A stretch of 64,000 nt of DNA from an uncultured Verrucomicrobiae bacterium (lineage in GTDB: Bacteria; Verrucomicrobiota; Verrucomicrobiia; Limisphaerales; Palsa-1400): NCBI GenBank assembly GCA_963702845.1, contig OY969763.1, positions 2,720,001-2,784,000 on the forward strand. The letters run 5' to 3'. The stretch's first letter is position 1; each line of letters opens with the position of its first letter. Below the pieces are notes generated by a model, which did not search any database, was not told the origin of the DNA, and saw only the letters and a program-made list of their open reading frames with translations. A program made the translations under genes and the position numbers. Below, piece by piece: positions 1 to 64,000 of the stretch.

Positions 1-1232
1 AGGATGTGCGCACTCCGAACATTGACTCTATCGCGCATGATGGGGTGCGGTTCACGACTGGATATGTTTCTTGCCCGGTTTGTTCGCCGTCGCGCGCGGG
101 ATTTCTCACCGGGCGCTACCAGGAACGGTTTGGGCACGAGGCTAATCCGCTGGCGAAATTCGACAAAGTCTTTGGGCTGCCGGTCGATCAAATCACGATC
201 GCGGGTGAATTGAAGCGCAATGGATATGTCACCGGCGCGTTCGGCAAATGGCATCTCGGAGACGCTCCGAGGTTCCGTCCGCAGAAACGCGGGTTCGACG
301 AATTTTTTGGGTTCATCGGGGGGATGCACAGCTATACCCACTCGGGCACGGGTATAGGCCAGATTCGCCGTGGCGATACGCCGATTGATGAAAAGGAATA
401 TCTCACGGAGGCGATCACACGCGAGACGATGTCCTTTATCCAGCGGCACAAATCAGAACCATTTTTTGCATACGTGCCTTTCAACGCCGTTCACGTTCCA
501 CAGGAAGCGCCACAGAAATATCAGGATCGCTTCGCCGATGTGAAGGATACGAAACGAAAGCTGATGCTGGCGATGCTTTCGGCTGAAGACGATGGGGTCG
601 GCAAAATTCTGGCGACCTTGCGCGACAATCACCTCGACGAAAATACGTTGGTGATCTTCTTTAGCGACAATGGCGGCCCGACGCACGAGGACGGTTCGCG
701 CAACACACCTTTCCGAGGCTTCAAGGGTCAGGTGTGGGAAGGTGGCATTCGCATTCCGTTCATGATGCGCTGGACAGACCACATCACACCGGCGCAGGTG
801 TTCGACCAACCAGTCATTTCACTGGATATTTTCCCCACCGCTCTCGCCGCCGCCGATATTGCACCGAGCAAAAAATTGAAGCTCGACGGAGTGAATCTTC
901 TCCCATGGCTCACCAGCAAAAAGTCGGGTTCCCCACACGATAATCTTTACTGGCGCTTCAAGCCGGCCTGGGCGGTGCGCGAAGGAAATTACAAACTCGT
1001 CTTTGCCCTAGGAGAGACGAAGACGCAGCTCTTTGATCTCGCCAACGATCCCAGTGAAAAAACGGATCTCTCCGCGCGGAAACCGGAAGTGGTTCAGGAG
1101 ATGCAAAAGAAGTTCGACATTTGGAACGCCCAACTCATGGAACCGCGTTGGCCCGGCCGGCAGGAAGGTGCTCACGAGGGCAAACCAATCGCGATGGGCA
1201 TTCCCGGCATTAGCGGCGTGAGTGATGATTAG
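1..1232 (+). CDS. Arylsulfatase-family sulfatase (5' partial)
   Basis: FGly motif CSPSRAGFLTG, GKWHLG, FFSDNGG, GFKGQVWEGGIRIP. The frame is open to the window edge. Confidence 0.92.
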   Translation, partial: DVRTPNIDSIAHDGVRFTTGYVSCPVCSPSRAGFLTGRYQERFGHEANPLAKFDKVFGLPVDQITIAGELKRNGYVTGAFGKWHLGDAPRFRPQKRGFDEFFGFIGGMHSYTHSGTGIGQIRRGDTPIDEKEYLTEAITRETMSFIQRHKSEPFFAYVPFNAVHVPQEAPQKYQDRFADVKDTKRKLMLAMLSAEDDGVGKILATLRDNHLDENTLVIFFSDNGGPTHEDGSRNTPFRGFKGQVWEGGIRIPFMMRWTDHITPAQVFDQPVISLDIFPTALAAADIAPSKKLKLDGVNLLPWLTSKKSGSPHDNLYWRFKPAWAVREGNYKLVFALGETKTQLFDLANDPSEKTDLSARKPEVVQEMQKKFDIWNAQLMEPRWPGRQEGAHEGKPIAMGIPGISGVSDD

Positions 1233-1251
1233 GGGCGAAGGCTGAAAAAGT

Positions 1252-1276
1252 GGGACGACGTGGAAGTCATCCTACC
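1252..1276 (-). repeat. REP-like palindrome
   Basis: Minus strand reads GGTAGGATGACTTCCACGTCGTCCC: GTAG followed by an imperfect hairpin, intergenic. Confidence 0.55.
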
Positions 1277-1285
1277 ACGAAAAGA

Positions 1286-1315
1286 CGAAGCGCCGAATTT
1301 TTGTTCGGCGCTTCG
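1286..1315. terminator. Hairpin between convergent genes (likely bidirectional terminator)
   Basis: Perfect 12-bp inverted repeat CGAAGCGCCGAA / TTCGGCGCTTCG. Confidence 0.7.
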
Positions 1316-1336
1316 CACTGATTAAAACGAACCGAA

Positions 1337-2725
1337 TTATAAGGCTCGTGTTACACCAGGAACTGCCACGGGATAAACGCCATCGGCATTTGGCATCACG
1401 GGAGGGGCATCATTCCACGTTGTAATCTCGGGCATCAACACCAACTTCGAATTGAAGGCATCGTCCCATTCGATCTGCTCGCCGGAATACGTCGCCATAC
1501 GGCCCATGATCGCGGTCATGGTGCTGTAAGCTGAGGCATCCACTTCGTTATATTTCTGGTCGTTTCGCACTGCAGCGATCAAATCGCGATGTTCCTGCAC
1601 ATAGGGCTCATTGCCGCCCTTAAAACGAAACGGTTTCGGACCTTTAATTTGAGACCTGTTAGAGCCGCCGAAATCCACCGAACCCTTGGTGCCGATCGCG
1701 TGTTCGGAAGTATTACCCCACAACTTGGGAATCTGGCTGCATTCGCTAGTCATGTGCGTGCCGTCCTCGTATTCGAACTCAACAAAGTGATGGTCGAAAA
1801 TCTGACCGTTCAATTTGGGATCATTGCGAACTTGCCGACCACCCAAGCCGTGCGCGCGAATCGGATGAGCGGGCTTTGTCGGGTCAAGAGTTTTGATCCA
1901 GTTGCCCACGTCAATATTGTGGCAATGCTGTTCGACGATATGGTCGCCCGAAAGATAGGTGAAGAAATACCAGTTGCGGATTTGATATGCCAACTCACTC
2001 TCGCCGGGAAGCTTCGGGATACCGCCGCGTGAACCGCCGCGCCAATAAACGCGGATCGCCAGGATTTCGCCAATGTCACCGCCATGCACTCGTTTCATCA
2101 TTTCGAGATAGGAATTCTCGTGATGACGTTGGAACCCGACACCGCACTTCAGATTCTTCTCTTTTGCAATCTGATTGGCAGCAAGAATGCGACGAACGCC
2201 GGGAGCGTCGGTCCCCATCGGCTTTTCCATGAAAACGTGTTTTCCCTGGCGAACGGCTTCTTCGAAATGCACCGGGCGAAAACCGGGAGGGCCCGCGATG
2301 ATGACGACATCAGCCTCCGCAATCGCTTTTTTGTAGGCGTCAAAACCAACGAACTGGCGAGCTGGAGGAACATCAATTTGCTTCGCCTGTGCCTTGTCTA
2401 CCTTCATCTTGATCGGCTTGGCTGCGGTTGGATCCTCGGCCGCTTCCTGCCCCATGAGCACTGCCAAACTTTCGTCGATCCGTTTCTGGAACACGTCAGC
2501 CATTGCGACCAATCTCGTTCCAGGCACTTTCAAAGCATTGTCAACCGCGCCTGAACCGCGATTACCGCAGCCGACGAGAGCCAGTTTGATCTCATCGCTG
2601 CCCGCAGCAAAGGCAGAGCGTTCGATGCTTAACCCGCCGAGCAACGAAAGGCCGGCGGCCGTGGTGGTGGTATTTTTAATAAAGCTGCGGCGGGAGAGCG
2701 CAGATTGTTCATTTGGCGTTGACAT
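1337..2725 (-). CDS. Tat-exported Gfo/Idh/MocA oxidoreductase
   Basis: SRRSFIK twin-arginine signal, LVGCGNRGSGA, HVFMEKP, GDHIVEQHCHNID. Confidence 0.9.
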   Translation of the reverse strand: MSTPNEQSALSRRSFIKNTTTTAAGLSLLGGLSIERSAFAAGSDEIKLALVGCGNRGSGAVDNALKVPGTRLVAMADVFQKRIDESLAVLMGQEAAEDPTAAKPIKMKVDKAQAKQIDVPPARQFVGFDAYKKAIAEADVVIIAGPPGFRPVHFEEAVRQGKHVFMEKPMGTDAPGVRRILAANQIAKEKNLKCGVGFQRHHENSYLEMMKRVHGGDIGEILAIRVYWRGGSRGGIPKLPGESELAYQIRNWYFFTYLSGDHIVEQHCHNIDVGNWIKTLDPTKPAHPIRAHGLGGRQVRNDPKLNGQIFDHHFVEFEYEDGTHMTSECSQIPKLWGNTSEHAIGTKGSVDFGGSNRSQIKGPKPFRFKGGNEPYVQEHRDLIAAVRNDQKYNEVDASAYSTMTAIMGRMATYSGEQIEWDDAFNSKLVLMPEITTWNDAPPVMPNADGVYPVAVPGVTRAL

Positions 2726-2833
2726 AAGTTAGGTAAAAACGCTTTGTTTATAGTGACAGACGACATTAAGACGCATTAATGTCGTTTGTGGTTTCGAATT
2801 ATTACGATTTCGTATAAACTCATTTTTTACAAC

Positions 2834-3481
2834 ATGAAAATATTTATTGATAGTGCAGATGTGGACAAAATTCGTGAAGCTTGGGGTTGGGGCATCATTG
2901 ATGGCGTGACCACTAACCCCAGTCACGTTGCCAAAACCGGTCGCAAACACATGGATGTGTACCGCGAGATCCTGGACATCGTAGACGGCCCGATCAGCCT
3001 CGAAACCATTTCGTTAAGCGCAAAAGAAATCGTGGACGAAGGTCGCGCTTTGGCGAAAATGCACAAGAATGTGGTGGTCAAAGTACCGATAATTCGCGAA
3101 GGCCTAATCGCCGTCAAACAACTCACGGCCGAAGGCATCAAGACGAATGTGACCGTCACATTCTCGCCTCTTCAGGCGTTGCTCGCGGCAAAATGTGGCG
3201 CGACTTACATCAGCCCATTCGTTGGACGCCTCGATGCCATTGGTCATAACGGCATGGATTGCATCAAACAGATCCGCGCGATTTACGATAATTACGATTT
3301 CGAAACACAAATCCTGACTGCCGCCGTGCGCCATCCGCTGCACGTCCTCGAAGCGGCGATGGCTGGTTCGGACTGTATCACCATGGCATTTGATGTTCTC
3401 GAACAGCTCTACAATCATCCGCTGACCGACATCGGCGTGGATATCTTCTTGAAGGATTGGGCGAAAGTGCCGAAGGCGTAA
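2834..3481 (+). CDS. tal: Transaldolase (short TalC/Fsa family)
   Basis: IFIDSA, GVTTNPS, VVVKVP (Schiff-base Lys), [10 protein letters not shown]. Glu in PISLET and Phe in SPF favour transaldolase over FSA. Confidence 0.88.
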
Positions 3482-3499
3482 CAATCGCCAATGGTTTTA

Positions 3500-3532
3500 A
3501 ACCACCAAGATATTCCTGGTGTCTTGGTGGTT
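3500..3532. repeat. Intergenic hairpin
   Basis: AACCACCAAGA / TCTTGGTGGTT inverted repeat. Confidence 0.5.
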
Positions 3533-3543
3533 AAACTTCGCCT

Positions 3544-4584
3544 GTGAAACTTCGATTCGGCTTTATTGGTGTGGGAGCGATGGGGTTGAGCCACGTGAAT
3601 TCGTTCGCGCGGCTTTGTGGCGACAAAGTCGAAATCGCGGCGGTTTGCACCACCAATAAGACCACCGTCAAAAAAGTTCACGACGTCGCTCCGCACGCCA
3701 AGGTCTTCGAAAATGAAAGCGAGCTAATTGATTCGCGATTGGACGCGATTGTCGTTTCAACACCGAATTTTACACACGCGAAATTGGCGCAGGAAATTTT
3801 GGCCGCAGGCAAGCACCTGTTTTTGGAGAAGCCGATTGGAATCACTCCTGAGGAGTGCCAGCAAGTGATCGCGGCGAGTGAGAAGTCAGATCGCATTGTG
3901 ATGGTCGGTCATGAACTGCGTTACTCGCCGTTTTTCCAGAAGCTCAAAGATCTCGTCGATGCCGGTGAGGTCGGAAAACCGCACATGGTTTGGTGCCGCG
4001 AATTTCGTGGGCCGTTCCAGCCGAAGACCGGCAATTGGATTCAGGACGATCGCAAGTCGGGAGGAACGTTGGTGGACAAGAACTGCCACCACTTCGACCT
4101 TATGAACTGGTGGATTGGTTCAAGGCCAAAGAGCGTTTGCGCGTTCGGCGGCAACGCGGTTAACCGTGTCATGGACGGCCCGTACCAGGGGAACGATCAC
4201 GTCTCGATGAGTTTTGAATACGCCAATGGCGTGCGTGGCACGCATCACCTTTGCATGTTTGCATTGGACTTTCCGCGTGAAGATCTCGAAATGGGAATCA
4301 TTGGTGACGGCGGCTTGTTGCAAACGCGCATTTCCGATATTCAAATTCTCCAATGGAAGCGCGGGTTTCAGCAAAAGGAACCAATCGTTCACAACGTGAA
4401 GGCCAAGTTTGGCGAGGGTTGGGGCAGTCATCTTGGCTTCGACGAAATCCATCACGAGTTTGTGAATTGCATATTGGAGCAGCGTCCACCTTTGACCACC
4501 CCTCGCAATTGTATCGATGGCACATTGCTGGCGATTGCCGGCGAAGAATCTATTCGCAAGGGGCAGATTGTCGAAATAGCTTAG
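3544..4584 (+). CDS. Gfo/Idh/MocA oxidoreductase
   Basis: FIGVGAMG, STPNFTH, HLFLEKP, GGTLVDKNCHHFD. Confidence 0.9.
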   Translation: MKLRFGFIGVGAMGLSHVNSFARLCGDKVEIAAVCTTNKTTVKKVHDVAPHAKVFENESELIDSRLDAIVVSTPNFTHAKLAQEILAAGKHLFLEKPIGITPEECQQVIAASEKSDRIVMVGHELRYSPFFQKLKDLVDAGEVGKPHMVWCREFRGPFQPKTGNWIQDDRKSGGTLVDKNCHHFDLMNWWIGSRPKSVCAFGGNAVNRVMDGPYQGNDHVSMSFEYANGVRGTHHLCMFALDFPREDLEMGIIGDGGLLQTRISDIQILQWKRGFQQKEPIVHNVKAKFGEGWGSHLGFDEIHHEFVNCILEQRPPLTTPRNCIDGTLLAIAGEESIRKGQIVEIA

Positions 4585-4590
4585 AATTTT

Positions 4591-6012
4591 ATGAAAACTT
4601 ACCCTGTGTATTTAAATGGCGAGTTTGTCACGACTGGCAAAACTATGCCGGTGACGAATCCCGCCACGGACGAAGCGTTCGCGAGCGTTTCAGTCGTGGA
4701 ACGCGCGCAGGTCGCGCAAGCTGTGAAGGACGCACACACGGCGTTTGAGTCGTGGCGCAAACTCACGGCCAAGGCTCGTGGCGAGTTTTTGCATAAGATC
4801 GCCAACGAACTCGAGAAGCGCCGCGATGAAATTGCCGGCATCATCACAATGGAAAACGGCAAGCCGCTGGCGCAAAGCGTTGGGGAAGTCGGCATGACCG
4901 TCGATCATTTGCGCTGGTTCGCCGAAGAAGGCCGTCGGGCGTATGGCCGAATGATTCCGCACCAGACCGACGGCAAACGCAACATGGTGATCAAGACTCC
5001 CATCGGCGTCGTCGGCGCGATTGCTCCCTGGAATTTCCCGCTGGTTCTTTCGATTCGCAAAGTGGCCCCTGCCCTCGCGGCGGGTTGCACCGTAATTTTG
5101 AAACCGGCGAGCCACACGCCGATTTCCAGCGTGCTGTTCGCGGAAGCGTGTCAGGCGGTCGGGTTGCCCAAAGGTGTGTTTCAAATGGTCGTCGGTAAAG
5201 CGTCGGAAATCGCCGCGGAATTTTTGGAAAATCCGCTGGTTCGGAAAATTACTTTCACAGGGTCAACTGAAGTCGGCAAAAATCTGGTCATGGGTGCAGC
5301 CGCAAACCTCAAGCCGCTGTCACTCGAACTGGGCGGTTTAAATCCTGTGCTGGTATTTGATGATGCGGATGTGGAAAAAGCCGTCGAAGGCGCGATGCTC
5401 GCAAAGTTCCGCAACACCGGCCAATCCTGCATCGCTGCGAACCGAATTTTCGTTCAGTCCGGTATTTACGACAAATTCACGAAGCTGTTCGCCGAAAAAG
5501 CCAAAGGCCTCAAGACTGGCGATGGCTTCGAACAAGGCGTCGAGGTCGGCGCGATGATCGACGAAAACGCGGTGAAGAAGGCTGAAGAGCACGTGCAGGA
5601 CGCGGTGAAACACGGTGCGAGATTGCTATGCGGCGGCAAGCGTTTGGACCGAAAAGGATTTTTCTTCGAGCCAACTGTTCTCGTAGACGTTCCGCCCGGC
5701 AGCTTGTGCATGGGTGAAGAAACCTTCGCACCGGTCGCCGCGATTGCCCGGTTCGAAACCGAACAGCAAGGCATCGACCTCGCCAACGCGTCGCAATTCG
5801 GCCTGAGCGCCTATGTGTTTACCCGCGATTTAAGCCGCACTTTCAGATTGGCTGAGAACATCGAAGCTGGAATGATAGGCGTTAACGACGGACTTCCGAC
5901 CACGAGCAACGCGCCGTTTGGCGGAGTGAAACAAAGCGGCTGGGGACGGGAACTTGGCAGCGAAGGGCTTGACGCTTTTCTTGAAACCAAGCACATCTCA
6001 ATTGCCGTCTAG
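4591..6012 (+). CDS. gabD: NAD(P)-dependent aldehyde dehydrogenase, succinate-semialdehyde dehydrogenase-like
   Basis: PWNFP, FTGSTEVG, LELGG, FRNTGQSCIA, EETFAP, APFGGVKQSG. Confidence 0.8.
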   Translation: MKTYPVYLNGEFVTTGKTMPVTNPATDEAFASVSVVERAQVAQAVKDAHTAFESWRKLTAKARGEFLHKIANELEKRRDEIAGIITMENGKPLAQSVGEVGMTVDHLRWFAEEGRRAYGRMIPHQTDGKRNMVIKTPIGVVGAIAPWNFPLVLSIRKVAPALAAGCTVILKPASHTPISSVLFAEACQAVGLPKGVFQMVVGKASEIAAEFLENPLVRKITFTGSTEVGKNLVMGAAANLKPLSLELGGLNPVLVFDDADVEKAVEGAMLAKFRNTGQSCIAANRIFVQSGIYDKFTKLFAEKAKGLKTGDGFEQGVEVGAMIDENAVKKAEEHVQDAVKHGARLLCGGKRLDRKGFFFEPTVLVDVPPGSLCMGEETFAPVAAIARFETEQQGIDLANASQFGLSAYVFTRDLSRTFRLAENIEAGMIGVNDGLPTTSNAPFGGVKQSGWGRELGSEGLDAFLETKHISIAV

Positions 6013-6064
6013 GATAGTGCCGCATGGCGTTAATTTTTTGAAACTGAATATTTGATCCGACAGT

Positions 6065-6832
6065 ATGGACAAACCAAAACCAGCTAATTTTCTCGCGAAC
6101 GATTCTGCGAAATTCACTTACGTTGAAAAATCCAGCCCGCAATCGTCAAACCTCAGTTTCCTCACCTACGGCGTTTACGAATTGAATGGCGCCATTGGCA
6201 GCGGCGCACTCGCCCATCCTGGCGAAGAGGCCCTGCTCTTTTGCTGGAAAGGCTCTGCCGAAGCACAAGTCGACGGCAAGACTTACAGCCTGGAACATTA
6301 CGACGTCCTCTACATTCCGCGCGGCGCAACGTATCGTCTTGTCGCAGACACAAGGCAGTCGAAAGTAATCGTTTGCCGCGCGACAGCGGACAAAACGCAC
6401 CCGGTTTATTACGCGAACTGGAAACAAGTTTCGAAAGACGAAAAGCGCATCCGCCATCTCAAAGGCAAGGACGTGTTCCTCATGTTCGATGTCAGTGAAG
6501 GCGCGGAAAAACTAATCGCCGGCTACACCATTTTCCAACCGCACCAACGCTCCTATCCGCCGCACAATCACACCGACCAGGAAGAAGTTTATATCTTCAC
6601 CGAAGGCCGCGGCTCGATGGAAGTTTACGCGGATGAAGAATCAAAAAGCTTCGTACGTTCCGTCAATGAAGGCGACGCAGTCACGATTCCCCTATTGAAT
6701 TACCATCCGGTATTCAGCCAGGAAGAGGAACTGCATTTCATCTGGTGCATCGCCGGAAATCGCTACTGGGTTGGCGACAAAAATAAAGATTTCATGACGG
6801 GCAAGCAAAGTGACGATAAGCTGACGACGTAA
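6065..6832 (+). CDS. Bicupin, IolB/KduI-like sugar-acid isomerase
   Basis: YDVLYIPRG, SYPPHNH...EEVYIF, YHP cupin metal motifs. Confidence 0.7.
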   Translation: MDKPKPANFLANDSAKFTYVEKSSPQSSNLSFLTYGVYELNGAIGSGALAHPGEEALLFCWKGSAEAQVDGKTYSLEHYDVLYIPRGATYRLVADTRQSKVIVCRATADKTHPVYYANWKQVSKDEKRIRHLKGKDVFLMFDVSEGAEKLIAGYTIFQPHQRSYPPHNHTDQEEVYIFTEGRGSMEVYADEESKSFVRSVNEGDAVTIPLLNYHPVFSQEEELHFIWCIAGNRYWVGDKNKDFMTGKQSDDKLTT

Positions 6833-6851
6833 CAGGATTGCCGCTGAGCGC

Positions 6852-8037
6852 TCATCTCGCAACATTACACGTTGCGAACATCTTTTCGATGATCATCGAT
6901 ATAGCTGTCGAAACTGAATTTTTCGTTCACCAGTTTCAGGCCGTTCTCGCCCATTTGGCGCGCCAATCAATTTGTCGCGGAGCAGTCGTTCGAGGCGTTC
7001 GGCGTAAGCGGTGCAATCCGAAGCGGGAACAAGATAGCCGTTCTGGCCATCAACCAACCAATCGGAAATACCGCCGACATCAAACGCTACCACCGGCAAC
7101 CCATATCGCATCGCTTCCATGCCAATCGTCGCAAAAGGCTCCGGCCAGATCGAGCTGATCGCCACCACGCTGCATTCCTTATAAAACTCCTGAAGCTGCT
7201 CTTGCGGCACGAACCCGAGAAATCGAACACGGTCTTGCAGGCCGAGCTTCACGCTTAATTTCTCGCAATATTCTTTGTGCGATCCTTCTCCGAGGATGAT
7301 GCATTCAAAAGGCATTGTGACCAACGCGAGCGCACGCAACAAAACGTCCACGCCTTTGCCGCGAATGATTTGCCCGGCGTAAAAAATCAGGTTTTTATCG
7401 CTGAAATTGCTGCGCACCGATGGATCGCCCGCGCGAGGAACCGGCGGATGGATTTCAATTTTTCTCACATCAAATCCATTTCGCAAGAGCTCATTGCGCA
7501 TATATCGCGAAACCACCACGAGCCGATTGAACTGATTGATTGAGCGCGATTTCCTTTTTCTTATCGAAATAGCTCACCCATTTCACCGGCAGCAACCCTC
7601 CCCGATTCCGCGCAACTGAAGCCGCCGCACGGAAAAACGCAATACGCCGAGGCCGCGCGCTTACAAACTTTGCGCGAAAAATAATTGTACTTATAACTGC
7701 GCATGCAATAAATGTCGTGATCGTGAATCATGCGCACCAAACGCGCGCGCGAACGCAGTAACGTTTCGATAACATCGAGGTCCGCCATCTTGTGCACATA
7801 AACAATGTCAGGGGTGAACTCCGCCAGCGCGCTTTCAACCGACTGGGTCGCATTCCCGTTCAACGCGAATTTATGCGCGAACGTATCGTTCCATCTGCTC
7901 TCCGCCTTGCCGGTGGGTCGTCCATGGATGATTCCGACGCAATGCCCGCGCCGTTTGAATTCGGTTGCAGTGAGATAAAGATTTGCTTCTGCGCCAGCCA
8001 TCGCGCCGAACCGCTCGTGAACGAACAACACTCTCAT
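6852..8037 (-). CDS. GT4 glycosyltransferase, frameshifted
   Basis: MRVLFVHE N-terminus in ORF 7561-8097. KGVDVLL and EPFATIGMEAMRYGLPVVAFDVGGI lie in ORF 6893-7519. The C-terminal LARQMGENG is in another frame. The 3' end is approximate. Confidence 0.75.
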
Positions 8038-8178
8038 TGTTATCCAGCACCATACCCGTAATCGCAGTTGCGTCGTAACGGTGGAAGCCACGAACATTTC
8101 CTGCTAGTAATCCCGATTGGAAAACCAAGCCAGACCCGATTGCCGGTGCCGGTGTGCGTTTTATGCTGGGGCAGTAAT

Positions 8179-8470
8179 ATGAAACAAAACGGCGGATCGG
8201 ACCTCTCTCACGAACTGAAAGAACTGGCGGACCAGGCCGAAGCGCTTGTCGGCGCTCGGCGGTGATGACGTAAACGAGAAAGCAAAAGAAATTCGTGACC
8301 GACTCGCCGCTGCGCTGGAAGTGATTCAAGAAACGTTCGGGGTCGTCGAAGAACACGCCGGTGAAAGTTTGAAACAGGTTGATAAAAGCATCCGCCAAAA
8401 TCCGTACCAGGCACTTGCCATTGCGCTCGGTGTGGGTCTCGCGGTCGGTCTGCTCTTGAAACGCAAATAA
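8179..8470 (+). CDS. DUF883 / ElaB-YqjD family protein, frameshift near 8255
   Basis: ELKELADQAEALV in one frame continues as ...VDKSIRQNPYQALAIALGVGLAVGLLLKRK in the next frame. Confidence 0.75.
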
Positions 8471-8482
8471 CGCTTATCGCTT

Positions 8483-8866
8483 ATGTTTGGCCTCGCCTCT
8501 ACTGGATTTGGTTTTCTGTCATCCATTCGCCGGACGTTCGACAACGCCGTTGGCGCGGTTCACAGCCGCATCGAACTTGCCGTCGTCGAGCTCCAGGAAG
8601 AGCGCGATCGCGCCGTCAACGTCCTCGTCTGGAGCGGCGTGATGCTATTTCTAGTATTCATGGCCGTCGTGGCGTTCACGTTTTGTGTCATTCTGGCACT
8701 ATGGCAATACGCGCTTTGGGTTGGATTGGGATTTGGCATCTTATACCTCGTCGGGGCGACCGTGGCTGCAGTCGTCATCCGCAAGCGTCTCAAGGCTCCG
8801 CTTTTCTCCGAAACGATGGACCAGTTACGCAAAGACCGCGAGTGGCTTTCGCCTCCGCGCGACTAA
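8483..8866 (+). CDS. YqjE / phage-holin-family membrane protein
   Basis: RIELAVVELQEE, two TM helices, QLRKDREWL. Follows DUF883 as in yqjDE. Confidence 0.8.
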   Translation: MFGLASTGFGFLSSIRRTFDNAVGAVHSRIELAVVELQEERDRAVNVLVWSGVMLFLVFMAVVAFTFCVILALWQYALWVGLGFGILYLVGATVAAVVIRKRLKAPLFSETMDQLRKDREWLSPPRD

Positions 8867-9070
8867 GCGCCGCACGTTTGTAGACAGCAGTTTACATTGC
8901 GGCTCATATAGCAGCACCTCAGATTGGCCTCCGGAAAAAGGCGACCAATTGTGCCTTAAACGTTCTCCGAACGTCAACCTCTTTTGACGTGAGTTAAGGT
9001 ATTGTTGGAAAGTAACTTCAGCGAGAAAAAGCGGCATTTCGATTGCTATTAATGCAATTGAGAATTTCGT

Positions 9071-9517
9071 ATGAACCTGACTCTGGAAATACAACCATCT
9101 GCTCCCCTGGCGAAAAATAAAGGCCCAATTCTAATTGTGGATGACAATGTTGAATTCGCTCACATGCTCGAAGAAACTATTTCGGCGTGGGGCCTTCCCA
9201 ACCCGATCCACCACCTCCTCGACGGTGCCATGTTGATCGAATATCTCACCGTGTGTTTTACCATCAGTTCCTGGATGCAACCGCTTCCTTCGTTAATCAT
9301 TTTAGACATCATCATGCCGAACTATACAGGAAGCGATGTAATGGAATGGCTCAAAAAAGCGAAGCTCGGCCACATCCCGGTCATCGCAGTCAGCGGCACC
9401 GACAAGTCGAAGTTGATCATGCGCATGCAAAAGCTCGGCGCGAAGAATTTCATTCCGAAGCCGATGGGCCCTGGTGATTACGATAAAATCAAAGAAGTTC
9501 TCGGCGTCACAGTCTGA
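9071..9517 (+). CDS. Single-domain response regulator
   Basis: ILIVDD, IILDIIMP, VIAVSG, FIPKP. Confidence 0.85.
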   Translation: MNLTLEIQPSAPLAKNKGPILIVDDNVEFAHMLEETISAWGLPNPIHHLLDGAMLIEYLTVCFTISSWMQPLPSLIILDIIMPNYTGSDVMEWLKKAKLGHIPVIAVSGTDKSKLIMRMQKLGAKNFIPKPMGPGDYDKIKEVLGVTV

Positions 9518-9669
9518 CGCAATGCTGTCTGCAACGGTCCAACGGGCGCAGACGAGCCCGCACTAAACATTTTTCCTCGCACAAAAGCAGGCCTTCGCCT
9601 AATTGCGCGCAGCCCCTGTTCTGCTTTATTCCTTAGGGCGGGTTAGAGAACGGAATTTTGGAGGAGAAT

Positions 9670-10224
9670 ATGGCCAAAGCGGTTTTTTGTATCGGCACAA
9701 GCGAGTTTCAAGCGGAAGCAATTGTTAATGATCTTAAGGCGGCGGGGTTTGCCGATAACGATATTTCGGTATTGTTCCCCGACAAAACCGGAACCAAAGA
9801 CTTCGGCCACGAACAACACACTAAAGCTCCTGAGGGCGCAGTCACTGGCGCGAGCACTTTGGGTGTGGTTGGCGGCGCGCTCGGTTGGTTGGCAGGTATC
9901 GGCGCGCTGGCAATTCCCGGTGTTGGCCCATTTATCGCAGCAGGCCCGATCATGGGCGCGTTAGGTGGAGCGGCTGTTGGTGCGGCCGTTGGCGGAATTG
10001 GTGGCGCGCTTGTCGGCATGGGGATACCTGAATACGAAGCCAAGCGTTACGAGGGAAAAATCCGCGCCGGCAATATTTTGATTTCCGTCCACACCGACAA
10101 CCCCCAGCAATCAAAGCGCGCCAAAGACATCTTCACCCAAGCCGGTGCGCAGGACATCTCTGTTACAAGCGAAGCGGGTGTTCCAGAGGCTAAACGTGCG
10201 GAAGCAACCCAGGAAGATTGGTAA
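9670..10224 (+). CDS. Gly-zipper general stress protein (DUF3341-like)
   Basis: GGAGG RBS, GALAIPGVGPFIAAGP, GMGIPEYEAKRYE. Confidence 0.75.
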   Translation: MAKAVFCIGTSEFQAEAIVNDLKAAGFADNDISVLFPDKTGTKDFGHEQHTKAPEGAVTGASTLGVVGGALGWLAGIGALAIPGVGPFIAAGPIMGALGGAAVGAAVGGIGGALVGMGIPEYEAKRYEGKIRAGNILISVHTDNPQQSKRAKDIFTQAGAQDISVTSEAGVPEAKRAEATQEDW

Positions 10225-10373
10225 CGACTCGTGTTCTGAGCGAATTCTTAGCACTGATTAAACTTCGTGTTGCCAGTGTTCTTGGCGTCGACACAGCATT
10301 CGTACATAAAAAGGCCCGAACCAAAACAGCCAGGCTGTTCCGGATTCGAGCTTTGTTACTCAACTTCTATTCG

Positions 10374-10532
10374 TTACACGCGGCGTCGCGAAATAAGCGA
10401 CACGACGAACAAGATCAAGAACACCACAAACAGGATTTGTGCAATCCACGCTGCTGTGCCCGCCAGGCCGGTAAACCCGAACACAGCCGCAAGAATTGCA
10501 ATGATTAGAAACAATACCGCATAGTTTAACAT
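10374..10532 (-). CDS. DUF1328 (YtjA-like) small membrane protein, 52 aa, not in the ORF track
   Basis: Hand translation [52 protein letters not shown] with a GGAGG RBS. Confidence 0.88.
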
Positions 10533-10541
10533 AGTTACCTC

Positions 10542-10748
10542 CTAGACTGATTTAGGACCTTTTAGCAACGCGACAACTCCGATGACGCATGCGGCCACGC
10601 CACCGATGAGAAACCAGACGGTCTCATTCGTTGGACGGCCATTAAAGAACCGCGAAACATCTGAGTTGAACGAATCGGAAGCATTGATGCCAAAGACGAT
10701 CAGCATAATTCCAATTGCCAGAAGCACGATGCCGATTGTTTTGTTCAT
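10542..10748 (-). CDS. DUF3185 family small membrane protein
   Basis: GINASDSFNSDVSRFFNGRPTNETVWFLIGG, GGAGG RBS. Confidence 0.85.
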   Translation of the reverse strand: MNKTIGIVLLAIGIMLIVFGINASDSFNSDVSRFFNGRPTNETVWFLIGGVAACVIGVVALLKGPKSV

Positions 10749-11033
10749 TCAAGCCTCCTTTCTTCTGCTCTAATATATCACGGTCACAGGCCTCCGCTTG
10801 CCACCGCTACCATCAAGAATTCATCAGGGGTAAGCTCAATTGTCGACAATGCATTCCCGCTGTCCGCGTCATTCGAAGATTTGGCCGCAACAGAGCCGCG
10901 CGCGTGAGCAAGCGGTTTACCACTTTGGCGCCGTCGGATCAACCCGCTTGCGCACACGCGCGGCTCGGTTAACCATCGCACCTCATCTCGACCTACGCTT
11001 GAATTCCAGTCATTCCTTGGCCATGGTTACCCA

Positions 11034-12608
11034 ATGGATGCCTTGGAACAATTGGACGAGCTTCTAACATGCCGGCTCGACTTGCGTCGTAAATCGGTCG
11101 AACCCTGCACGATTGTCATCTTCGGCGCGAGTGGCGACCTGACCGCGCGCAAGCTCATCCCAGCGCTCTACCACCTCTTCTGCCATAAACAGCTTCCCAC
11201 TCCCTTTCGCATCATTGGCTTCGCGCGCCGACCTAAACCCGACGACGACTGGCGCAACGAACTCGCCGGTGATTTGGCAAAATTCTCGCGCAACAAAGAT
11301 CTGGACTGCTCGAAATGGGCTGACTTCGCCAAGAACGTTTTCTATTGCCAGGGAGAATTTGGCGACGCGAGCGCTTTTGAAAACCTTAAGAAACAACTCG
11401 CCTCGGCAGACAACGAAGCTCTGCAAAAAAATCTCATTTTCTACCTGGCGACCGCTCCTGCCGAATTCGCCGGCATCGTCGAACATTTGCACAGCAGTGG
11501 CCTCTTGCAGAAGGACCAGGAACACGCGAAAAACTGGCAACGCATCGTTGTCGAAAAACCCTTCGGCCACGATCTCGCATCGGCCAAACAACTGAACAGC
11601 GAGCTAACGCGCTACGCGCATGAAAAACAGATTTACCGCATCGACCACTATCTCGGCAAAGAAACCGTCCAGAACATTTTGATGTTCCGGTTTTCGAATT
11701 CCATTTTCGAACCGCTGTGGGGCCGGCAGTCGGTTGATCAGGTGCAGATTACCGTCAGCGAAGATTTAGGCGTTGGTGCCCGCGGCGGCTATTACGACGA
11801 GGCCGGCGCATTGCGCGACATGGTGCAGAATCACCTGCTCCAGGTCCTCGCGCTCGTAACCATGGAGCCCCCAGTCAGTCTTGAAGCCGAAGCGATCCGC
11901 GACGAAAAAGTCAAACTTCTCAAATCGATTCGTCTGGTCGATTCAAGCCAGGTCCCCTTTTCCGCCGTGCGCGGGCAATACACTGCCGGCCAAATCAACG
12001 GCCAACAAGTCCCCGGCTATCGACAGGAACCGAAGGTGAAACCGGATTCCAACACCGAAACGTTTGTCGCGTTGCGCGTCCTGATCGATAACTGGCGTTG
12101 GTCCGGCGTTCCCTTTTATCTCCGCACTGGCAAACATCTGCCGATGAGCGCCAGCGAAGTGCGCGTGCAATTTCGCCCGACGCCGCACGTCCTGTTCGCT
12201 GCACAATGTGGACCGCTTCTGGATGCGAACGCCATCACGCTGCGCCTGCAACCGAACGAAGGAATTTTCCTGCGCTTCAACGGCAAGGTCCCCGGCACCA
12301 GCATGGAGATTCGGCCAGTGCGAATGCACTTCGATTACAACGCCGCATTTGGCGCCTACACACCGGAAGCTTATGAACGCCTCTTGCTTGAAGCGATCTC
12401 CGGCGATTCCACCTTGTTCATTCGACGCGACGAAGTTGAAACCGCCTGGAGCATCGTCGACCCGATTCGCGAAGCGTGGGCCGGCAAACCGTTGACCGAC
12501 GAGGAATTTTATCCCGCTGGGACCTGGGGTCCGGCTGCGGCCGACGAGCTGCTCGCCAAGCGCGCCCACAAATGGCGCCCGCCGCATCCCATCGGCAAAC
12601 CGGAATAG
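11034..12608 (+). CDS. zwf: Glucose-6-phosphate 1-dehydrogenase
   Basis: IFGASGDLTARKL, RIDHYLGKETVQN, DMVQNH, PFYLRTGK. Confidence 0.97.
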   Translation: MDALEQLDELLTCRLDLRRKSVEPCTIVIFGASGDLTARKLIPALYHLFCHKQLPTPFRIIGFARRPKPDDDWRNELAGDLAKFSRNKDLDCSKWADFAKNVFYCQGEFGDASAFENLKKQLASADNEALQKNLIFYLATAPAEFAGIVEHLHSSGLLQKDQEHAKNWQRIVVEKPFGHDLASAKQLNSELTRYAHEKQIYRIDHYLGKETVQNILMFRFSNSIFEPLWGRQSVDQVQITVSEDLGVGARGGYYDEAGALRDMVQNHLLQVLALVTMEPPVSLEAEAIRDEKVKLLKSIRLVDSSQVPFSAVRGQYTAGQINGQQVPGYRQEPKVKPDSNTETFVALRVLIDNWRWSGVPFYLRTGKHLPMSASEVRVQFRPTPHVLFAAQCGPLLDANAITLRLQPNEGIFLRFNGKVPGTSMEIRPVRMHFDYNAAFGAYTPEAYERLLLEAISGDSTLFIRRDEVETAWSIVDPIREAWAGKPLTDEEFYPAGTWGPAAADELLAKRAHKWRPPHPIGKPE

Positions 12609-12630
12609 CCGCCGGGAATTCGGAGAAGTT

Positions 12631-13344
12631 TTGAAAACACGCACCACGAAAATTTACGCCACCGACGCCGAAGTCGCCAACGCTGCGGCTTCGGAATGGG
12701 TCAACCTTCTGCTCGCAAACAAATCAATGACGGTCGCGCTATCGGGTGGCCGTATCGCAAAAACATTTTACGAACGCGTCGTCGCGCAAACGAAATTCCG
12801 GGAAGTCGAATTTGCCAATGTCGATTTCTTTTGGGCCGACGAACGTTGCGTCGCTCCAACCGATCCTGAAAGCAACTTCTACCTCGCCAACGAACATTTA
12901 TTGCAGCCGTTGAAAATCGGGCAACAAAAAGTCCACCGATTAAAAGGCGAGCTCGACCAGATCGTTGCCGTCAACCAGGCAAACGACGAAGTCTCGCGAA
13001 TCGCGGCCGTGAACACCAATGGAATGCCAGTGCTCGACCTTGTCATTCTCGGCATGGGCGAAGACGGTCACGTCGCATCCCTTTTTCCGGACACGCCGGA
13101 CTCAATCACCAGCACGACCGCTGCTTACCTGCACGTTAATAATTCGCCCAAACCGCCACCCAATCGTCTCAGCCTCAGCTACGCTGCCATCGCCGCGGCA
13201 AAACGCGTTTGGGTCCTGGCATCCGGAGCTGGCAAAAAACAGGCGCTGCAAGAATCCGTCTCCCCCTCGGGCACGACGCCCCTCGCGCGCGTATTAAAAT
13301 CCAGCCCCGCCGCCCAAATCTTCACCGACATCAACCTCGCGTAA
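12631..13344 (+). CDS. pgl: 6-phosphogluconolactonase
   Basis: ALSGG, FWADERCV, LGMGEDGHVASLFP, SPKPPPNR. Follows zwf. Confidence 0.93.
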   Translation: MKTRTTKIYATDAEVANAAASEWVNLLLANKSMTVALSGGRIAKTFYERVVAQTKFREVEFANVDFFWADERCVAPTDPESNFYLANEHLLQPLKIGQQKVHRLKGELDQIVAVNQANDEVSRIAAVNTNGMPVLDLVILGMGEDGHVASLFPDTPDSITSTTAAYLHVNNSPKPPPNRLSLSYAAIAAAKRVWVLASGAGKKQALQESVSPSGTTPLARVLKSSPAAQIFTDINLA

Positions 13345-13491
13345 CCGTTGTTTTTTCCGGAGTGCGGACGATTGCCACGATTCCGCAGCAACGTTAACAG
13401 CTAAAAGCCATTCGACCTATCCATAGAGGTCGCCCCCCGCTTCGTCTTAGCTTGAACAGCCCCAACTCGGCCTTATATGTTGGGCGCACCA

Positions 13492-14277
13492 ATGAAAGTT
13501 GTGATTCTATGCGGCGGCAAAGGTACCCGCCTGCGCGAGGAAACCGAATATCGCCCCAAACCCATGGTGCCAATCGGCAACCGGCCAATCCTCTGGCACA
13601 TCATGAAAATTTACGCGAGTCACGGCTTTAAAGATTTCGTCCTGTGCCTCGGCTACAAAGGCGAAGTCATCAAAGATTTCTTCCGCAACTATCTTTGGAT
13701 GACGAGTGATGTGACGATGAAGCTGGGCCGTCGCGCCGATGCAAAGTTTCACACGCACCACGATGAAGAGGATTGGACTGTGACTCTCGCCGACACTGGC
13801 GAAGAAACGATGACGGCGGGCCGCATTCACAAAATCCGCCAATACCTCGGTGATGACAAAGAATTCTGCCTCACCTACGGCGACGGCGTCGGCAATGTAG
13901 ATATCGCGAAGTCCATCGAATTCCACCGCAAACACGGCAAGACACTGACGGTAACAGCCGTCCACCCTCCCGGTCGCTTCGGCGAGATGGGCGTGAACGC
14001 CTCAGGCCAGGTCGACCAGTTCAACGAAAAGCCACAGGTCACCGAAGGCCGCATCAACGGCGGTTTCTTCGTCGCCAATACCGAGATCTTCAACTACCTC
14101 CAAAACAGTGAAAATGTAATGTTCGAACAGCAGCCGATTCGCCAACTCACGAGCAAGGGCCAAGTCATGGCCTTCAACCACGACGGCTTCTGGCAACCGA
14201 TGGACACCTTCTCCGAATACAATTTGCTCAACAAACTCTGGGCGGACGGCAAGGCGCCGTGGAAGAATTGGAAGTAG
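13492..14277 (+). CDS. rfbF: Glucose-1-phosphate cytidylyltransferase
   Basis: ILCGGKGTRLREETEYRPKPMV, LTYGDG, FWQPMDT, APWK. Confidence 0.92.
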   Translation: MKVVILCGGKGTRLREETEYRPKPMVPIGNRPILWHIMKIYASHGFKDFVLCLGYKGEVIKDFFRNYLWMTSDVTMKLGRRADAKFHTHHDEEDWTVTLADTGEETMTAGRIHKIRQYLGDDKEFCLTYGDGVGNVDIAKSIEFHRKHGKTLTVTAVHPPGRFGEMGVNASGQVDQFNEKPQVTEGRINGGFFVANTEIFNYLQNSENVMFEQQPIRQLTSKGQVMAFNHDGFWQPMDTFSEYNLLNKLWADGKAPWKNWK

Positions 14278-14336
14278 CCCGTCAAAACGTGAAGGCGAAC
14301 ACACGCATTTCTTCCACCGCGTAGCGGTTCTTGAAG

Positions 14337-14400
14337 GTAGCCGTGGGATTCATCCCACGGACAGCGACGGATGAACGCTGAATTCGTCGCGTAGCGACGA
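14337..14400 (+). repeat. REP/MITE-like double hairpin
   Basis: GTAG-CCGTGGGA-ttca-TCCCACGG, then TCGTCGC-gta-GCGACGA. Confidence 0.6.
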
Positions 14401-14511
14401 TTGAACCGGCGTATATCGTGGCCGATATGTCTGCGACATCGGATTCCATTCACCGAACCCGCAACTTGCTTCTCGACACATATTCACCGCATACTCCTCA
14501 CTCCAAATTTG

Positions 14512-15555
14512 ATGAAAATCCTAATCACAGGCAACATGGGCTACATCGGCCCGAACGTCGTCGCTCACTTCCGCAAATCCCATCCTGATGCGACGTTGAT
14601 CGGATACGACAGCGCCTTCTTCGCCGACGCACTCACCACTCCCCTGCGCTTTCCCGAAAGCCAAATCGACCAACAATATTTCGGCGACGTCCGCAACCTC
14701 CCTGCCGAGATTCTCAAGGGCGTCGACGCCGTAATCCATCTCGCCGCCATTTCAAACGACCCGATGGGCAAGGCCTATGAAGACGTCACGATGCAGGTCA
14801 ACCACGAGGCCAGCGTCGCCATAGCGAAGAAAGCCAAGCAAGCCGGCGCAAAGGCATTTGTGTTTGCGTCGAGTTGCAGTGTGTACGGTTTCGCCGACGA
14901 TCGCGCGCGCATCGAATCATCCGAGCTGAATCCCCTCACCGCCTACGCCCGCTCGAAAGTTGCCACCGAAAAAGATTTGCAGCCCCTGGCCGACAATGAT
15001 TTCGTCGTCTCCTGCCTGCGCTTTTCAACCGCCTGCGGCATGAGCCCGCGGTTGCGCTTGGACCTTGTACTGAACGATTTCGTTGCCAGCGCGATTGCCG
15101 CAAAAAAGATCACGATCCTCAGCGACGGCACCCCCTGGCGTCCGCTCATCAACACCAAAGATATGGCCCGCTCCATGGAATGGGCCGCGACCCGCCCCGC
15201 CGACAACGGTGGAGCGTATTTAGTCGTCAACGTCGGCAGCGACGAGTGGAATTACCAGGTCAAGGAACTCGCGATTGCTGTCCAAAAGCAAATGCCCGGC
15301 GTGGACGTCTCAATCAACAAAGACGCCGCCCCCGACAAGCGCTCGTATCGCGTCGACTTCGCGCTTTATCGCAAACTCGCCCCGAAGCATCAACCGGCTT
15401 ACGACTTAAACGCGACCGTCCGCGAACTGAAGGAAGGCCTTGAAGCCATCGCATTTCAAGATGCGAACTTCCGCGAATCACGCCTGATCCGCCTGCGCAT
15501 GCTAAACAACCTCAAGCAAGCCGGCTACCTGAACGAGCAGCTATTCTGGAAATAG
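14512..15555 (+). CDS. NAD-dependent nucleotide-sugar epimerase/dehydratase (extended SDR)
   Basis: ITGNMGYIG, SSCSVYG, YARSK, SDGTPWRP. Confidence 0.88.
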   Translation: MKILITGNMGYIGPNVVAHFRKSHPDATLIGYDSAFFADALTTPLRFPESQIDQQYFGDVRNLPAEILKGVDAVIHLAAISNDPMGKAYEDVTMQVNHEASVAIAKKAKQAGAKAFVFASSCSVYGFADDRARIESSELNPLTAYARSKVATEKDLQPLADNDFVVSCLRFSTACGMSPRLRLDLVLNDFVASAIAAKKITILSDGTPWRPLINTKDMARSMEWAATRPADNGGAYLVVNVGSDEWNYQVKELAIAVQKQMPGVDVSINKDAAPDKRSYRVDFALYRKLAPKHQPAYDLNATVRELKEGLEAIAFQDANFRESRLIRLRMLNNLKQAGYLNEQLFWK

Positions 15556-15605
15556 CCCCGTAGCGCCACGTGGGGGGGGGCGGACACACCGCCACGCTTT
15601 ATGAT

Positions 15606-15635
15606 TTGACACGTAGCAACTTCACGACGTAGCAT
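15606..15635 (+). promoter_or_regulatory. Candidate sigma70 promoter
   Basis: TTGACA-18 nt-TAGCAT. Confidence 0.45.
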
Positions 15636-15966
15636 CCTACCCCTGTGGAGCGCCGGATTCCATCCGGCCCTCCTTGTTCTTTGAAAACCTGCACCAATGC
15701 CCGTTCAGCACGCGAGCAATGAAACCACAAGGTTGCAAACCAACAACTTACAAAAGTTACTACTCGTTGCCAGTTGGTAGCTAAATCGACTACCGAATGT
15801 TACTACGAGTTGTAACAAGTAGCTGTTAGTAGCAACTAGTAGCAACATTCCGCGAAGTTTTTGAAAGGCAAAACCGCCTTCCAAATCTGTGTTTATCCGT
15901 GTCCATCCGTGGTTAACCCCAAAGATTGCCTTTGAACTTCAAGGCTTTGCCTGTTAATTGAGGCGT

Positions 15967-16656
15967 ATGAAACATGCAGGCAAAGCGCGGCGTGCCGCGT
16001 TTAAGCTGATTTTATTGGCCCTGGTTATACCGTTGGTCATCGGCATTTTGTGGATGATGGCGGTCATCTCGGCCGTCGTCCTTCCGGTGGTATTTACAAT
16101 TGCCATCGTCGTATGGGTGGCCTTTACGATTTTCACCCTCTACTTTTTTCGCGACCCACAAGCACGCACACCAACCACCGTCGGCTGCGTGGTTTCACCC
16201 GGTCACGGCAAGGTCGATGTCATCGACGAAATGGATGAACCGGTCTTCATGAAAGGCCGTTGCCACCGCATTTCCATTTTTCTCTCCGTCATCAATATTC
16301 ACGTTCAGAACGCGCCCATCAGCGGCAAGGTCGCTTTTGTGAAAGAGACTGAAGGCCAGTTTCTCAGCGCTCTCAAAGCAGCCGAGTGCTGTCAGCACAA
16401 CGAAAATGTCTACATCGGTTTCGATTCCACCGAGAACGCGGGCGAGAAATTGGGGCTTAAACTAATGGCAGGGTTAATCGCACGGCGTATTGTTCCCTTT
16501 GTTGAAGTAGGCGACGAAGTTGCCCGGGGCGACCGCATCAGCTTGATTCAATTTGGCTCGCGCTGTGATGTTTACATCCCGCTGCGTTTCGACATTAAGG
16601 TGAAACTCGGAGACAAAGTAGTCGGTGGTGAGACGGTCCTTGCGTCAAAATCCTGA
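15967..16656 (+). CDS. psd: Phosphatidylserine decarboxylase proenzyme
   Basis: YFFRDP, SPGHGKV, ISIFLS...HVQNAP, IQFGSRCD cleavage motif. Confidence 0.92.
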   Translation: MKHAGKARRAAFKLILLALVIPLVIGILWMMAVISAVVLPVVFTIAIVVWVAFTIFTLYFFRDPQARTPTTVGCVVSPGHGKVDVIDEMDEPVFMKGRCHRISIFLSVINIHVQNAPISGKVAFVKETEGQFLSALKAAECCQHNENVYIGFDSTENAGEKLGLKLMAGLIARRIVPFVEVGDEVARGDRISLIQFGSRCDVYIPLRFDIKVKLGDKVVGGETVLASKS

Positions 16657-16660
16657 AAAC

Positions 16661-17527
16661 ATGGAAACCCCAACAAAACTTGAGGCCGAACCCGCACCAG
16701 CTCCACGGCTGAAGATTTATTTCCTGCCGAACCTGATGACGGCGGGCAATCTATTCTGCGGTTTCGTCGCACTGACGAAAATCGTTGAAGCAGAGCCTGG
16801 TGATTATGGTCCGATCAAGTTGGCCCTGTTGTTCATTTTTCTGGCGATGGTTTTTGATATGCTGGATGGGCGACTTGCGCGAATGGGCGGTGTAGAGAGC
16901 CCATTTGGACGCGAATTCGATTCACTGGCCGATTTGATTTCTTTTGGTGCCGCGCCGGCGTTTTTGGTCCATCGCATCGTCTTGCATCCTATTTTTAGCG
17001 ACCCCCATATCCATCAACCCGAAATCGGTTGGTTCATTGCCTCTGTTTATCTGATCTGCGGAGCGCTTCGACTGGCGCGATTCAACTGCCTTGCAACGAT
17101 GCCCGGCGCAAGCGGTGGCAAGGAGTTCATGGGATTTCCAATCCCGGCCGCGGCAGGAATGGTATCATCGGTAACATTATTTCTCATTTGGAACCAGCAA
17201 CGCGAAACCGATTTCCTGACCAGTTGGGGAAGATTCGTGCTCCCGGTACTGATGCTGTTTTTATCGATCATGATGGTGAGCGAGGTGAAGTATCCCTCAT
17301 TCAAGAAGCTCGACCTCAAAGCACGCCGTCCGTTTTCAAGAATGGTGATCGCTATTCTGTTCATCGGTTGCCTGGTGATTTTACGTCAGTACATTTTGCC
17401 AGTCATCCTGCCCATCATTTTCACCGCTTATCTCCTCTACGGTTTTATTCGTCCGCGCATTTCGCGCAAGGTGCGCGAAGAGATCGAAGACGAAACCGAA
17501 GACGACGAACCGTCGTACACGGCGTAA
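16661..17527 (+). CDS. pssA: CDP-diacylglycerol--serine O-phosphatidyltransferase
   Basis: LPNLMTAGNLFCG, DMLDGRLAR...FGREFDSLADLISFG, LRLARFN. Confidence 0.92.
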   Translation: METPTKLEAEPAPAPRLKIYFLPNLMTAGNLFCGFVALTKIVEAEPGDYGPIKLALLFIFLAMVFDMLDGRLARMGGVESPFGREFDSLADLISFGAAPAFLVHRIVLHPIFSDPHIHQPEIGWFIASVYLICGALRLARFNCLATMPGASGGKEFMGFPIPAAAGMVSSVTLFLIWNQQRETDFLTSWGRFVLPVLMLFLSIMMVSEVKYPSFKKLDLKARRPFSRMVIAILFIGCLVILRQYILPVILPIIFTAYLLYGFIRPRISRKVREEIEDETEDDEPSYTA

Positions 17528-17528
17528 C

Positions 17529-18197
17529 ATGGACGCACTTCAATCTGATTTAGGCGCGGCATTGACCGGCTTGATCTCGGGAATCCTGCTTTCCGTTCCG
17601 GTTGGTCCCGTCAATCTCACAATATTGAACGAAGGCGCACGCCGCGGCCTCGTCATCGCCTTGCTGATCAGCGCCGGGGCAGTGCTGATGGAAATGATTT
17701 ATTGCGCGATTGCCTTTACCGGCTTTGCGGCGCTGTTCACCGGACGGGTAATGAAAGCTTCCATGGAACTGGCGAGCTTCGTTTTCATGCTCTATCTCGG
17801 CTTACGATTCCTGACCGCTCGGACGGTCCAGAGCGTCAGCAAAGTAGAAGAACGCATCGAACGAAAGCTCCATCCCCATTCAGCGTTCATGATTGGCTTC
17901 GTGCGCACGATGGGAAATCCCGGCGTGCTCCTGTTCTGGATCGTGCTGGCGGCGCATTTCCTTTCGCGCGATTGGGTTCAACCGACCTGGTCATCGAAAT
18001 TGTCCTGTGTCGCAGGTGTCGGCATGGGCACGAGCGCGTGGTTTTTGGTCCTTTGTTGGGCAATTTCCCTCGGGCACGGAAAGTTCAGTGACAAAACGCT
18101 GCTGCGCATGGAGCATTTTTCAGGCATCGGTTTACTCCTGCTCGCAGGTGGCCAAGGCGTCCACATTGTGTTCCAGCTCGTGCACCACACGCTCTAA
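17529..18197 (+). CDS. LysE family transporter
   Basis: [18 protein letters not shown], multiple TM helices. Confidence 0.85.
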
Positions 18198-19384
18198 AAC
18201 TTCAGATAAATGCACTTGAGGTAATCGCCTTCTGGAAACGTCACCGGGTGATCTGCCGCATGGAGAGTCGTCCTCAGCTCCTGAAACTTTCGTGCTGAAC
18301 TTCGTGCTGCAATCCGTGCGATTTCGAAAAAGTCATCAGCGCGAACGTGTGCGGAACATGAGGCGGCAACGAGAACTCCATTCTTGTTAACGCGATCAAT
18401 AGCACTACCGATGAGTTTGCTGTAAGCGCGCATCGCTTCAGCGCGTTCTGCTTCACGCTTCGCCAGTGATGGCGGGTCGAGAACGATCAAATCGAAGTTG
18501 CGAGTCGATTGCTTTATCCAATCGAATGCGTCCGCTCGAATCGATTCACGTGGGCAGTTGAGCGAAGGATTAAGAGCGAAGTTTCGTTCAGCGCTGTCGA
18601 GCGCGTGCTGGCTGATGTCGAGACTCGCGACTGACTTCGCACCGCCGCGAGCGGCATAGACCGAAAAGCCACCGGAAAAACTGAATGCGTTCAGCACCGT
18701 TTTCGCGCGCGCAAGCGATTCAACTTCCTTGCGGTTTTCACGTTGATCCAAAAAGAAACCCGTCTTTTGTCCCCGCACGATATCAGCCTCAAAACGAATC
18801 CCGTTCTCTAGAAACACAATTGGCTTATTGTCCGATTCGCCTCGCATGATTTGACCGTCGGTTATGTCGAATTTGTCTTTGGCGATGTGCTGAATGTTTC
18901 TGCTGAGGCGAAGAACTAAACGCGGGGCGAACTGAAGAAACCCGATTACCTCTTGTAGGCGGGGCAACCAGGCTGCCGTGTAAATTTTCAAAACATACGT
19001 GTCGGCATAACGATCCAAAACCAAACCCGGCCAACCATCGCTTTCGCCATTGATACAGCGAAAGCCGTTGGTGCTTTCGTCGAACAACCCTGTGCGTTTG
19101 GCCAATGTCTCGTCGAGTTTCAGCTTGAACCAATTCGCATCAATCCTGGTTGGTTTGCCCACATGCAGGACGCGAACGCGAATCGGAGAAAGTGGATCGT
19201 ATAAACCCACTGCCAAAAACTTGTCGTTCCGATCAAAGATCGCGGCTAACTCCCCTGCTTCGCCTTCGCGATTTTGTTCGCGGACGCTGTCAGCGAACAG
19301 CCAAGGATGACCGCCGCGTACAAATGTCTCCGCAGCGGCGGTGATTCGTAAACGTAGATTTGGTTTGGCGGCGGTCGCGATCAC
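18194..19384 (-). CDS. rlmI: RlmI-like SAM-dependent 23S rRNA methyltransferase
   Basis: GHPWLF PUA domain, [29 protein letters not shown]. Confidence 0.82.
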
Positions 19385-19424
19385 TAAGATTGTTTAGCAC
19401 CGCGACAGACTTTAGCAATGAAGA

Positions 19425-19700
19425 CTAACGCGCTTCTTCAAATTCACGTTTATCTTTCATCGGTTGGCCGACCGACGCCCCGGCGCGGGTCAGCTCATCA
19501 ACGTTGTCCTGGGTTAGTCCCGGAACCTTCTCGAGCATTTCTTCAATTGTTCGATAGGGACGATTTTGGATGATAGTGCGAGCGAATTGATTGCCGATAC
19601 CTGGAATCTGCGCAATATCCTGTTCGGCTGCATAGTTTAGATCGAAAAAACCAAGATCAATGTCGGCTGAGCGAATGTTGGTGTCTTTCTTCTCTTTCAT
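19425..19700 (-). CDS. Helix-hairpin-helix (ComEA-like) protein
   Basis: DLNYA...IPGIG...IIQNRPY...KVPGL. Confidence 0.75.
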   Translation of the reverse strand: MKEKKDTNIRSADIDLGFFDLNYAAEQDIAQIPGIGNQFARTIIQNRPYRTIEEMLEKVPGLTQDNVDELTRAGASVGQPMKDKREFEEAR

Positions 19701-19790
19701 AATCCCTCCTTAACGCAATCTATTCGCCCTGTGTGAAAAACGCCAATTGTTGGATTGCCGTCGCGGCGTGGTTTTTGACATAGTGCAATC

Positions 19791-20858
19791 ATGCACCTGT
19801 CCCGCAACTTCGTCGCACCTTTGTGTTTGCTCGCGTGCGTTTTCCAGCTTCACGCAGGCGAAGACGTCCGCACCTATGAAAACACCCTCACGCGGATCAA
19901 GCATCCCAAGCCCTTGCTTAATGATCATCCCGATTGGGTCGAGCCGATTCGCGAAACCAACCGGTTCGAAGCGCCAGTGTTGGTGAACGACAAAGACGCG
20001 GACCTGCACGTTCGCGCATGGCGTTTCTCCTATAACGCGCGCGGCATCATCGAAATGCCCAACAACCTTCGCGCGCAGGATACCGCAGTCGTGATGGTAC
20101 ATCCGTGGGGCATCGACGATGGCCAGGGCTGGTCCACTCCGGAACCCGCGGGGGTCTGCGATTTCTGCACGCCACAAAAAAACCACCTTGCCGCAAAACA
20201 CACCCACAACGTTATCAATCCATTCCTGAAGTCGTTGCGCGGCAAAGTCGGTTTGGTCCTCTACAGCTTGCCGGGCGATGAAGATCCAATCCGAAAAAAA
20301 CTGTATCGATCCTTCACCGCGAAACCGACCGACGCCGATCGCGAACAAGGCGCAAAAGAACTCACGGCAAAATTGAAGAACTTTTCCTACACCGGCCAGC
20401 CAATCCCGTCGACCTTTTCAGTTTCACAAAGCACACCGGTGCTGGATTACTTTAAAGCGCTCCCGGGTTTGGATGCGGGAGCGAAATACAATCATGACGG
20501 ATTTTGGTCCTTGCCGATTCCGGTAACGACAGACATCGACGTCTATCCTGATGACGTCGTCATCTATGATGGCAAAGGTTACGGACCGCTGAAGGAGTTC
20601 CTCAAAGTGAACCACATTCGACACGTGCTGCTGACGGGCTATGCGACCGACATGTGCTATTGCCGCACGACCGCCGGTTACGACAACCTCTCGCGCGACT
20701 TTGATGTTTTCCTCGTGGGCGACGCCTCACTGGCGACATTCCCGGCAGCGGCAACACCGAAGTTTACCACGAGCGCGCATCTCTCCCTCGCATCTCTCGA
20801 TCATCTCGTGACACAGATTTCGTGGGTTCATTACGACTCCAAACGCGCTTCGAAGTAA
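19791..20858 (+). CDS. Secreted isochorismatase-like cysteine hydrolase
   Basis: Signal peptide, VLLTGYATDMCY, FLVGDASLA. Confidence 0.65.
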   Translation: MHLSRNFVAPLCLLACVFQLHAGEDVRTYENTLTRIKHPKPLLNDHPDWVEPIRETNRFEAPVLVNDKDADLHVRAWRFSYNARGIIEMPNNLRAQDTAVVMVHPWGIDDGQGWSTPEPAGVCDFCTPQKNHLAAKHTHNVINPFLKSLRGKVGLVLYSLPGDEDPIRKKLYRSFTAKPTDADREQGAKELTAKLKNFSYTGQPIPSTFSVSQSTPVLDYFKALPGLDAGAKYNHDGFWSLPIPVTTDIDVYPDDVVIYDGKGYGPLKEFLKVNHIRHVLLTGYATDMCYCRTTAGYDNLSRDFDVFLVGDASLATFPAAATPKFTTSAHLSLASLDHLVTQISWVHYDSKRASK

Positions 20859-20861
20859 CTC

Positions 20862-21845
20862 ATGAACGTCATTTCACGCCGAAAATTCCTCACGACGTCC
20901 GCCTTGGCGGCCCGCGCACTTGCAACGAGTGTTCAAGCAGTGCCGCAAAAGAAGGCGCTTATTGCCATTTCGCTCGATCTGGAAATGGCACGTAATTTCC
21001 CGAATTGGGACGACACCCATTGGGACTACGAAAAAGGAAATCTAAACGACGCCACAAAGACATACGCGGTCGAAGCGGCGCGGCGCGTGAAGGAGCATGG
21101 TGGTGTCATTCATTTTTTTCTGGTCGCAAGCGCGCTCGAACAGGAGAACGTCGATTGGCTCAAGCAAATCCGCGACATGGGCCATTTCATTGGAAACCAC
21201 ACTTACGACCACGTCTATGTTCGCGCGGAAAAGTTGGAAGATGTGCAGTTCAAGTTCGCCCGCGCACCGTGGTTGCTCGATGGCAAGAAGCCCCTCGACG
21301 CTGTGCGCGAAAATATTCAAATGGCGACTGCAGCAATTCACAAGCGCCTCGGAATAGAGCCTGCGGGATTTCGGACACCAGGTGGCTTCGCTGACGGTCT
21401 GGCCACTCGACCCGACGTGCAGAAGATGTTTCTCGATCTCGGTTACAAATGGATCAGTTGCAAATACCCCGCGCACCCCAACAGTAATCCACCGGGCACG
21501 CCACCGACGGACGCGATTTATGACGGCATCGTCAAAGCGCAAACCGCCGCCCAGCCTTTTGTGTATCCCAGTGGATTGATCGATGTGCCGATGAGTCCCT
21601 TGAGCGATATTGTTGCGTTTCGTGGCGGCAAATGGGACCTCGATCACTTTTTAAAAGGCGTGCGTCTCGGAGTTGAATGGGCGATTGAGCATGGCGCCGT
21701 CTACGATTACTTGTCGCACCCAGCCGTGCTTAATGTGAAAGATCCGGAATTCAAAACCATCGACATGATTTGCGAGATCGTGAAGAGCGCTGGTAACCGC
21801 GCATCAATCGTGGGGCTCGACGCGTTGGCCAAGCGCGCTGTTTAA
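20862..21845 (+). CDS. Tat-exported polysaccharide deacetylase (CE4-like)
   Basis: SRRKFL, ISLDLE, GNHTYDH, GFRTPGG, SHP. Confidence 0.82.
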   Translation: MNVISRRKFLTTSALAARALATSVQAVPQKKALIAISLDLEMARNFPNWDDTHWDYEKGNLNDATKTYAVEAARRVKEHGGVIHFFLVASALEQENVDWLKQIRDMGHFIGNHTYDHVYVRAEKLEDVQFKFARAPWLLDGKKPLDAVRENIQMATAAIHKRLGIEPAGFRTPGGFADGLATRPDVQKMFLDLGYKWISCKYPAHPNSNPPGTPPTDAIYDGIVKAQTAAQPFVYPSGLIDVPMSPLSDIVAFRGGKWDLDHFLKGVRLGVEWAIEHGAVYDYLSHPAVLNVKDPEFKTIDMICEIVKSAGNRASIVGLDALAKRAV

Positions 21846-24800
21846 GGCGCGTTTGTCCAAATGACGCTCGTCGCATTGGTGGCTTTGCGAATGATGAAAC
21901 CGGCGCCGGGCGTGAATACCTGCGCAGTGCCAAAATCAGTTGAACCCGAACCCACACGACGCCAACCACTGTTCCAATAATAATAAACCGCGCTCGAAGA
22001 CTTATTCTTTTGCGCGACGGTGTTGTCGAATGTCAGCAGCTCATCGGTGCGCGTTCCCGGCAGAGGGCTGGCTTCAAAAGCGCCGCTGCTGATCAGCCCG
22101 GAATTATCTAGCGCAACAGCAGAGGCGCGAATCAAACCGACCGAATTGTCCTGTTCAGTTTCTGTCTGTGCGTGCAACGGCAACGCCAATGTCGACACAA
22201 TGACCGCGCCAACAGAATTCATCGTGCTATTTGTCGGCACGTTTTGGCGGACGATGAAATACGAACTCAAGGGCAAGACATCATCACCGTGATTCACGCT
22301 CCCCTGCCCCACTTGCTTCCAGATGGAGGAATTAAAATAATAAATCTTCGTCGCGCTCAGATTGATTCCGGTTCCTGCGCTATCGGGCAAAAGGATTTCA
22401 GTAAAACGATTTCCTTGCGAAGGTGAGGCAAGGATGCCTTTGCCATTTGGGAACGCTGAATTCAATGACCAGTGAGGAACGACAGAAACCACATCTCCAG
22501 GTGCGGCTCCGTCGAGAGTGTCTGCGCCAAAATCGACCGTCAATGTGTTCGTGTCATTTGTGATCACGTTGTAAACGCGACCTTCAAGCGCGCCAGAATC
22601 AAAGCGCGCGTAGTAATTATTGGACTGCGCGCCCGGCGAATAGACGAACTGCCCTGCCGTCCAGTTCGCACCGTTAACGGTTACGGTATTGCTTACGACC
22701 GATGCGACCGCACCTGAAGATGTAATCGCACGCGTGAACGGGATCGAAACGTATGAGTCCGAGACGCCTAAAAATACCAATGGCATCACACCAGCAGGAT
22801 CACTCACAGCCGAACCATCCGCCAAACGATAAAAACGTTGGCTACCTCCAGGGTTGTCCGAAACCGTCACTGTCGAACCACCCGGAGTAATCTGCGTTAG
22901 ATCAGTCCATGTCGAGTCGGTCAGCGCGTTCTTGGATTGAAATGCGTAAGTAGCACCGGGAGCAACGTTCCAGGTGAGGAACACCAAGCCATCCGGATTG
23001 CTTTGCATGTCCGCGAGTGTTGGACGATCGATCACAACGATATTAAACGTCGTCGTCGCGCTTTGCGATGGTACGGCGTTATCTGACACACGGACTGTGA
23101 CCAAATTTGTCGTGCCCTGCGCGACAGCGGGCACTGTCCATGCGAACGCGCCCGAACTCGAATCAATTGCGGCCCCGGCAGGTGCTCCGGGATCAAGATT
23201 AAACGATAACGTTTGCGAGGCCTGATCAGGATCGCTGGCAGAAACAGTCAACGAAACCGTCGCTCCAACGCTCGCCACCTGATCAGCAACTGGCACAACC
23301 GCCGGCGGATTGTTGAGGACCGTGAGCGTGCCGTTGTTCGTGCTCACAACATAGTTCGACAATTTCGAACTCGGGTCGGACAACGTGAACGTAATTGCAT
23401 AAGCCCCCACCGCACTGTTCGTTGTCGCAATTGTAGAATAATTCGCGGTGACGTCGTCGTTATTTTGCAAACCGACAATGGTTCCGGTGAACACAGGATT
23501 AGTAGCGCCCCACGTGCGCGAAGCATCGTTCGCAGTGACCGAAACCAGCGCGGTCGTGACCGTCAACGTTCCGTTATTTGTCGTCACAGTGTAATTGGTC
23601 AGATTACCAGTGGGATCGGCCAGCGTTGGCGTAATGTTATAATTGCCGACTGCGCTGTTCGTGGTCGCTGCACTGACGAACGTTGCCGCGATGTTGTCAT
23701 TATTCTGCAGGCCAGAGAGAGCGCCGCTGAACACGGGGTTCGTTTGACCATATATGCGTGACGCATTGCTAGCCGTCACGCTCAGCGGCGAGGAAGTGAC
23801 CGTCAAGGTGCCATTCGTCGAAAGTACGGTATAGTTCCCAAGGCGATTGTTCGGATCATTCAAGCTCGGAACAATGGCGTAATTACCCTTTGCACTGTTT
23901 GTCGTAGCGGAAGAATTGAATGTCGCGGTGATATTATCGCCAGCCTCCACTCCAGTCAGAGTCCCACCAAAGATCGGATTTGTTTGGCCATAACCGCGCG
24001 AAGCATCGTTCGCAGTGACCGAAACCAACGCGGTCGTGACCGTCAAGGTACCGTTGTTCGTCGTCGCCGTATAGTTAGACAACTTGCCAGTTGGATCGGA
24101 GAGCGTGGGCGTGATGTTATAATTGCCGACTGCGCTGTTTGTGGTCGCAGCGCTAGTAAACGTCGCGGTGATATTGTCGGAATTTCGTAAACCATCCAGA
24201 GTGCCGCTGAACAGCGGGTTGGTCAGCCCATATTGACGTGAAGCATTATTGGCGGTCACGTTCAGAGGCACAGAAGTGACGGTCAAGGTGCCATTCATCG
24301 AAAGCACGGTGTAGTTACCCAAACGATTGTTCGGATCATTCAAGGTCGGAACGATGGCGTAACTACCCTTTGCACTGTTTGTAGTTGCAGACGAATTGAA
24401 TGTCGCCGTGATATTATCGCCAGCCTCCACTCCAGCCAGAGTCCCACCAAAAATCGGATTTGTTTGGCCATAACCGCGCGAAGCATCATTCGCAGTGACT
24501 GAAACCAGCGCGGTCGTCACCGTCAACGTGCCGTTGTTCGTCGTCACCGTATAGTTAGACAACTTGCCAGTGGGATCGGACAGCGTGGGCGTGATGTTAT
24601 AATTGCCGACTGTGCTGTTCGTCGTGGCTACACTGAAGAACGTTGCCGTTAGGTTGTCATTATTCTGAACGCCGGTGAGGGTTCCACTGAACACCGGGTT
24701 GGTCACCCCATATTGACGTGAAGCATTATTGGCGGTCACGCTCAGAGGCACAGAAGTGACGGTCAAGGTGCCATTCGTCGAAAGCACGGTGTAGTTACCC

Positions 24801-27800
24801 AAGCGATTGTTCGGATCATTCAAGCTCGGAACAATGGCGTAATTACCCATTGCACTGTTTGTAGTAGCGGACGAATTAAACGTCGCGGTGATGTTATCGC
24901 CAGACGCCACTCCAGCAAGAGTCCCACCAAAAATCGGATTTGTTTGGCCATAACCGCGCGAAGCATCGTTCGCGGTGACCGAGACCGGCACCTTCATCAC
25001 CGTCAAGGTGCCGTTGTTTGTCGTCACAGTGTAATTGGACAGCCTGCCGGTGGGATCAGATAACGCTGGCGTGATGTTATAATTGCCGACTGCGCTGTTC
25101 GTGGTCGCTGCACTGACGAACACTGCCGTGATATTGTCATTATTCTGTAGGCCAGCGAGATTGCCGTTGAACACGGGGTTTGTCTGACCATATTGGCGTG
25201 ACGCATTGCTAGCCGTGACGCTCAGCGGAACCGCCGTCACCGTCAGCGTCCCATTCGTCGACAAAATAGTATAGTTGCCAAGGCGATTGTTCGGATCATT
25301 CAAGCTCGGAACGATGGCGTAATTACCCTTTGCACTGTTTGCCGTAGCGGACGAATTGAATGTCGCCGTAATGTTGTCGCCAGATTCGACTCCAGTCAAA
25401 GTCCCGCCAAAAATCGGATTTGTTTGGCCATAACTGCGCGAAGAATTGCTCGCAACGACTGTGAGAGTCGCTGGAGTAATCGACACCCCGGCAGAAACAG
25501 CGCTAACAATGGCAGGTTGCGACACATCCGACACAGAAACGTTCTGGGTGCCGACCGTTTTCAAAGTCACATTGAAAGTCGCCGTGCCGCTAGTCAAAGC
25601 GGCATTAGGAGGCAGAGTGGCGATCGTGTCACTCGACGACAACGTCACAGTATCACTGACGTTGTTCGCAAGATTCCAAAACGCGTCCACAGCTTTAACG
25701 GTCACGTTAAAGCTCGTTCCGGAAATGTGCGCGGTCGGCGTGCCAGTAAAACCAGGGCTCACCGTTGGCGTCGCAGTCTGACCGGGCAGTAAAATCTGCA
25801 ACTGCGAGACAGCCGCAGGCGCGATTGCAACGACGCTCGACGTCGCACCAGTCAACGCGCCCGACGTGAACGCGATCGTAATGTTCGTTGCGTATTGATG
25901 TAAGAGATTCGTGAAAGTCACCAACCCGCCCACTGCCGTCATTGCCGTTACACCTTGTAACGTGCCTGCACCCGCAGACCGGATCGCAGTCACAATCGTC
26001 GAGTTATCGTTAGTCACAAGATGCCCGGTGGCATCTTCAATGCGAATCACAGGTTGAACATCAAACGGAACGCCTGCCGTCGCAGTTGATGATGGCTGCG
26101 TTTGAATCGTCAGCTTCGTGGCTGCGCTTTGATCTACAACGAGCGCGTTGATCAAATTACTGACGATTGGCGTGCCCCAACCGGTGCATAGGTCGAATCC
26201 GGTGACGCCGGCGAATTTCGTCTTACTGCTACTGCTGAAATTATTACCAGTGGTGGTGTCATGGAAACAACTGGTGTACGAAGCGCCCTTTCCGAGAGTG
26301 TAAATTGCGGGATTGATGAAGCCAACCGGCGATTGGCCGACGCTCGCCGCACGCTGGTTCGCCAAAGCCGTAACCGCGGCCCACAATGGCGCGGCGCAAC
26401 TCGTCCCGCCGAATGTTCCCGCGCTGCCGTTATTGTATAATACATAAATATTATCGCCAGTGAGCGCGACGTCGGGGACGTTGCGGAAACTCGTTGAACC
26501 TTTATTGGCGGTCATACTGATGCCCTGCTGCCACACCGGCAACGCAAACACGGTGCTGATTCCGCCGCTGCTGCCAGTATAGGATCCTTGAACGCGTCCC
26601 CAGTTCCATACTGTTTCAGACGAAAAACTCGCTCCCGTGCCCGTCGTCAACGTAGTCGCGCCCACTTGCGTGATATTTGGGCTATCGGACGGAAAAGGGA
26701 TCGCTCCCACGAAGGCATCGCTATCTCCGGTGGCATTGAAGAATGACTGGCCTTGCGCCGCCATTAACTGGAAAACGTTCTCAGCCGTGGGATTCTCTGA
26801 ACCACCGCCCCACGAACAACCGATCTGTTTTGCCAGGTTGTCTGTTTGCATCTGGCTGAGCATCGGCTCAAAATTTGCCAGACTGTTCGGAGCTTCATAA
26901 ACATAAACCTTGGATAGACCAGGTGCCATGGCGATGACCATCTCGATGTCGAGCGCAACCTCGCTATTCCCGGAACCCGGATTGGAAACACCACCATTCA
27001 CCGCGACGTTCGACAGTGTCATCGAAGGCAATCCGAACTGCGACTCGTAGCTCGTAATGTCAGATGTGTAATAACCATCGAATTCCAACAGGGCGATGCT
27101 CTGTCCCGTGCCCGTGAGCGAGAGTCCCGGTGCATACGCGGCGCGAAAATCATTTCCGGCATAAGTGCCGCTCGGACCGGAACCTGCCCTGGGCGTGGCG
27201 ACACCGGCCGGCATAGGTTGAATTTTGCTGTGCGGTCGTGGAACGAAAAAGTCACTCAAGCCACTCACGGTGATGACCGGCACTGCGATATCCAAAGCGG
27301 GATCAACGTCCGGCGCAAAAAACGTTCGCTGTTCAGTCGGATGCTGGTATCTGTGCAACTTCACGTGGAAGGCAGCTTCCACGGCGGACACTGGACCCTC
27401 AACTTCAAGCAGCAATCGATTGGGATGTTTGGACGTTGGAACCAAGCCCTGTGATTTCGCCCACGCAATGACCGCATCGTAGTCTGCTGCGAGCGGCCCA
27501 AATCTCTCCGTTAGTTGATCCGGCGTGAGATACTGCCGGTATTGCGGGCTGCCCGGGTCGTAGATTTTTTGGAGCAAACTCTGAAGGCCGTCCGGATCAT
27601 GCAATGGCAATCCTATGGAAAGATGAATTCGCCTGGATGCACTGAGTCGCTCGAGCGGTTGCAATTGCTTCACAACTGCCGGGACATGGTTCTTCAACAC
27701 TACCCGCGCACTAGCGGCGGTGGCTTTGTCTCCTGACTGGGCTTGCCCCGCGGGTAAGGCGACACTTGAACGGACAAAGCCAAGCAAAATTACCAAGCAG

Positions 27801-27817
27801 ATTAGCTGCAAGCGCAT
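21842..27817 (-). CDS. Large secreted S53 (sedolisin) peptidase with MBG repeats, cadherin-like domain and C-terminal TIGR02597-like domain
   Basis: Pro-kumamolisin region (YRQYLTPDQLTERFGP), EVALDIE, TGDSD, GGTSCAAPLWAA, GFDLCTGWGTP, nine 80-aa repeats. The start could be 27853. Confidence 0.88.
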   Translation of the reverse strand: MRLQLICLVILLGFVRSSVALPAGQAQSGDKATAASARVVLKNHVPAVVKQLQPLERLSASRRIHLSIGLPLHDPDGLQSLLQKIYDPGSPQYRQYLTPDQLTERFGPLAADYDAVIAWAKSQGLVPTSKHPNRLLLEVEGPVSAVEAAFHVKLHRYQHPTEQRTFFAPDVDPALDIAVPVITVSGLSDFFVPRPHSKIQPMPAGVATPRAGSGPSGTYAGNDFRAAYAPGLSLTGTGQSIALLEFDGYYTSDITSYESQFGLPSMTLSNVAVNGGVSNPGSGNSEVALDIEMVIAMAPGLSKVYVYEAPNSLANFEPMLSQMQTDNLAKQIGCSWGGGSENPTAENVFQLMAAQGQSFFNATGDSDAFVGAIPFPSDSPNITQVGATTLTTGTGASFSSETVWNWGRVQGSYTGSSGGISTVFALPVWQQGISMTANKGSTSFRNVPDVALTGDNIYVLYNNGSAGTFGGTSCAAPLWAAVTALANQRAASVGQSPVGFINPAIYTLGKGASYTSCFHDTTTGNNFSSSSKTKFAGVTGFDLCTGWGTPIVSNLINALVVDQSAATKLTIQTQPSSTATAGVPFDVQPVIRIEDATGHLVTNDNSTIVTAIRSAGAGTLQGVTAMTAVGGLVTFTNLLHQYATNITIAFTSGALTGATSSVVAIAPAAVSQLQILLPGQTATPTVSPGFTGTPTAHISGTSFNVTVKAVDAFWNLANNVSDTVTLSSSDTIATLPPNAALTSGTATFNVTLKTVGTQNVSVSDVSQPAIVSAVSAGVSITPATLTVVASNSSRSYGQTNPIFGGTLTGVESGDNITATFNSSATANSAKGNYAIVPSLNDPNNRLGNYTILSTNGTLTVTAVPLSVTASNASRQYGQTNPVFNGNLAGLQNNDNITAVFVSAATTNSAVGNYNITPALSDPTGRLSNYTVTTNNGTLTVMKVPVSVTANDASRGYGQTNPIFGGTLAGVASGDNITATFNSSATTNSAMGNYAIVPSLNDPNNRLGNYTVLSTNGTLTVTSVPLSVTANNASRQYGVTNPVFSGTLTGVQNNDNLTATFFSVATTNSTVGNYNITPTLSDPTGKLSNYTVTTNNGTLTVTTALVSVTANDASRGYGQTNPIFGGTLAGVEAGDNITATFNSSATTNSAKGSYAIVPTLNDPNNRLGNYTVLSMNGTLTVTSVPLNVTANNASRQYGLTNPLFSGTLDGLRNSDNITATFTSAATTNSAVGNYNITPTLSDPTGKLSNYTATTNNGTLTVTTALVSVTANDASRGYGQTNPIFGGTLTGVEAGDNITATFNSSATTNSAKGNYAIVPSLNDPNNRLGNYTVLSTNGTLTVTSSPLSVTASNASRIYGQTNPVFSGALSGLQNNDNIAATFVSAATTNSAVGNYNITPTLADPTGNLTNYTVTTNNGTLTVTTALVSVTANDASRTWGATNPVFTGTIVGLQNNDDVTANYSTIATTNSAVGAYAITFTLSDPSSKLSNYVVSTNNGTLTVLNNPPAVVPVADQVASVGATVSLTVSASDPDQASQTLSFNLDPGAPAGAAIDSSSGAFAWTVPAVAQGTTNLVTVRVSDNAVPSQSATTTFNIVVIDRPTLADMQSNPDGLVFLTWNVAPGATYAFQSKNALTDSTWTDLTQITPGGSTVTVSDNPGGSQRFYRLADGSAVSDPAGVMPLVFLGVSDSYVSIPFTRAITSSGAVASVVSNTVTVNGANWTAGQFVYSPGAQSNNYYARFDSGALEGRVYNVITNDTNTLTVDFGADTLDGAAPGDVVSVVPHWSLNSAFPNGKGILASPSQGNRFTEILLPDSAGTGINLSATKIYYFNSSIWKQVGQGSVNHGDDVLPLSSYFIVRQNVPTNSTMNSVGAVIVSTLALPLHAQTETEQDNSVGLIRASAVALDNSGLISSGAFEASPLPGTRTDELLTFDNTVAQKNKSSSAVYYYWNSGWRRVGSGSTDFGTAQVFTPGAGFIIRKATNATSVIWTNAP
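23318..25477 (-). repeat. Nine tandem 240-bp MBG-type coding repeats
   Basis: Unit: VTANxASRxYGxTNPxFxGxLxG...NYTxxxxNGTLTV. Alternating A/B types give a 480-bp period. Confidence 0.92.
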
Positions 27818-27923
27818 CGCAAGTAACCGCTTCGGGAAACAGCTGAAAAACATCGGCCGATGCTATCACGAAACACCGTAAAACAAACCTCGAAATGACA
27901 AGAATTTGGTTCGCAATGGGAAC

Positions 27924-28391
27924 CTAAGCGATCTCGAACTCTACCGGCAATTTCTTGTTGCGCACGACGCGCCCAAATTCGGCGCGGTCGAACGGTTTGA
28001 CCATGTAGGAGTTGGCGCCGAGTGAAACAGCGGAACGAAGCGCGTTGACCTGTTCAGAGCTGCTGATGGCGATGATGGGTATATCGCGAAATTTGAGGCG
28101 AGTACGGAGGTAAGCTTGCGCATCCAGTCCGTTGCGACCCGGCAAGCGCAGATCGATGATGATCAGACCGGGTAACGGATATTTGTCGCGCTCCGCATAT
28201 TTGCCGACACCGCCCAGATAAGTGATCATCTCGTCGGTAGAAGAGACGTGGCAGATGGGATTGGCGACATTGAGGCGTCGCAGTTCGCGTGACGCGACAA
28301 GGAAGTCATCCGTCTGGTCTTCAACAAACAAAATCGATTTGATCTGTTCTTTGGAACTATCGCTTTCCCTCAGGTCTGATTTACCACTCAT
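27924..28391 (-). CDS. Single-domain response regulator (Rcp1-like)
   Basis: ILFVEDQTDD, IIIDLRLPGRNG, IAISSS, GANSYMVKP. Confidence 0.88.
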   Translation of the reverse strand: MSGKSDLRESDSSKEQIKSILFVEDQTDDFLVASRELRRLNVANPICHVSSTDEMITYLGGVGKYAERDKYPLPGLIIIDLRLPGRNGLDAQAYLRTRLKFRDIPIIAISSSEQVNALRSAVSLGANSYMVKPFDRAEFGRVVRNKKLPVEFEIA

Positions 28392-28944
28392 CTTTATTCT
28401 TATCTGCTCAACGCAGGGCGTCTCATACCACTGACAGTAGACAGCAACGCAACCCGTTGACCGACAAAAATCGTTTAGGGGAATCCATGAATTCCCAAGA
28501 GTGTTCGTGGTATGAGCCCATGCGGTAATCCTCGTTAGCACGGAAGCGTTAGCTATTCAAAAAACCTGAAAGTGTTTGCGCGAGCCTCACCTGAAAACTA
28601 GTTGTCATGTAAATTATTGACGCATCGGCAATAAAGGCATTAAATCGCGACGTTCCCATGATCCTGCAACCCAACCATGCAGACATGAACTGCGGAATCA
28701 GCATCCGTGGCCTGATGGAAGCTGTGCTCAAAAGCGCAGTCGCCTTTTTCTCCCCGATATCCAACAACGCTGCCGCTGACCCGAGTTTTTTTTGCAGTGT
28801 GCTACGACTTTCGCCCACGCGCGGAAACGGGTTGCGGCTACGCCGGCTTCCACGACATTTTCGCGGGAAGATTCACGACTGTGATTGGGCCAAGCCATCG
28901 CTGGTCAAACACAACAAAGTCCTGAATCTCCACAATCGATTGAT

Positions 28945-29009
28945 CGGGGCCGACGCTTACTCCGCAGGAGGAACTGCCAAACACGTCGGCCCCGCTTCAT
29001 TTTCATTTT
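28945..29009 (+). terminator. Intrinsic terminator-like hairpin
   Basis: CGGGGCCGACG / CGTCGGCCCCG followed by CTTCATTTTCATTTT. Confidence 0.5.
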
Positions 29010-29010
29010 G

Positions 29011-29154
29011 CGCCAGTGTCCGACTCACCGGCACGAAGGGCATCTCCGCACAGGCGTGCGGAAACCCCATCCGCGATAATTAAGAGTCCGTTAGCGCGGG
29101 TGGAAATCCCACCGGCTGGTGTTCGGGGCAACCTGGACACCAGCCGTTTAATTT
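29011..29154 (+). ncRNA. Candidate structured RNA or riboswitch with overlapping terminator (family unassigned)
   Basis: Several nested stems, a T-loop-like GGGTGGAAATCCC, and a 15-bp GCAA-capped terminator at 29113-29154. Confidence 0.45.
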
Positions 29155-29282
29155 CATACCTGCCCGCTAAACATTTTGCGCCTAAGTTTTGCGCCAAAAA
29201 AGCGTGCCTTCAATCTGTTAAACAGCTACATTCAATCATCACAAATACCAAGCTCACGAGGCTGGGACCGGTTACGCGGGTT

Positions 29283-32030
29283 GTGATTCTGACGGCGTTC
29301 TATTTCGTCGGTGGAATGCTAGGCAAAGCCGCCTCTTTCATGTCCGGCGACGTCGCCCTCGTCTGGCCTCCCGCCGGCATCGCGCTGGCCGCCATTCTTC
29401 TCTTTGGTTTTCGTTTTTGGCCGGGCGTCGCGATCGGCGCGATTGTTTTTTCTCTGCTCACCGGCAAGCCGTTCGGTTTCTTCACCTCTGCCACTGCCAT
29501 TGGCAATACCGTCGGCGCTATCACTTGCGCCTATTTGTTGAAGCACTTCGTGCGCATGGACAATTCACTCCAACGCGCGCGCGACGTGGCCGCGTTTATC
29601 GTCCTCGGTTGCGGCATCGGCACAACAATCAATGCGGCGTTCAACGTCGTTGGACTCTGTTACGGCGGGCAATTGCCATGGAGCGATTTGTTCAAGAACG
29701 TCATTTATTGGTGGATACCTAACGCTCTCGGCACGATGGTAGTCGCGCCGCTCATTCTGAGCTGGGGCACGCCCGCGAGTATCACCTGGAACCGGCGTTT
29801 GGTAACCGAGGCTGTGCTGTGCACGATTGGCCTTGCGATGGCGACTTACGTATCGTTCAACTCGTGGCTCGTTTACGGCGTGAAGAATTATCCGATGGCT
29901 TTCCTGCCCTACCCATTCCTGGTCTGGGGCGCGATTCGGTTCGGTCAACGCGGAGCCACGACCGGCACCGCGCTGGTCACATCGATGGCCGTTTACCAAT
30001 TGCTCCACCACGCCGGTCCGTTCTTCGCCGGAAATGAGACCACCGGTTTGCTTTTGCTCGGGTGCTACATTGCTGTGCTTTCGGCAACGAATCTGTTACT
30101 GGCCGGAACTTCCATGGAACACGAAGAAGCCCTGCGCCTTACCGCCGCCGGAGAACGTCGTTACCGGGCCGTTGTGGAAGATCAATCCGACCTCATTTGT
30201 CGCTTCAAGCCCGACGGCACGCTCACGTTTGTGAACGAAGCGTTCTGCCGCTTTCGCAACAAAAGCGCAGATGTGTTGATTGGGACCAATTATTTCGATG
30301 AACTCCAGGTGATTGATCGCGACATTCCTTTGGCGGTTTTTCGCTCGCTGACGTCCGAAAACCCGTCCGTCGCTTTCGATGATCGCGTCATCGCGAACGG
30401 CAGAACGATCTGGCAACAATGCACGGTTCGCGCACTGTTCAACCGCCAAGGCGAAATCACCGAGTTTCAGACGATCATCCAGGACATCACACGGCGCAAG
30501 GAATCGGAAGAAGCCACGCGCGTGAGCGAGGAACGCCTGCGCACCGTGCTGAACGCCTCGCCCAATGGCATCATCGTTGCCGATCCAACGCGGCTTATTA
30601 CAACGTTTAATCCAGCCGCCGCAAAAATCTTCGGCCGCAAAGCCACCGACGTTTTGAGCCAGCCACTGCACACCTTGTTCGCAGGTCCCGATGCAGCGCT
30701 GTTTCAGGAGCATCTCGCGCACAACCTCCACGACCGGGAACCAAGATTTGTTGAGTTGACAATGATCACGGCCGAGCGCGGCCCCGTGCCCGTCGACGTT
30801 GCCGCCATTGAAACGTTTGTCGGCACGCAGGCAATGCTCGTCGTCATGGTGCGCGATCTCAGTGAGCGCAAGAAACTCGAGGACCAGATTCGGCAATCGC
30901 AGAAAATGGAAGCGATCGGTCGTTTGGCAGGTGGCATTGCCCATGACTTCAATAATTTGACGCAGGCAATCCTTGGCTACAGCAAACTGTTGCACGATCG
31001 CATGGCGGAAAATGATCCGAACCGCGACGCAGTTCAACAGATCCAAAAATCCGTCGATCACGCTACTTCGTTAACGCGCCAACTCCTGTCCTTCAGCCGT
31101 AAACAAGAGCTGAAACCCAGGTTGATTTTCGTGAACGCAATCGTTGCCGACTTGAATAAGTTGCTGCAGCGGCTGCTCGGTGAATCAATTCATCTGACAA
31201 TTTCGCTGTCTGGCGCTCCGCTCTACGTGCGCGCTGATCCTGGACAATTGCAACAGGTGCTGATGAATCTGGCCATCAACGGTCGTGATGCCATGTCGGG
31301 TTCGGGCGAGTTGAAGATTCAAACTGACGCCATTAACGAACGCCAAAGCCGCGCACTCGGTCTATCCAAACCCGACCAATACGTTGTGCTCAGGATCAGC
31401 GATACGGGCTCCGGTATGAGTCCTGAAGTCCAGGCGCGTATCTTCGAACCGTTTTTCACGACGAAGGAAACTGACAAAGGCACCGGACTTGGCCTGTCGA
31501 TTGTCTATAGCATCGTGCAACAATCCGGCGGCGAGATCATGGTCAGCAGCGAGGTCGGTAAAGGCACCACCTTCAGCATCTTTCTGCCGCGCGTCACCGG
31601 AGAAGTGATTCCTGAAGAAAAAACACCTCCACCAATCGCGACGTTGGGCACTGAAACGATTTTGCTCGTTGAAGACGAAGAACTCGTCCGCACCATGCTG
31701 GAAGAAGTATTAAAATCAAAAGGCTACAACATCCTTTGCGCCGGAGACGGCATGCAGGCGCTCTCCATCAGTAACGCGTATATGAACGAAATCCATCTTC
31801 TTGTCACCGATGTTACCCTGCCCGTCCTCACCGGTTGGGAGCTTGCCGATCGCTTTTCGAAAACGCGCGGGAGCGTCCCGGTTCTATATATGTCCGGTTA
31901 CACTGGCGAAGAAATCGCTCAGTGCGCCGCCATCACGCGTGGCGCGGAATTTCTCCAAAAACCTTTCCAGCCGGAAGCGCTGCTGGTAAAAGCACGTCAG
32001 ATTTTGGATCGCAAAAAAGCGAGTTCGTGA
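29283..32030 (+). CDS. MASE1-PAS-PAS hybrid histidine kinase with receiver domain
   Basis: VWPPAGIALA (MASE1), QSQKMEAIGRLAGGIAHDFNN, PFFTTKETDKGTGLGL, ILLVEDE. Start uncertain: the frame is open from 29016, and the first in-frame GTG after the terminator is at 29283. Confidence 0.9.
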   Translation: MILTAFYFVGGMLGKAASFMSGDVALVWPPAGIALAAILLFGFRFWPGVAIGAIVFSLLTGKPFGFFTSATAIGNTVGAITCAYLLKHFVRMDNSLQRARDVAAFIVLGCGIGTTINAAFNVVGLCYGGQLPWSDLFKNVIYWWIPNALGTMVVAPLILSWGTPASITWNRRLVTEAVLCTIGLAMATYVSFNSWLVYGVKNYPMAFLPYPFLVWGAIRFGQRGATTGTALVTSMAVYQLLHHAGPFFAGNETTGLLLLGCYIAVLSATNLLLAGTSMEHEEALRLTAAGERRYRAVVEDQSDLICRFKPDGTLTFVNEAFCRFRNKSADVLIGTNYFDELQVIDRDIPLAVFRSLTSENPSVAFDDRVIANGRTIWQQCTVRALFNRQGEITEFQTIIQDITRRKESEEATRVSEERLRTVLNASPNGIIVADPTRLITTFNPAAAKIFGRKATDVLSQPLHTLFAGPDAALFQEHLAHNLHDREPRFVELTMITAERGPVPVDVAAIETFVGTQAMLVVMVRDLSERKKLEDQIRQSQKMEAIGRLAGGIAHDFNNLTQAILGYSKLLHDRMAENDPNRDAVQQIQKSVDHATSLTRQLLSFSRKQELKPRLIFVNAIVADLNKLLQRLLGESIHLTISLSGAPLYVRADPGQLQQVLMNLAINGRDAMSGSGELKIQTDAINERQSRALGLSKPDQYVVLRISDTGSGMSPEVQARIFEPFFTTKETDKGTGLGLSIVYSIVQQSGGEIMVSSEVGKGTTFSIFLPRVTGEVIPEEKTPPPIATLGTETILLVEDEELVRTMLEEVLKSKGYNILCAGDGMQALSISNAYMNEIHLLVTDVTLPVLTGWELADRFSKTRGSVPVLYMSGYTGEEIAQCAAITRGAEFLQKPFQPEALLVKARQILDRKKASS

Positions 32031-32767
32031 CCGTGCAACGTCTTAAAAATAAAACTGCCATCGTTACCGGCGCTGCCCACGGCATCGGCTGCGCCATTGC
32101 CGAGGCTTTCTCCAAAGAAGGCGCGTCAGTGTTCGTCCTCGATCTCGACAAAAAAGCAGGACTGGCAACCGCAAAAAAAATTGGCGCGGCGTTTGTTCCT
32201 TGCGACGTGTCATCCGCCGCTGCGGTGACGCGTGCCATTAAAGCCGCGACAAATAAGACCGGACGTGTTGACGTGCTCTGCAATAACGCAGCTTACATCG
32301 GCCAGTGGCACAACGCCTGCGAATCGTCCGACCAAGAATGGGATAAGTGTTACCGCGTTTCCTTGATGGGCACCGAATATTGCACCCGAGAAGTCTTGCC
32401 GTTGATGGTCAAACAAAAATCCGGTTCCATCATCAACATCAGTTCAATTCAAGGGCTGGTCGGTGGCCGCAATTCTGCCGCCTACACCACCATTAAGCAC
32501 GCGCTCATCGGGTTCACTCGCAGCGTCGCTTACGATTACGGCACGCAAAACATCCGTTGCAACGCAATTTGTCCGGGGGCGATTCGCACGCGGATTTCGC
32601 CGCCTCCCGGGTCCGAATTGCATCAGCGCCAAATCAGCAAAACATTCCTCGGTCGCGTCGGCGAACCGCGCGAGGTCGGGTCCGCGGCGGTTTTTCTCGC
32701 GTCCGACGAAGCATCCTACGTCACGGGCGCAGTGCTCGCCGTCGATGGCGGCTGGACGGCAATGTAG
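32027..32767 (+). CDS. SDR family oxidoreductase
   Basis: VTGAAHGIG, NNAA, YTTIK, NAICPG, VDGG. GTGA overlap with the kinase stop codon. Confidence 0.92.
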   Translation: MTVQRLKNKTAIVTGAAHGIGCAIAEAFSKEGASVFVLDLDKKAGLATAKKIGAAFVPCDVSSAAAVTRAIKAATNKTGRVDVLCNNAAYIGQWHNACESSDQEWDKCYRVSLMGTEYCTREVLPLMVKQKSGSIINISSIQGLVGGRNSAAYTTIKHALIGFTRSVAYDYGTQNIRCNAICPGAIRTRISPPPGSELHQRQISKTFLGRVGEPREVGSAAVFLASDEASYVTGAVLAVDGGWTAM

Positions 32768-33455
32768 CTGTGGACCTCTATCACCAGGTCACGGAGTTCA
32801 CGCTTCAGTGGATCGACAAACGTCACGGCTCAGCCGCTGACTTTTCTGACCGACATCGAACGCGACATCGGCTGGGCCGCTCGGATGATTGTTTCGGGAC
32901 CGCCCGAGTCGTTACGCAACGACTCAACACATCACCAACGAACAACACAAGTTTCTCGTCTACACTTTGAACGAACAAGCCATTCGTCTGTCGCCGGGTG
33001 GGTTTGAAAACACAATCGGTCGATTACGTTTCCGGGTTTCTCGAAGATAGTTCCGAATTTGAGAATATTAGCGTGGATCTCATTTCGCGTGTTGCAGGGC
33101 GAATCGAAGATATGGGGCATCGGCTGCTTCCACCGCGCTAGGGAGAGTGTGGGTCGCGTCTTCGCGTAAGATGGCACAGGCCATGCTTGACTCATTGCTG
33201 TTCTTGCCACGTTTTCGGCTCATGGCCGATGAACCAACGTGGACGAGCACGCGAAGAAATGAAAATATCAACAAATCGAGTCTCTGAGTTAACCTGCCGC
33301 TGGGGCAAACCCTGCACATGGTTCGTGAAACCGAAAATGATCACCTCATTGCCAGCGAACGTAGAGCCAATGTCGCAAGCGGATGCCCATCAGTTGCGCA
33401 AAGCGCATCACTCTGCTGCCTTGCGCGCTGTGTTAGCAGCTGCGGCGTGAACGAA

Positions 33456-34679
33456 TCATTTCGGGTCTCCTGATGCAACCGAGATGAAGCCTTCACCTTG
33501 CAGGCGGTTGTGCAGTTCCGTGACGTGGTCCTGATCACGCGTTTCAACGATGCACTCGACGTTCACCGTCGTGATGTCCTCCCCCGCAAACGCACGATCG
33601 TGCGTGATTTCCAAAATGCTCGCGCCGGTATCGGCAACAATTCGCGCCAGTGCCGCAAGCCCGCCGGGTCGGTCGCTGATCGTGGCAGTAAACCGATAGA
33701 GTCGCCCATCTGAAACTAATCCGCGCTCAAGCACTCGTCCGAGAATCGGCGTGTCAATATTGCCACCGGTTAGTGGCAGAACGACATTCTTCCCTTTAAT
33801 TTCCGGCAACGCGCCGCAAAGACACGCGGCCAATGTTGACGCTCCTGCGCCTTCGACGACGGATTTTTCAAGTTCCACGAGTCGCAAAATGGCCAACGAA
33901 ATGTGCCGCTCATGGACAATGACCGTTTTGTCCACGAAATCGCGAGCAATGGCGAAGGCGTTTTTGCCGACCTGGGACACAGCGAGACCATCGGCCAATG
34001 TTGGCCGAACTTTCACGGCAACGGGTTTGCCGGCCTCGACCGCCGCAGTAAAGCTGGCGGCGCGTTTAGGTTCGATGCCGATGATTTTCGCGTTCGGTTT
34101 AAGCGTCCGCATGGCGAGAGCGACGCCGGCGATAAGTCCGGCTCCGCCGATCGGAACGAGAACGAAATCGACATCCGGAACTTGCGCGGCGATTTCAAGG
34201 CCGAGTGTTCCCTGCCCTGCAATGATGTCCAAATCGTCGTAGCCGTTGATGTAGGTGAGTTGCTGCTCGGATCCGAGTTGATCGGCTTTGACGCGGGCTT
34301 CGTCAAGATCGGCGCCACTCAGGATTACCTTTGCACCGAGTTTGCGGCAATTGCTCACTTTAGTAAGCGGCGCGAAAGTTGGCATCACCACGGTTGCAGG
34401 GATACTGAGTCGTTGCGCGTGATACGCCAGAGCTAGGGCATGATTGCCAGCGGAGGCGGCGATGACTCCGTGCGTTTTCTTCTCGGAGGAAAGGAGTGTC
34501 AGGGCATTGGCGGCGCCGCGCTCTTTGAAACTTCCGGTGCGCTGGAGGTATTCGAGTTTGCAATAAATCCTGGCGCCGGTGGCTTCGGATAATGGAATGG
34601 AAAGAGGACAGGGAGTTTGGACGACGTACCCTGCGATTCGTTCGGCCGCTTGTTGGATGTCGGCGAAACTTAGCGACAT
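33456..34679 (-). CDS. ilvA: Threonine ammonia-lyase with C-terminal ACT domain
   Basis: LQRTGSFKERGA (PLP Lys), ASAGNHA, IGGAGL, TGGNID, DRPGGL. Confidence 0.9.
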   Translation of the reverse strand: MSLSFADIQQAAERIAGYVVQTPCPLSIPLSEATGARIYCKLEYLQRTGSFKERGAANALTLLSSEKKTHGVIAASAGNHALALAYHAQRLSIPATVVMPTFAPLTKVSNCRKLGAKVILSGADLDEARVKADQLGSEQQLTYINGYDDLDIIAGQGTLGLEIAAQVPDVDFVLVPIGGAGLIAGVALAMRTLKPNAKIIGIEPKRAASFTAAVEAGKPVAVKVRPTLADGLAVSQVGKNAFAIARDFVDKTVIVHERHISLAILRLVELEKSVVEGAGASTLAACLCGALPEIKGKNVVLPLTGGNIDTPILGRVLERGLVSDGRLYRFTATISDRPGGLAALARIVADTGASILEITHDRAFAGEDITTVNVECIVETRDQDHVTELHNRLQGEGFISVASGDPK

Positions 34680-34682
34680 GAA

Positions 34683-35504
34683 TCAGTTATCCTTGATTTC
34701 GATGTTGCGATACATCACTTCTGCGCCTTCTTGCTGGAAAAGAATTTTGCCCTGGGTCAAAGGAACCCACTTGCCATTCACGAAGTGTTCGAGATGAGTG
34801 AACCCGTTGTTCAATTTGCCATTGATCAAATATTTCGCGCTGTCACCGCGAACGATCATATCGACAGTGTTCCAACCGTCCTTTTCAAAATCACCCTCGG
34901 CATGATGCACTCGAGCAATGCCTGTAGACACACCTTGTGTGTACGGCACTCCGTCCTTTTTGAAATACGGCTTCGAACTGCTATTGGTTTTCACAACGTG
35001 CGTGGTTCGGTTTGTGACCACCACGTCCGGAAAGGAATTCGTCGTCGCCGGATCCACAGTGGTTTTCATACGGACATAGACCGTAAAAATATCGCCCACA
35101 TCCCCTTCCTGCACCTGGCACTCAATGCTCTTGGGCCAAACGCCGTCCGAACCGATACAATGAAAGAGCACCCCGGCATCACGCTTCGCGTCTACTTTTC
35201 CATCAAATTTTTTCTTACCCCACTTGTATTGGAAGCGCAGATGGTAATTCGAATATTCTTTTTCGGTAATCATGTAGCCGAACTTTTGGCTGCTCCGGTC
35301 CTCGCAATCCTTGTACATGTGCACCATTCCGTCGTGAATGGTGAAGAGATGGTTGGTGTCGTTTTCAAGACGTTTTTGCCCGCTGACAAGATACCAGCCC
35401 GTGAAGTCCGTGCCATTAAAGAGCGGCTTGAAGCCATCGTCGGCTGCGCGGCTTAACAAACAAACGGTGGCAAACGAGATTACGAAAAGGAAACGGGCTT
35501 TCAT
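34683..35504 (-). CDS. DUF1080 secreted 3-keto-disaccharide hydrolase-like protein
   Basis: Signal peptide, LFNGTDFTGW, RDAGVLFH, IECQVQ, FQQEGAEVMYRNIEIK. Confidence 0.88.
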   Translation of the reverse strand: MKARFLFVISFATVCLLSRAADDGFKPLFNGTDFTGWYLVSGQKRLENDTNHLFTIHDGMVHMYKDCEDRSSQKFGYMITEKEYSNYHLRFQYKWGKKKFDGKVDAKRDAGVLFHCIGSDGVWPKSIECQVQEGDVGDIFTVYVRMKTTVDPATTNSFPDVVVTNRTTHVVKTNSSSKPYFKKDGVPYTQGVSTGIARVHHAEGDFEKDGWNTVDMIVRGDSAKYLINGKLNNGFTHLEHFVNGKWVPLTQGKILFQQEGAEVMYRNIEIKDN

Positions 35505-35540
35505 GGAATGCAAAAGTTTTACCGCAATGCGCAACCTGCG

Positions 35541-35960
35541 TCAAACGCTGGTCACCTCTTTGACCGGCGCGCTGTTCAGACGCGCGCCGCAATTGGAACA
35601 AAAATTCGCGGTGGCGAGCGATTTAGTTCCGCATCCCGAGCACGCGCGTAGTTCGCGAACATGCCGATAGTGAATGATCAAATTGCGGATGTACGGAATC
35701 CACGTGAAGAGGTAGGCAAAGATAAAAACCGAGTCATGCCGCGTCAGCGCGTAGGCGAGGATGATGAGCGATCCGGTCAGGCTCAACCACCAGAATGAAA
35801 CCGGGATGACGACCTGGCGCTTCTTTTCGGTCGCATACCACTGAACGAAGAAGCGGGTGAAGAAAATGAAGTTGCCCAGCCAGCCAATGACTTTCCACAA
35901 GCTCCATTCAATGCCGAGAAACTTTCCGTCGTGCCAGATGAGGTGAGTCAATTGTTCCAT
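35541..35960 (-). CDS. Lipid-A-biosynthesis N-terminal (LAB_N) domain protein with zinc ribbon
   Basis: IGWLGNFIFFTRFFVQWYATEKK...PVSFWWLSLTG, C-terminal CSGC...CSNCG. Confidence 0.82.
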   Translation of the reverse strand: MEQLTHLIWHDGKFLGIEWSLWKVIGWLGNFIFFTRFFVQWYATEKKRQVVIPVSFWWLSLTGSLIILAYALTRHDSVFIFAYLFTWIPYIRNLIIHYRHVRELRACSGCGTKSLATANFCSNCGARLNSAPVKEVTSV

Positions 35961-35963
35961 GGG

Positions 35964-37043
35964 CTATTCCGCGAGCATCTTTTCGACTTTGCCTTTGAGA
36001 TCCTGCCGGGCGTTGATGTCGCGGAGATTGCCTTTTTTATCGATCAGCCACATGGCAGGGATGCTCTCGATACCGAACCGGGTCGAAATTTCGTTCTGCC
36101 ATTGTTTGCCGTCGAAGTACTGCGGCCAATCCATTTTTTTGTCAGCCACGTAGTTCGTCAGCTTGGATTTGTCTTTGTCGAGACTGATGCCGACAATTTC
36201 GAAACCTTTGGGATGCAGTTCAGCATAAGCTTCCTTCACGTGCGGAATTTCAGCGACGCACGGTCCGCACCACGTGGCCCAGAAATCGATCAGCACGACT
36301 TTGCCTTTCATGTTCGAAACATCAACATCGCGGCCATCGACGGCTTTGAACTTGATGTCGACGGGTTTGCCGACGCGATCCATTTTTTCCAACGATTCTT
36401 TCGCAGATCCTTTCGCGGCTTCGGGCGCTACGGAACTGTTGGCCACTTCGGCAAGCAATTGTTTGGCCTTGTCTGGCTCACTTAATCTGGCGAGTTCGAC
36501 GAGCAATTTATACGGTTCACCACTTTTTGGAAATTCCTTCATTACTTCGTGAACCCCATTTTCGAGTTCAGTGTTGAATGCGGTCGTGCCGGCCTCGCCC
36601 TTTTTCTGTGCAGTGCGTACGATTTCGGAGATGCGGACTGTCACACGTTCATCTTCGGATGCGTTAGGGTCGGTGAGTTGAGATTTTTCCAATTTCTCCA
36701 ATCGCGGAAGAGCATTGGTTGCTCCCATGCGTTCGGCCATATTCAACGCGCGCATTTCGAAAAACTTGGCCTGGCTGGCGCGCTTGTCCTGCGGGTATTT
36801 GGTATAGAAATCGTGCGCGAGGTCAGCGGCTTTGAGAAATGCCGGCGCGGCAAAAGCTTTTTGTTCAGCCTCAGTCGGTTGCTTAGTTTGCCATTCCTTC
36901 GGAGGTGTTGGGCGCATGGCTGCCTGCACATCGGCCCAGGCCTTGTCGGCTGCGGGGTCAGCGGCGGGCGCGTCGGCGAATAGATTTACTGTCAGCAAAA
37001 GCATCAGTGCCAAAACCCATCGGCTCAATCGATTCATTGTCAT
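35964..37043 (-). CDS. Secreted TlpA-family disulfide reductase
   Basis: Signal peptide, GKVVLIDFWATWCGPC, GISLD, IPAMWLID. Confidence 0.9.
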   Translation of the reverse strand: MTMNRLSRWVLALMLLLTVNLFADAPAADPAADKAWADVQAAMRPTPPKEWQTKQPTEAEQKAFAAPAFLKAADLAHDFYTKYPQDKRASQAKFFEMRALNMAERMGATNALPRLEKLEKSQLTDPNASEDERVTVRISEIVRTAQKKGEAGTTAFNTELENGVHEVMKEFPKSGEPYKLLVELARLSEPDKAKQLLAEVANSSVAPEAAKGSAKESLEKMDRVGKPVDIKFKAVDGRDVDVSNMKGKVVLIDFWATWCGPCVAEIPHVKEAYAELHPKGFEIVGISLDKDKSKLTNYVADKKMDWPQYFDGKQWQNEISTRFGIESIPAMWLIDKKGNLRDINARQDLKGKVEKMLAE

Positions 37044-37093
37044 ATTGTAAGGGTGTACTGGTTAGGAAAGATGTTCAAAGTTTATTCGCCATG

Positions 37094-37303
37094 CTAACCG
37101 CCTGCAACGATCTTCACGATTTCCAGCTTATCGCCAGCGCGAAGTTCGCGTTGCGAAAACTGCGACGGCGCAATCGCTTCGCCGTTGTGTTCGACGACTA
37201 CACTGCGCGGGAGCAGGCCTTGAGTGACAAGGAATTGTTCGAGCGTGCATGGAAGTGATGTTGGCACTTCCAATCCGTTTGCGATGACGATGTTGTCGCT
37301 CAT
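37094..37303 (-). CDS. thiS: Sulfur carrier protein ThiS
   Basis: VVVEHNGE...GDKLEIVKIVAGG with C-terminal GG. ATGA overlap with thiH. Confidence 0.92.
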   Translation of the reverse strand: MSDNIVIANGLEVPTSLPCTLEQFLVTQGLLPRSVVVEHNGEAIAPSQFSQRELRAGDKLEIVKIVAGG

Positions 37304-38490
37304 GCGGTGAGTGCGGCGTCCCAATCTTTCCAAACCGGTTCGTAACCGAGTCGCTGCAACAATGCGGCCATTTCGGCTGCGGAACGTTCGTCGGCGATCT
37401 CGAATTGACCGGTCGCAGGCGTTGCACCCTGCCCGGCCCATTCGCTGGAACCTGCTTCGACGATTCGGCCGCGCACGGTTTGGTGAATGTTTTCTTTGCC
37501 AGCGCCGGTGTATCCGCCGGGTTCGGTGTGACTGCCGGCGCTAATCATGGTGATGCCGAGCGGGATCAGGCCGTCGCGAAGTTTTGCAGGTTCGCGCGTC
37601 GAGAGAACGAGGCCGACGTCGGGCAAAAACAGGCGAAGCGCGCAAACAAGTTGGACGAGTTGCCGGTCGGAAATGTGGCTGAGCGGTTGAAATTCTCCGG
37701 CGCACGGGCGCAAACGAGGCAAGGAAATCGTTAGCTGCGCTTTCCAACATTTCTTCAGGAGATATTCGGCGTGGGCGGCAACACACAAGGCTTCGTAACG
37801 CCAATCGGCCAAGCCATACAATGCGCCGATGCCCAAACGTCGAAAGCCAGCGGCATAGGCGCGTTCGGGAGTTTCGACGCGCCAATCGAAGTTGCGCTTC
37901 GGGCCGGCGGTGTGCATGTCAGCGTAAATTTTTCGATCGTAGGTCTCTTGATAGACCACCAAGCCGTCGGCGCCTGCGGTGACGAGTGGCTCGTATTCGG
38001 CGGTTTCCATCGGGCCGAGTTCGAGCGAGATGCTGGGAATTTGTTCGTGTAACGCCGCGATGCAATCTTTGAGGTAATTGCCGGAAACGAATTTTGGGTG
38101 TTCGCCCGCGACTAACAGAATATTTCGAAAGCCCTGCTCTTGTATCGCGCGCGCTTCGCGGAGGACTTCTTCGACGGAAAGGGTCACACGCAAAATCGCG
38201 TTGTCGCGGGAAAATCCGCAATATTGACAATTGTTGATGCACTCGTTGGAAAGATAGAGCGGGGCGAAGAGGCGGATGACTTTGCCGAAACGTTGACGGG
38301 TCATTGCCTGCGATTTTGAACAGAGCTGTTCAAGTGATTCCTCTGCGGCGGGTGAGATCAGGGTGGCGAAATCGGAAAGGGTGCGCTGTGGCTTAGACAG
38401 AGCGGTGCGGACGTCGGCGACGCTGCAAGTTGCTGACTGTGCTTGCAGCGGTTCGATGGGCAAGGAATTGAATTGGGTGATAAAGGTCAC
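37300..38490 (-). CDS. thiH: 2-iminoacetate synthase (radical SAM)
   Basis: FAPLYLSNECINNCQYCGF, VYQETY, LSTRE, SAGSHTEPGGY, QFEIADER, PVWKDWD. Confidence 0.95.
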   Translation of the reverse strand: MTFITQFNSLPIEPLQAQSATCSVADVRTALSKPQRTLSDFATLISPAAEESLEQLCSKSQAMTRQRFGKVIRLFAPLYLSNECINNCQYCGFSRDNAILRVTLSVEEVLREARAIQEQGFRNILLVAGEHPKFVSGNYLKDCIAALHEQIPSISLELGPMETAEYEPLVTAGADGLVVYQETYDRKIYADMHTAGPKRNFDWRVETPERAYAAGFRRLGIGALYGLADWRYEALCVAAHAEYLLKKCWKAQLTISLPRLRPCAGEFQPLSHISDRQLVQLVCALRLFLPDVGLVLSTREPAKLRDGLIPLGITMISAGSHTEPGGYTGAGKENIHQTVRGRIVEAGSSEWAGQGATPATGQFEIADERSAAEMAALLQRLGYEPVWKDWDAALTA

Positions 38491-38674
38491 GATGGTCTCG
38501 ACTAAAAAACTGTTCGCATAGGTTTACGTTACAAGGTTGGGGGGTTGCGTCAAACTACATCGGGTTGGCGAGCGGGCGGCAACACGGACGCACACGGACT
38601 CGCACCGACGAACACGGATTGAAGCGCGGGGCGTCAGTCCAAGCGAAAATGTTTTCATTGCGTTCATAAAGTTA

Positions 38675-38698
38675 GAGCCTCCTCACGTCGGCTGCTAC
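38675..38698 (-). repeat. REP-like element
   Basis: Minus strand GTAGCAGCCGACGTGAGGAGGCTC. Fourteen nt recur at 41297-41310. Confidence 0.55.
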
Positions 38699-38757
38699 AA
38701 ATGGGTAAAAGCGGCGCGCGCGGAGCCGGAACGTCCGGTTCGCCAACGCGCCCTACA

Positions 38758-40257
38758 TTAATAGCCGACGGTGATTTCCAGGGGTTGATGTTTTTGTTTC
38801 GTGGCGCGCACGGCCAGCGACAGGGACCAGAAGCGGTCGGAGTGGCCGGATTCGCTGTGGTCGGCGGTGAAGCGGGTGTTGCCGCTGCTGGTGGGTTCTT
38901 TTCTAATCGCGCGGAGGTCGGCGCGGATTTCTGGAGAGCTCGGGATTTTTATGGTGCGGTCTTCGAAGGCCATGCGCACGGGATAGGCGAGCTCTTCTTT
39001 CATGGCCTGGGTGAAGGTGATGCCTTCAACTTTGTATTTACCGAATTTTTGTTGGGCGCGTTTGGTGAATTGACGACCGATGCCGGTTTGGTCGATGCAG
39101 CAGCGTTTGACGATGGGGAGGGCTAAGAGTTCGTAGAGGGCGGCTTCTTGTGCTTCGAAGGGTTCTTTTTCGAAAACCTGGATCGCGGCGGTGTGATAGG
39201 TGCTGCCGCGTTTGTCGAGGACCCAGATGACGGTGAGGTCTTTGTCGCGGCCGATGTCGACGCCGATGTAGAGTTCGGAGTCTTTGGAGAGGAGGGAGGG
39301 ATCGCAGGACCAGGATGAGGATTGCGAATTGGGGATTTCGGATTGCGGATTGGAAATATCAGAGGAGGCGGAATGGGAATCATGGGAAGAATGGGAATTA
39401 TGTGGGTATTCGGCGGCGGTGATTAGGTCGTAGCTGAGGAAGGCGCTAGCTTCGTCGGCGGAGATGCACATGTATTCCTGGTTGAAGGTTTCTACGTCGA
39501 TGGCGTCGCGACGTTTGAAGTCGAAGTATTCGGCTTCGTCCATTTGTTGGACGAAATGGTTTTCGGGCAGCGCACACTGAATTTTGAAGAGGCCGCCCTG
39601 GTCGAGAAATCGTTGGAGGGTGATTTTGTGGTAGCTGAATTTTTTCGGGTTGCCGTTGTGTTCGATGTCCATTTGCATCCGATGGAACAACGTGCTGGAA
39701 CCGCGTGGGGTGGAGAATATTTCGATGTCGCCGCCCCAATCGCCGCCGGGCATGGCGATGGAAATGAGTTTCTCCTGCTGTTCGTGGAGAGCCAATTCGT
39801 CGATGATGCGGCTGCCGCGTTTGCCGGCTTGAGCGTCGGGATTTGAAGATAAGGAGTGGATGCGGTTGCCGTTGGCGAAGGTGACGCAGTCTTGGGTGAC
39901 GGATTTGATTAAATTTTTTCCGAAGTTGCCGGCGGAGAGGATGCGATCCCATTTTTCGACGTCTTCGAGGAGGAGGCATGCTTGTTTGGCGTCGCGGCTG
40001 GTGGCCCATGTGTCGCGCCCGGGATTGCCGAAGGCGAGGATGAGGTAGCTGCGAAGGGTGGTGATGTCGGACCAGCCGAACTGACGGCCTTTGACGCAGA
40101 ATTTGCGCGGGGAGGTGTCGTTTATCCAAGCGGCCTGATTGGGAAGTAAATAATGGGCGGGCCGGATTTTCGCTTTGCCGATGTGTTTAGTAGCGGCCTG
40201 TGCGGCGATGGTGTCGAGGTAGTCGTAGAGTGAAGTGATTTGTGAATTGGTTTGCAT
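38758..40257 (-). CDS. Terminase large subunit-like protein (Mu gp28 type)
   Basis: Walker A-like KGRQFGWS, Walker B IIDELA, motif III FSTPRG, FNQEYMC, RNase H-like YIGVDIGRDKDLT, IDQTGIG, HSDRFWSLSLA. Confidence 0.88.
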   Translation of the reverse strand: MQTNSQITSLYDYLDTIAAQAATKHIGKAKIRPAHYLLPNQAAWINDTSPRKFCVKGRQFGWSDITTLRSYLILAFGNPGRDTWATSRDAKQACLLLEDVEKWDRILSAGNFGKNLIKSVTQDCVTFANGNRIHSLSSNPDAQAGKRGSRIIDELALHEQQEKLISIAMPGGDWGGDIEIFSTPRGSSTLFHRMQMDIEHNGNPKKFSYHKITLQRFLDQGGLFKIQCALPENHFVQQMDEAEYFDFKRRDAIDVETFNQEYMCISADEASAFLSYDLITAAEYPHNSHSSHDSHSASSDISNPQSEIPNSQSSSWSCDPSLLSKDSELYIGVDIGRDKDLTVIWVLDKRGSTYHTAAIQVFEKEPFEAQEAALYELLALPIVKRCCIDQTGIGRQFTKRAQQKFGKYKVEGITFTQAMKEELAYPVRMAFEDRTIKIPSSPEIRADLRAIRKEPTSSGNTRFTADHSESGHSDRFWSLSLAVRATKQKHQPLEITVGY

Positions 40258-40300
40258 AACATCTTTTGGTTTTGGTTGAAAAAAGTTGAAATGGCTGAAC

Positions 40301-41080
40301 TTAGGTTGAACGGCTTTCGGTGCGAGCCGGAGCCAACCATGAGTCCGGCAGGTTGAGGGACGCTTTCACCGCCTGGCGTCCGAATTCGGTTGGGCCGGCC
40401 TCGGCGTCTCCGCGAAGTTTCTCGCGCAGCAGTTTGATGCGGTCGTCGCGTTGGCGATCCAAGGAACGAGTGTGAGTGGCGCGGACGAATTTGAAAAATT
40501 CCAGAGGATCTTTCTGTAATTCTTGTTTGAGAACAATGGGATCGAAGTCGCGCATGATTTGAGCCATGTGCAGGTCGATCAAGCGGCCGTTAACGTAGTT
40601 GGCGCGGTTTTGGCCATTGGCGTCGAGATGGCGAAAGTATTGGTCGGTTTCATCCATCCTAAGTCTGAGGCACTGGAAGCGTTCACGTTCTTCCAACCAA
40701 AGTTTGTAGCCTGATTGTTTCCACATGGAGAGGTTGTTTGATGCGATGCCGGGGTGGCCTTTTTCGGTGACGGATTGGATGATGTTTTTGTACGGGACGT
40801 TGTCGTGCAGGGATTCGTTGATGAAGTCGCGGATGGCGGTGGGGAGCTCGCTGATTTTGCTGCGGTGCGGGCGGTGGCGATGTTTTGGTTTGGGCGCGGT
40901 GGCGGAAGTTGATGGCGATGGCGTGGGTTCAGCCGTCCCTTCGGGACTTATATCGTTCTTCGCTTCACCCCGGCACTCAAGTGCCGGACTAGGTTCAGTT
41001 GTGCCTTCGGCACACAAGATGGTGGCGGCGATTGTTGATTCAGTGTTTGTCGGTTCGGCGGTTGTTGTTTCGGTGTTCAT
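40301..41080 (-). CDS. DUF3486 / Mu gp27-like small terminase-like protein
   Basis: RSKISELPTAIRDFINESLHDNVPYKNII...ISxxxW-type HTH-like segment, directly upstream of the large subunit. Confidence 0.6.
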   Translation of the reverse strand: MNTETTTAEPTNTESTIAATILCAEGTTEPSPALECRGEAKNDISPEGTAEPTPSPSTSATAPKPKHRHRPHRSKISELPTAIRDFINESLHDNVPYKNIIQSVTEKGHPGIASNNLSMWKQSGYKLWLEERERFQCLRLRMDETDQYFRHLDANGQNRANYVNGRLIDLHMAQIMRDFDPIVLKQELQKDPLEFFKFVRATHTRSLDRQRDDRIKLLREKLRGDAEAGPTEFGRQAVKASLNLPDSWLAPARTESRST

Positions 41081-41319
41081 ATATCTACTTTTTGAGGATG
41101 AGTGTAACAACGTCACTTGGACAAAGGCTGTCCAAGTGAAAATATTTGTGCAGAAAGTTTGCGAGGGGTGGGAATGGTCCCAATTTGTTTATTAGGAGGA
41201 GGTTGCGCGTATTGTTTTGTCTGAGGGGATGGGAGAAGAGGATTTTTGAGCCTCCGATAACGGAACAAATTGTTTTGGCGCACGCTGCCGCGAGCTACGT
41301 CGGCTGCTACGAGGTTTTA

Positions 41320-41348
41320 TTGACAGTGCTAAAATCGAGGCATACGGT
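41320..41348 (+). promoter_or_regulatory. Candidate cassette promoter (Pc-like)
   Basis: TTGACA-17 nt-TACGGT. Confidence 0.55.
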
Positions 41349-41359
41349 GGGGCTACTGA

Positions 41360-41387
41360 TGAAAGTCGGAAAGTATTCCGACTTTCA
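41360..41387. repeat. Perfect 12-bp palindrome upstream of the attI-like site
   Basis: TGAAAGTCGGAA-agta-TTCCGACTTTCA. Confidence 0.8.
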
Positions 41388-41419
41388 CGTTCACTTATGA
41401 GATTAGGCGGAAAGAAGCA

Positions 41420-41441
41420 GTATATAATAATATAGTTCGGC
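41420..41441 (+). mobile_element. Integron attI-like crossover site
   Basis: AT-rich GTATATAATAATATA followed by GTTCGGC. GTTCGGCTACG matches the reverse complement of CGTGGCCTAAC, the downstream attC R'' end, at 9 of 11 positions. Confidence 0.55.
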
Positions 41442-41452
41442 TACGTGAATCC

Positions 41453-41782
41453 ATGCAGTCTATTGACATTTATATGTATGGCTCGCTCAAGGAGCGTTTC
41501 ACGCAACGGTATCGTGATAGGCTGGGCGAGCTATTAGCGGCGCAGTTGGAGGCTGCCACCGGATTCTCAATAGACAGCAAGCGATTTTTCATCTTTGCGG
41601 TTGGTGACGACTTACAGATTCCAGAACCTGCAGTATTTATTTTGGAAGGAGACCTTATCGGCTCAGACAATTTCTTAGTCGAGGCAGAGATCACTTGGCG
41701 GGAAGGAGAAGACATGCCCATCGAGGCTCGATGGTCTCGGCTAAATGTCCGCGAATTGCGTGAGAGATATGGTGGGCTTTAG
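41453..41782 (+). CDS. Hypothetical protein (gene cassette 1)
   Basis: 109-aa ORF filling the space between the attI-like site and attC. Confidence 0.65.
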   Translation: MQSIDIYMYGSLKERFTQRYRDRLGELLAAQLEAATGFSIDSKRFFIFAVGDDLQIPEPAVFILEGDLIGSDNFLVEAEITWREGEDMPIEARWSRLNVRELRERYGGL

Positions 41783-41814
41783 CATATTACCCGACTCGTT
41801 ACTTTGAACCCGTG

Positions 41815-41913
41815 GCCTAACCAGAGCGCTGCAGCGGATCCCGACTCTGAGTTGGGACTGCATTTACAATTCTTTAGTCAGTGGCCCGCCGCCGCTGAGG
41901 TTATGTGTCAGCT
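41815..41913 (+). mobile_element. Integron attC site with degenerate R'
   Basis: R'' GCCTAAC. L'' GCTGCAGCGG pairs with L' CCGCTGAG with one extrahelical base. The R' position reads GTCAGCT. Confidence 0.7.
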
Positions 41914-41922
41914 CTTACCTAC

Positions 41923-42252
41923 ATGACGAACGAAGAAAACAAAAAAGTCGAGCGGTGGCATCTTAGACTTGGGCGCGCGAAGTTCCTCCGCCCGGGAATT
42001 TTAATTTTTATGGGCTGCGTTTATGCGTTCGTCTACCTAGCGGTTGCCGGTATGATGTTTGTTCTCGACTGGATCGTTCCGCACCTGCCTTGGATTGAAA
42101 AGCCATATGTCAGTCCAGATCCTCCACCGTTGGTTACTGCTTCCTATTGCGCCAACTTCATTCTAGGAATGATGATTATTGGAGCACTGGTCATTTATTT
42201 TGCAGGACCGGAGCGCCAGATCAAACCGCTATGGCCGAAAAAGAAGATTTAA
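41923..42252 (+). CDS. Hypothetical two-TM membrane protein (cassette 2, no attC seen)
   Basis: Starts 10 nt after R'. Two hydrophobic helices. Confidence 0.65.
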   Translation: MTNEENKKVERWHLRLGRAKFLRPGILIFMGCVYAFVYLAVAGMMFVLDWIVPHLPWIEKPYVSPDPPPLVTASYCANFILGMMIIGALVIYFAGPERQIKPLWPKKKI

Positions 42253-42347
42253 AGAACCTCCCACAAACTGAAGAGACAGATTTTTCACCGTCTCCTCACC
42301 TCCCGAGCCTCTCAATTCAAAACAGCATGTTCGAGGATGAAGGTGTG

Positions 42348-42474
42348 TTGGTTTTTCGGCGGCGCGGCGGTTCACGTTAAGGAGAAATCGATCGGTTTGC
42401 GCCGCGCCGCCGAAAAACCAATAAATCAACGGGTAATGGTCGGGTTCTATAGACATGTCACTCCTACGGAGTTT
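42348..42474. repeat. MITE/REP-like element and probable terminator
   Basis: Perfect 22-bp inverted repeat TTGGTTTTTCGGCGGCGCGGCG (42348-42369 / 42400-42421) plus an ACTCC-tac-GGAGT hairpin. Confidence 0.7.
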
Positions 42475-42538
42475 CACGCATATGATTCGCGAGCAGGCAC
42501 TCGTAGTAATTTCCTTCGATACGCTTCGCAAAGAACAC

Positions 42539-44068
42539 TCAATACGCGCTGGCGAAGTGGCGATGTTTTGGAAAAACCGGGCGGAGATTTGTTGAAAGAC
42601 TGTCCTGCAATTCCTGCAATTCTTCGTAAACAGCCACGGCCTTTTTATTCGGCGTTGCCGTTTCGCTCTCGTTGAGTTGCACGAACTCGTCGGTGATTTG
42701 ATTGATTCCAACTTTTTCACCGCGCTGCAATCGCCAGGACCAGAGGGCTTGTAAGGCTGCGCCAAAGGCGGCGCCTTCGGCTACTTTGATGGTGACGACT
42801 TCGGCGTTGAATACATTCGCCATGATTTGACGCCAGAGTTTTGATTTTGCGCCGCCGCCGGTGGCGCGGATTTGTTTGGGCTTGAGGCCAAGTTCGCGTA
42901 GGCGTTGCAGGCCGTAGTTCATGCCGAGGGTAACGCCTTCCATGGCGGCGCGGGCGAAGTGGGGTGCGGTGAATGTTTTTGGGGTTGCGCCGAACCAGAC
43001 GCCGGTGCCGTCGGGAATGTTTGGGGTGCGTTCGCCTTCAAGATATGGGAGCAGCAGCAGACCGTTGCAGCCGGCTGGGGCTTTGGCGGCTTCGGCTTCG
43101 AATTGCGCGTGGGTCATTCCGAAATCGTTGCGGACCATTTCGGTCGCGACGGTCACGTTCATGGTGCAGAGCAACGGGAGCCATCTGTTGGTCGAATCGC
43201 AGAACGCCGCGATTTCGCCTTTGGGATCGATGACTGGTTTGTCGGCACAGGCGTAGATTGTGCCGCTGGTGCCGAAGCTCGCGGTGACTGTGCCTGGACG
43301 TGTGTTGCCGGTGCCGATGGCGCCCATCATGTTGTCGCCGCCACCGGCGCTGACGAGAACGCCGGGTTTTAATCCGAGCGCGCGCGCTGTGCTCGCTTGG
43401 AGCAGGCCGGCGGGTTGATCACTGCCAGCCAGTGGGGGAAGTTTGGCGGCGAGATCGCGATCAATCGCGCGCAACACGGCTTCGGACCATTTGCGCGTTT
43501 TCACATTGAGCAACGCGGTGCCGCTGGCGTCGCCGTATTCCATTTTCTTTTCGCCGGTGAGCCAGAAATTCAAGTAGTCGTGCGGCAACAAAATACTGGC
43601 GAGTCGCGCAAAGTTTTTTGGTTCATGCTTTTTGAGCCAGAGAATTTTTGAAGCGGTGAACCCGGGCAAGACGGCGTTGCCAATTTCGCGAATGGTCGAT
43701 TTGAGTCCACCCAGTTTTGCCATGATTTCGTCGCATTCCTTAGCCGTCGAGGTGTCGCACCAAAGTTTGGCTGGGCGAATGACTTTGCCGGCCTTGTCCA
43801 GCGGAACAAAGCCGTGTTGCTGACCGCTGACGCCAATGGCGACGACTTCGTCACCGCTGGCTTTGGCTTCTTTGAGAGAGGCTTTGATCGCTTTTGAAGT
43901 GGCCGAGACCCACGTGGCTGGATGTTGTTCTTTAGCGCCCGGAGAGAGATTGGGGATTAAGCCGTAGGCCTGAGCGCCGGCACCGAGCACTTTTCCATTG
44001 CGCGCATCAACGACTAAAGCCTTGGTGGATTGAGTCCCACTATCAATTCCCAGCAGCAATGTTCTCAT
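42539..44068 (-). CDS. xylB: Xylulokinase
   Basis: LGIDSGTQSTK, VSGQQHG, KLWCDT, GGGDN, GTSG, LEGERTP, ATGGGAKS. Confidence 0.92.
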   Translation of the reverse strand: MRTLLLGIDSGTQSTKALVVDARNGKVLGAGAQAYGLIPNLSPGAKEQHPATWVSATSKAIKASLKEAKASGDEVVAIGVSGQQHGFVPLDKAGKVIRPAKLWCDTSTAKECDEIMAKLGGLKSTIREIGNAVLPGFTASKILWLKKHEPKNFARLASILLPHDYLNFWLTGEKKMEYGDASGTALLNVKTRKWSEAVLRAIDRDLAAKLPPLAGSDQPAGLLQASTARALGLKPGVLVSAGGGDNMMGAIGTGNTRPGTVTASFGTSGTIYACADKPVIDPKGEIAAFCDSTNRWLPLLCTMNVTVATEMVRNDFGMTHAQFEAEAAKAPAGCNGLLLLPYLEGERTPNIPDGTGVWFGATPKTFTAPHFARAAMEGVTLGMNYGLQRLRELGLKPKQIRATGGGAKSKLWRQIMANVFNAEVVTIKVAEGAAFGAALQALWSWRLQRGEKVGINQITDEFVQLNESETATPNKKAVAVYEELQELQDSLSTNLRPVFPKHRHFASAY

Positions 44069-44142
44069 ATCTGCAATTGATACCAACCGAGGCAAAAAGG
44101 CGCAAACTTTGACTGGCATTTGTTATGCTTGGCATATCAGGC

Positions 44143-44553
44143 ATGAAAAGGTTCCTCCTCATCGTGGGCGCTGTCGCCATGATTACCGGTTGCGGCTGGG
44201 CTGTGCAGGCCTGGACCGCATTTCAACGAAACGCTAATACCGGTCGTTTCAACGAGGAAATAGACAATTTGTTCTATGCCCTCCAACAATACAAAGAGCA
44301 CATCGGCTCTTACCCAATGGGTAGCAATGGCGAAATCGCTAAATCCCTCATGGGCAACAATCCCAAGAACATGATCATCCTCATCGGCCGCAAACAGCCG
44401 GTGAATTCCAAAGGCGAATTGGTCGATCCCTGGGGAACTCCGCTGCGGATTTATTTCGCCGGCGAAGGCGTTCTCATCCGTTCGGCTGGCCCGAATAAGC
44501 GTTTTGATGACAGCACGGCAGTCACATCTGATGACTACTATCGCTCGAATTAA
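44143..44553 (+). CDS. GspG C-terminal-like pseudopilin domain protein
   Basis: ALQQYKEHIGSYP, DPWGTP, IRSAGPN...DD. Confidence 0.65.
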   Translation: MKRFLLIVGAVAMITGCGWAVQAWTAFQRNANTGRFNEEIDNLFYALQQYKEHIGSYPMGSNGEIAKSLMGNNPKNMIILIGRKQPVNSKGELVDPWGTPLRIYFAGEGVLIRSAGPNKRFDDSTAVTSDDYYRSN

Positions 44554-45786
44554 TTAATTCAAGGTTGCGGCTTCGGATTTCGGCAGTTCGATCCAGAAGG
44601 TGCTGCCCTGTCCCGCTGCCGAATCGAAGCCGACCTGACCGCGCATGCGCTCGACACCTTTTTTGACGATGGTGAGATATTCGCGATCGGATCCGGCGAA
44701 AATAAACTGATGTTCTTCGGGCGCGATTCCGAGGCCGTTGTCGTGGACCCAAAGGCGAACAGCGTTGCCGGTCACGCAGCCGCCAATGCGAATGCGCGGG
44801 CGCGAACCTTGCGGACAGAACGTCAATGCGTTCGAAATTAAGTTTTTCAGGACCTGTTCGATGACGGACGCATTCGCAAATATGAAGGGCAAGTTCGCCT
44901 GTATCGTTACTTCCGCCTCTTGCGCTTGGATTTCAGCGCGCATCATGTGTACGGCTGCTTTCGTAACACTGTTTAAATCGAGAATGGCGCAGGTTAATTC
45001 CTCGTGAACAACAGGCGCCGATACAGGCTCAGGTTCAGGCGCACTTTTCACCGGGCGCGGTTTTGGTTCTTTCGGGACGGTCGTGAGTTGTTTTTCGATT
45101 TTGTCCACCTTGGTCGAAAGCTTGTCGACCTTTCGGTTCAGCAGGCGAAATTCGTCGGGCATGATTTCCTGCGGTTCGGGCGCTGACTCAGTGCCGGGCG
45201 GCACGAGGGGAAACAGCGGTTCGGCTTCGATGGCTTTGATCGCGAGCAGGCGCTGTAGCCAGAGGGCGAAAACCAGCGTTAGCACAAATAGCATCGCAGC
45301 AACGCTCACGAACATTGCCGGTTGATTGACCAGACCAGCTAAATACGACGATGACTCCATACATACTAAAACGTGGCCGACGATTTGCCCGCCGCTGGTA
45401 ACCAATCGAAACAAATACAGGGACTGGCCATGGAAGGCATAAGAGTCGACGTCGGGGATGGGAAACTGAAAGTCTCCAGTGCGACTGAACTTCGCGAAGA
45501 CCGTGCCATCGCGAGTATAGATACACGCCGCTTGCATCTGCGGATTTAATTGGCTTCCGAGCAGAACGGTTTGTGCCGACGCCATGTCGTTGGATTGCAG
45601 TGCAACTTGCGCTCGACGCGCGATGATGTCGGCCTCGATCGAGGCGCTTTGAATGGTTCGTTGTTCGGTGGTAAGCGTTCGATACGCGCCGAAAGCAATT
45701 ACGACTAGGCCCAACGCGAAAATACTGGCGAACAAAGCGACGGTGGTCACTTTGCGGCGGGTTGGAATTTCAAAATATGGTCCCAC
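44554..45786 (-). CDS. Membrane sensor with degenerate HATPase_c (pseudokinase)
   Basis: Two TM helices around a periplasmic domain, N-box NLISNA and G1 DNGLGI present. No H-box and no G2 box. Confidence 0.7.
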   Translation of the reverse strand: MGPYFEIPTRRKVTTVALFASIFALGLVVIAFGAYRTLTTEQRTIQSASIEADIIARRAQVALQSNDMASAQTVLLGSQLNPQMQAACIYTRDGTVFAKFSRTGDFQFPIPDVDSYAFHGQSLYLFRLVTSGGQIVGHVLVCMESSSYLAGLVNQPAMFVSVAAMLFVLTLVFALWLQRLLAIKAIEAEPLFPLVPPGTESAPEPQEIMPDEFRLLNRKVDKLSTKVDKIEKQLTTVPKEPKPRPVKSAPEPEPVSAPVVHEELTCAILDLNSVTKAAVHMMRAEIQAQEAEVTIQANLPFIFANASVIEQVLKNLISNALTFCPQGSRPRIRIGGCVTGNAVRLWVHDNGLGIAPEEHQFIFAGSDREYLTIVKKGVERMRGQVGFDSAAGQGSTFWIELPKSEAATLN

Positions 45787-45836
45787 AGCTCTGCGCGCTT
45801 GCAGCGCGGGCGAAGACTATATCATTCCAAATTTTT

Positions 45837-46316
45837 TTACCACTTCCCTAAAGAGACGGGCGACGAAAGGCGGTTGCGCAGTTTGACCCACGTAGTATCA
45901 CCTGTATCACCTTCCGGCGTCGCATCCTCTTGCCAGAGGAGCTTATGAACGCGGCGGATCAGAGATTCGGGCGTGAACGGCTTTTGAAAAATATCGGCTG
46001 CTCCAATGAATTTGCGCTTCTGGTGCATCGATTTCTCGTCCGCGACGCCACTGATCAAAAGCAGCTTCGGGCGGGGCACAGTTTTTTGTGGATCGTCTGG
46101 GTGCACGCCGAGGCAAAGGTAAAGTGTATCGCCGTTCATGCCTGGCATAAGCAGGTCTGAAATTATCAGGTCGTAAGGCTTTTTGCTGGCGCGTTCGAAC
46201 GCATCATAAGCGCTCGTCGTCGCCTCAACATCGTACAATCGTGTACTTTGAAGGGTCGATAAAATGCTCTCCGCGATGAGCACCTCGTCATCGACCACCA
46301 AAATTGTCTTCTTCAT
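45837..46316 (-). CDS. Single-domain response regulator
   Basis: ILVVDDE, IISDLLMPGMNG, LISG, QKPF. Confidence 0.88.
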   Translation of the reverse strand: MKKTILVVDDEVLIAESILSTLQSTRLYDVEATTSAYDAFERASKKPYDLIISDLLMPGMNGDTLYLCLGVHPDDPQKTVPRPKLLLISGVADEKSMHQKRKFIGAADIFQKPFTPESLIRRVHKLLWQEDATPEGDTGDTTWVKLRNRLSSPVSLGKW

Positions 46317-46515
46317 TCGGCGACATTAGACGCACATGGGTTCAGTCAAACAGATAGGAGCAGCGCGTGAAACGCTGTAGGATGAACGCACGATCAGCCG
46401 TCGGATTTTGTCCGACAATACGTGCGCAATCGGCACTTTCCACGAGAGTGGGTCAGCTTTTTGTGGTGCTCGCGTCAAGGTTGCAAGCGCATGAGACGAA
46501 ATGGATTATTTTCAA

Positions 46516-46707
46516 ATGCCTGCTAAATCCAAAAAGCAACAGATGGCGGCCGGTGCGGCTTTGGCCGCGAAACGTGGAAAGAGAAGCAAACAAGCGCTGA
46601 AGGGCGCCTCACGCGGGATGGCTCAATCTATGAGCGCGGCCGAATTGCGGAAGCTCGCGAAGACCAAGCGCAGCAAACTGCCGACGAAGAAGCGCTCCCG
46701 TAGGTAA
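46516..46707 (+). CDS. DUF3008 family small basic protein
   Basis: MPAKSKKQQMAAGAALAAKRG...LKGAS...MS..EL. Confidence 0.85.
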   Translation: MPAKSKKQQMAAGAALAAKRGKRSKQALKGASRGMAQSMSAAELRKLAKTKRSKLPTKKRSRR

Positions 46708-46843
46708 GCCAACCGGTTTGCTCTCAATACAAGAAACGTCACGACTGCCGAGACGATGAAGGCATCCTCTCGTCGTTGTCGTTTTGCGCCCACGACGTTT
46801 TTGGCGTTGTCGCACCGCACATTTTTGCTGCTATGTTATTCGC

Positions 46844-48151
46844 GTGCAGATCGTCCAATTGACACCCGGTGCGGGCAAAATGTATTGCGGAGCTTGTTTC
46901 CGCGATAACGCCCTCGTCGCTGCATTGCGGCACCTGGGCCATGATGTGACGATGCTGCCGCTGTATCTGCCACTCACGTTGGACGAAGCTGACGCAACGA
47001 AGGGCGCGCCGATTTTCTACAGCGGCATCAATGTTTATCTGCAACAGAAGTCGGCGGTGTTCCGGTTCGCGCCGAACTGGTTTCATCGTCTGTTTGCATC
47101 TCGCAAGCTACTGGATTTGGCCGCCGGCGCAGCGGCATCGACGCGACCTGACGATGTTGGTGAACTCACGATTTCCATGCTTAAAGGCGAGGACGGTAAG
47201 CAGGCGCGCGAGTTACAGGAATTGATTGCGTGGCTTAAAAATGAGCGCACGGACGTGGTGTCGCTCTCCAATGCGCTGCTCGTCGGCATGGCGCGCCAAA
47301 TCAAACGCACGTTGAACGTGCCGGTGGTCTGTTCGTTGCAGGGCGAAGATGTGTTCCTGAATGCGTTGCCAGACAACGTTCGTGAACGCGCCTGGAACAC
47401 CGCCGCGGAACGCGCTACTGATGTCGATCTATTCATTGCTCCGAGCAATTACTTCGCGAACTTCATGCGCGAACAACTCCGAACTCCCGCGGAAAAAATG
47501 CGAGTTGTTTACAACGGCATTAACATGGAGGGATACGGCGTCGCGAAGCCACGCACCGAGGGCCAACCGGTCACGCTAGGATTTTTCGCTCGCATGTGTC
47601 GCGAGAAAGGACTCCATACGTTGGTGGATGCGTTCATTGAACTGCATCGACGCGGCACTGTTCCGGGTCTTCGGTTGAAAATCGGCGGCAGTTGCGGACC
47701 AGCCGACCGAAAAGTCGTCGATGAACAAAATGAAAAGCTTCGCAAAGCCAACCTTGAGAGCTCAGTGGAGTTTCATCCGAATTTGTCGCGCGAACAAAAA
47801 TTGCAGTTTCTACATTCGCTGACGCTTTTCTCGGTGCCAGCCATGTACGGCGAGGCGTTCGGGCTCTACCTCATCGAAGCGTGGGCAGCTGGGATTCCGG
47901 TGATTCAACCGCGCCACGCTGCTTTTCCTGAACTGCTCGAACAAACGGGTGGCGGAATTCTCTACGATCCAACAAAGCCTGCCGCGCTGGCTGACGCTAT
48001 CGAATCGCTTGCCTTGAATTCGAAAAAAGCGCGCGAACTCGGCGAAACCGGACGCATTGCAGTGAACCAAAAGTTCACCGTCGATCAAATGGCAAAAAAC
48101 GTCGCCAAAGTTTTCAACGAAGTGACGTCAGTTTCCACTCGTAAATTGTAA
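46844..48151 (+). CDS. GT4 glycosyltransferase
   Basis: MYCGACFRD, YNGI, EKGL, EAFGLYLIEAWAAGIPV. Confidence 0.88.
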   Translation: MQIVQLTPGAGKMYCGACFRDNALVAALRHLGHDVTMLPLYLPLTLDEADATKGAPIFYSGINVYLQQKSAVFRFAPNWFHRLFASRKLLDLAAGAAASTRPDDVGELTISMLKGEDGKQARELQELIAWLKNERTDVVSLSNALLVGMARQIKRTLNVPVVCSLQGEDVFLNALPDNVRERAWNTAAERATDVDLFIAPSNYFANFMREQLRTPAEKMRVVYNGINMEGYGVAKPRTEGQPVTLGFFARMCREKGLHTLVDAFIELHRRGTVPGLRLKIGGSCGPADRKVVDEQNEKLRKANLESSVEFHPNLSREQKLQFLHSLTLFSVPAMYGEAFGLYLIEAWAAGIPVIQPRHAAFPELLEQTGGGILYDPTKPAALADAIESLALNSKKARELGETGRIAVNQKFTVDQMAKNVAKVFNEVTSVSTRKL

Positions 48152-48172
48152 ATCGTAATCCAAAATCCCGTC

Positions 48173-48622
48173 ATGGCTTACGAATTTAAAGCCGTCCGCC
48201 GCGTAGAATTTGCCGAGACCGACATGGCCGGCATCATGCACTACTCGAACTATTTCCGGTTCATGGAAACAGCCGAGCACGCATTCTTTCGTTCACTTGG
48301 TCTTTCAATTGTAACGAAAGTTGACCCGCCAGTCGGTTGGCCTCGGGTCCATGCCGAGTGCGATTTTCGCATGCCGCTTTATTTCGAAGACGAAATTGAA
48401 GTGCATCTTCTCGTCACAGAAAAGAAATCCAAATCGCTGAGTTACCTTTTCAGGTTCCGAAAACTGAACGCATCACCGGTTATTGAAGTTGCCCATGGCA
48501 AACTGACAGTCGTTTGCGTTCGGCACGAGAAAGACGGCAAAATGGCTGCTTGCAATATTCCGGAGTTTATCGCCGATAAAATCGAGGTTGCGCCCGAGGA
48601 ACTGCTCAACGCAATTCGCTGA
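48173..48622 (+). CDS. Acyl-CoA thioesterase (4HBT/YbgC hotdog fold)
   Basis: RVEFAETDMAGIMHYSNYFRFME. Confidence 0.9.
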   Translation: MAYEFKAVRRVEFAETDMAGIMHYSNYFRFMETAEHAFFRSLGLSIVTKVDPPVGWPRVHAECDFRMPLYFEDEIEVHLLVTEKKSKSLSYLFRFRKLNASPVIEVAHGKLTVVCVRHEKDGKMAACNIPEFIADKIEVAPEELLNAIR

Positions 48623-48626
48623 AATT

Positions 48627-49220
48627 ATGCACAAAGGACGGCTGGAAGCATTCAGTGACGGCGTCTTCGCAATCATCATCACCATCATGGTGCTCGAGTT
48701 GCGCGCACCCGCCGAGGCTGGTTTCTCGGCGTTGCGTCCCCTGCTCCCTGTTTTCCTCAGCTACATCCTGAGCTTCCTCTACATTGGAATTTATTGGAAC
48801 AACCATCATCACATGTTCCAGGTGACACAACACATCGGCGGCAAAATCCTTTGGGCCAACCTCCACCTGCTCTTCTGGATATCACTATTTCCGTTCGTGA
48901 CCGATTGGCTGGGAAAAAATCATGACGCACCATGGCCGACAGTTCTTTACGGAATTATTCTTTTCATGGCTGCCCTCGCCTATTGGATTTTGCAGATGAC
49001 GATCATCCGGCACCAGGGACCCGACTCCGTGTTAGCGAAAGCGGTCGGTCGCGATTTCAAAGGCAAAAGCTCAATAGTGATTTACGCAATTGCCGTGGCG
49101 CTCGCATTCGTAAATGTGTTCATCTCTCAGCTACTTTTTCTGCTCGTCGCGCTGATGTGGCTCATTCCCGACCGCCGCATCGAACGTCTACAGCCACACA
49201 TTCATGTTGATTCGCATTAA
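48627..49220 (+). CDS. TMEM175 (DUF1211) potassium channel family protein
   Basis: RLEAFSDGVFAIIITIMVLE, IYWNNHHH. Confidence 0.92.
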   Translation: MHKGRLEAFSDGVFAIIITIMVLELRAPAEAGFSALRPLLPVFLSYILSFLYIGIYWNNHHHMFQVTQHIGGKILWANLHLLFWISLFPFVTDWLGKNHDAPWPTVLYGIILFMAALAYWILQMTIIRHQGPDSVLAKAVGRDFKGKSSIVIYAIAVALAFVNVFISQLLFLLVALMWLIPDRRIERLQPHIHVDSH

Positions 49221-51033
49221 AATTTCGTTCGCGCTTTGCATTGCGGCTTTGGTCTGCAATGCAGAACCAATCCCGCGCGCCGGCAAACCAGGTCCACCGA
49301 TGCTTCTCGGCACAAGCGTTATGACCGACGATCAGAATCGCGTCGCTAAATCGATCGGTTTTTCGCATTCGCAAACTGATTCCGATCATCTCACCGTCAA
49401 CGAAACCGCGCCGGGTGTTTGGGATTGGTCACAAGCTGACGCCGGGCTCGCTGCGATGAAAAAGGCCGGCATGGGTTGGCAATACTTCCCGCATTTTCAT
49501 TGGCCGCCCGAGTGGTATCGTAAAACCGACAAGTTCGTGCCCTGCATCGGCCTGCGCACAAAACGCGAACTCGCCGCCATGTCGATCTGGAGTCCGGACA
49601 TCGTGCCGTGGTTTGACGACTGCTACGCCGCTTTAGCGAATCACTACGGAAGCGGGACCTCAAACATGTATGCCATCTACCTCGGTGTTCACGGGGATTT
49701 TGGTGAAACGATCTTTCCGATGGGCTGGCATCCCGACGAAAAGAAACGGTTTGCCGAATCGGCAAGACCCGTTCCTGATTTCTGGTGCGGCGACAACTAC
49801 GCACGAACGAACTTTCAAAACCTTGCCCGCGCGAAATACAAAACTATTTCCAAACTCAACACCGCATGGAACACAACTTTCAAAAATTTCTCCGACCTGT
49901 CCTATCCACCTGCTGCTTTCAATAAAGCCGCGCCGGTCATCGATACCGCTCAATCGCGTCGATACTGGCTGGACTTCGTCCAATGGTATTACGACAGCAT
50001 GACGCGATTCACAGGCGAAGTCTGTCGCATCGCGCGCAAACATTTTCCGAATGCACTGCTCGAATTACCGGTCGGCGGTGGCTCCGAAGATTTGATGTAT
50101 GGCCAGGACACGACTGCGATTCCAAAAATCGCCAAGCGCTACAACGTCCACATCCGCTCCACGCACGGCGGCTTTCAACCCTTCGCGCAAAACTACGCCG
50201 GCATGCTCAAGAAAATCGCTACGCCGTGCAAATTCTACGACGTGCCGCATTGGCTGGAGCCTCCCGGCGCAATTACGCCGGATGGCGAAGTCGCTCGTAT
50301 CATGGAAGCGATCTCTTGTGGAAATTACGGTTTCTGGGATTGGGGCGCGAATCCTTTAACAGCCGCAGATAAATTCCGCGAATACACCAACTATTTCACA
50401 CGAGAACAGCCAGTCGTCGATGTCGCGCTATTCTTCCCCACAACCGACCACCGACTGCATCCACAAACCACTTTCCCGCAGAAACTCCAAACGATCGGCA
50501 GCGAACTTCGTGATGTTATGGACTTTGACATGGTCGACGAAGCCCTGATCGCGGACGGTGTCTTGAAAAAATATCGCGTCCTCGTGTGGATCGAAGGAAC
50601 ATTCATCGAGGAGCAAACGCTCAGCAAAATCCGTGCGTGGGTCAACAAAGGGGGCGTGCTTATTTGGAACGGCACGAACGTTCCGCAAACGGTCGAGGGC
50701 AATACGAACCTCAGCCGTTCCTTAGTGAGTTTGTCCGGCGGAACTCGCCGAGTGGCAAAGGGCTGGTGCGTCAGCTCTGTCTCAGATAAAAACGCGTTCA
50801 AACAACTGGTCCGCACCACCGTTTACAGTCCCAGCGTATTGGAGGCGTCGAAAAAAGACCGCCCCGAAGTCGATGAGGACTACGACGGCGTCTACACAAC
50901 ACTTCTTCGTAACGGTGAATTAATCCTTCACAACTCAACAGCTGAGACGCGCACGAACCGTCTCGGAACCGCAAATATAGTCCTCCCTCCACATTCTCTG
51001 CGTAGCGTCTTGCTGAAACCAACAGCGAACTGA
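49204..51033 (+). CDS. Secreted glycoside hydrolase (GH14/GH42-like)
   Basis: Signal peptide, PGVWDWS, GVHGDFGE, ISKLNTAWNT, DFVQWY, trimerisation-like tail. Confidence 0.65.
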   Translation: MLIRIKISFALCIAALVCNAEPIPRAGKPGPPMLLGTSVMTDDQNRVAKSIGFSHSQTDSDHLTVNETAPGVWDWSQADAGLAAMKKAGMGWQYFPHFHWPPEWYRKTDKFVPCIGLRTKRELAAMSIWSPDIVPWFDDCYAALANHYGSGTSNMYAIYLGVHGDFGETIFPMGWHPDEKKRFAESARPVPDFWCGDNYARTNFQNLARAKYKTISKLNTAWNTTFKNFSDLSYPPAAFNKAAPVIDTAQSRRYWLDFVQWYYDSMTRFTGEVCRIARKHFPNALLELPVGGGSEDLMYGQDTTAIPKIAKRYNVHIRSTHGGFQPFAQNYAGMLKKIATPCKFYDVPHWLEPPGAITPDGEVARIMEAISCGNYGFWDWGANPLTAADKFREYTNYFTREQPVVDVALFFPTTDHRLHPQTTFPQKLQTIGSELRDVMDFDMVDEALIADGVLKKYRVLVWIEGTFIEEQTLSKIRAWVNKGGVLIWNGTNVPQTVEGNTNLSRSLVSLSGGTRRVAKGWCVSSVSDKNAFKQLVRTTVYSPSVLEASKKDRPEVDEDYDGVYTTLLRNGELILHNSTAETRTNRLGTANIVLPPHSLRSVLLKPTAN

Positions 51034-51079
51034 TCTCGATTGTCTTTCGCAATTTCAGCAGCGGTGATAAACCAACCGC

Positions 51080-51529
51080 ATGTTCACTCGAATTATTTTC
51101 TTCGTTCTCGTCGCAGGAGGCGGAGCGGCGCTGGCTTTGCAAGCAGCATGGAACGCGCGTTTGCGAATCGCCACCAGCTCACCGGTTCTGACCACGATGA
51201 TCTCGATTGTCGTCACGTTGATTTCGTTAGGCCTGCTTTGGGTCAGCGGTGTCACCGGCCGAGGTTCGATGCCGACGTTTAATTCCATACCGAAGTGGGC
51301 CTGGCTCGGCGGAGTGTGCGCGGCGTATTATTTGATCGCCTCACTCGTTGCGCTTCCCAAACTCGGCGCAACCGCGGTCTTTTCGTTGGTCATCGCCGGC
51401 CAACTAATTACAGCCCTCATTCTGGATTCCACTGGCGCATTTGGCGTTCCCCAACTTGGCCTTGGTTCCACCCGCATCATCGGCATCGTCCTACTTCTCG
51501 CCGGTGTCGTTTTGATCCAAAAAACGTAA
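51080..51529 (+). CDS. DMT family transporter (YdcZ/DUF606)
   Basis: LQAAWNARL, PKWAWLGG, IAGQL..ALILD..G.FG. Confidence 0.88.
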   Translation: MFTRIIFFVLVAGGGAALALQAAWNARLRIATSSPVLTTMISIVVTLISLGLLWVSGVTGRGSMPTFNSIPKWAWLGGVCAAYYLIASLVALPKLGATAVFSLVIAGQLITALILDSTGAFGVPQLGLGSTRIIGIVLLLAGVVLIQKT

Positions 51530-51546
51530 TCACTCACCCAAAAAAC

Positions 51547-52548
51547 TCAGAACCACTTCTTCCGTTTGAAATACCAATAGGTCGCGGCGGTGGACACGAC
51601 CATCAATCCAAACGCGAACAAATACCCGTGTTTCCAATGGTATTCAGGCATTTGTTCGCTGAAATTCATTCCATACCACGTGCCGATCAACGTCAATGGC
51701 GTGGTGATCAAAGTGATCATCGTCAGCAGTTTCATCACCTCGCCCGTTTCGTTCGATGACATGCTCAAGTAGACCTGCAGGATGCCCGTGAGCGAATCCG
51801 CATAGCCCTGCGCCAGTTCACTCATGTGAAAAAGACTGTCATAAACGTCTCGATAGTATGGCACCAGGTGCGGTCGAATCAGCTTGAACTCCCCATGCGC
51901 GAACCGCGCCAACACCTCGCGTTGCGGCCCCATGATTTGCCGCAGGTGGCCAACCTCCTTTTTGATCTGGAGTAATTTGTCCAACACCGAGCGCGTCGGT
52001 TTATGGAGTGCTTGCTGTTCGAGCTCTGAAATTTCACTCGCCAACTCGTCCAGCGCCGGCTTGTAGTTCTCCACCAATCCATCAAGCAACACATGCGCGA
52101 CGCGATCGGGCGCACGTGCCGGTTGACCGGTTCCGCGCAAGCACCGATCCTCTGTCAAATTCACGGGCTTCAGCGGCACGTCGTGGTAGGTAACGAGAAA
52201 GTTTTTCCCGAGAAAAAAGTCTAGCTCACTTGTGGCAAACACGCCGTTTTGCCGGCTGTAATCAACAGCGTGGATGACGATAAACAAGTACTGGCAAAAG
52301 AGGTCGCCTTCTTTGGGAACGTATTCCTCGACTTTCGGCGAAGGACTCGGGGCCACACAATCTTCAATCGACAGCGGATGAAAATGAAACACGTTCTCGA
52401 GAATGCTCTTCGTCTCTTCGGCTGTTGCCTTCTCCAAATCGACCCACAGAAAAAGATTCGTGTCCGCGAGCAAGGTCGGCATCAAGAACAAGTCGATATT
52501 TGTGCTGTGCAGCCGACCCTGGGTTGTGAAAGCGAACGAGCGAATCAT
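51547..52548 (-). CDS. corA: CorA magnesium transporter
   Basis: FHPLSIED, PYYRDVYD, YGMNF signature, MPE. Confidence 0.93.
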   Translation of the reverse strand: MIRSFAFTTQGRLHSTNIDLFLMPTLLADTNLFLWVDLEKATAEETKSILENVFHFHPLSIEDCVAPSPSPKVEEYVPKEGDLFCQYLFIVIHAVDYSRQNGVFATSELDFFLGKNFLVTYHDVPLKPVNLTEDRCLRGTGQPARAPDRVAHVLLDGLVENYKPALDELASEISELEQQALHKPTRSVLDKLLQIKKEVGHLRQIMGPQREVLARFAHGEFKLIRPHLVPYYRDVYDSLFHMSELAQGYADSLTGILQVYLSMSSNETGEVMKLLTMITLITTPLTLIGTWYGMNFSEQMPEYHWKHGYLFAFGLMVVSTAATYWYFKRKKWF

Positions 52549-52628
52549 GCTTTTTTCGTCTGGAGTGGGATGTTAAAGGCCCAACCCGCAGACGCAAGCG
52601 CGTTCCCCAATTCCACTCCCGATGCCGA

Positions 52629-55310
52629 TCACGGCTGCGATGCACCACTGTCACCCAGGAAAACGCGACCATACTGCCGATTGCTCGAGAAGAACCCGCC
52701 ACCGCTGTTTTGCTTCTGCAGCACGACGCCCTGGTAGAACCCTGTCCGCTTGGTCGAAGGATCAGTAAATCTTCCTGAAAATCGGCCGTTCGCGGTCAGG
52801 AATGTCAGCGTAAACACATTCGTGTTCGGCGTCGTAAACGAAGCCCTGTTTCGCGCATCCAACGTCAACGTATCGCTAAACGTCTGGGTCAGCGGACCGC
52901 CATCGACCTCCAATGCCGCGTTACTTAAAGCCAAAATCGGCGTTCCGGAATGTGGCACGTGATAAACAGAACCAACTACTGAAACATCCTCACTGAACAA
53001 CAGCTTCGTTGTTGACGATTTTTCCCAATGAATCGTTCCCTGCACGTCACTATCGCTCGACCCATTGGGCGTCAAGGTCAGCCAACCAAACGCCGTCCCG
53101 CCGCCAGAGGTAAAATAAAACGGAACACTTCCGTCGGCTGCCAGAGATGTCACTTGGACGGTCGATGTTCCGTCCGCAAGCGTTCCGGAAATCATTACTG
53201 AGCCGGAGTTCAGTGCAGAAATTGTTAGAAATCCATAACCCGACGGCGCTCCCGTTCCCGCATCGCCCTGCACCAAGACAGTATATAATCCGGTGTAACT
53301 TGTCGCCGGATGCCGTGCGTCGAAAGGAGTTTTGTTCGCGGCCACGGTCGAAGTTGAAATTCCATCGCTGACAGTTCCTTCGATCGTTCGCCCATCGGTA
53401 ATCTGCAAATTAAGCTTCAAAGCAGGTATCGTTTTGCCGCGGGACAGCGTTACGGCCGAAGTCAGGGCCACGTTGAAGCGCCCGCTGAATGAATACGTTG
53501 TTCCGCGCCACATTGCTCGCGCAGTGTAAGTGCCGTTATTGACCAACGTGATAGAAACCGTTCCCGCCGTCGCGGCCGCAGGAGCGTCGGGGTTGAACGC
53601 CAATCCCCGGTAAACACCCGCGAGCGGAATGAAAGGATTCGGCGCAAACGTCGCTTGCAACGCCGCCCCTCGATCCATCGTGAATGTCACAGTTGGACTC
53701 GACGACGTCACGCTGCCGCTCCAACTGTCGAACACAAATCCAGCCTTTGGAGTAGCCGTCAGCGTGTAAATACTTCCGGCCGTCAGCATCGAGTTGTTGA
53801 GATTCGGCGCCACCGTTCCGTTTCCGTCAGTCGTCACGACCAACGGCGTCTTGCCTGGATGGAATAAATATCGCGTCAATGAGGCTGTGTTGCCGAATGT
53901 ATCCGTCGCGGAGAATACAGCGACGTTCGTTCCCGGCAACAACGTTGCCGTTGCAGACCAATCCGTTGTGCCGGTGACGTCCACCGGTTGATCGTTGATC
54001 GTCACCGAGACACTCGCCACTCCATTTGAGTCACTGGCCGTTCCCGACATGGTCAGAGTCGTACCTGTGATCTTGTTCAGACTTTCATCGGGCGTCGTGA
54101 CCACCAGATTGGGCGGGACGTGATCTTCAGGTTGAATCGTCGGATACAGGCGCACGACCCCACTTCGAGAAAAACCATCAACGGTGCTAAATCCGCCAGA
54201 GACGAGAATCTTTCCGTCGGGCTGGACAAACATCGACCATGCATAATTGTCGACGTCCACTTTGAAACTTTCGTCCAAAGAACCATCCGGATTCAACCGA
54301 GCAACACTCGTCCGAGGCACGTTATCGACATAGCCGAAATATCCACACAACAAAATCTTCCCGTCCGATTGCAATCGAACCATTTCCGTCTTGTCGTTGG
54401 CAATCCCGAGGAAACTGGTATCGAACGACCCATCAGCGTTCAACCGCGCGATGTCTTGCTGAAAGATTTTCTGAACGCTTTCAGAATGTCCGCAAATTAT
54501 ATATTTCCCATTCGGCAGCGGAATCGCCGAGTAGACCGCCGTAGCATCACCGATATTAGGATTAAACGACGGATCCGCACTCCCGTCCGGATTAACGATC
54601 GCCATACGGCTGTGATCGGCATGGTTATAGTGATCAAACCAACCCGTCACAATGAACCGCCCACCATCCAAAAGCGTCAGCGACCGTCCCCATGTGTTCA
54701 GGTCATCACCAACATTAAACGAAGTGTCCAACGAGCCGTTGCTGTTCAATCGCGCGAGGCCGGTAATTCTCGTGCCATTATAGTTAGTGAAGTTTCCGGT
54801 AATAAGAATTTTCCCGTCATTCTGAACAGCCGTGGCAAAAATAAACGGATTCGGATTACCGTCGATCGCCACCCCAAGCGTCCCCGACGCGCCTGTGCCC
54901 GGATCGAACGACGTGTCGAGGCTGCCGTCAGGATTAAGCCGTGCAATCAAATTACGCGATTCGGCTCCCACTGCATTGAAGAAACCACCAATGACAATTT
55001 TGCCATCCGGCTGCAACGCCATCGTGCGCACTCGATAGGACGGTTGAGCAGAAAACGTGTTGTCGATGCTCCCATCGGAATTCAACCGCACCATGTAGCC
55101 GTGCGGCGTGCCGTTGAAGTGCGTGAAACTTCCGGAGAGCAGAATTTTACCATCCGGCTGTGCGATGACCGTTTCAGCAAGAGCATCAGTGCCGCTTCCT
55201 GGATTGAAAGATGTGTCCACGAGCGAAGACGCGCGCACACTCAAAGACAAACAACACAGCGTCATCAAGACGGCCCGTCCGACCTTGCCACAACTCAGAT
55301 TGGTCCACAT
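52629..55310 (-). CDS. Secreted delta-60 repeat (DUF5122) beta-propeller protein with Ig-like and InlB-type domains
   Basis: Repeated QPDGKI...ARLNPDGSLDTSF, GTASDSNGVASV, LTATPKAGFVFDSWSG. Confidence 0.85.
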   Translation of the reverse strand: MWTNLSCGKVGRAVLMTLCCLSLSVRASSLVDTSFNPGSGTDALAETVIAQPDGKILLSGSFTHFNGTPHGYMVRLNSDGSIDNTFSAQPSYRVRTMALQPDGKIVIGGFFNAVGAESRNLIARLNPDGSLDTSFDPGTGASGTLGVAIDGNPNPFIFATAVQNDGKILITGNFTNYNGTRITGLARLNSNGSLDTSFNVGDDLNTWGRSLTLLDGGRFIVTGWFDHYNHADHSRMAIVNPDGSADPSFNPNIGDATAVYSAIPLPNGKYIICGHSESVQKIFQQDIARLNADGSFDTSFLGIANDKTEMVRLQSDGKILLCGYFGYVDNVPRTSVARLNPDGSLDESFKVDVDNYAWSMFVQPDGKILVSGGFSTVDGFSRSGVVRLYPTIQPEDHVPPNLVVTTPDESLNKITGTTLTMSGTASDSNGVASVSVTINDQPVDVTGTTDWSATATLLPGTNVAVFSATDTFGNTASLTRYLFHPGKTPLVVTTDGNGTVAPNLNNSMLTAGSIYTLTATPKAGFVFDSWSGSVTSSSPTVTFTMDRGAALQATFAPNPFIPLAGVYRGLAFNPDAPAAATAGTVSITLVNNGTYTARAMWRGTTYSFSGRFNVALTSAVTLSRGKTIPALKLNLQITDGRTIEGTVSDGISTSTVAANKTPFDARHPATSYTGLYTVLVQGDAGTGAPSGYGFLTISALNSGSVMISGTLADGTSTVQVTSLAADGSVPFYFTSGGGTAFGWLTLTPNGSSDSDVQGTIHWEKSSTTKLLFSEDVSVVGSVYHVPHSGTPILALSNAALEVDGGPLTQTFSDTLTLDARNRASFTTPNTNVFTLTFLTANGRFSGRFTDPSTKRTGFYQGVVLQKQNSGGGFFSSNRQYGRVFLGDSGASQP

Positions 55311-55369
55311 TTGTTACCTTTTGCTAATTGGTTATGTAATTGTTAACTGGTCGATTGGTTCAGATGTAA

Positions 55370-56796
55370 TCAGTGCGCTTGCAAACGATAAAGCCGTGCG
55401 TTGTTGGTCGCAGTCGCGTCCGAAAGTATTTGGATCGTGCCATCACCTACCGTCGTCGAAACATCAGTCCAATTCGGCGCCGACACCGACGATTTGCATT
55501 GCAGAACTGTACGTAACGTCGTTGACCGTCGCGATGGATGCGCTGTAGGTGTTTCCGCTTCGTTGCGGGCCGAGCAACATCGGCCCAGCATTCAAACGCG
55601 CGATACCCGCGCGCGAAATTCCATCCACTGTATAAGAGCCGCCGCCAAAGAGAATTTTCCCGCTCGGCAGAACGCAGTTATACCAGACGTAATTGTCAAA
55701 ATTCGCGAAGAACGAACGATCCAAAGTGCCGTCAGGATTTAATCGAGCGACACTGCTGACCCCGACACCGTCAGCTAGCGAGAAATAACCAGACATAATG
55801 ATCTTACCGTCCGACTGCAAACGAATCGTTTCCACCTTGTCATTGGCGGAGCCGTGAAACGTCTAGATCGTAGGAGCCGTTGCTGTTTAGGCGCGCAATT
55901 TCGTTCGTAAAATAGTTACTCGTATTCTCGCAGTGGCCGGCGACGATGTATTGTCCGTTCGCCAACTGCACACAGGTGTAAACGGCTGTCAGATCCCCGA
56001 AGTTCGGAGTAAATGTGCTATCAGCGCTGCCATCCGGATTAACTCGCACCATTCGATTAAACCCCTGGCTATTATAACTGGTGAACCACCCGGTGATGAT
56101 GATTTGGTTGTTCGATTGCACGAGCAGCGATCGGCCCCATGAACCGCCGTTAAGACCGCCGCCCACATTGAACGTCACATCAAGAGTGCCATTAGTGGTC
56201 AATCTCGCGATTCCATTGCGACCAACTCCGTTGAACGTCGTGAAGTTCCCTGTAAAGAGAACTTTCCCGTCGGGCTGCAGCGCCGTGTAGAAGACAAATG
56301 GCGATGGATTTCCGTTAATTGCGGTCCCCAATGAACCTGATGCCCCGTTGCCCGGGTCGAAGCTGTAGTCCAGGCTGCCGTCGGAATTTAATCGCGCAAT
56401 TAAGTTCCGCGACTGTCCCTCGACGTTGTTGAAGTATCCACCTATAACTATTTTACCGTCTTTTTGCAATGACATCGTGCGAACCCAGTAGCCCACACCA
56501 GCAGAGAAACTGCTGTCGATCGTACCGTCCGCATTTAACCGGGCGATGTACGATTTCTGTTCGCCATTAAACTGCGTGAAGTTACCGCAAATAAGAATTT
56601 TCCCGTCCGGCTGTGGCACAATCTGTTCAACGAGACCGCCGTCTATTCCTCCACCCCCGCTGTTGAAAGACAAATCAACTAACGGAGAGTTGGGCTGCGT
56701 CGACTGCGATTGACCAAAGGCAGAACTCCCACTCCAACCTACAATAACAAGCCCCCAAATCACGAGCGCGCGTTGCGCCAAAAGTCCAACCCTCAT
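55370..56796 (-). CDS. Secreted delta-60 repeat protein, frameshifted
   Basis: The same repeats run across ORFs 55840-56796 and 55464-55835, and the C-terminal tail (NWTDV...RLYRL) is in 55370-55591. Confidence 0.78.
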
Positions 56797-56826
56797 TCTA
56801 ACTCCCTCCCTTATCTCACTTCACGT

Positions 56827-59800
56827 TTATGCTGCTCGCACCGCAACCTGAGGCGCAGACCCATCTTGCGCCTTCATCAGTTGCTGCACCAACAGCACCG
56901 CAAAATCTTTAACTGTGGAGTGCTCAAAAAATTGTCCCGCGCTGATATCCACTCCGAACTGCGCGCAAACTCGCGACACGACCTGGATGGCTAACAACGA
57001 ATGCCCGCCAAGCTGCAGGAAATTGTCCGTGATCCCAACGCGATCGATGTGCAATACGTCACGCCAAATCTCCGCCAGCATGGATTCAAATGGCGTGCGT
57101 GGAGCGACGTATTCACGTGCGGCGTCACGCTGTAATGTTCCGGGGTCAGGTAGATTCTTGCGGTCGATTTTTCCGTTTGGCGTCAGCGGCAAACGTTGTA
57201 ATTCCACGCAAACCGACGGAACCATTTGCGCCGGCAATGTCCGCTCGAGGAACTCGCGCAAATCCGCAGAGCTCGGTTTGGCGGTCTCCAGACCTTGGCA
57301 CCCAGTAGCCGACGAGCTGTTTACTGCCGGAGCGATCATTTTTCGCGGTCACCACCGCAGATGCAACTGCCGAATGACGGCTCAGCGCATTTTCAATTTC
57401 ACTGAGTTCGATGCGGAACCCGCGAATCTTGACCTGCTGGTCGCGACGTCCGCTATAAAGAAAGTGCCCGCGTTGGTTTTCGGATCCGGCAACCACCGTC
57501 CCACATCACCAGTTCGATACAAACGTGCACCTTGCTTTAATGGATTCGGAACAAATTTCTCGGCCGTCAGTTCGTCTCGTTTGAAATATCCACGCGCCAG
57601 ACCATCGCCGCCGATGCAAATTTCACCTTCGCTGCCGGTCGGCGCCAGATTCGAGTGTGAATCCAGAATATAAACGTCCGTGTTCGCAATGGGTTCGCCA
57701 ATGGGCATCGCTTCCGCTTCAAGCGATTGCGCTTCATCAGCAGCCGTCACGCGATGAACCGTGGACCAAATCGTCGTTTCGGTCGGCCCATACATGTTCC
57801 ACAATTCGCCACAGCGCGGGAGCAATTGCTCCGCAAGCATCGGCGGCAATGCTTCGCCGCCGCACAAAACTTTCAGTCGCTTACTGCCCTTCCAACCCGT
57901 TTCGATCAAGCCCCGCCAAGTCGTCGGTGTCGCCTGCATTGCCGTTGCACCGCACGATTGCATCAGTGCGCCCAGCGCTGAAAAATCCGTCACCGTTTTC
58001 GAAGGCGCAATAACGACGCGCGCACCAACCGTAAGAGGCAACAACAGTTCGAGCCCCGCGATATCGAATGAAATAGTTGTGACCGCGAGTAAGATATCCT
58101 CCGGCGAAATACCAGGCCGATCGTGCATCGAGCTAAGAAGTTCACCAGCGCGCGATGTGAAATCTCAGTGCCCTTCGGCTTTCCGGTCGAACCAGACGTA
58201 TAAATGACATACGCCAGCGCATCCAGGTCGCTGTTATGTCGGTGCGTGGCGGTTTCACTTTGCAACCTCAAGAACGCATCTGCACACACCACCTTCGCGC
58301 CCGTCGCCGCGATAGCATCGCAGAATTTCTCCTGCGTAATAATTGCCGTCAGTTCGGCGTCCTCGCACATGTAGGCAAGTCGCTCCTTCGGGAAACTTGG
58401 GTCAAGCGGCACATAAGCCGCGCCGCTCTTCAGCACAGCCAACACGCTCACGAGCATTTCCAACGAACGCTCACATTGAATTCCAATGCGCTTCCCCAGA
58501 CCCGCTCCTAGCCGTTGCAAGCGAGCGGCCAGGTTATGCGCATCACGATCCAATTCGTGATAAGTCAGCGCCTTGTTTTCGAAAACCACTGCCACGGCGT
58601 TGGGCGTTTTTTTGGCCTGTGCTTCAAACAATTCGTGTGCACTAACATTCGGAATTGGATTCGTCGTGTTATTCCACTCTTCGACAAGGCGCGCGTGTTC
58701 CGCGGCAGGCAGCAACGAAATAGTTTCGTACGACTCGTCGGCATTGCGTGCCATTGACGCCAGCGCATTCGAATAGTAGTCGCACATCAAGCTGAATCTG
58801 TTCCGCGCAGAAAAGATTCGGGTTGTAATCAAAATGCATCTGCAACTCGGAGGCACTGGCATCGAGCATGAACGTTGCGTAGAACGTGAAATTGTTCGCC
58901 TCGAAATAATAATCTTCCAGGAACGTGCGTTCGCCGTATCCAGGAATGTCGTGATAGACGTGGAACTGCACAAAATCGAAAGCTGTTTCAAACAACGCGT
59001 GACCACCGGCCAATTGCTGGATTTCCGACAGCGGGCAGCGACGATTCGGCAGCAACTCTTTTTCCGCCGCGAACGTTTTGCCCCGATGAGTTCTTTCCAA
59101 CTGACCTCCACCAACTCCGACGCGCAGCGGAATCGTATTCAAAAACAGCCCAATGATTTTTTCGCCATCGACCGATTGCGGACGGCCGTTGCTGACCAAG
59201 CCGGTCAAAACGTCTGCCTGTCCGGTCAACGCACTCATCACGCGACAATGCGCCGCGAGCAAAACGGTCCGCAACGGCACGCCCAGCGCATGCGCGAGTC
59301 GCTGCAGGCCTTCAAACACATCTTTCGGGAAAATGATTTCTGGCCCGCGCGTTTGTTCACGCCCACCGGCACGCATCGCTTTCGGCCAACGCGGCAGCAT
59401 TTGCACAGGTGCTTCTTTCAGTTTCTGATTCCAGAAGTAGCGCGTTGAGTCGCTGTTGATTGCTTCCTGTTCGAGCGCAACAAAGTCGCGATAGGTCGAC
59501 TTCGGCGAAGCGATGGCCGTAGGTTTCCCTTCCAGCCAACCGGCGTAATCCTGGAACAACTCCGTCAACATCGCAGCCAGGCTCCATCCATCCATGATGA
59601 TATGGTGGAAACTAACCACGATTTGAAAGGCTTGGTCCGTATAACGCTGGATGTGCAATCGCATCATCGGTGCGACTGCCCAATCGAATGGACGGCGCTT
59701 CTCCGTTTCGACCCATTTAACCAACCGTTCCCGTTGATCATCAGCGCTGAATGTTCGCAAGTCTTCGATACTGATATCCGGCTGCGCTGACCGACGAAGC

Positions 59801-61921
59801 AGTTGCAGCGGACGCGAATATTTTGCCAGATCAAACGACGTCCTGAAAATCGGATGTCGTTGGACCAACAGACGCACTGACTCGCGCAATGCCGCATCAT
59901 CAAACGCCATGTTGATCCGGAAGCTAAAGACATCGTGGAAGATCGCGGAGGTCGGATCGTAGTCACTGTGGAACACCATTCCGACCTGCAATTGTGTCAT
60001 CGGATATGCGTCTTCCAAATCCAGCCGGCAACTTCGCCCGATCACTTTCCACGACCAGCGCAAATTTTTCCTTCGTCTGCTGTGCAGCCGTCGAACGCTT
60101 TTCAATCTTCGTCCCCGTAGCTAATTCGCGAATTGTTGGTTTCTCAAACAGGTCTTCGAGCGAAATGTTCAGCCCTTCTTCACCGGCGCGCACAAGCACA
60201 CGGATACTCCGGATTGAGTCGCCGCCGAGTTCGAAGAAGTTATCGTTTACACCGACGTCTTTAAGTCCGAGCACGTCCTGCCAAACTTGCGCGAGAGCTT
60301 TTTCCTCAGCAGTTTGCGGTGCGATGTATTCCTGCGCTAACGTGGGCCGCTGTGAATCGGGCTCTGGCAACGATTTCCAATCGATTTTGCCGTTCAACGT
60401 CAGAGGTAACGCATCGACGAATACGAAGGCTGACGGAATCATGTATTCCGGCAACTGCCGCCCCAACCAACCACGCAGTTCTGATGTCGACACCGTCGCT
60501 TCACCGTTTCGTTTCAAAGCCACGTAAGCAACGAGCCGTTGTTGGTCACCATCGGCTTTGGCCGCCACAGCGCCTTCGCGCACACCTGGATGCTGCAACA
60601 ACACCGTTTGGATTTCCTCCAGCTCGATGCGGAACCCGCGAATCTTGACCTGTTGATCTTTGCGTCCGAGATATTCCAGATCGCCATCCGGCAGGCGACG
60701 GGCCAAATCGCCGGAGCGATAAAGGCGCGCATGCGATTGGCTTGAGAATGGATTCGACACGAATTTTTGTGCCGTCAGCTCCGGTCGCTTCAGATATCCC
60801 GAAGCCACACCAGCGCCGCCCACGCAAATCTCGCCGGGACACCCATTCGGCACCGGTTGCAAATTGTCGTCCAACAAAAACAATTCGAGATCGGGAATCG
60901 GAACGCCGATGACACTGCCGAGTTTTACGTCGAGGTCCTTCTGACGAATTGGACGATATGTCACGTGCACCGTCGTTTCCGTGATGCCGTACATGTTCAC
61001 CAGCGTTGGCTGTTGGTCACCATGGCGCGCAAACCATGGCGCGAGGCTTTGCAGCGGCAACGCTTCGCCGCCGAAAATTACGTGGCGCAAATGCAGGTTG
61101 CGTCCGGCTGATTTGGTCTGAGCGAATTCTTCTTCGACATGGATGAGATTACGAAACGCCGACGGCGTTTGATTTAAAACCGTCACACCTTCGCGTTCGA
61201 GCAGTTCATAGAATTCACTGGGCGAACGGCTCACCAGATACGGAACCACGACCAATCGTCCGCCATAGAGCAGCGCGCCCCAGATTTCCCACACTGAGAA
61301 ATCGAAGGCGTAGGAGTGGAATAAAGTCCACACATCACTGCTGTCGAACCGATACCATTGATCGGTTTGTGTGAACAGTCGAAGGACGTTGTGGTGAGTG
61401 ACACGAACGCCCTTTGGTTTTCCTGTCGAGCCTGACGTGTAGATTATGTACGCGATGTCTTCGCCAGAGGTTTTGGCCTCAGGGTTTTCTGCCGGTTCGC
61501 GCTCAATCGCATCTTTATCGAGGTCGAGACAGATGACGCGTGCCGATGTCTCAGGCAGCGATTTCGCTAGCGCACTTTGAGTGAGAACGACGGGTGCTTC
61601 GGCGTCTTCGAGCATGAAGGCCTGACGCTGCTGCGGATAGGCCAAGTCGATCGGGACATAAGCGCCGCCCGCCTTTAGAACGGCGGCGATGCTGACGACC
61701 ATCTCGACCGAGCGATCAAGGAATAAGGCGACGTGCGTTCCGGATTTAACTCCGGCGCGACGCAGATAGTGCGCGAGTTGGTTCGCGCGCTGATTCAGTT
61801 CGCTATAAGTAAGGCTTTGTCCATCGCAGCTAACTGCAATGCTCTCGGGCCTCGCCGCTACTTGCGCTTCCAATGCCCCTTGTATCGAAGTCGACTCACA
61901 AAACTGCTTCACGCCCCCCAT
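56827..61921 (-). CDS. Two-module NRPS A-T-C-A-T, multiply frameshifted
   Basis: YTSGSTGKPKG twice, LYRSGD / LYRTGD, T domains FFELGGDSI and FLQLGGHSL, C domain HHIIMDG. Spread over six ORFs. Confidence 0.9.
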
Positions 61922-62132
61922 CGTAGAGATTGGGCAACGCCTTTAGAATCAGGGTGAGGCAGTGATTATGCCTTCGCGTTTTCCCCCACTGCGGCGTGCA
62001 AATCTTCGCTAGTTCGCACACACAGGAACACGCATCGAGATGTTTCACCCACCGTCAGAGGAAACCACGATTCGGAATCACCGTTTAATATGTCAAAGAA
62101 CTTCGCCGACGTCTGACGGCACAACGGCACGC

Positions 62133-62306
62133 TCACTTGCTCGCCGTTTTCAAAGAAAGCAGGTACGGCACAGAGCGATTACCGGCGGTGAGGCGAGCGA
62201 GGGCGTCGCGGGTACGAGGGGTATCACTGCGTCCGGCGGCGAGGACGACTGACCAACGGGTGGTGACGAAGACTGTTTTCCTGAGAGCCGGTGAGGTGGA
62301 AGTCAT
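62133..62306 (-). pseudogene. N-terminal fragment of a PVC-type ECF sigma factor (57 aa, not in the ORF track)
   Basis: AAGGAGGTGAT RBS, then MTSTSPALRKTVFVTTRWSVVLAAGRSDTPRTRDALARL, then unrelated sequence. Confidence 0.65.
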
Positions 62307-62358
62307 GGATCACCTCCTTGCGTCGAACTGGTGCTCCAATCAGAAGTAAGCAAACGGT

Positions 62359-62404
62359 CTCCTCTCCCCCGCCCTCTCCTTCTTTTTGGGAGGAGAGGGA
62401 GAAG
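62359..62404. repeat. REP-like CT-rich/AG-rich palindrome
   Basis: CCCTCTCCT...AGGAGAGGG hairpin downstream of recQ. Confidence 0.55.
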
Positions 62405-62437
62405 TAGTCGTGACCGGGGTAGTCAGGTTGCGATTCA

Positions 62438-64000
62438 TTAGTCGGCAAAGATTTGCTTGGCGCTGAATTGGAGGTGGGTTGAGATCTCGTTCATGAACGC
62501 GCGACCGAATTCGTCGAGTTTTTTGTCACCTACGCCACTGATTTGGCTGAATGCGATGGCGTCGGTTGGGTAGTCGCGCGCCATTTGGCGCAGTGAGACG
62601 TCGGAGAAAACGATGTAAGATGGAACGTTGAGTTCGTCGGCAAGGCGTCGGCGGAGCTGGCGGAGCTTCTCGAACAGCGCCTCATCACAACTGATGTCCC
62701 CTACCCTCGATGCCTTTTGTTTTGTTGCGACGGCAATTGGTTTGGTGAGGACGACTTTCCGGCGCTCGCGCAAAAGAGCCCGGCCTTCTTCGGTCACTTC
62801 AACGACGTTAAATTTGTCCATACGCTGACGCAGGTAGCCGAGACGAATTAATTCTCGTCCGATGGCCTGCCATTCCGGGAGTTTGTGTTCGGAACCGATG
62901 TCGAACGTAGAAATTTTTTCATGTCCCCATTTTTTGACTGATTCGGTCTCGTGACCTGTCAGCACGTCGAGGACGTGACGCAGACCTGTGGTGAACCCGC
63001 TGCGCTCCTGAATGCGATAGACGCATGAGAGGACTTTTTGCGCGGCGATAGTGCCGTCAAATGTGTCGCGTGGAGAGAGGCAATTGTCGCAACCGCCGCA
63101 GTTTTCTTGTGCGAAGGTCTCGCCGAAATATTCGAGCAACGACCGACGACGGCAGCCGGAGGATTCGGCGTAGTGGACTATTTGCTGCAACTGCTCGCGG
63201 GCGATGACTTGTTCTTCAGGTGGGCGTTCGTCGATGAACTGGCTGTATTTCACGATGTCGCCGGCGCTGAAATAAAGATGGCATTCGCCGGGCAAACCAT
63301 CGCGACCGGCGCGGCCGGTTTCCTGGTAGTAACCCTCAATATTTTTCGGCAGATCGTGATGGATAACGAAACGGACGTTCGGTTTGTTGATGCCCATGCC
63401 GAAGGCGATCGTGGCGCACATGACGCGGGTTTGATCGCGCAGGAATGATTCCTGATGTTTGGCGCGTTCGTCATTGGCTAATCCGGCGTGATACGGTTTA
63501 GCGGCGATTTTATTTTCGCGCAGTTTTTCAGCAACTGTCTCGGTGGTTTTACGGGCCTGACAGTAAATGATGCCGCTGTCGTTCGGACGGGATTTCAGGA
63601 AATCGAGTATCTGTTCGAAGGTTTTAGACTTCGGGAATATGCGATAGGTCAGGTTCGGACGATTGAAACTGGCGACGTAGCAACTTGGTTCGTGCAGCTT
63701 GAGTTGAGTGACGATGTCGCTGCGCACGCGCGTTGTTGCAGTTGCAGTGAGGGCAAGGAAAGGAACTTTGGGGAATAATTCGCGGAGTTGTGCGAGCTTT
63801 CGATATTCGGGACGGAAGTCGTGGCCCCACTCGCTGATGCAATGGGCTTCGTCGATAGCAATCAGGTTGACGTTCCATTCCTGCAGGTCGCGCAGGAAGC
63901 CGACGAGCATGAGGCGCTCGGGGGCGACGTAGAGCAAACGATAGTGGCCCATGCGCAATTTGCTTAGGCGCTCGCGAGATTCACTGGCTTCTACCGAGGA
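62438..64000 (-). CDS. recQ: ATP-dependent DNA helicase RecQ (5' partial)
   Basis: YVAPERL, IDEAHCISEWGHDFRPEY, ATIAFGMGINK, QETGRAGRDG, Zn-binding Cys, RQC and HRDC domains. Confidence 0.97.
   Translation of the reverse strand, partial: SSVEASESRERLSKLRMGHYRLLYVAPERLMLVGFLRDLQEWNVNLIAIDEAHCISEWGHDFRPEYRKLAQLRELFPKVPFLALTATATTRVRSDIVTQLKLHEPSCYVASFNRPNLTYRIFPKSKTFEQILDFLKSRPNDSGIIYCQARKTTETVAEKLRENKIAAKPYHAGLANDERAKHQESFLRDQTRVMCATIAFGMGINKPNVRFVIHHDLPKNIEGYYQETGRAGRDGLPGECHLYFSAGDIVKYSQFIDERPPEEQVIAREQLQQIVHYAESSGCRRRSLLEYFGETFAQENCGGCDNCLSPRDTFDGTIAAQKVLSCVYRIQERSGFTTGLRHVLDVLTGHETESVKKWGHEKISTFDIGSEHKLPEWQAIGRELIRLGYLRQRMDKFNVVEVTEEGRALLRERRKVVLTKPIAVATKQKASRVGDISCDEALFEKLRQLRRRLADELNVPSYIVFSDVSLRQMARDYPTDAIAFSQISGVGDKKLDEFGRAFMNEISTHLQFSAKQIFAD

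What the first reader, a model, noticed from the sequence alone, without database searches (positions are those of the whole stretch)
38758..41080. Solitary Mu-like terminase pair with no portal, capsid or recombinase
Seen: a gp27/DUF3486-like gene followed by a full-length gp28-like gene with ATPase and nuclease motifs and no stops or frameshifts. Neighbours are thiH and integron-like cassettes, and the coding strand is visibly more C-rich than flanking genes. Established: in Mu-like phages the portal gene follows immediately. Inference: either a precisely trimmed relic, or a domesticated two-gene DNA cutting/translocating system, such as a packaging-interference defence, a trans-acting GTA/satellite packaging module or a selfish element.
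Basis: partly seen in the sequence, partly recalled or inferred. Interest (0 to 1): 0.75.

Follow-up and report, generated by a model that had tools for sequence, protein, structure and literature searches.

The report
Solitary phage terminase pair, kept and multiplied
A bacterium of the Verrucomicrobia keeps several intact copies of a phage DNA-packaging enzyme (small plus large terminase subunit) scattered among ordinary genes without the rest of a phage, which suggests the host or a minimal selfish element still uses them.

Summary
Window 38758-40257 (-) is a full-length Mu gp28-type large terminase with all ATPase and nuclease motifs. 40301-41080 (-) is a strongly diverged gp27-type small subunit, recognisable only through its paralogs. 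No portal, capsid or recombinase lies within about 10 kb on either side.

The pair is not a one-off. The 6.03-Mb genome holds six TerL genes of this family, five of them intact and four fully solitary, plus two distant ones. It also holds at least 13 gp27-like genes, but only two portals and one capsid.

The copies form a lineage-specific clade. The portal-less window branch has dN/dS 0.30-0.38, the same as its portal-linked sister, and a neutral ORF would not stay open at that divergence.

One same-genus genome lacks the pair at the same kinase-thiH site. Another has an orthologous pair elsewhere.

Three pairs, including this one, share a perfect 21-nt palindrome just upstream of the start codon. 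It has 27 sites in the genome, three of them in front of WYL-type regulator genes.

My reading is a retained terminase module working with capsids supplied in trans. The function is inferred. The "integron-like cassettes" are not supported. The earlier scan noted GTA-like Mu-type clusters on other Verrucomicrobia DNA.

The parts
38758..40257 (-). Large terminase subunit (Mu gp28 / Terminase_6 type), 499 aa. N-terminal ATPase, an approximately 26-aa Ser/His/Pro-rich linker insertion, and a C-terminal RNase H-like nuclease.
   Evidence: Pfam and PHROG hits. Invariant catalytic columns and the linker insertion. PDB profile hit to TerL nuclease domains 5m1f and 5tge, E about 2e-9.
40301..41080 (-). 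Diverged gp27-like small terminase subunit, 259 aa from ATG 41080 (271 aa from GTG 41116). It has a disordered Thr/Pro/Glu-rich N-terminus of about 70-85 aa, then a helical core.
   Evidence: No direct family hit. tblastn to paralogs that hit PHROG 426 and PF11985. 13-member alignment with a conserved core. Model with pLDDT above 90 for residues about 80-130 and below 50 for residues 1-67.
41101..41142 (-). Conserved upstream element: perfect palindrome CTTGGACAGCCTTTGTCCAAG (41116-41136), followed by TGTTACACT (41101-41109), which reads as an extended -10. The ATG lies 35 nt after the palindrome.
   Evidence: 27 sites in G000 at up to 1 mismatch and none for the reversed control. It lies 21-43 nt upstream of the ATG of five gp27-like genes, the 5.84-Mb TerS/TerL operon, three WYL-WCX regulators and a DUF3631 gene. 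The promoter/operator role is inferred; the simple scan also scores it as a weak terminator-like hairpin on the + strand.
38672..38698 (-). REP-like repeat GTAGCAGCCGACGTGAGGAGGCTCTAAC, 60-85 nt after the TerL stop. Its 14-nt core is a direct repeat of 41297-41310.
   Evidence: 15 exact copies of the 14-mer in the genome, 6 beside TerL or gp27 loci, several with an inverted partner. Also present after TerL in L038 and L039.
41297..41310 (-). Second copy of the 14-nt core, upstream of the pair. It lies within a 387-bp stretch (41056-41440) duplicated at 92% identity at genome position 2,131,598-2,131,984, beside a truncated gp27-like gene.
38491..42538 (.). Variable spacer between the thiH start and the FGGY kinase stop that holds the pair. 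In same-genus genome G001 the same two flanking genes enclose 2.4 kb of unrelated sequence with no terminase.
   Evidence: blastn of L036 against the window; ORFs of L036.

Best explanation
This is an intact two-gene operon for a Mu-type terminase holoenzyme: a gp27-like DNA-recognition subunit and a gp28-like ATPase-nuclease. It has lost its portal and head genes but is kept under selection, as one member of a lineage-specific family of such pairs.

Shown: the genes are intact, catalytically complete, multiplied within this lineage, constrained at the protein level, variably present between same-genus genomes, and preceded by a palindromic element shared with about 27 sites in the genome.

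Inferred: the palindrome is the operator of a WYL-type regulator, and WYL regulators elsewhere sense DNA damage or phage infection. On induction, the small subunit would bind a site in or near its own gene and the large subunit would cut there. The large subunit would then dock on a portal supplied in trans, either from the resident head genes (portals at 2.30 and 5.25 Mb, capsid at 5.25 Mb) or from an infecting related phage. It would then pump adjacent DNA into that capsid.

The outcome would be GTA-like or lateral-transduction-like packaging of host DNA, which would also compete with a phage's own packaging.
For: Integrity and motifs.

Copy numbers by profile: 6 Terminase_6C, 2 PF04860 portals and 1 PF05065 capsid in 6.03 Mb. 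Four pairs are flanked by ordinary genes.

Phylogeny of 81 TerL rows: all G000 copies and the same-genus copies form one clade (support 85; inner 7-row clade 97*). The sister group is three paralogs of another Verrucomicrobiales MAG (100*).

Selection: the window branch has dN/dS 0.30-0.38, against 0.35-0.44 for the portal-linked 2.30-Mb sister branch. The three MAG paralogs have 0.065-0.098 at dS about 0.5. TerL dN of about 0.19 to the G002 copy compares with housekeeping dS of 1.3-2.1 between these genomes. In a neutral simulation, 0 of 5000 ORFs stay open at d=0.25.

The only TerL sitting with the capsid, protease, adaptor and portal genes (5.25 Mb) carries an in-frame TAG where relatives have Tyr, His or Cys.

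The shared palindrome has 27 sites in G000, 18 in G002, 5 in G001, 0-4 in other genera and 0 for the reversed control. It lies in front of three HTH-WYL-WCX regulators and is conserved upstream of the G002 ortholog.

WYL regulators control DNA-damage and phage-defence genes (abstracts of PMC10693628 and PMC12041258 as listed; passages of PMC6789036).

A second, unrelated clade of TerL genes flanked by host genes exists in Opitutales: L103, L107, L112 and L116, with ApbE downstream in two of them.
Against: There is no expression, particle or binding evidence.

No tail or lysis genes were recognised near the head genes, so a complete particle may not be encodable.

dN/dS of 0.3-0.4 is several times the housekeeping value of 0.04-0.05. 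That fits relaxed constraint, although biased third positions probably depress dS.

There is a visible decay series in the same genome: a head cluster with a broken TerL; TerS-TerL-portal; TerS-TerL; and six solo gp27-like genes, two of them truncated.

Flank comparisons with MAG contigs also show rearranged housekeeping genes, so lack of synteny is weak evidence of mobility.

The palindrome could be a hairpin of another kind. The 2.59-Mb and 3.50-Mb pairs lack it.

No PADLOC family matches.
Confidence: 0.42

Rival explanations
1. The pair is a remnant of Mu-type prophage or head-module copies in slow decay. It has no present function, and its intactness reflects recency or weak residual constraint.
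For: There is a decay series in one genome, with a nonsense codon in the 5.25-Mb TerL and truncated solo gp27-like genes. The nearest outside relative, L138, still has a portal 1.3 kb after TerL, and L038's downstream DNA matches the TerL-portal spacer of the 2.30-Mb copy. dN/dS is 6-9 times that of housekeeping genes. Four of the six copies lie at 2.18-2.76 Mb, near the skew-inferred terminus.
Against: The window branch has dS about 0.25, and 0 of 5000 neutral simulations keep the ORF open at that distance. dN is well below dS. Catalytic columns are invariant in 15 of 15 sequences. The same two genes are retained in four loci here, in at least one locus in G002, in three loci of another MAG and in an Opitutales clade. 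The upstream element is conserved.
Confidence: 0.22
2. The pair is an anti-phage defence by packaging interference. Induced TerS/TerL would compete for, or cut, the DNA of related infecting phages, or occupy their procapsids.
For: WYL-type regulators are described as controlling phage-defence genes (abstract of PMC10693628). The gp27-like subunits diverge much faster than TerL (36-39% against 74% for window versus the 2.30-Mb copy), as expected for changing DNA specificity. Satellite-encoded small terminases are described as redirecting packaging and as interference genes (passages of PMC9618062).
Against: No PADLOC match for 15 proteins of these loci. No neighbouring defence genes in the window. 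No precedent found for a TerS+TerL defence in the searches. This is not separable from the best explanation with sequence data.
Confidence: 0.15
3. The pair is a selfish two-gene mobile unit. It would spread either by using the RNase H-fold nuclease as a transposase-like enzyme, or by being packaged with its flanks and recombined into new hosts.
For: Presence/absence at the FGGY-thiH site. An orthologous pair sits beside fmt in G002, where G000 has none. There are multiple copies per genome. Direct 14-nt repeats flank the pair. No integrase is needed in the transduction version.
Against: No near-identical copies exist: the closest pair in G000 is 80% identical in DNA. No terminal inverted repeats or target duplications were found. 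The flanking 14-mer is a genome-wide repeat. In the MAG with three paralogs, homology starts at the TerL start codon and does not include the upstream gene.
Confidence: 0.08

Closest known systems
Phage Mu gp27/gp28 terminase (Pfam PF11985 plus Terminase_6N/6C) in Mu-like phages and prophages
   Same: Gene order is small then large subunit, and the same Pfam and PHROG families match. In 55 of the 70 related loci with at least 1.5 kb downstream, a portal follows TerL directly.
   Different: No portal, Mu F, protease or capsid follows here. The small subunit is too diverged to hit PF11985 itself. There are several copies per genome against two portals and one capsid.
Gene transfer agents with a multilocus genome (RcGTA; PMC5026251, abstract seen in the listing)
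   Same: Phage-derived packaging and head genes kept by the host, spread over several loci and not able to transfer themselves as a unit.
   Different: No tail or lysis genes were recognised. The terminase genes outnumber the head genes. No evidence of particles. The head-linked TerL is broken in this genome.
Phage satellites that carry their own small terminase (PICI-type and marine VEIMEs; passages of PMC9618062)
   Same: A packaging-specificity gene held outside a complete phage that would rely on a helper's capsids.
   Different: Here the large subunit is kept too. There is no integrase, replication or regulator module within the 29016-55310 region scanned.
WYL-domain regulators and their regulons (PafBC, DriD, SiwR; PMC6789036 passages; others as abstracts in the listing)
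   Same: Three HTH-WYL-WCX genes carry the same palindrome as the terminase pairs, which suggests autoregulation and a shared regulon.
   Different: Binding was not tested. PafBC's own motif is described as non-palindromic. The link to the terminase pairs is an inference.

Membership tests
Large terminase, Terminase_6 (T4 gp17 / Mu gp28 type) | Pfam Terminase_6C and Terminase_6N above their gathering scores | tested here: met
   78.7 bits against 22.6, and 24.0 against 22.
Large terminase, Terminase_6 (T4 gp17 / Mu gp28 type) | ATPase P-loop, Walker B Asp-Glu, coupling Ser-Thr, and three nuclease acidic residues | tested here: met
   K56, R58, Q59, G61, D153, E154, S182, T183, D334, D389 and D474 are invariant in 15 of 15 sequences. 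The assignment of columns to motifs is recalled.
Mu gp27 / DUF3486 small terminase (PF11985) | Profile match of the protein itself | tested here: not met
   No Pfam hit at E up to 1 and no PHROG hit. None of its 10 close homologs carries a Pfam domain.
Mu gp27 / DUF3486 small terminase (PF11985) | Homology to members, and position directly upstream of TerL | tested here: met
   tblastn to paralogs that hit PF11985 (29.7 bits, cut-off 28) and PHROG 426. There is a 43-nt gap to the TerL start.
Complete or defective Mu-like prophage | Portal (and Mu F, protease, capsid) following TerL; transposase or recombinase nearby | tested here: not met
   No portal hit by tblastn with 15 portals in window 28001-52000. 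None of the 20 large ORFs scanned in 29016-55310 is such a gene.
Gene transfer agent | Head and tail gene set present in the genome | tested here: inconclusive
   One capsid, one protease, one adaptor and two portals were found; no tail genes were recognised. The Portal_Mu search was uninformative because the control was silent.
Gene transfer agent | Particles that carry host DNA | not testable with these tools
   Needs culture, particle purification and sequencing.
Known anti-phage defence systems (PADLOC-DB 2.0) | Profile match of any protein of the locus | tested here: not met
   0 of 15 proteins matched.
   No integrase among the scanned ORFs. attC sites were not searched. The repeats found are genome-wide REP-like elements.

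The most novel reading that the evidence does not exclude
The pairs are integrase-less 'packaging cassettes'. Each consists of a promoter under a WYL-type stress or infection sensor, a fast-evolving small subunit that recognises a site in its own locus, and a large subunit. From several chromosomal positions they would start headful packaging of neighbouring host DNA into capsids borrowed from resident head genes or from infecting phages. That would make a distributed, multi-origin transduction system. The cassette would also spread itself by recombination of its flanks, and the system has arisen more than once in Verrucomicrobiota.
Probability: 0.18. Interest if true: 0.85.

Novelty: new variant of a known kind. 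Interest (0 to 1): 0.6.

Why it matters
Terminases are treated as markers of phages, and solitary ones as debris. This genome shows the opposite pattern. The two packaging genes alone are multiplied, kept open and constrained, and wired to a promoter element shared with host regulators, while the head genes are few and the head-linked terminase is the broken one.

If the pairs act in trans on borrowed capsids, they would be a simple route to host-controlled or selfish transduction without integrases. They would also give a test system for how terminase specificity evolves.

For annotation, it warns against counting prophages or viral contigs by TerL hits in Verrucomicrobiota.

Tried and rejected
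- Sequencing runs: none was listed for window 38500-41300, so no RNA holder is listed.
- Structure of the small subunit: the model is usable only for the core (mean pLDDT 66.7). Foldseek against the PDB gave no match at E <= 0.001. The VIA-align libraries were not tried.
- PADLOC: no match.
- Highly expressed codon usage as the cause of the C-rich third positions: rejected. DnaK has +0.43 and S16 has -0.06, and the other extreme ORFs do not look like housekeeping genes by eye.
- Replication skew as the cause: rejected. The genome-wide skew is about 0.03, and copies on opposite strands share the bias.
- The 14-mer direct repeats as att sites: rejected as specific ends, because the 14-mer occurs 15 times genome-wide.
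- Rfam: only a sub-threshold Acido-Lenti-1 match inside the small-subunit gene, absent from 8 other loci.
- Literature: the searches found no paper on orphan, solitary or stand-alone terminase gene pairs, nor one linking WYL regulators to terminases. This covers only the held open-access library.
- My first automatic choice of downstream ORFs mis-picked antisense ORFs in several loci. The portal counts therefore rest on the tblastn.
Full report
**What is at the coordinates**

On the minus strand, 38758-40257 is an uninterrupted 499-codon ORF. It hits Pfam Terminase_6C (78.7 bits, cut-off 22.6) and Terminase_6N (24.0 bits, cut-off 22), and PHROG large-terminase families.

I aligned it with four paralogs and ten database relatives. 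Residues that I assign, from memory of the family, to the catalytic motifs are invariant in 15 of 15 sequences: the lambda-type P-loop (K56, R58, Q59, G61), Walker B (D153, E154), the coupling motif (S182, T183) and the nuclease acids (D334, D389, D474). A profile of that alignment finds solved TerL nuclease domains (5m1f, 5tge) at E about 2e-9.

The window copy and three relatives (the 2.30-Mb copy, P0004 and P0005) carry an approximately 26-residue Ser/His/Pro-rich insertion between the two domains.

**The upstream gene**

The ORF at 40301-41080 ends 43 nt before the TerL start. It has no Pfam or PHROG hit of its own, and its 10 close homologs carry no Pfam domain.

It is nevertheless homologous to upstream partners of the other terminases in the genome (tblastn E 1e-44 to 7e-7). 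Five of those hit PHROG 426 'terminase small subunit', and one passes the PF11985 (Mu gp27) cut-off.

A 13-member alignment shows a conserved core after a variable, low-complexity N-terminus. The AlphaFold model is confident only for a small helical domain followed by long helices, and it has no significant PDB match. The label 'gp27-like small subunit' therefore rests on transitive homology and gene position.

**Surroundings**

Downstream lies a thiH-like radical-SAM gene, and upstream an FGGY sugar kinase. The 20 large ORFs scanned between 29016 and 55310 are ordinary chromosomal genes, with no portal, capsid, integrase or transposase.

The two small ORFs between the pair and the kinase hit nothing. 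I found no support for 'integron-like cassettes'. The spacers instead hold short repeats that occur genome-wide. No tRNA gene lies in the window.

**The pair is one of a family**

The window's genome is a single 6.03-Mb contig. It holds six TerL genes of this family, plus two distant TerL genes (about 23% identity) that also follow gp27-like genes.

| Locus | Identity to window TerL | Context |
|---|---|---|
| 2.76 Mb (window) | - | Pair only, among host genes |
| 2.30 Mb | 74% | TerS, TerL, portal, then an unknown ORF running into hom |
| 2.18 Mb | 63% | Pair only, among host genes |
| 2.59 Mb | 52% | Pair only, among host genes |
| 5.25 Mb | 51% | Protease, capsid, adaptor, portal, then TerL with an in-frame TAG |
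| 3.50 Mb | 45% | Pair only, among host genes |

(Contexts.)

In the 5.25-Mb copy the TAG sits where relatives have Tyr, His or Cys. By profile search the genome has two PF04860 portals and one PF05065 capsid. The Portal_Mu search was uninformative because its control was silent.

Six more gp27-like genes stand alone among host genes, and two of them look truncated.

**Relatives elsewhere**

Of 31 related genomes, 16 have a match at E <= 1e-20. Several copies occur in the two same-genus genomes.

Among 80 loci from named genome records, 70 have at least 1.5 kb downstream of TerL:
- 55 have a portal directly after TerL.
- 2 have a portal elsewhere in the locus.
- 13 have no portal hit.

The 13 include contigs of the same-genus genomes G001 and G002, three paralogs in another Verrucomicrobiales MAG, and an Opitutales clade. 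In that clade (L103, L107, L112, L116, the last with a portal 3.4 kb upstream on the other strand) TerL is flanked by host genes, with ApbE downstream in two members. One of the 13 (L109) is a real phage with a capsid gene and probably a portal of another type.

**Phylogeny**

In a quick maximum-likelihood tree of 81 TerL rows, every G000 copy and the G001/G002 copies fall in one clade (support 85; the inner seven rows 97*). The three MAG paralogs are sister to it (100*; 13 rows at 93).

This is a lineage-specific expansion, not a set of independent prophage captures.

The closest outside relative with flanks (L138, 66%) has TerL, an unknown gene, then a portal. The DNA after TerL in the G002 copy matches the TerL-portal spacer of the 2.30-Mb copy. 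The window copy therefore lost its portal after splitting from portal-linked relatives.

**Selection**

By Nei-Gojobori estimates, window against the 2.30-Mb copy gives dS 0.47 and dN 0.17. Window against the G002 copy gives dS 0.74-0.80 and dN 0.19-0.22.

Three-taxon branch estimates give the window branch dN/dS 0.30-0.38. The portal-linked sister branch gives 0.35-0.44.

The three MAG paralogs have dN/dS 0.065-0.098 at dS about 0.5, and their homology starts exactly at the TerL start codon. Flanking housekeeping genes have dS 1.3-2.1 and dN/dS 0.04-0.05 between these genomes.

A simple neutral simulation leaves 0 of 5000 ORFs open at d=0.25. The gene is constrained, though less so than housekeeping genes. 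The strongly biased third positions probably depress dS and inflate the ratio.

**Presence and absence**

In G001 the same kinase end and thiH enclose 2.4 kb of unrelated sequence without a terminase.

In G002 an orthologous pair (small subunit 63-69%, TerL 70%) lies beside fmt and a tail-specific protease. Those flanks map to 1.82 Mb in G000, where there is no terminase.

By contrast, the 5.25-Mb copy is syntenic (gcvH downstream) in G002 and in G001 (locus L049). One G002 contig also joins housekeeping genes that are far apart in G000. Lack of synteny alone therefore does not prove mobility.

**A shared upstream element**

Thirty-five nucleotides before the ATG of the small-subunit gene lies a perfect 21-nt palindrome, CTTGGACAGCCTTTGTCCAAG, followed by TGTTACACT. 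At up to one mismatch it has:
- 27 sites in G000
- 18 in G002
- 5 in G001
- 0-4 in 18 other related genomes
- 0 for the reversed control

Where a downstream ORF can be called, its ATG lies 21-43 nt after the palindrome. These ORFs include five gp27-like genes (window, 2.18 Mb, 2.30 Mb and two solo copies), the first gene of the 5.84-Mb operon that ends in TerS and TerL, three HTH-WYL-WCX regulators and a DUF3631 protein. The element is kept upstream of the G002 ortholog.

The coding sequences behind it are only 31-39% identical, so the element is conserved far beyond its genes.

I read it as a promoter with an operator, possibly for the WYL regulators, which would then autoregulate. That reading is an inference. 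The consensus scan also scores the hairpin as a weak terminator on the other strand, and the 2.59-Mb and 3.50-Mb pairs lack it.

WYL regulators are described as sensors in DNA-damage and phage-defence control (abstracts in the listing; passages of PMC6789036).

**Composition**

The third-position GC skew is -0.71 for the window TerL, -0.73 for the 2.30-Mb copy and -0.69 for the 2.18-Mb copy. These rank 5th, 1st and 6th lowest of 2316 long ORFs. The G002 orthologs share the bias while their flanks do not.

The 2.59-Mb copy sits at the opposite extreme, at +0.52. Neither replication skew nor the codon pattern of DnaK or S16 explains this. I have no explanation.

**Reading**

The evidence favours a terminase module retained under selection over a neutral relic. 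The mechanism I commit to, packaging into capsids supplied in trans under a stress-responsive promoter, is inferred. It rests on what terminases do, the shortage of head genes, the broken head-linked TerL, and the shared promoter element.

Defence by packaging interference and a selfish cassette remain open. Slow decay is still possible, given the decay series in the same genome.

Searches of the held literature found no description of solitary terminase pairs. Earlier notes of this scan describe GTA-like Mu-type head clusters in other Verrucomicrobia. The uniform TerS-TerL-Portal_Mu-protease loci of Puniceicoccales fit that description, but I did not test the GTA claim.

Noticed in passing
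window 41116-41136 and 26 other sites of the genome (for example G000 124643, 1698099, 4315889, 5753354, 5844315): A perfect 21-nt palindrome followed by TGnTAnnnT lies 21-43 nt upstream of the start codons of three HTH-WYL-WCX regulators, a DUF3631 gene, gp27-like genes and several small unknown ORFs. It is multi-copy only in this genus. It looks like a regulon.
   Followed up: partly
window 38758-41116; G000 2.30, 2.18, 2.59 and 3.50 Mb copies; L038, L039: The third-codon-position GC skew of the terminase genes sits at both extremes of the genome's distribution: -0.7 in one clade, conserved across species, and +0.5 to +0.7 in the 2.59 and 3.50 Mb copies. This is unexplained.
   Followed up: partly
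window 38672-38698 and 41297-41310; 13 other genome sites: A REP-like repeat, GTAGCAGCCGACGT(S)AGGAGGCTCT, often has an inverted partner. 6 of its 15 exact copies lie beside terminase or gp27-like genes.
   Followed up: partly
L012 (G000 5,238,500-5,258,400): 1500-10752: A head-gene block in an unusual order: protease, capsid, a GH32-like gene, adaptor, portal, TerL. The TerL is interrupted by one TAG. It is followed by gcvH, as in G002 and G001 (locus L049).
   Followed up: partly
L103, L107, L112, L116 (Opitutales MAGs): A second, separate clade of TerL genes sits among housekeeping genes without an adjacent portal. ApbE lies downstream in two of them.
   Followed up: partly
L044, L045, L047 (one Verrucomicrobiales MAG): Three TerL paralogs are 95-96% identical in protein but only 89% in DNA. 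Homology starts at the start codon and ends about 130 nt after the stop. The upstream genes differ.
   Followed up: partly
window 40969-41014 (+): A full-length but sub-threshold match to Rfam Acido-Lenti-1 (36 bits, gathering score 37), antisense inside the 5' part of the small-subunit gene. It was not found in 8 related loci.
   Followed up: partly
L036 (G001:C438) 1517-2049: In the same-genus genome, the kinase-thiH spacer holds two small overlapping minus-strand ORFs (128 and 71 aa) that look like a toxin-antitoxin pair by eye. They were not scanned.
   Followed up: no
L009 12363-14891: An 842-codon ORF joins an unknown 412-aa part (similar to a gene next to the portal in L138 and to G000 1.735 Mb) to homoserine dehydrogenase. 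It may be two genes or a fusion.
   Followed up: no
window 21842-27853 (-): A 2003-codon ORF that was not examined.
   Followed up: no
G000 whole genome: Cumulative GC skew puts the terminus near 2.15-2.2 Mb and the origin near 4.7 Mb. Four of the six TerL copies lie at 2.18-2.76 Mb.
   Followed up: no
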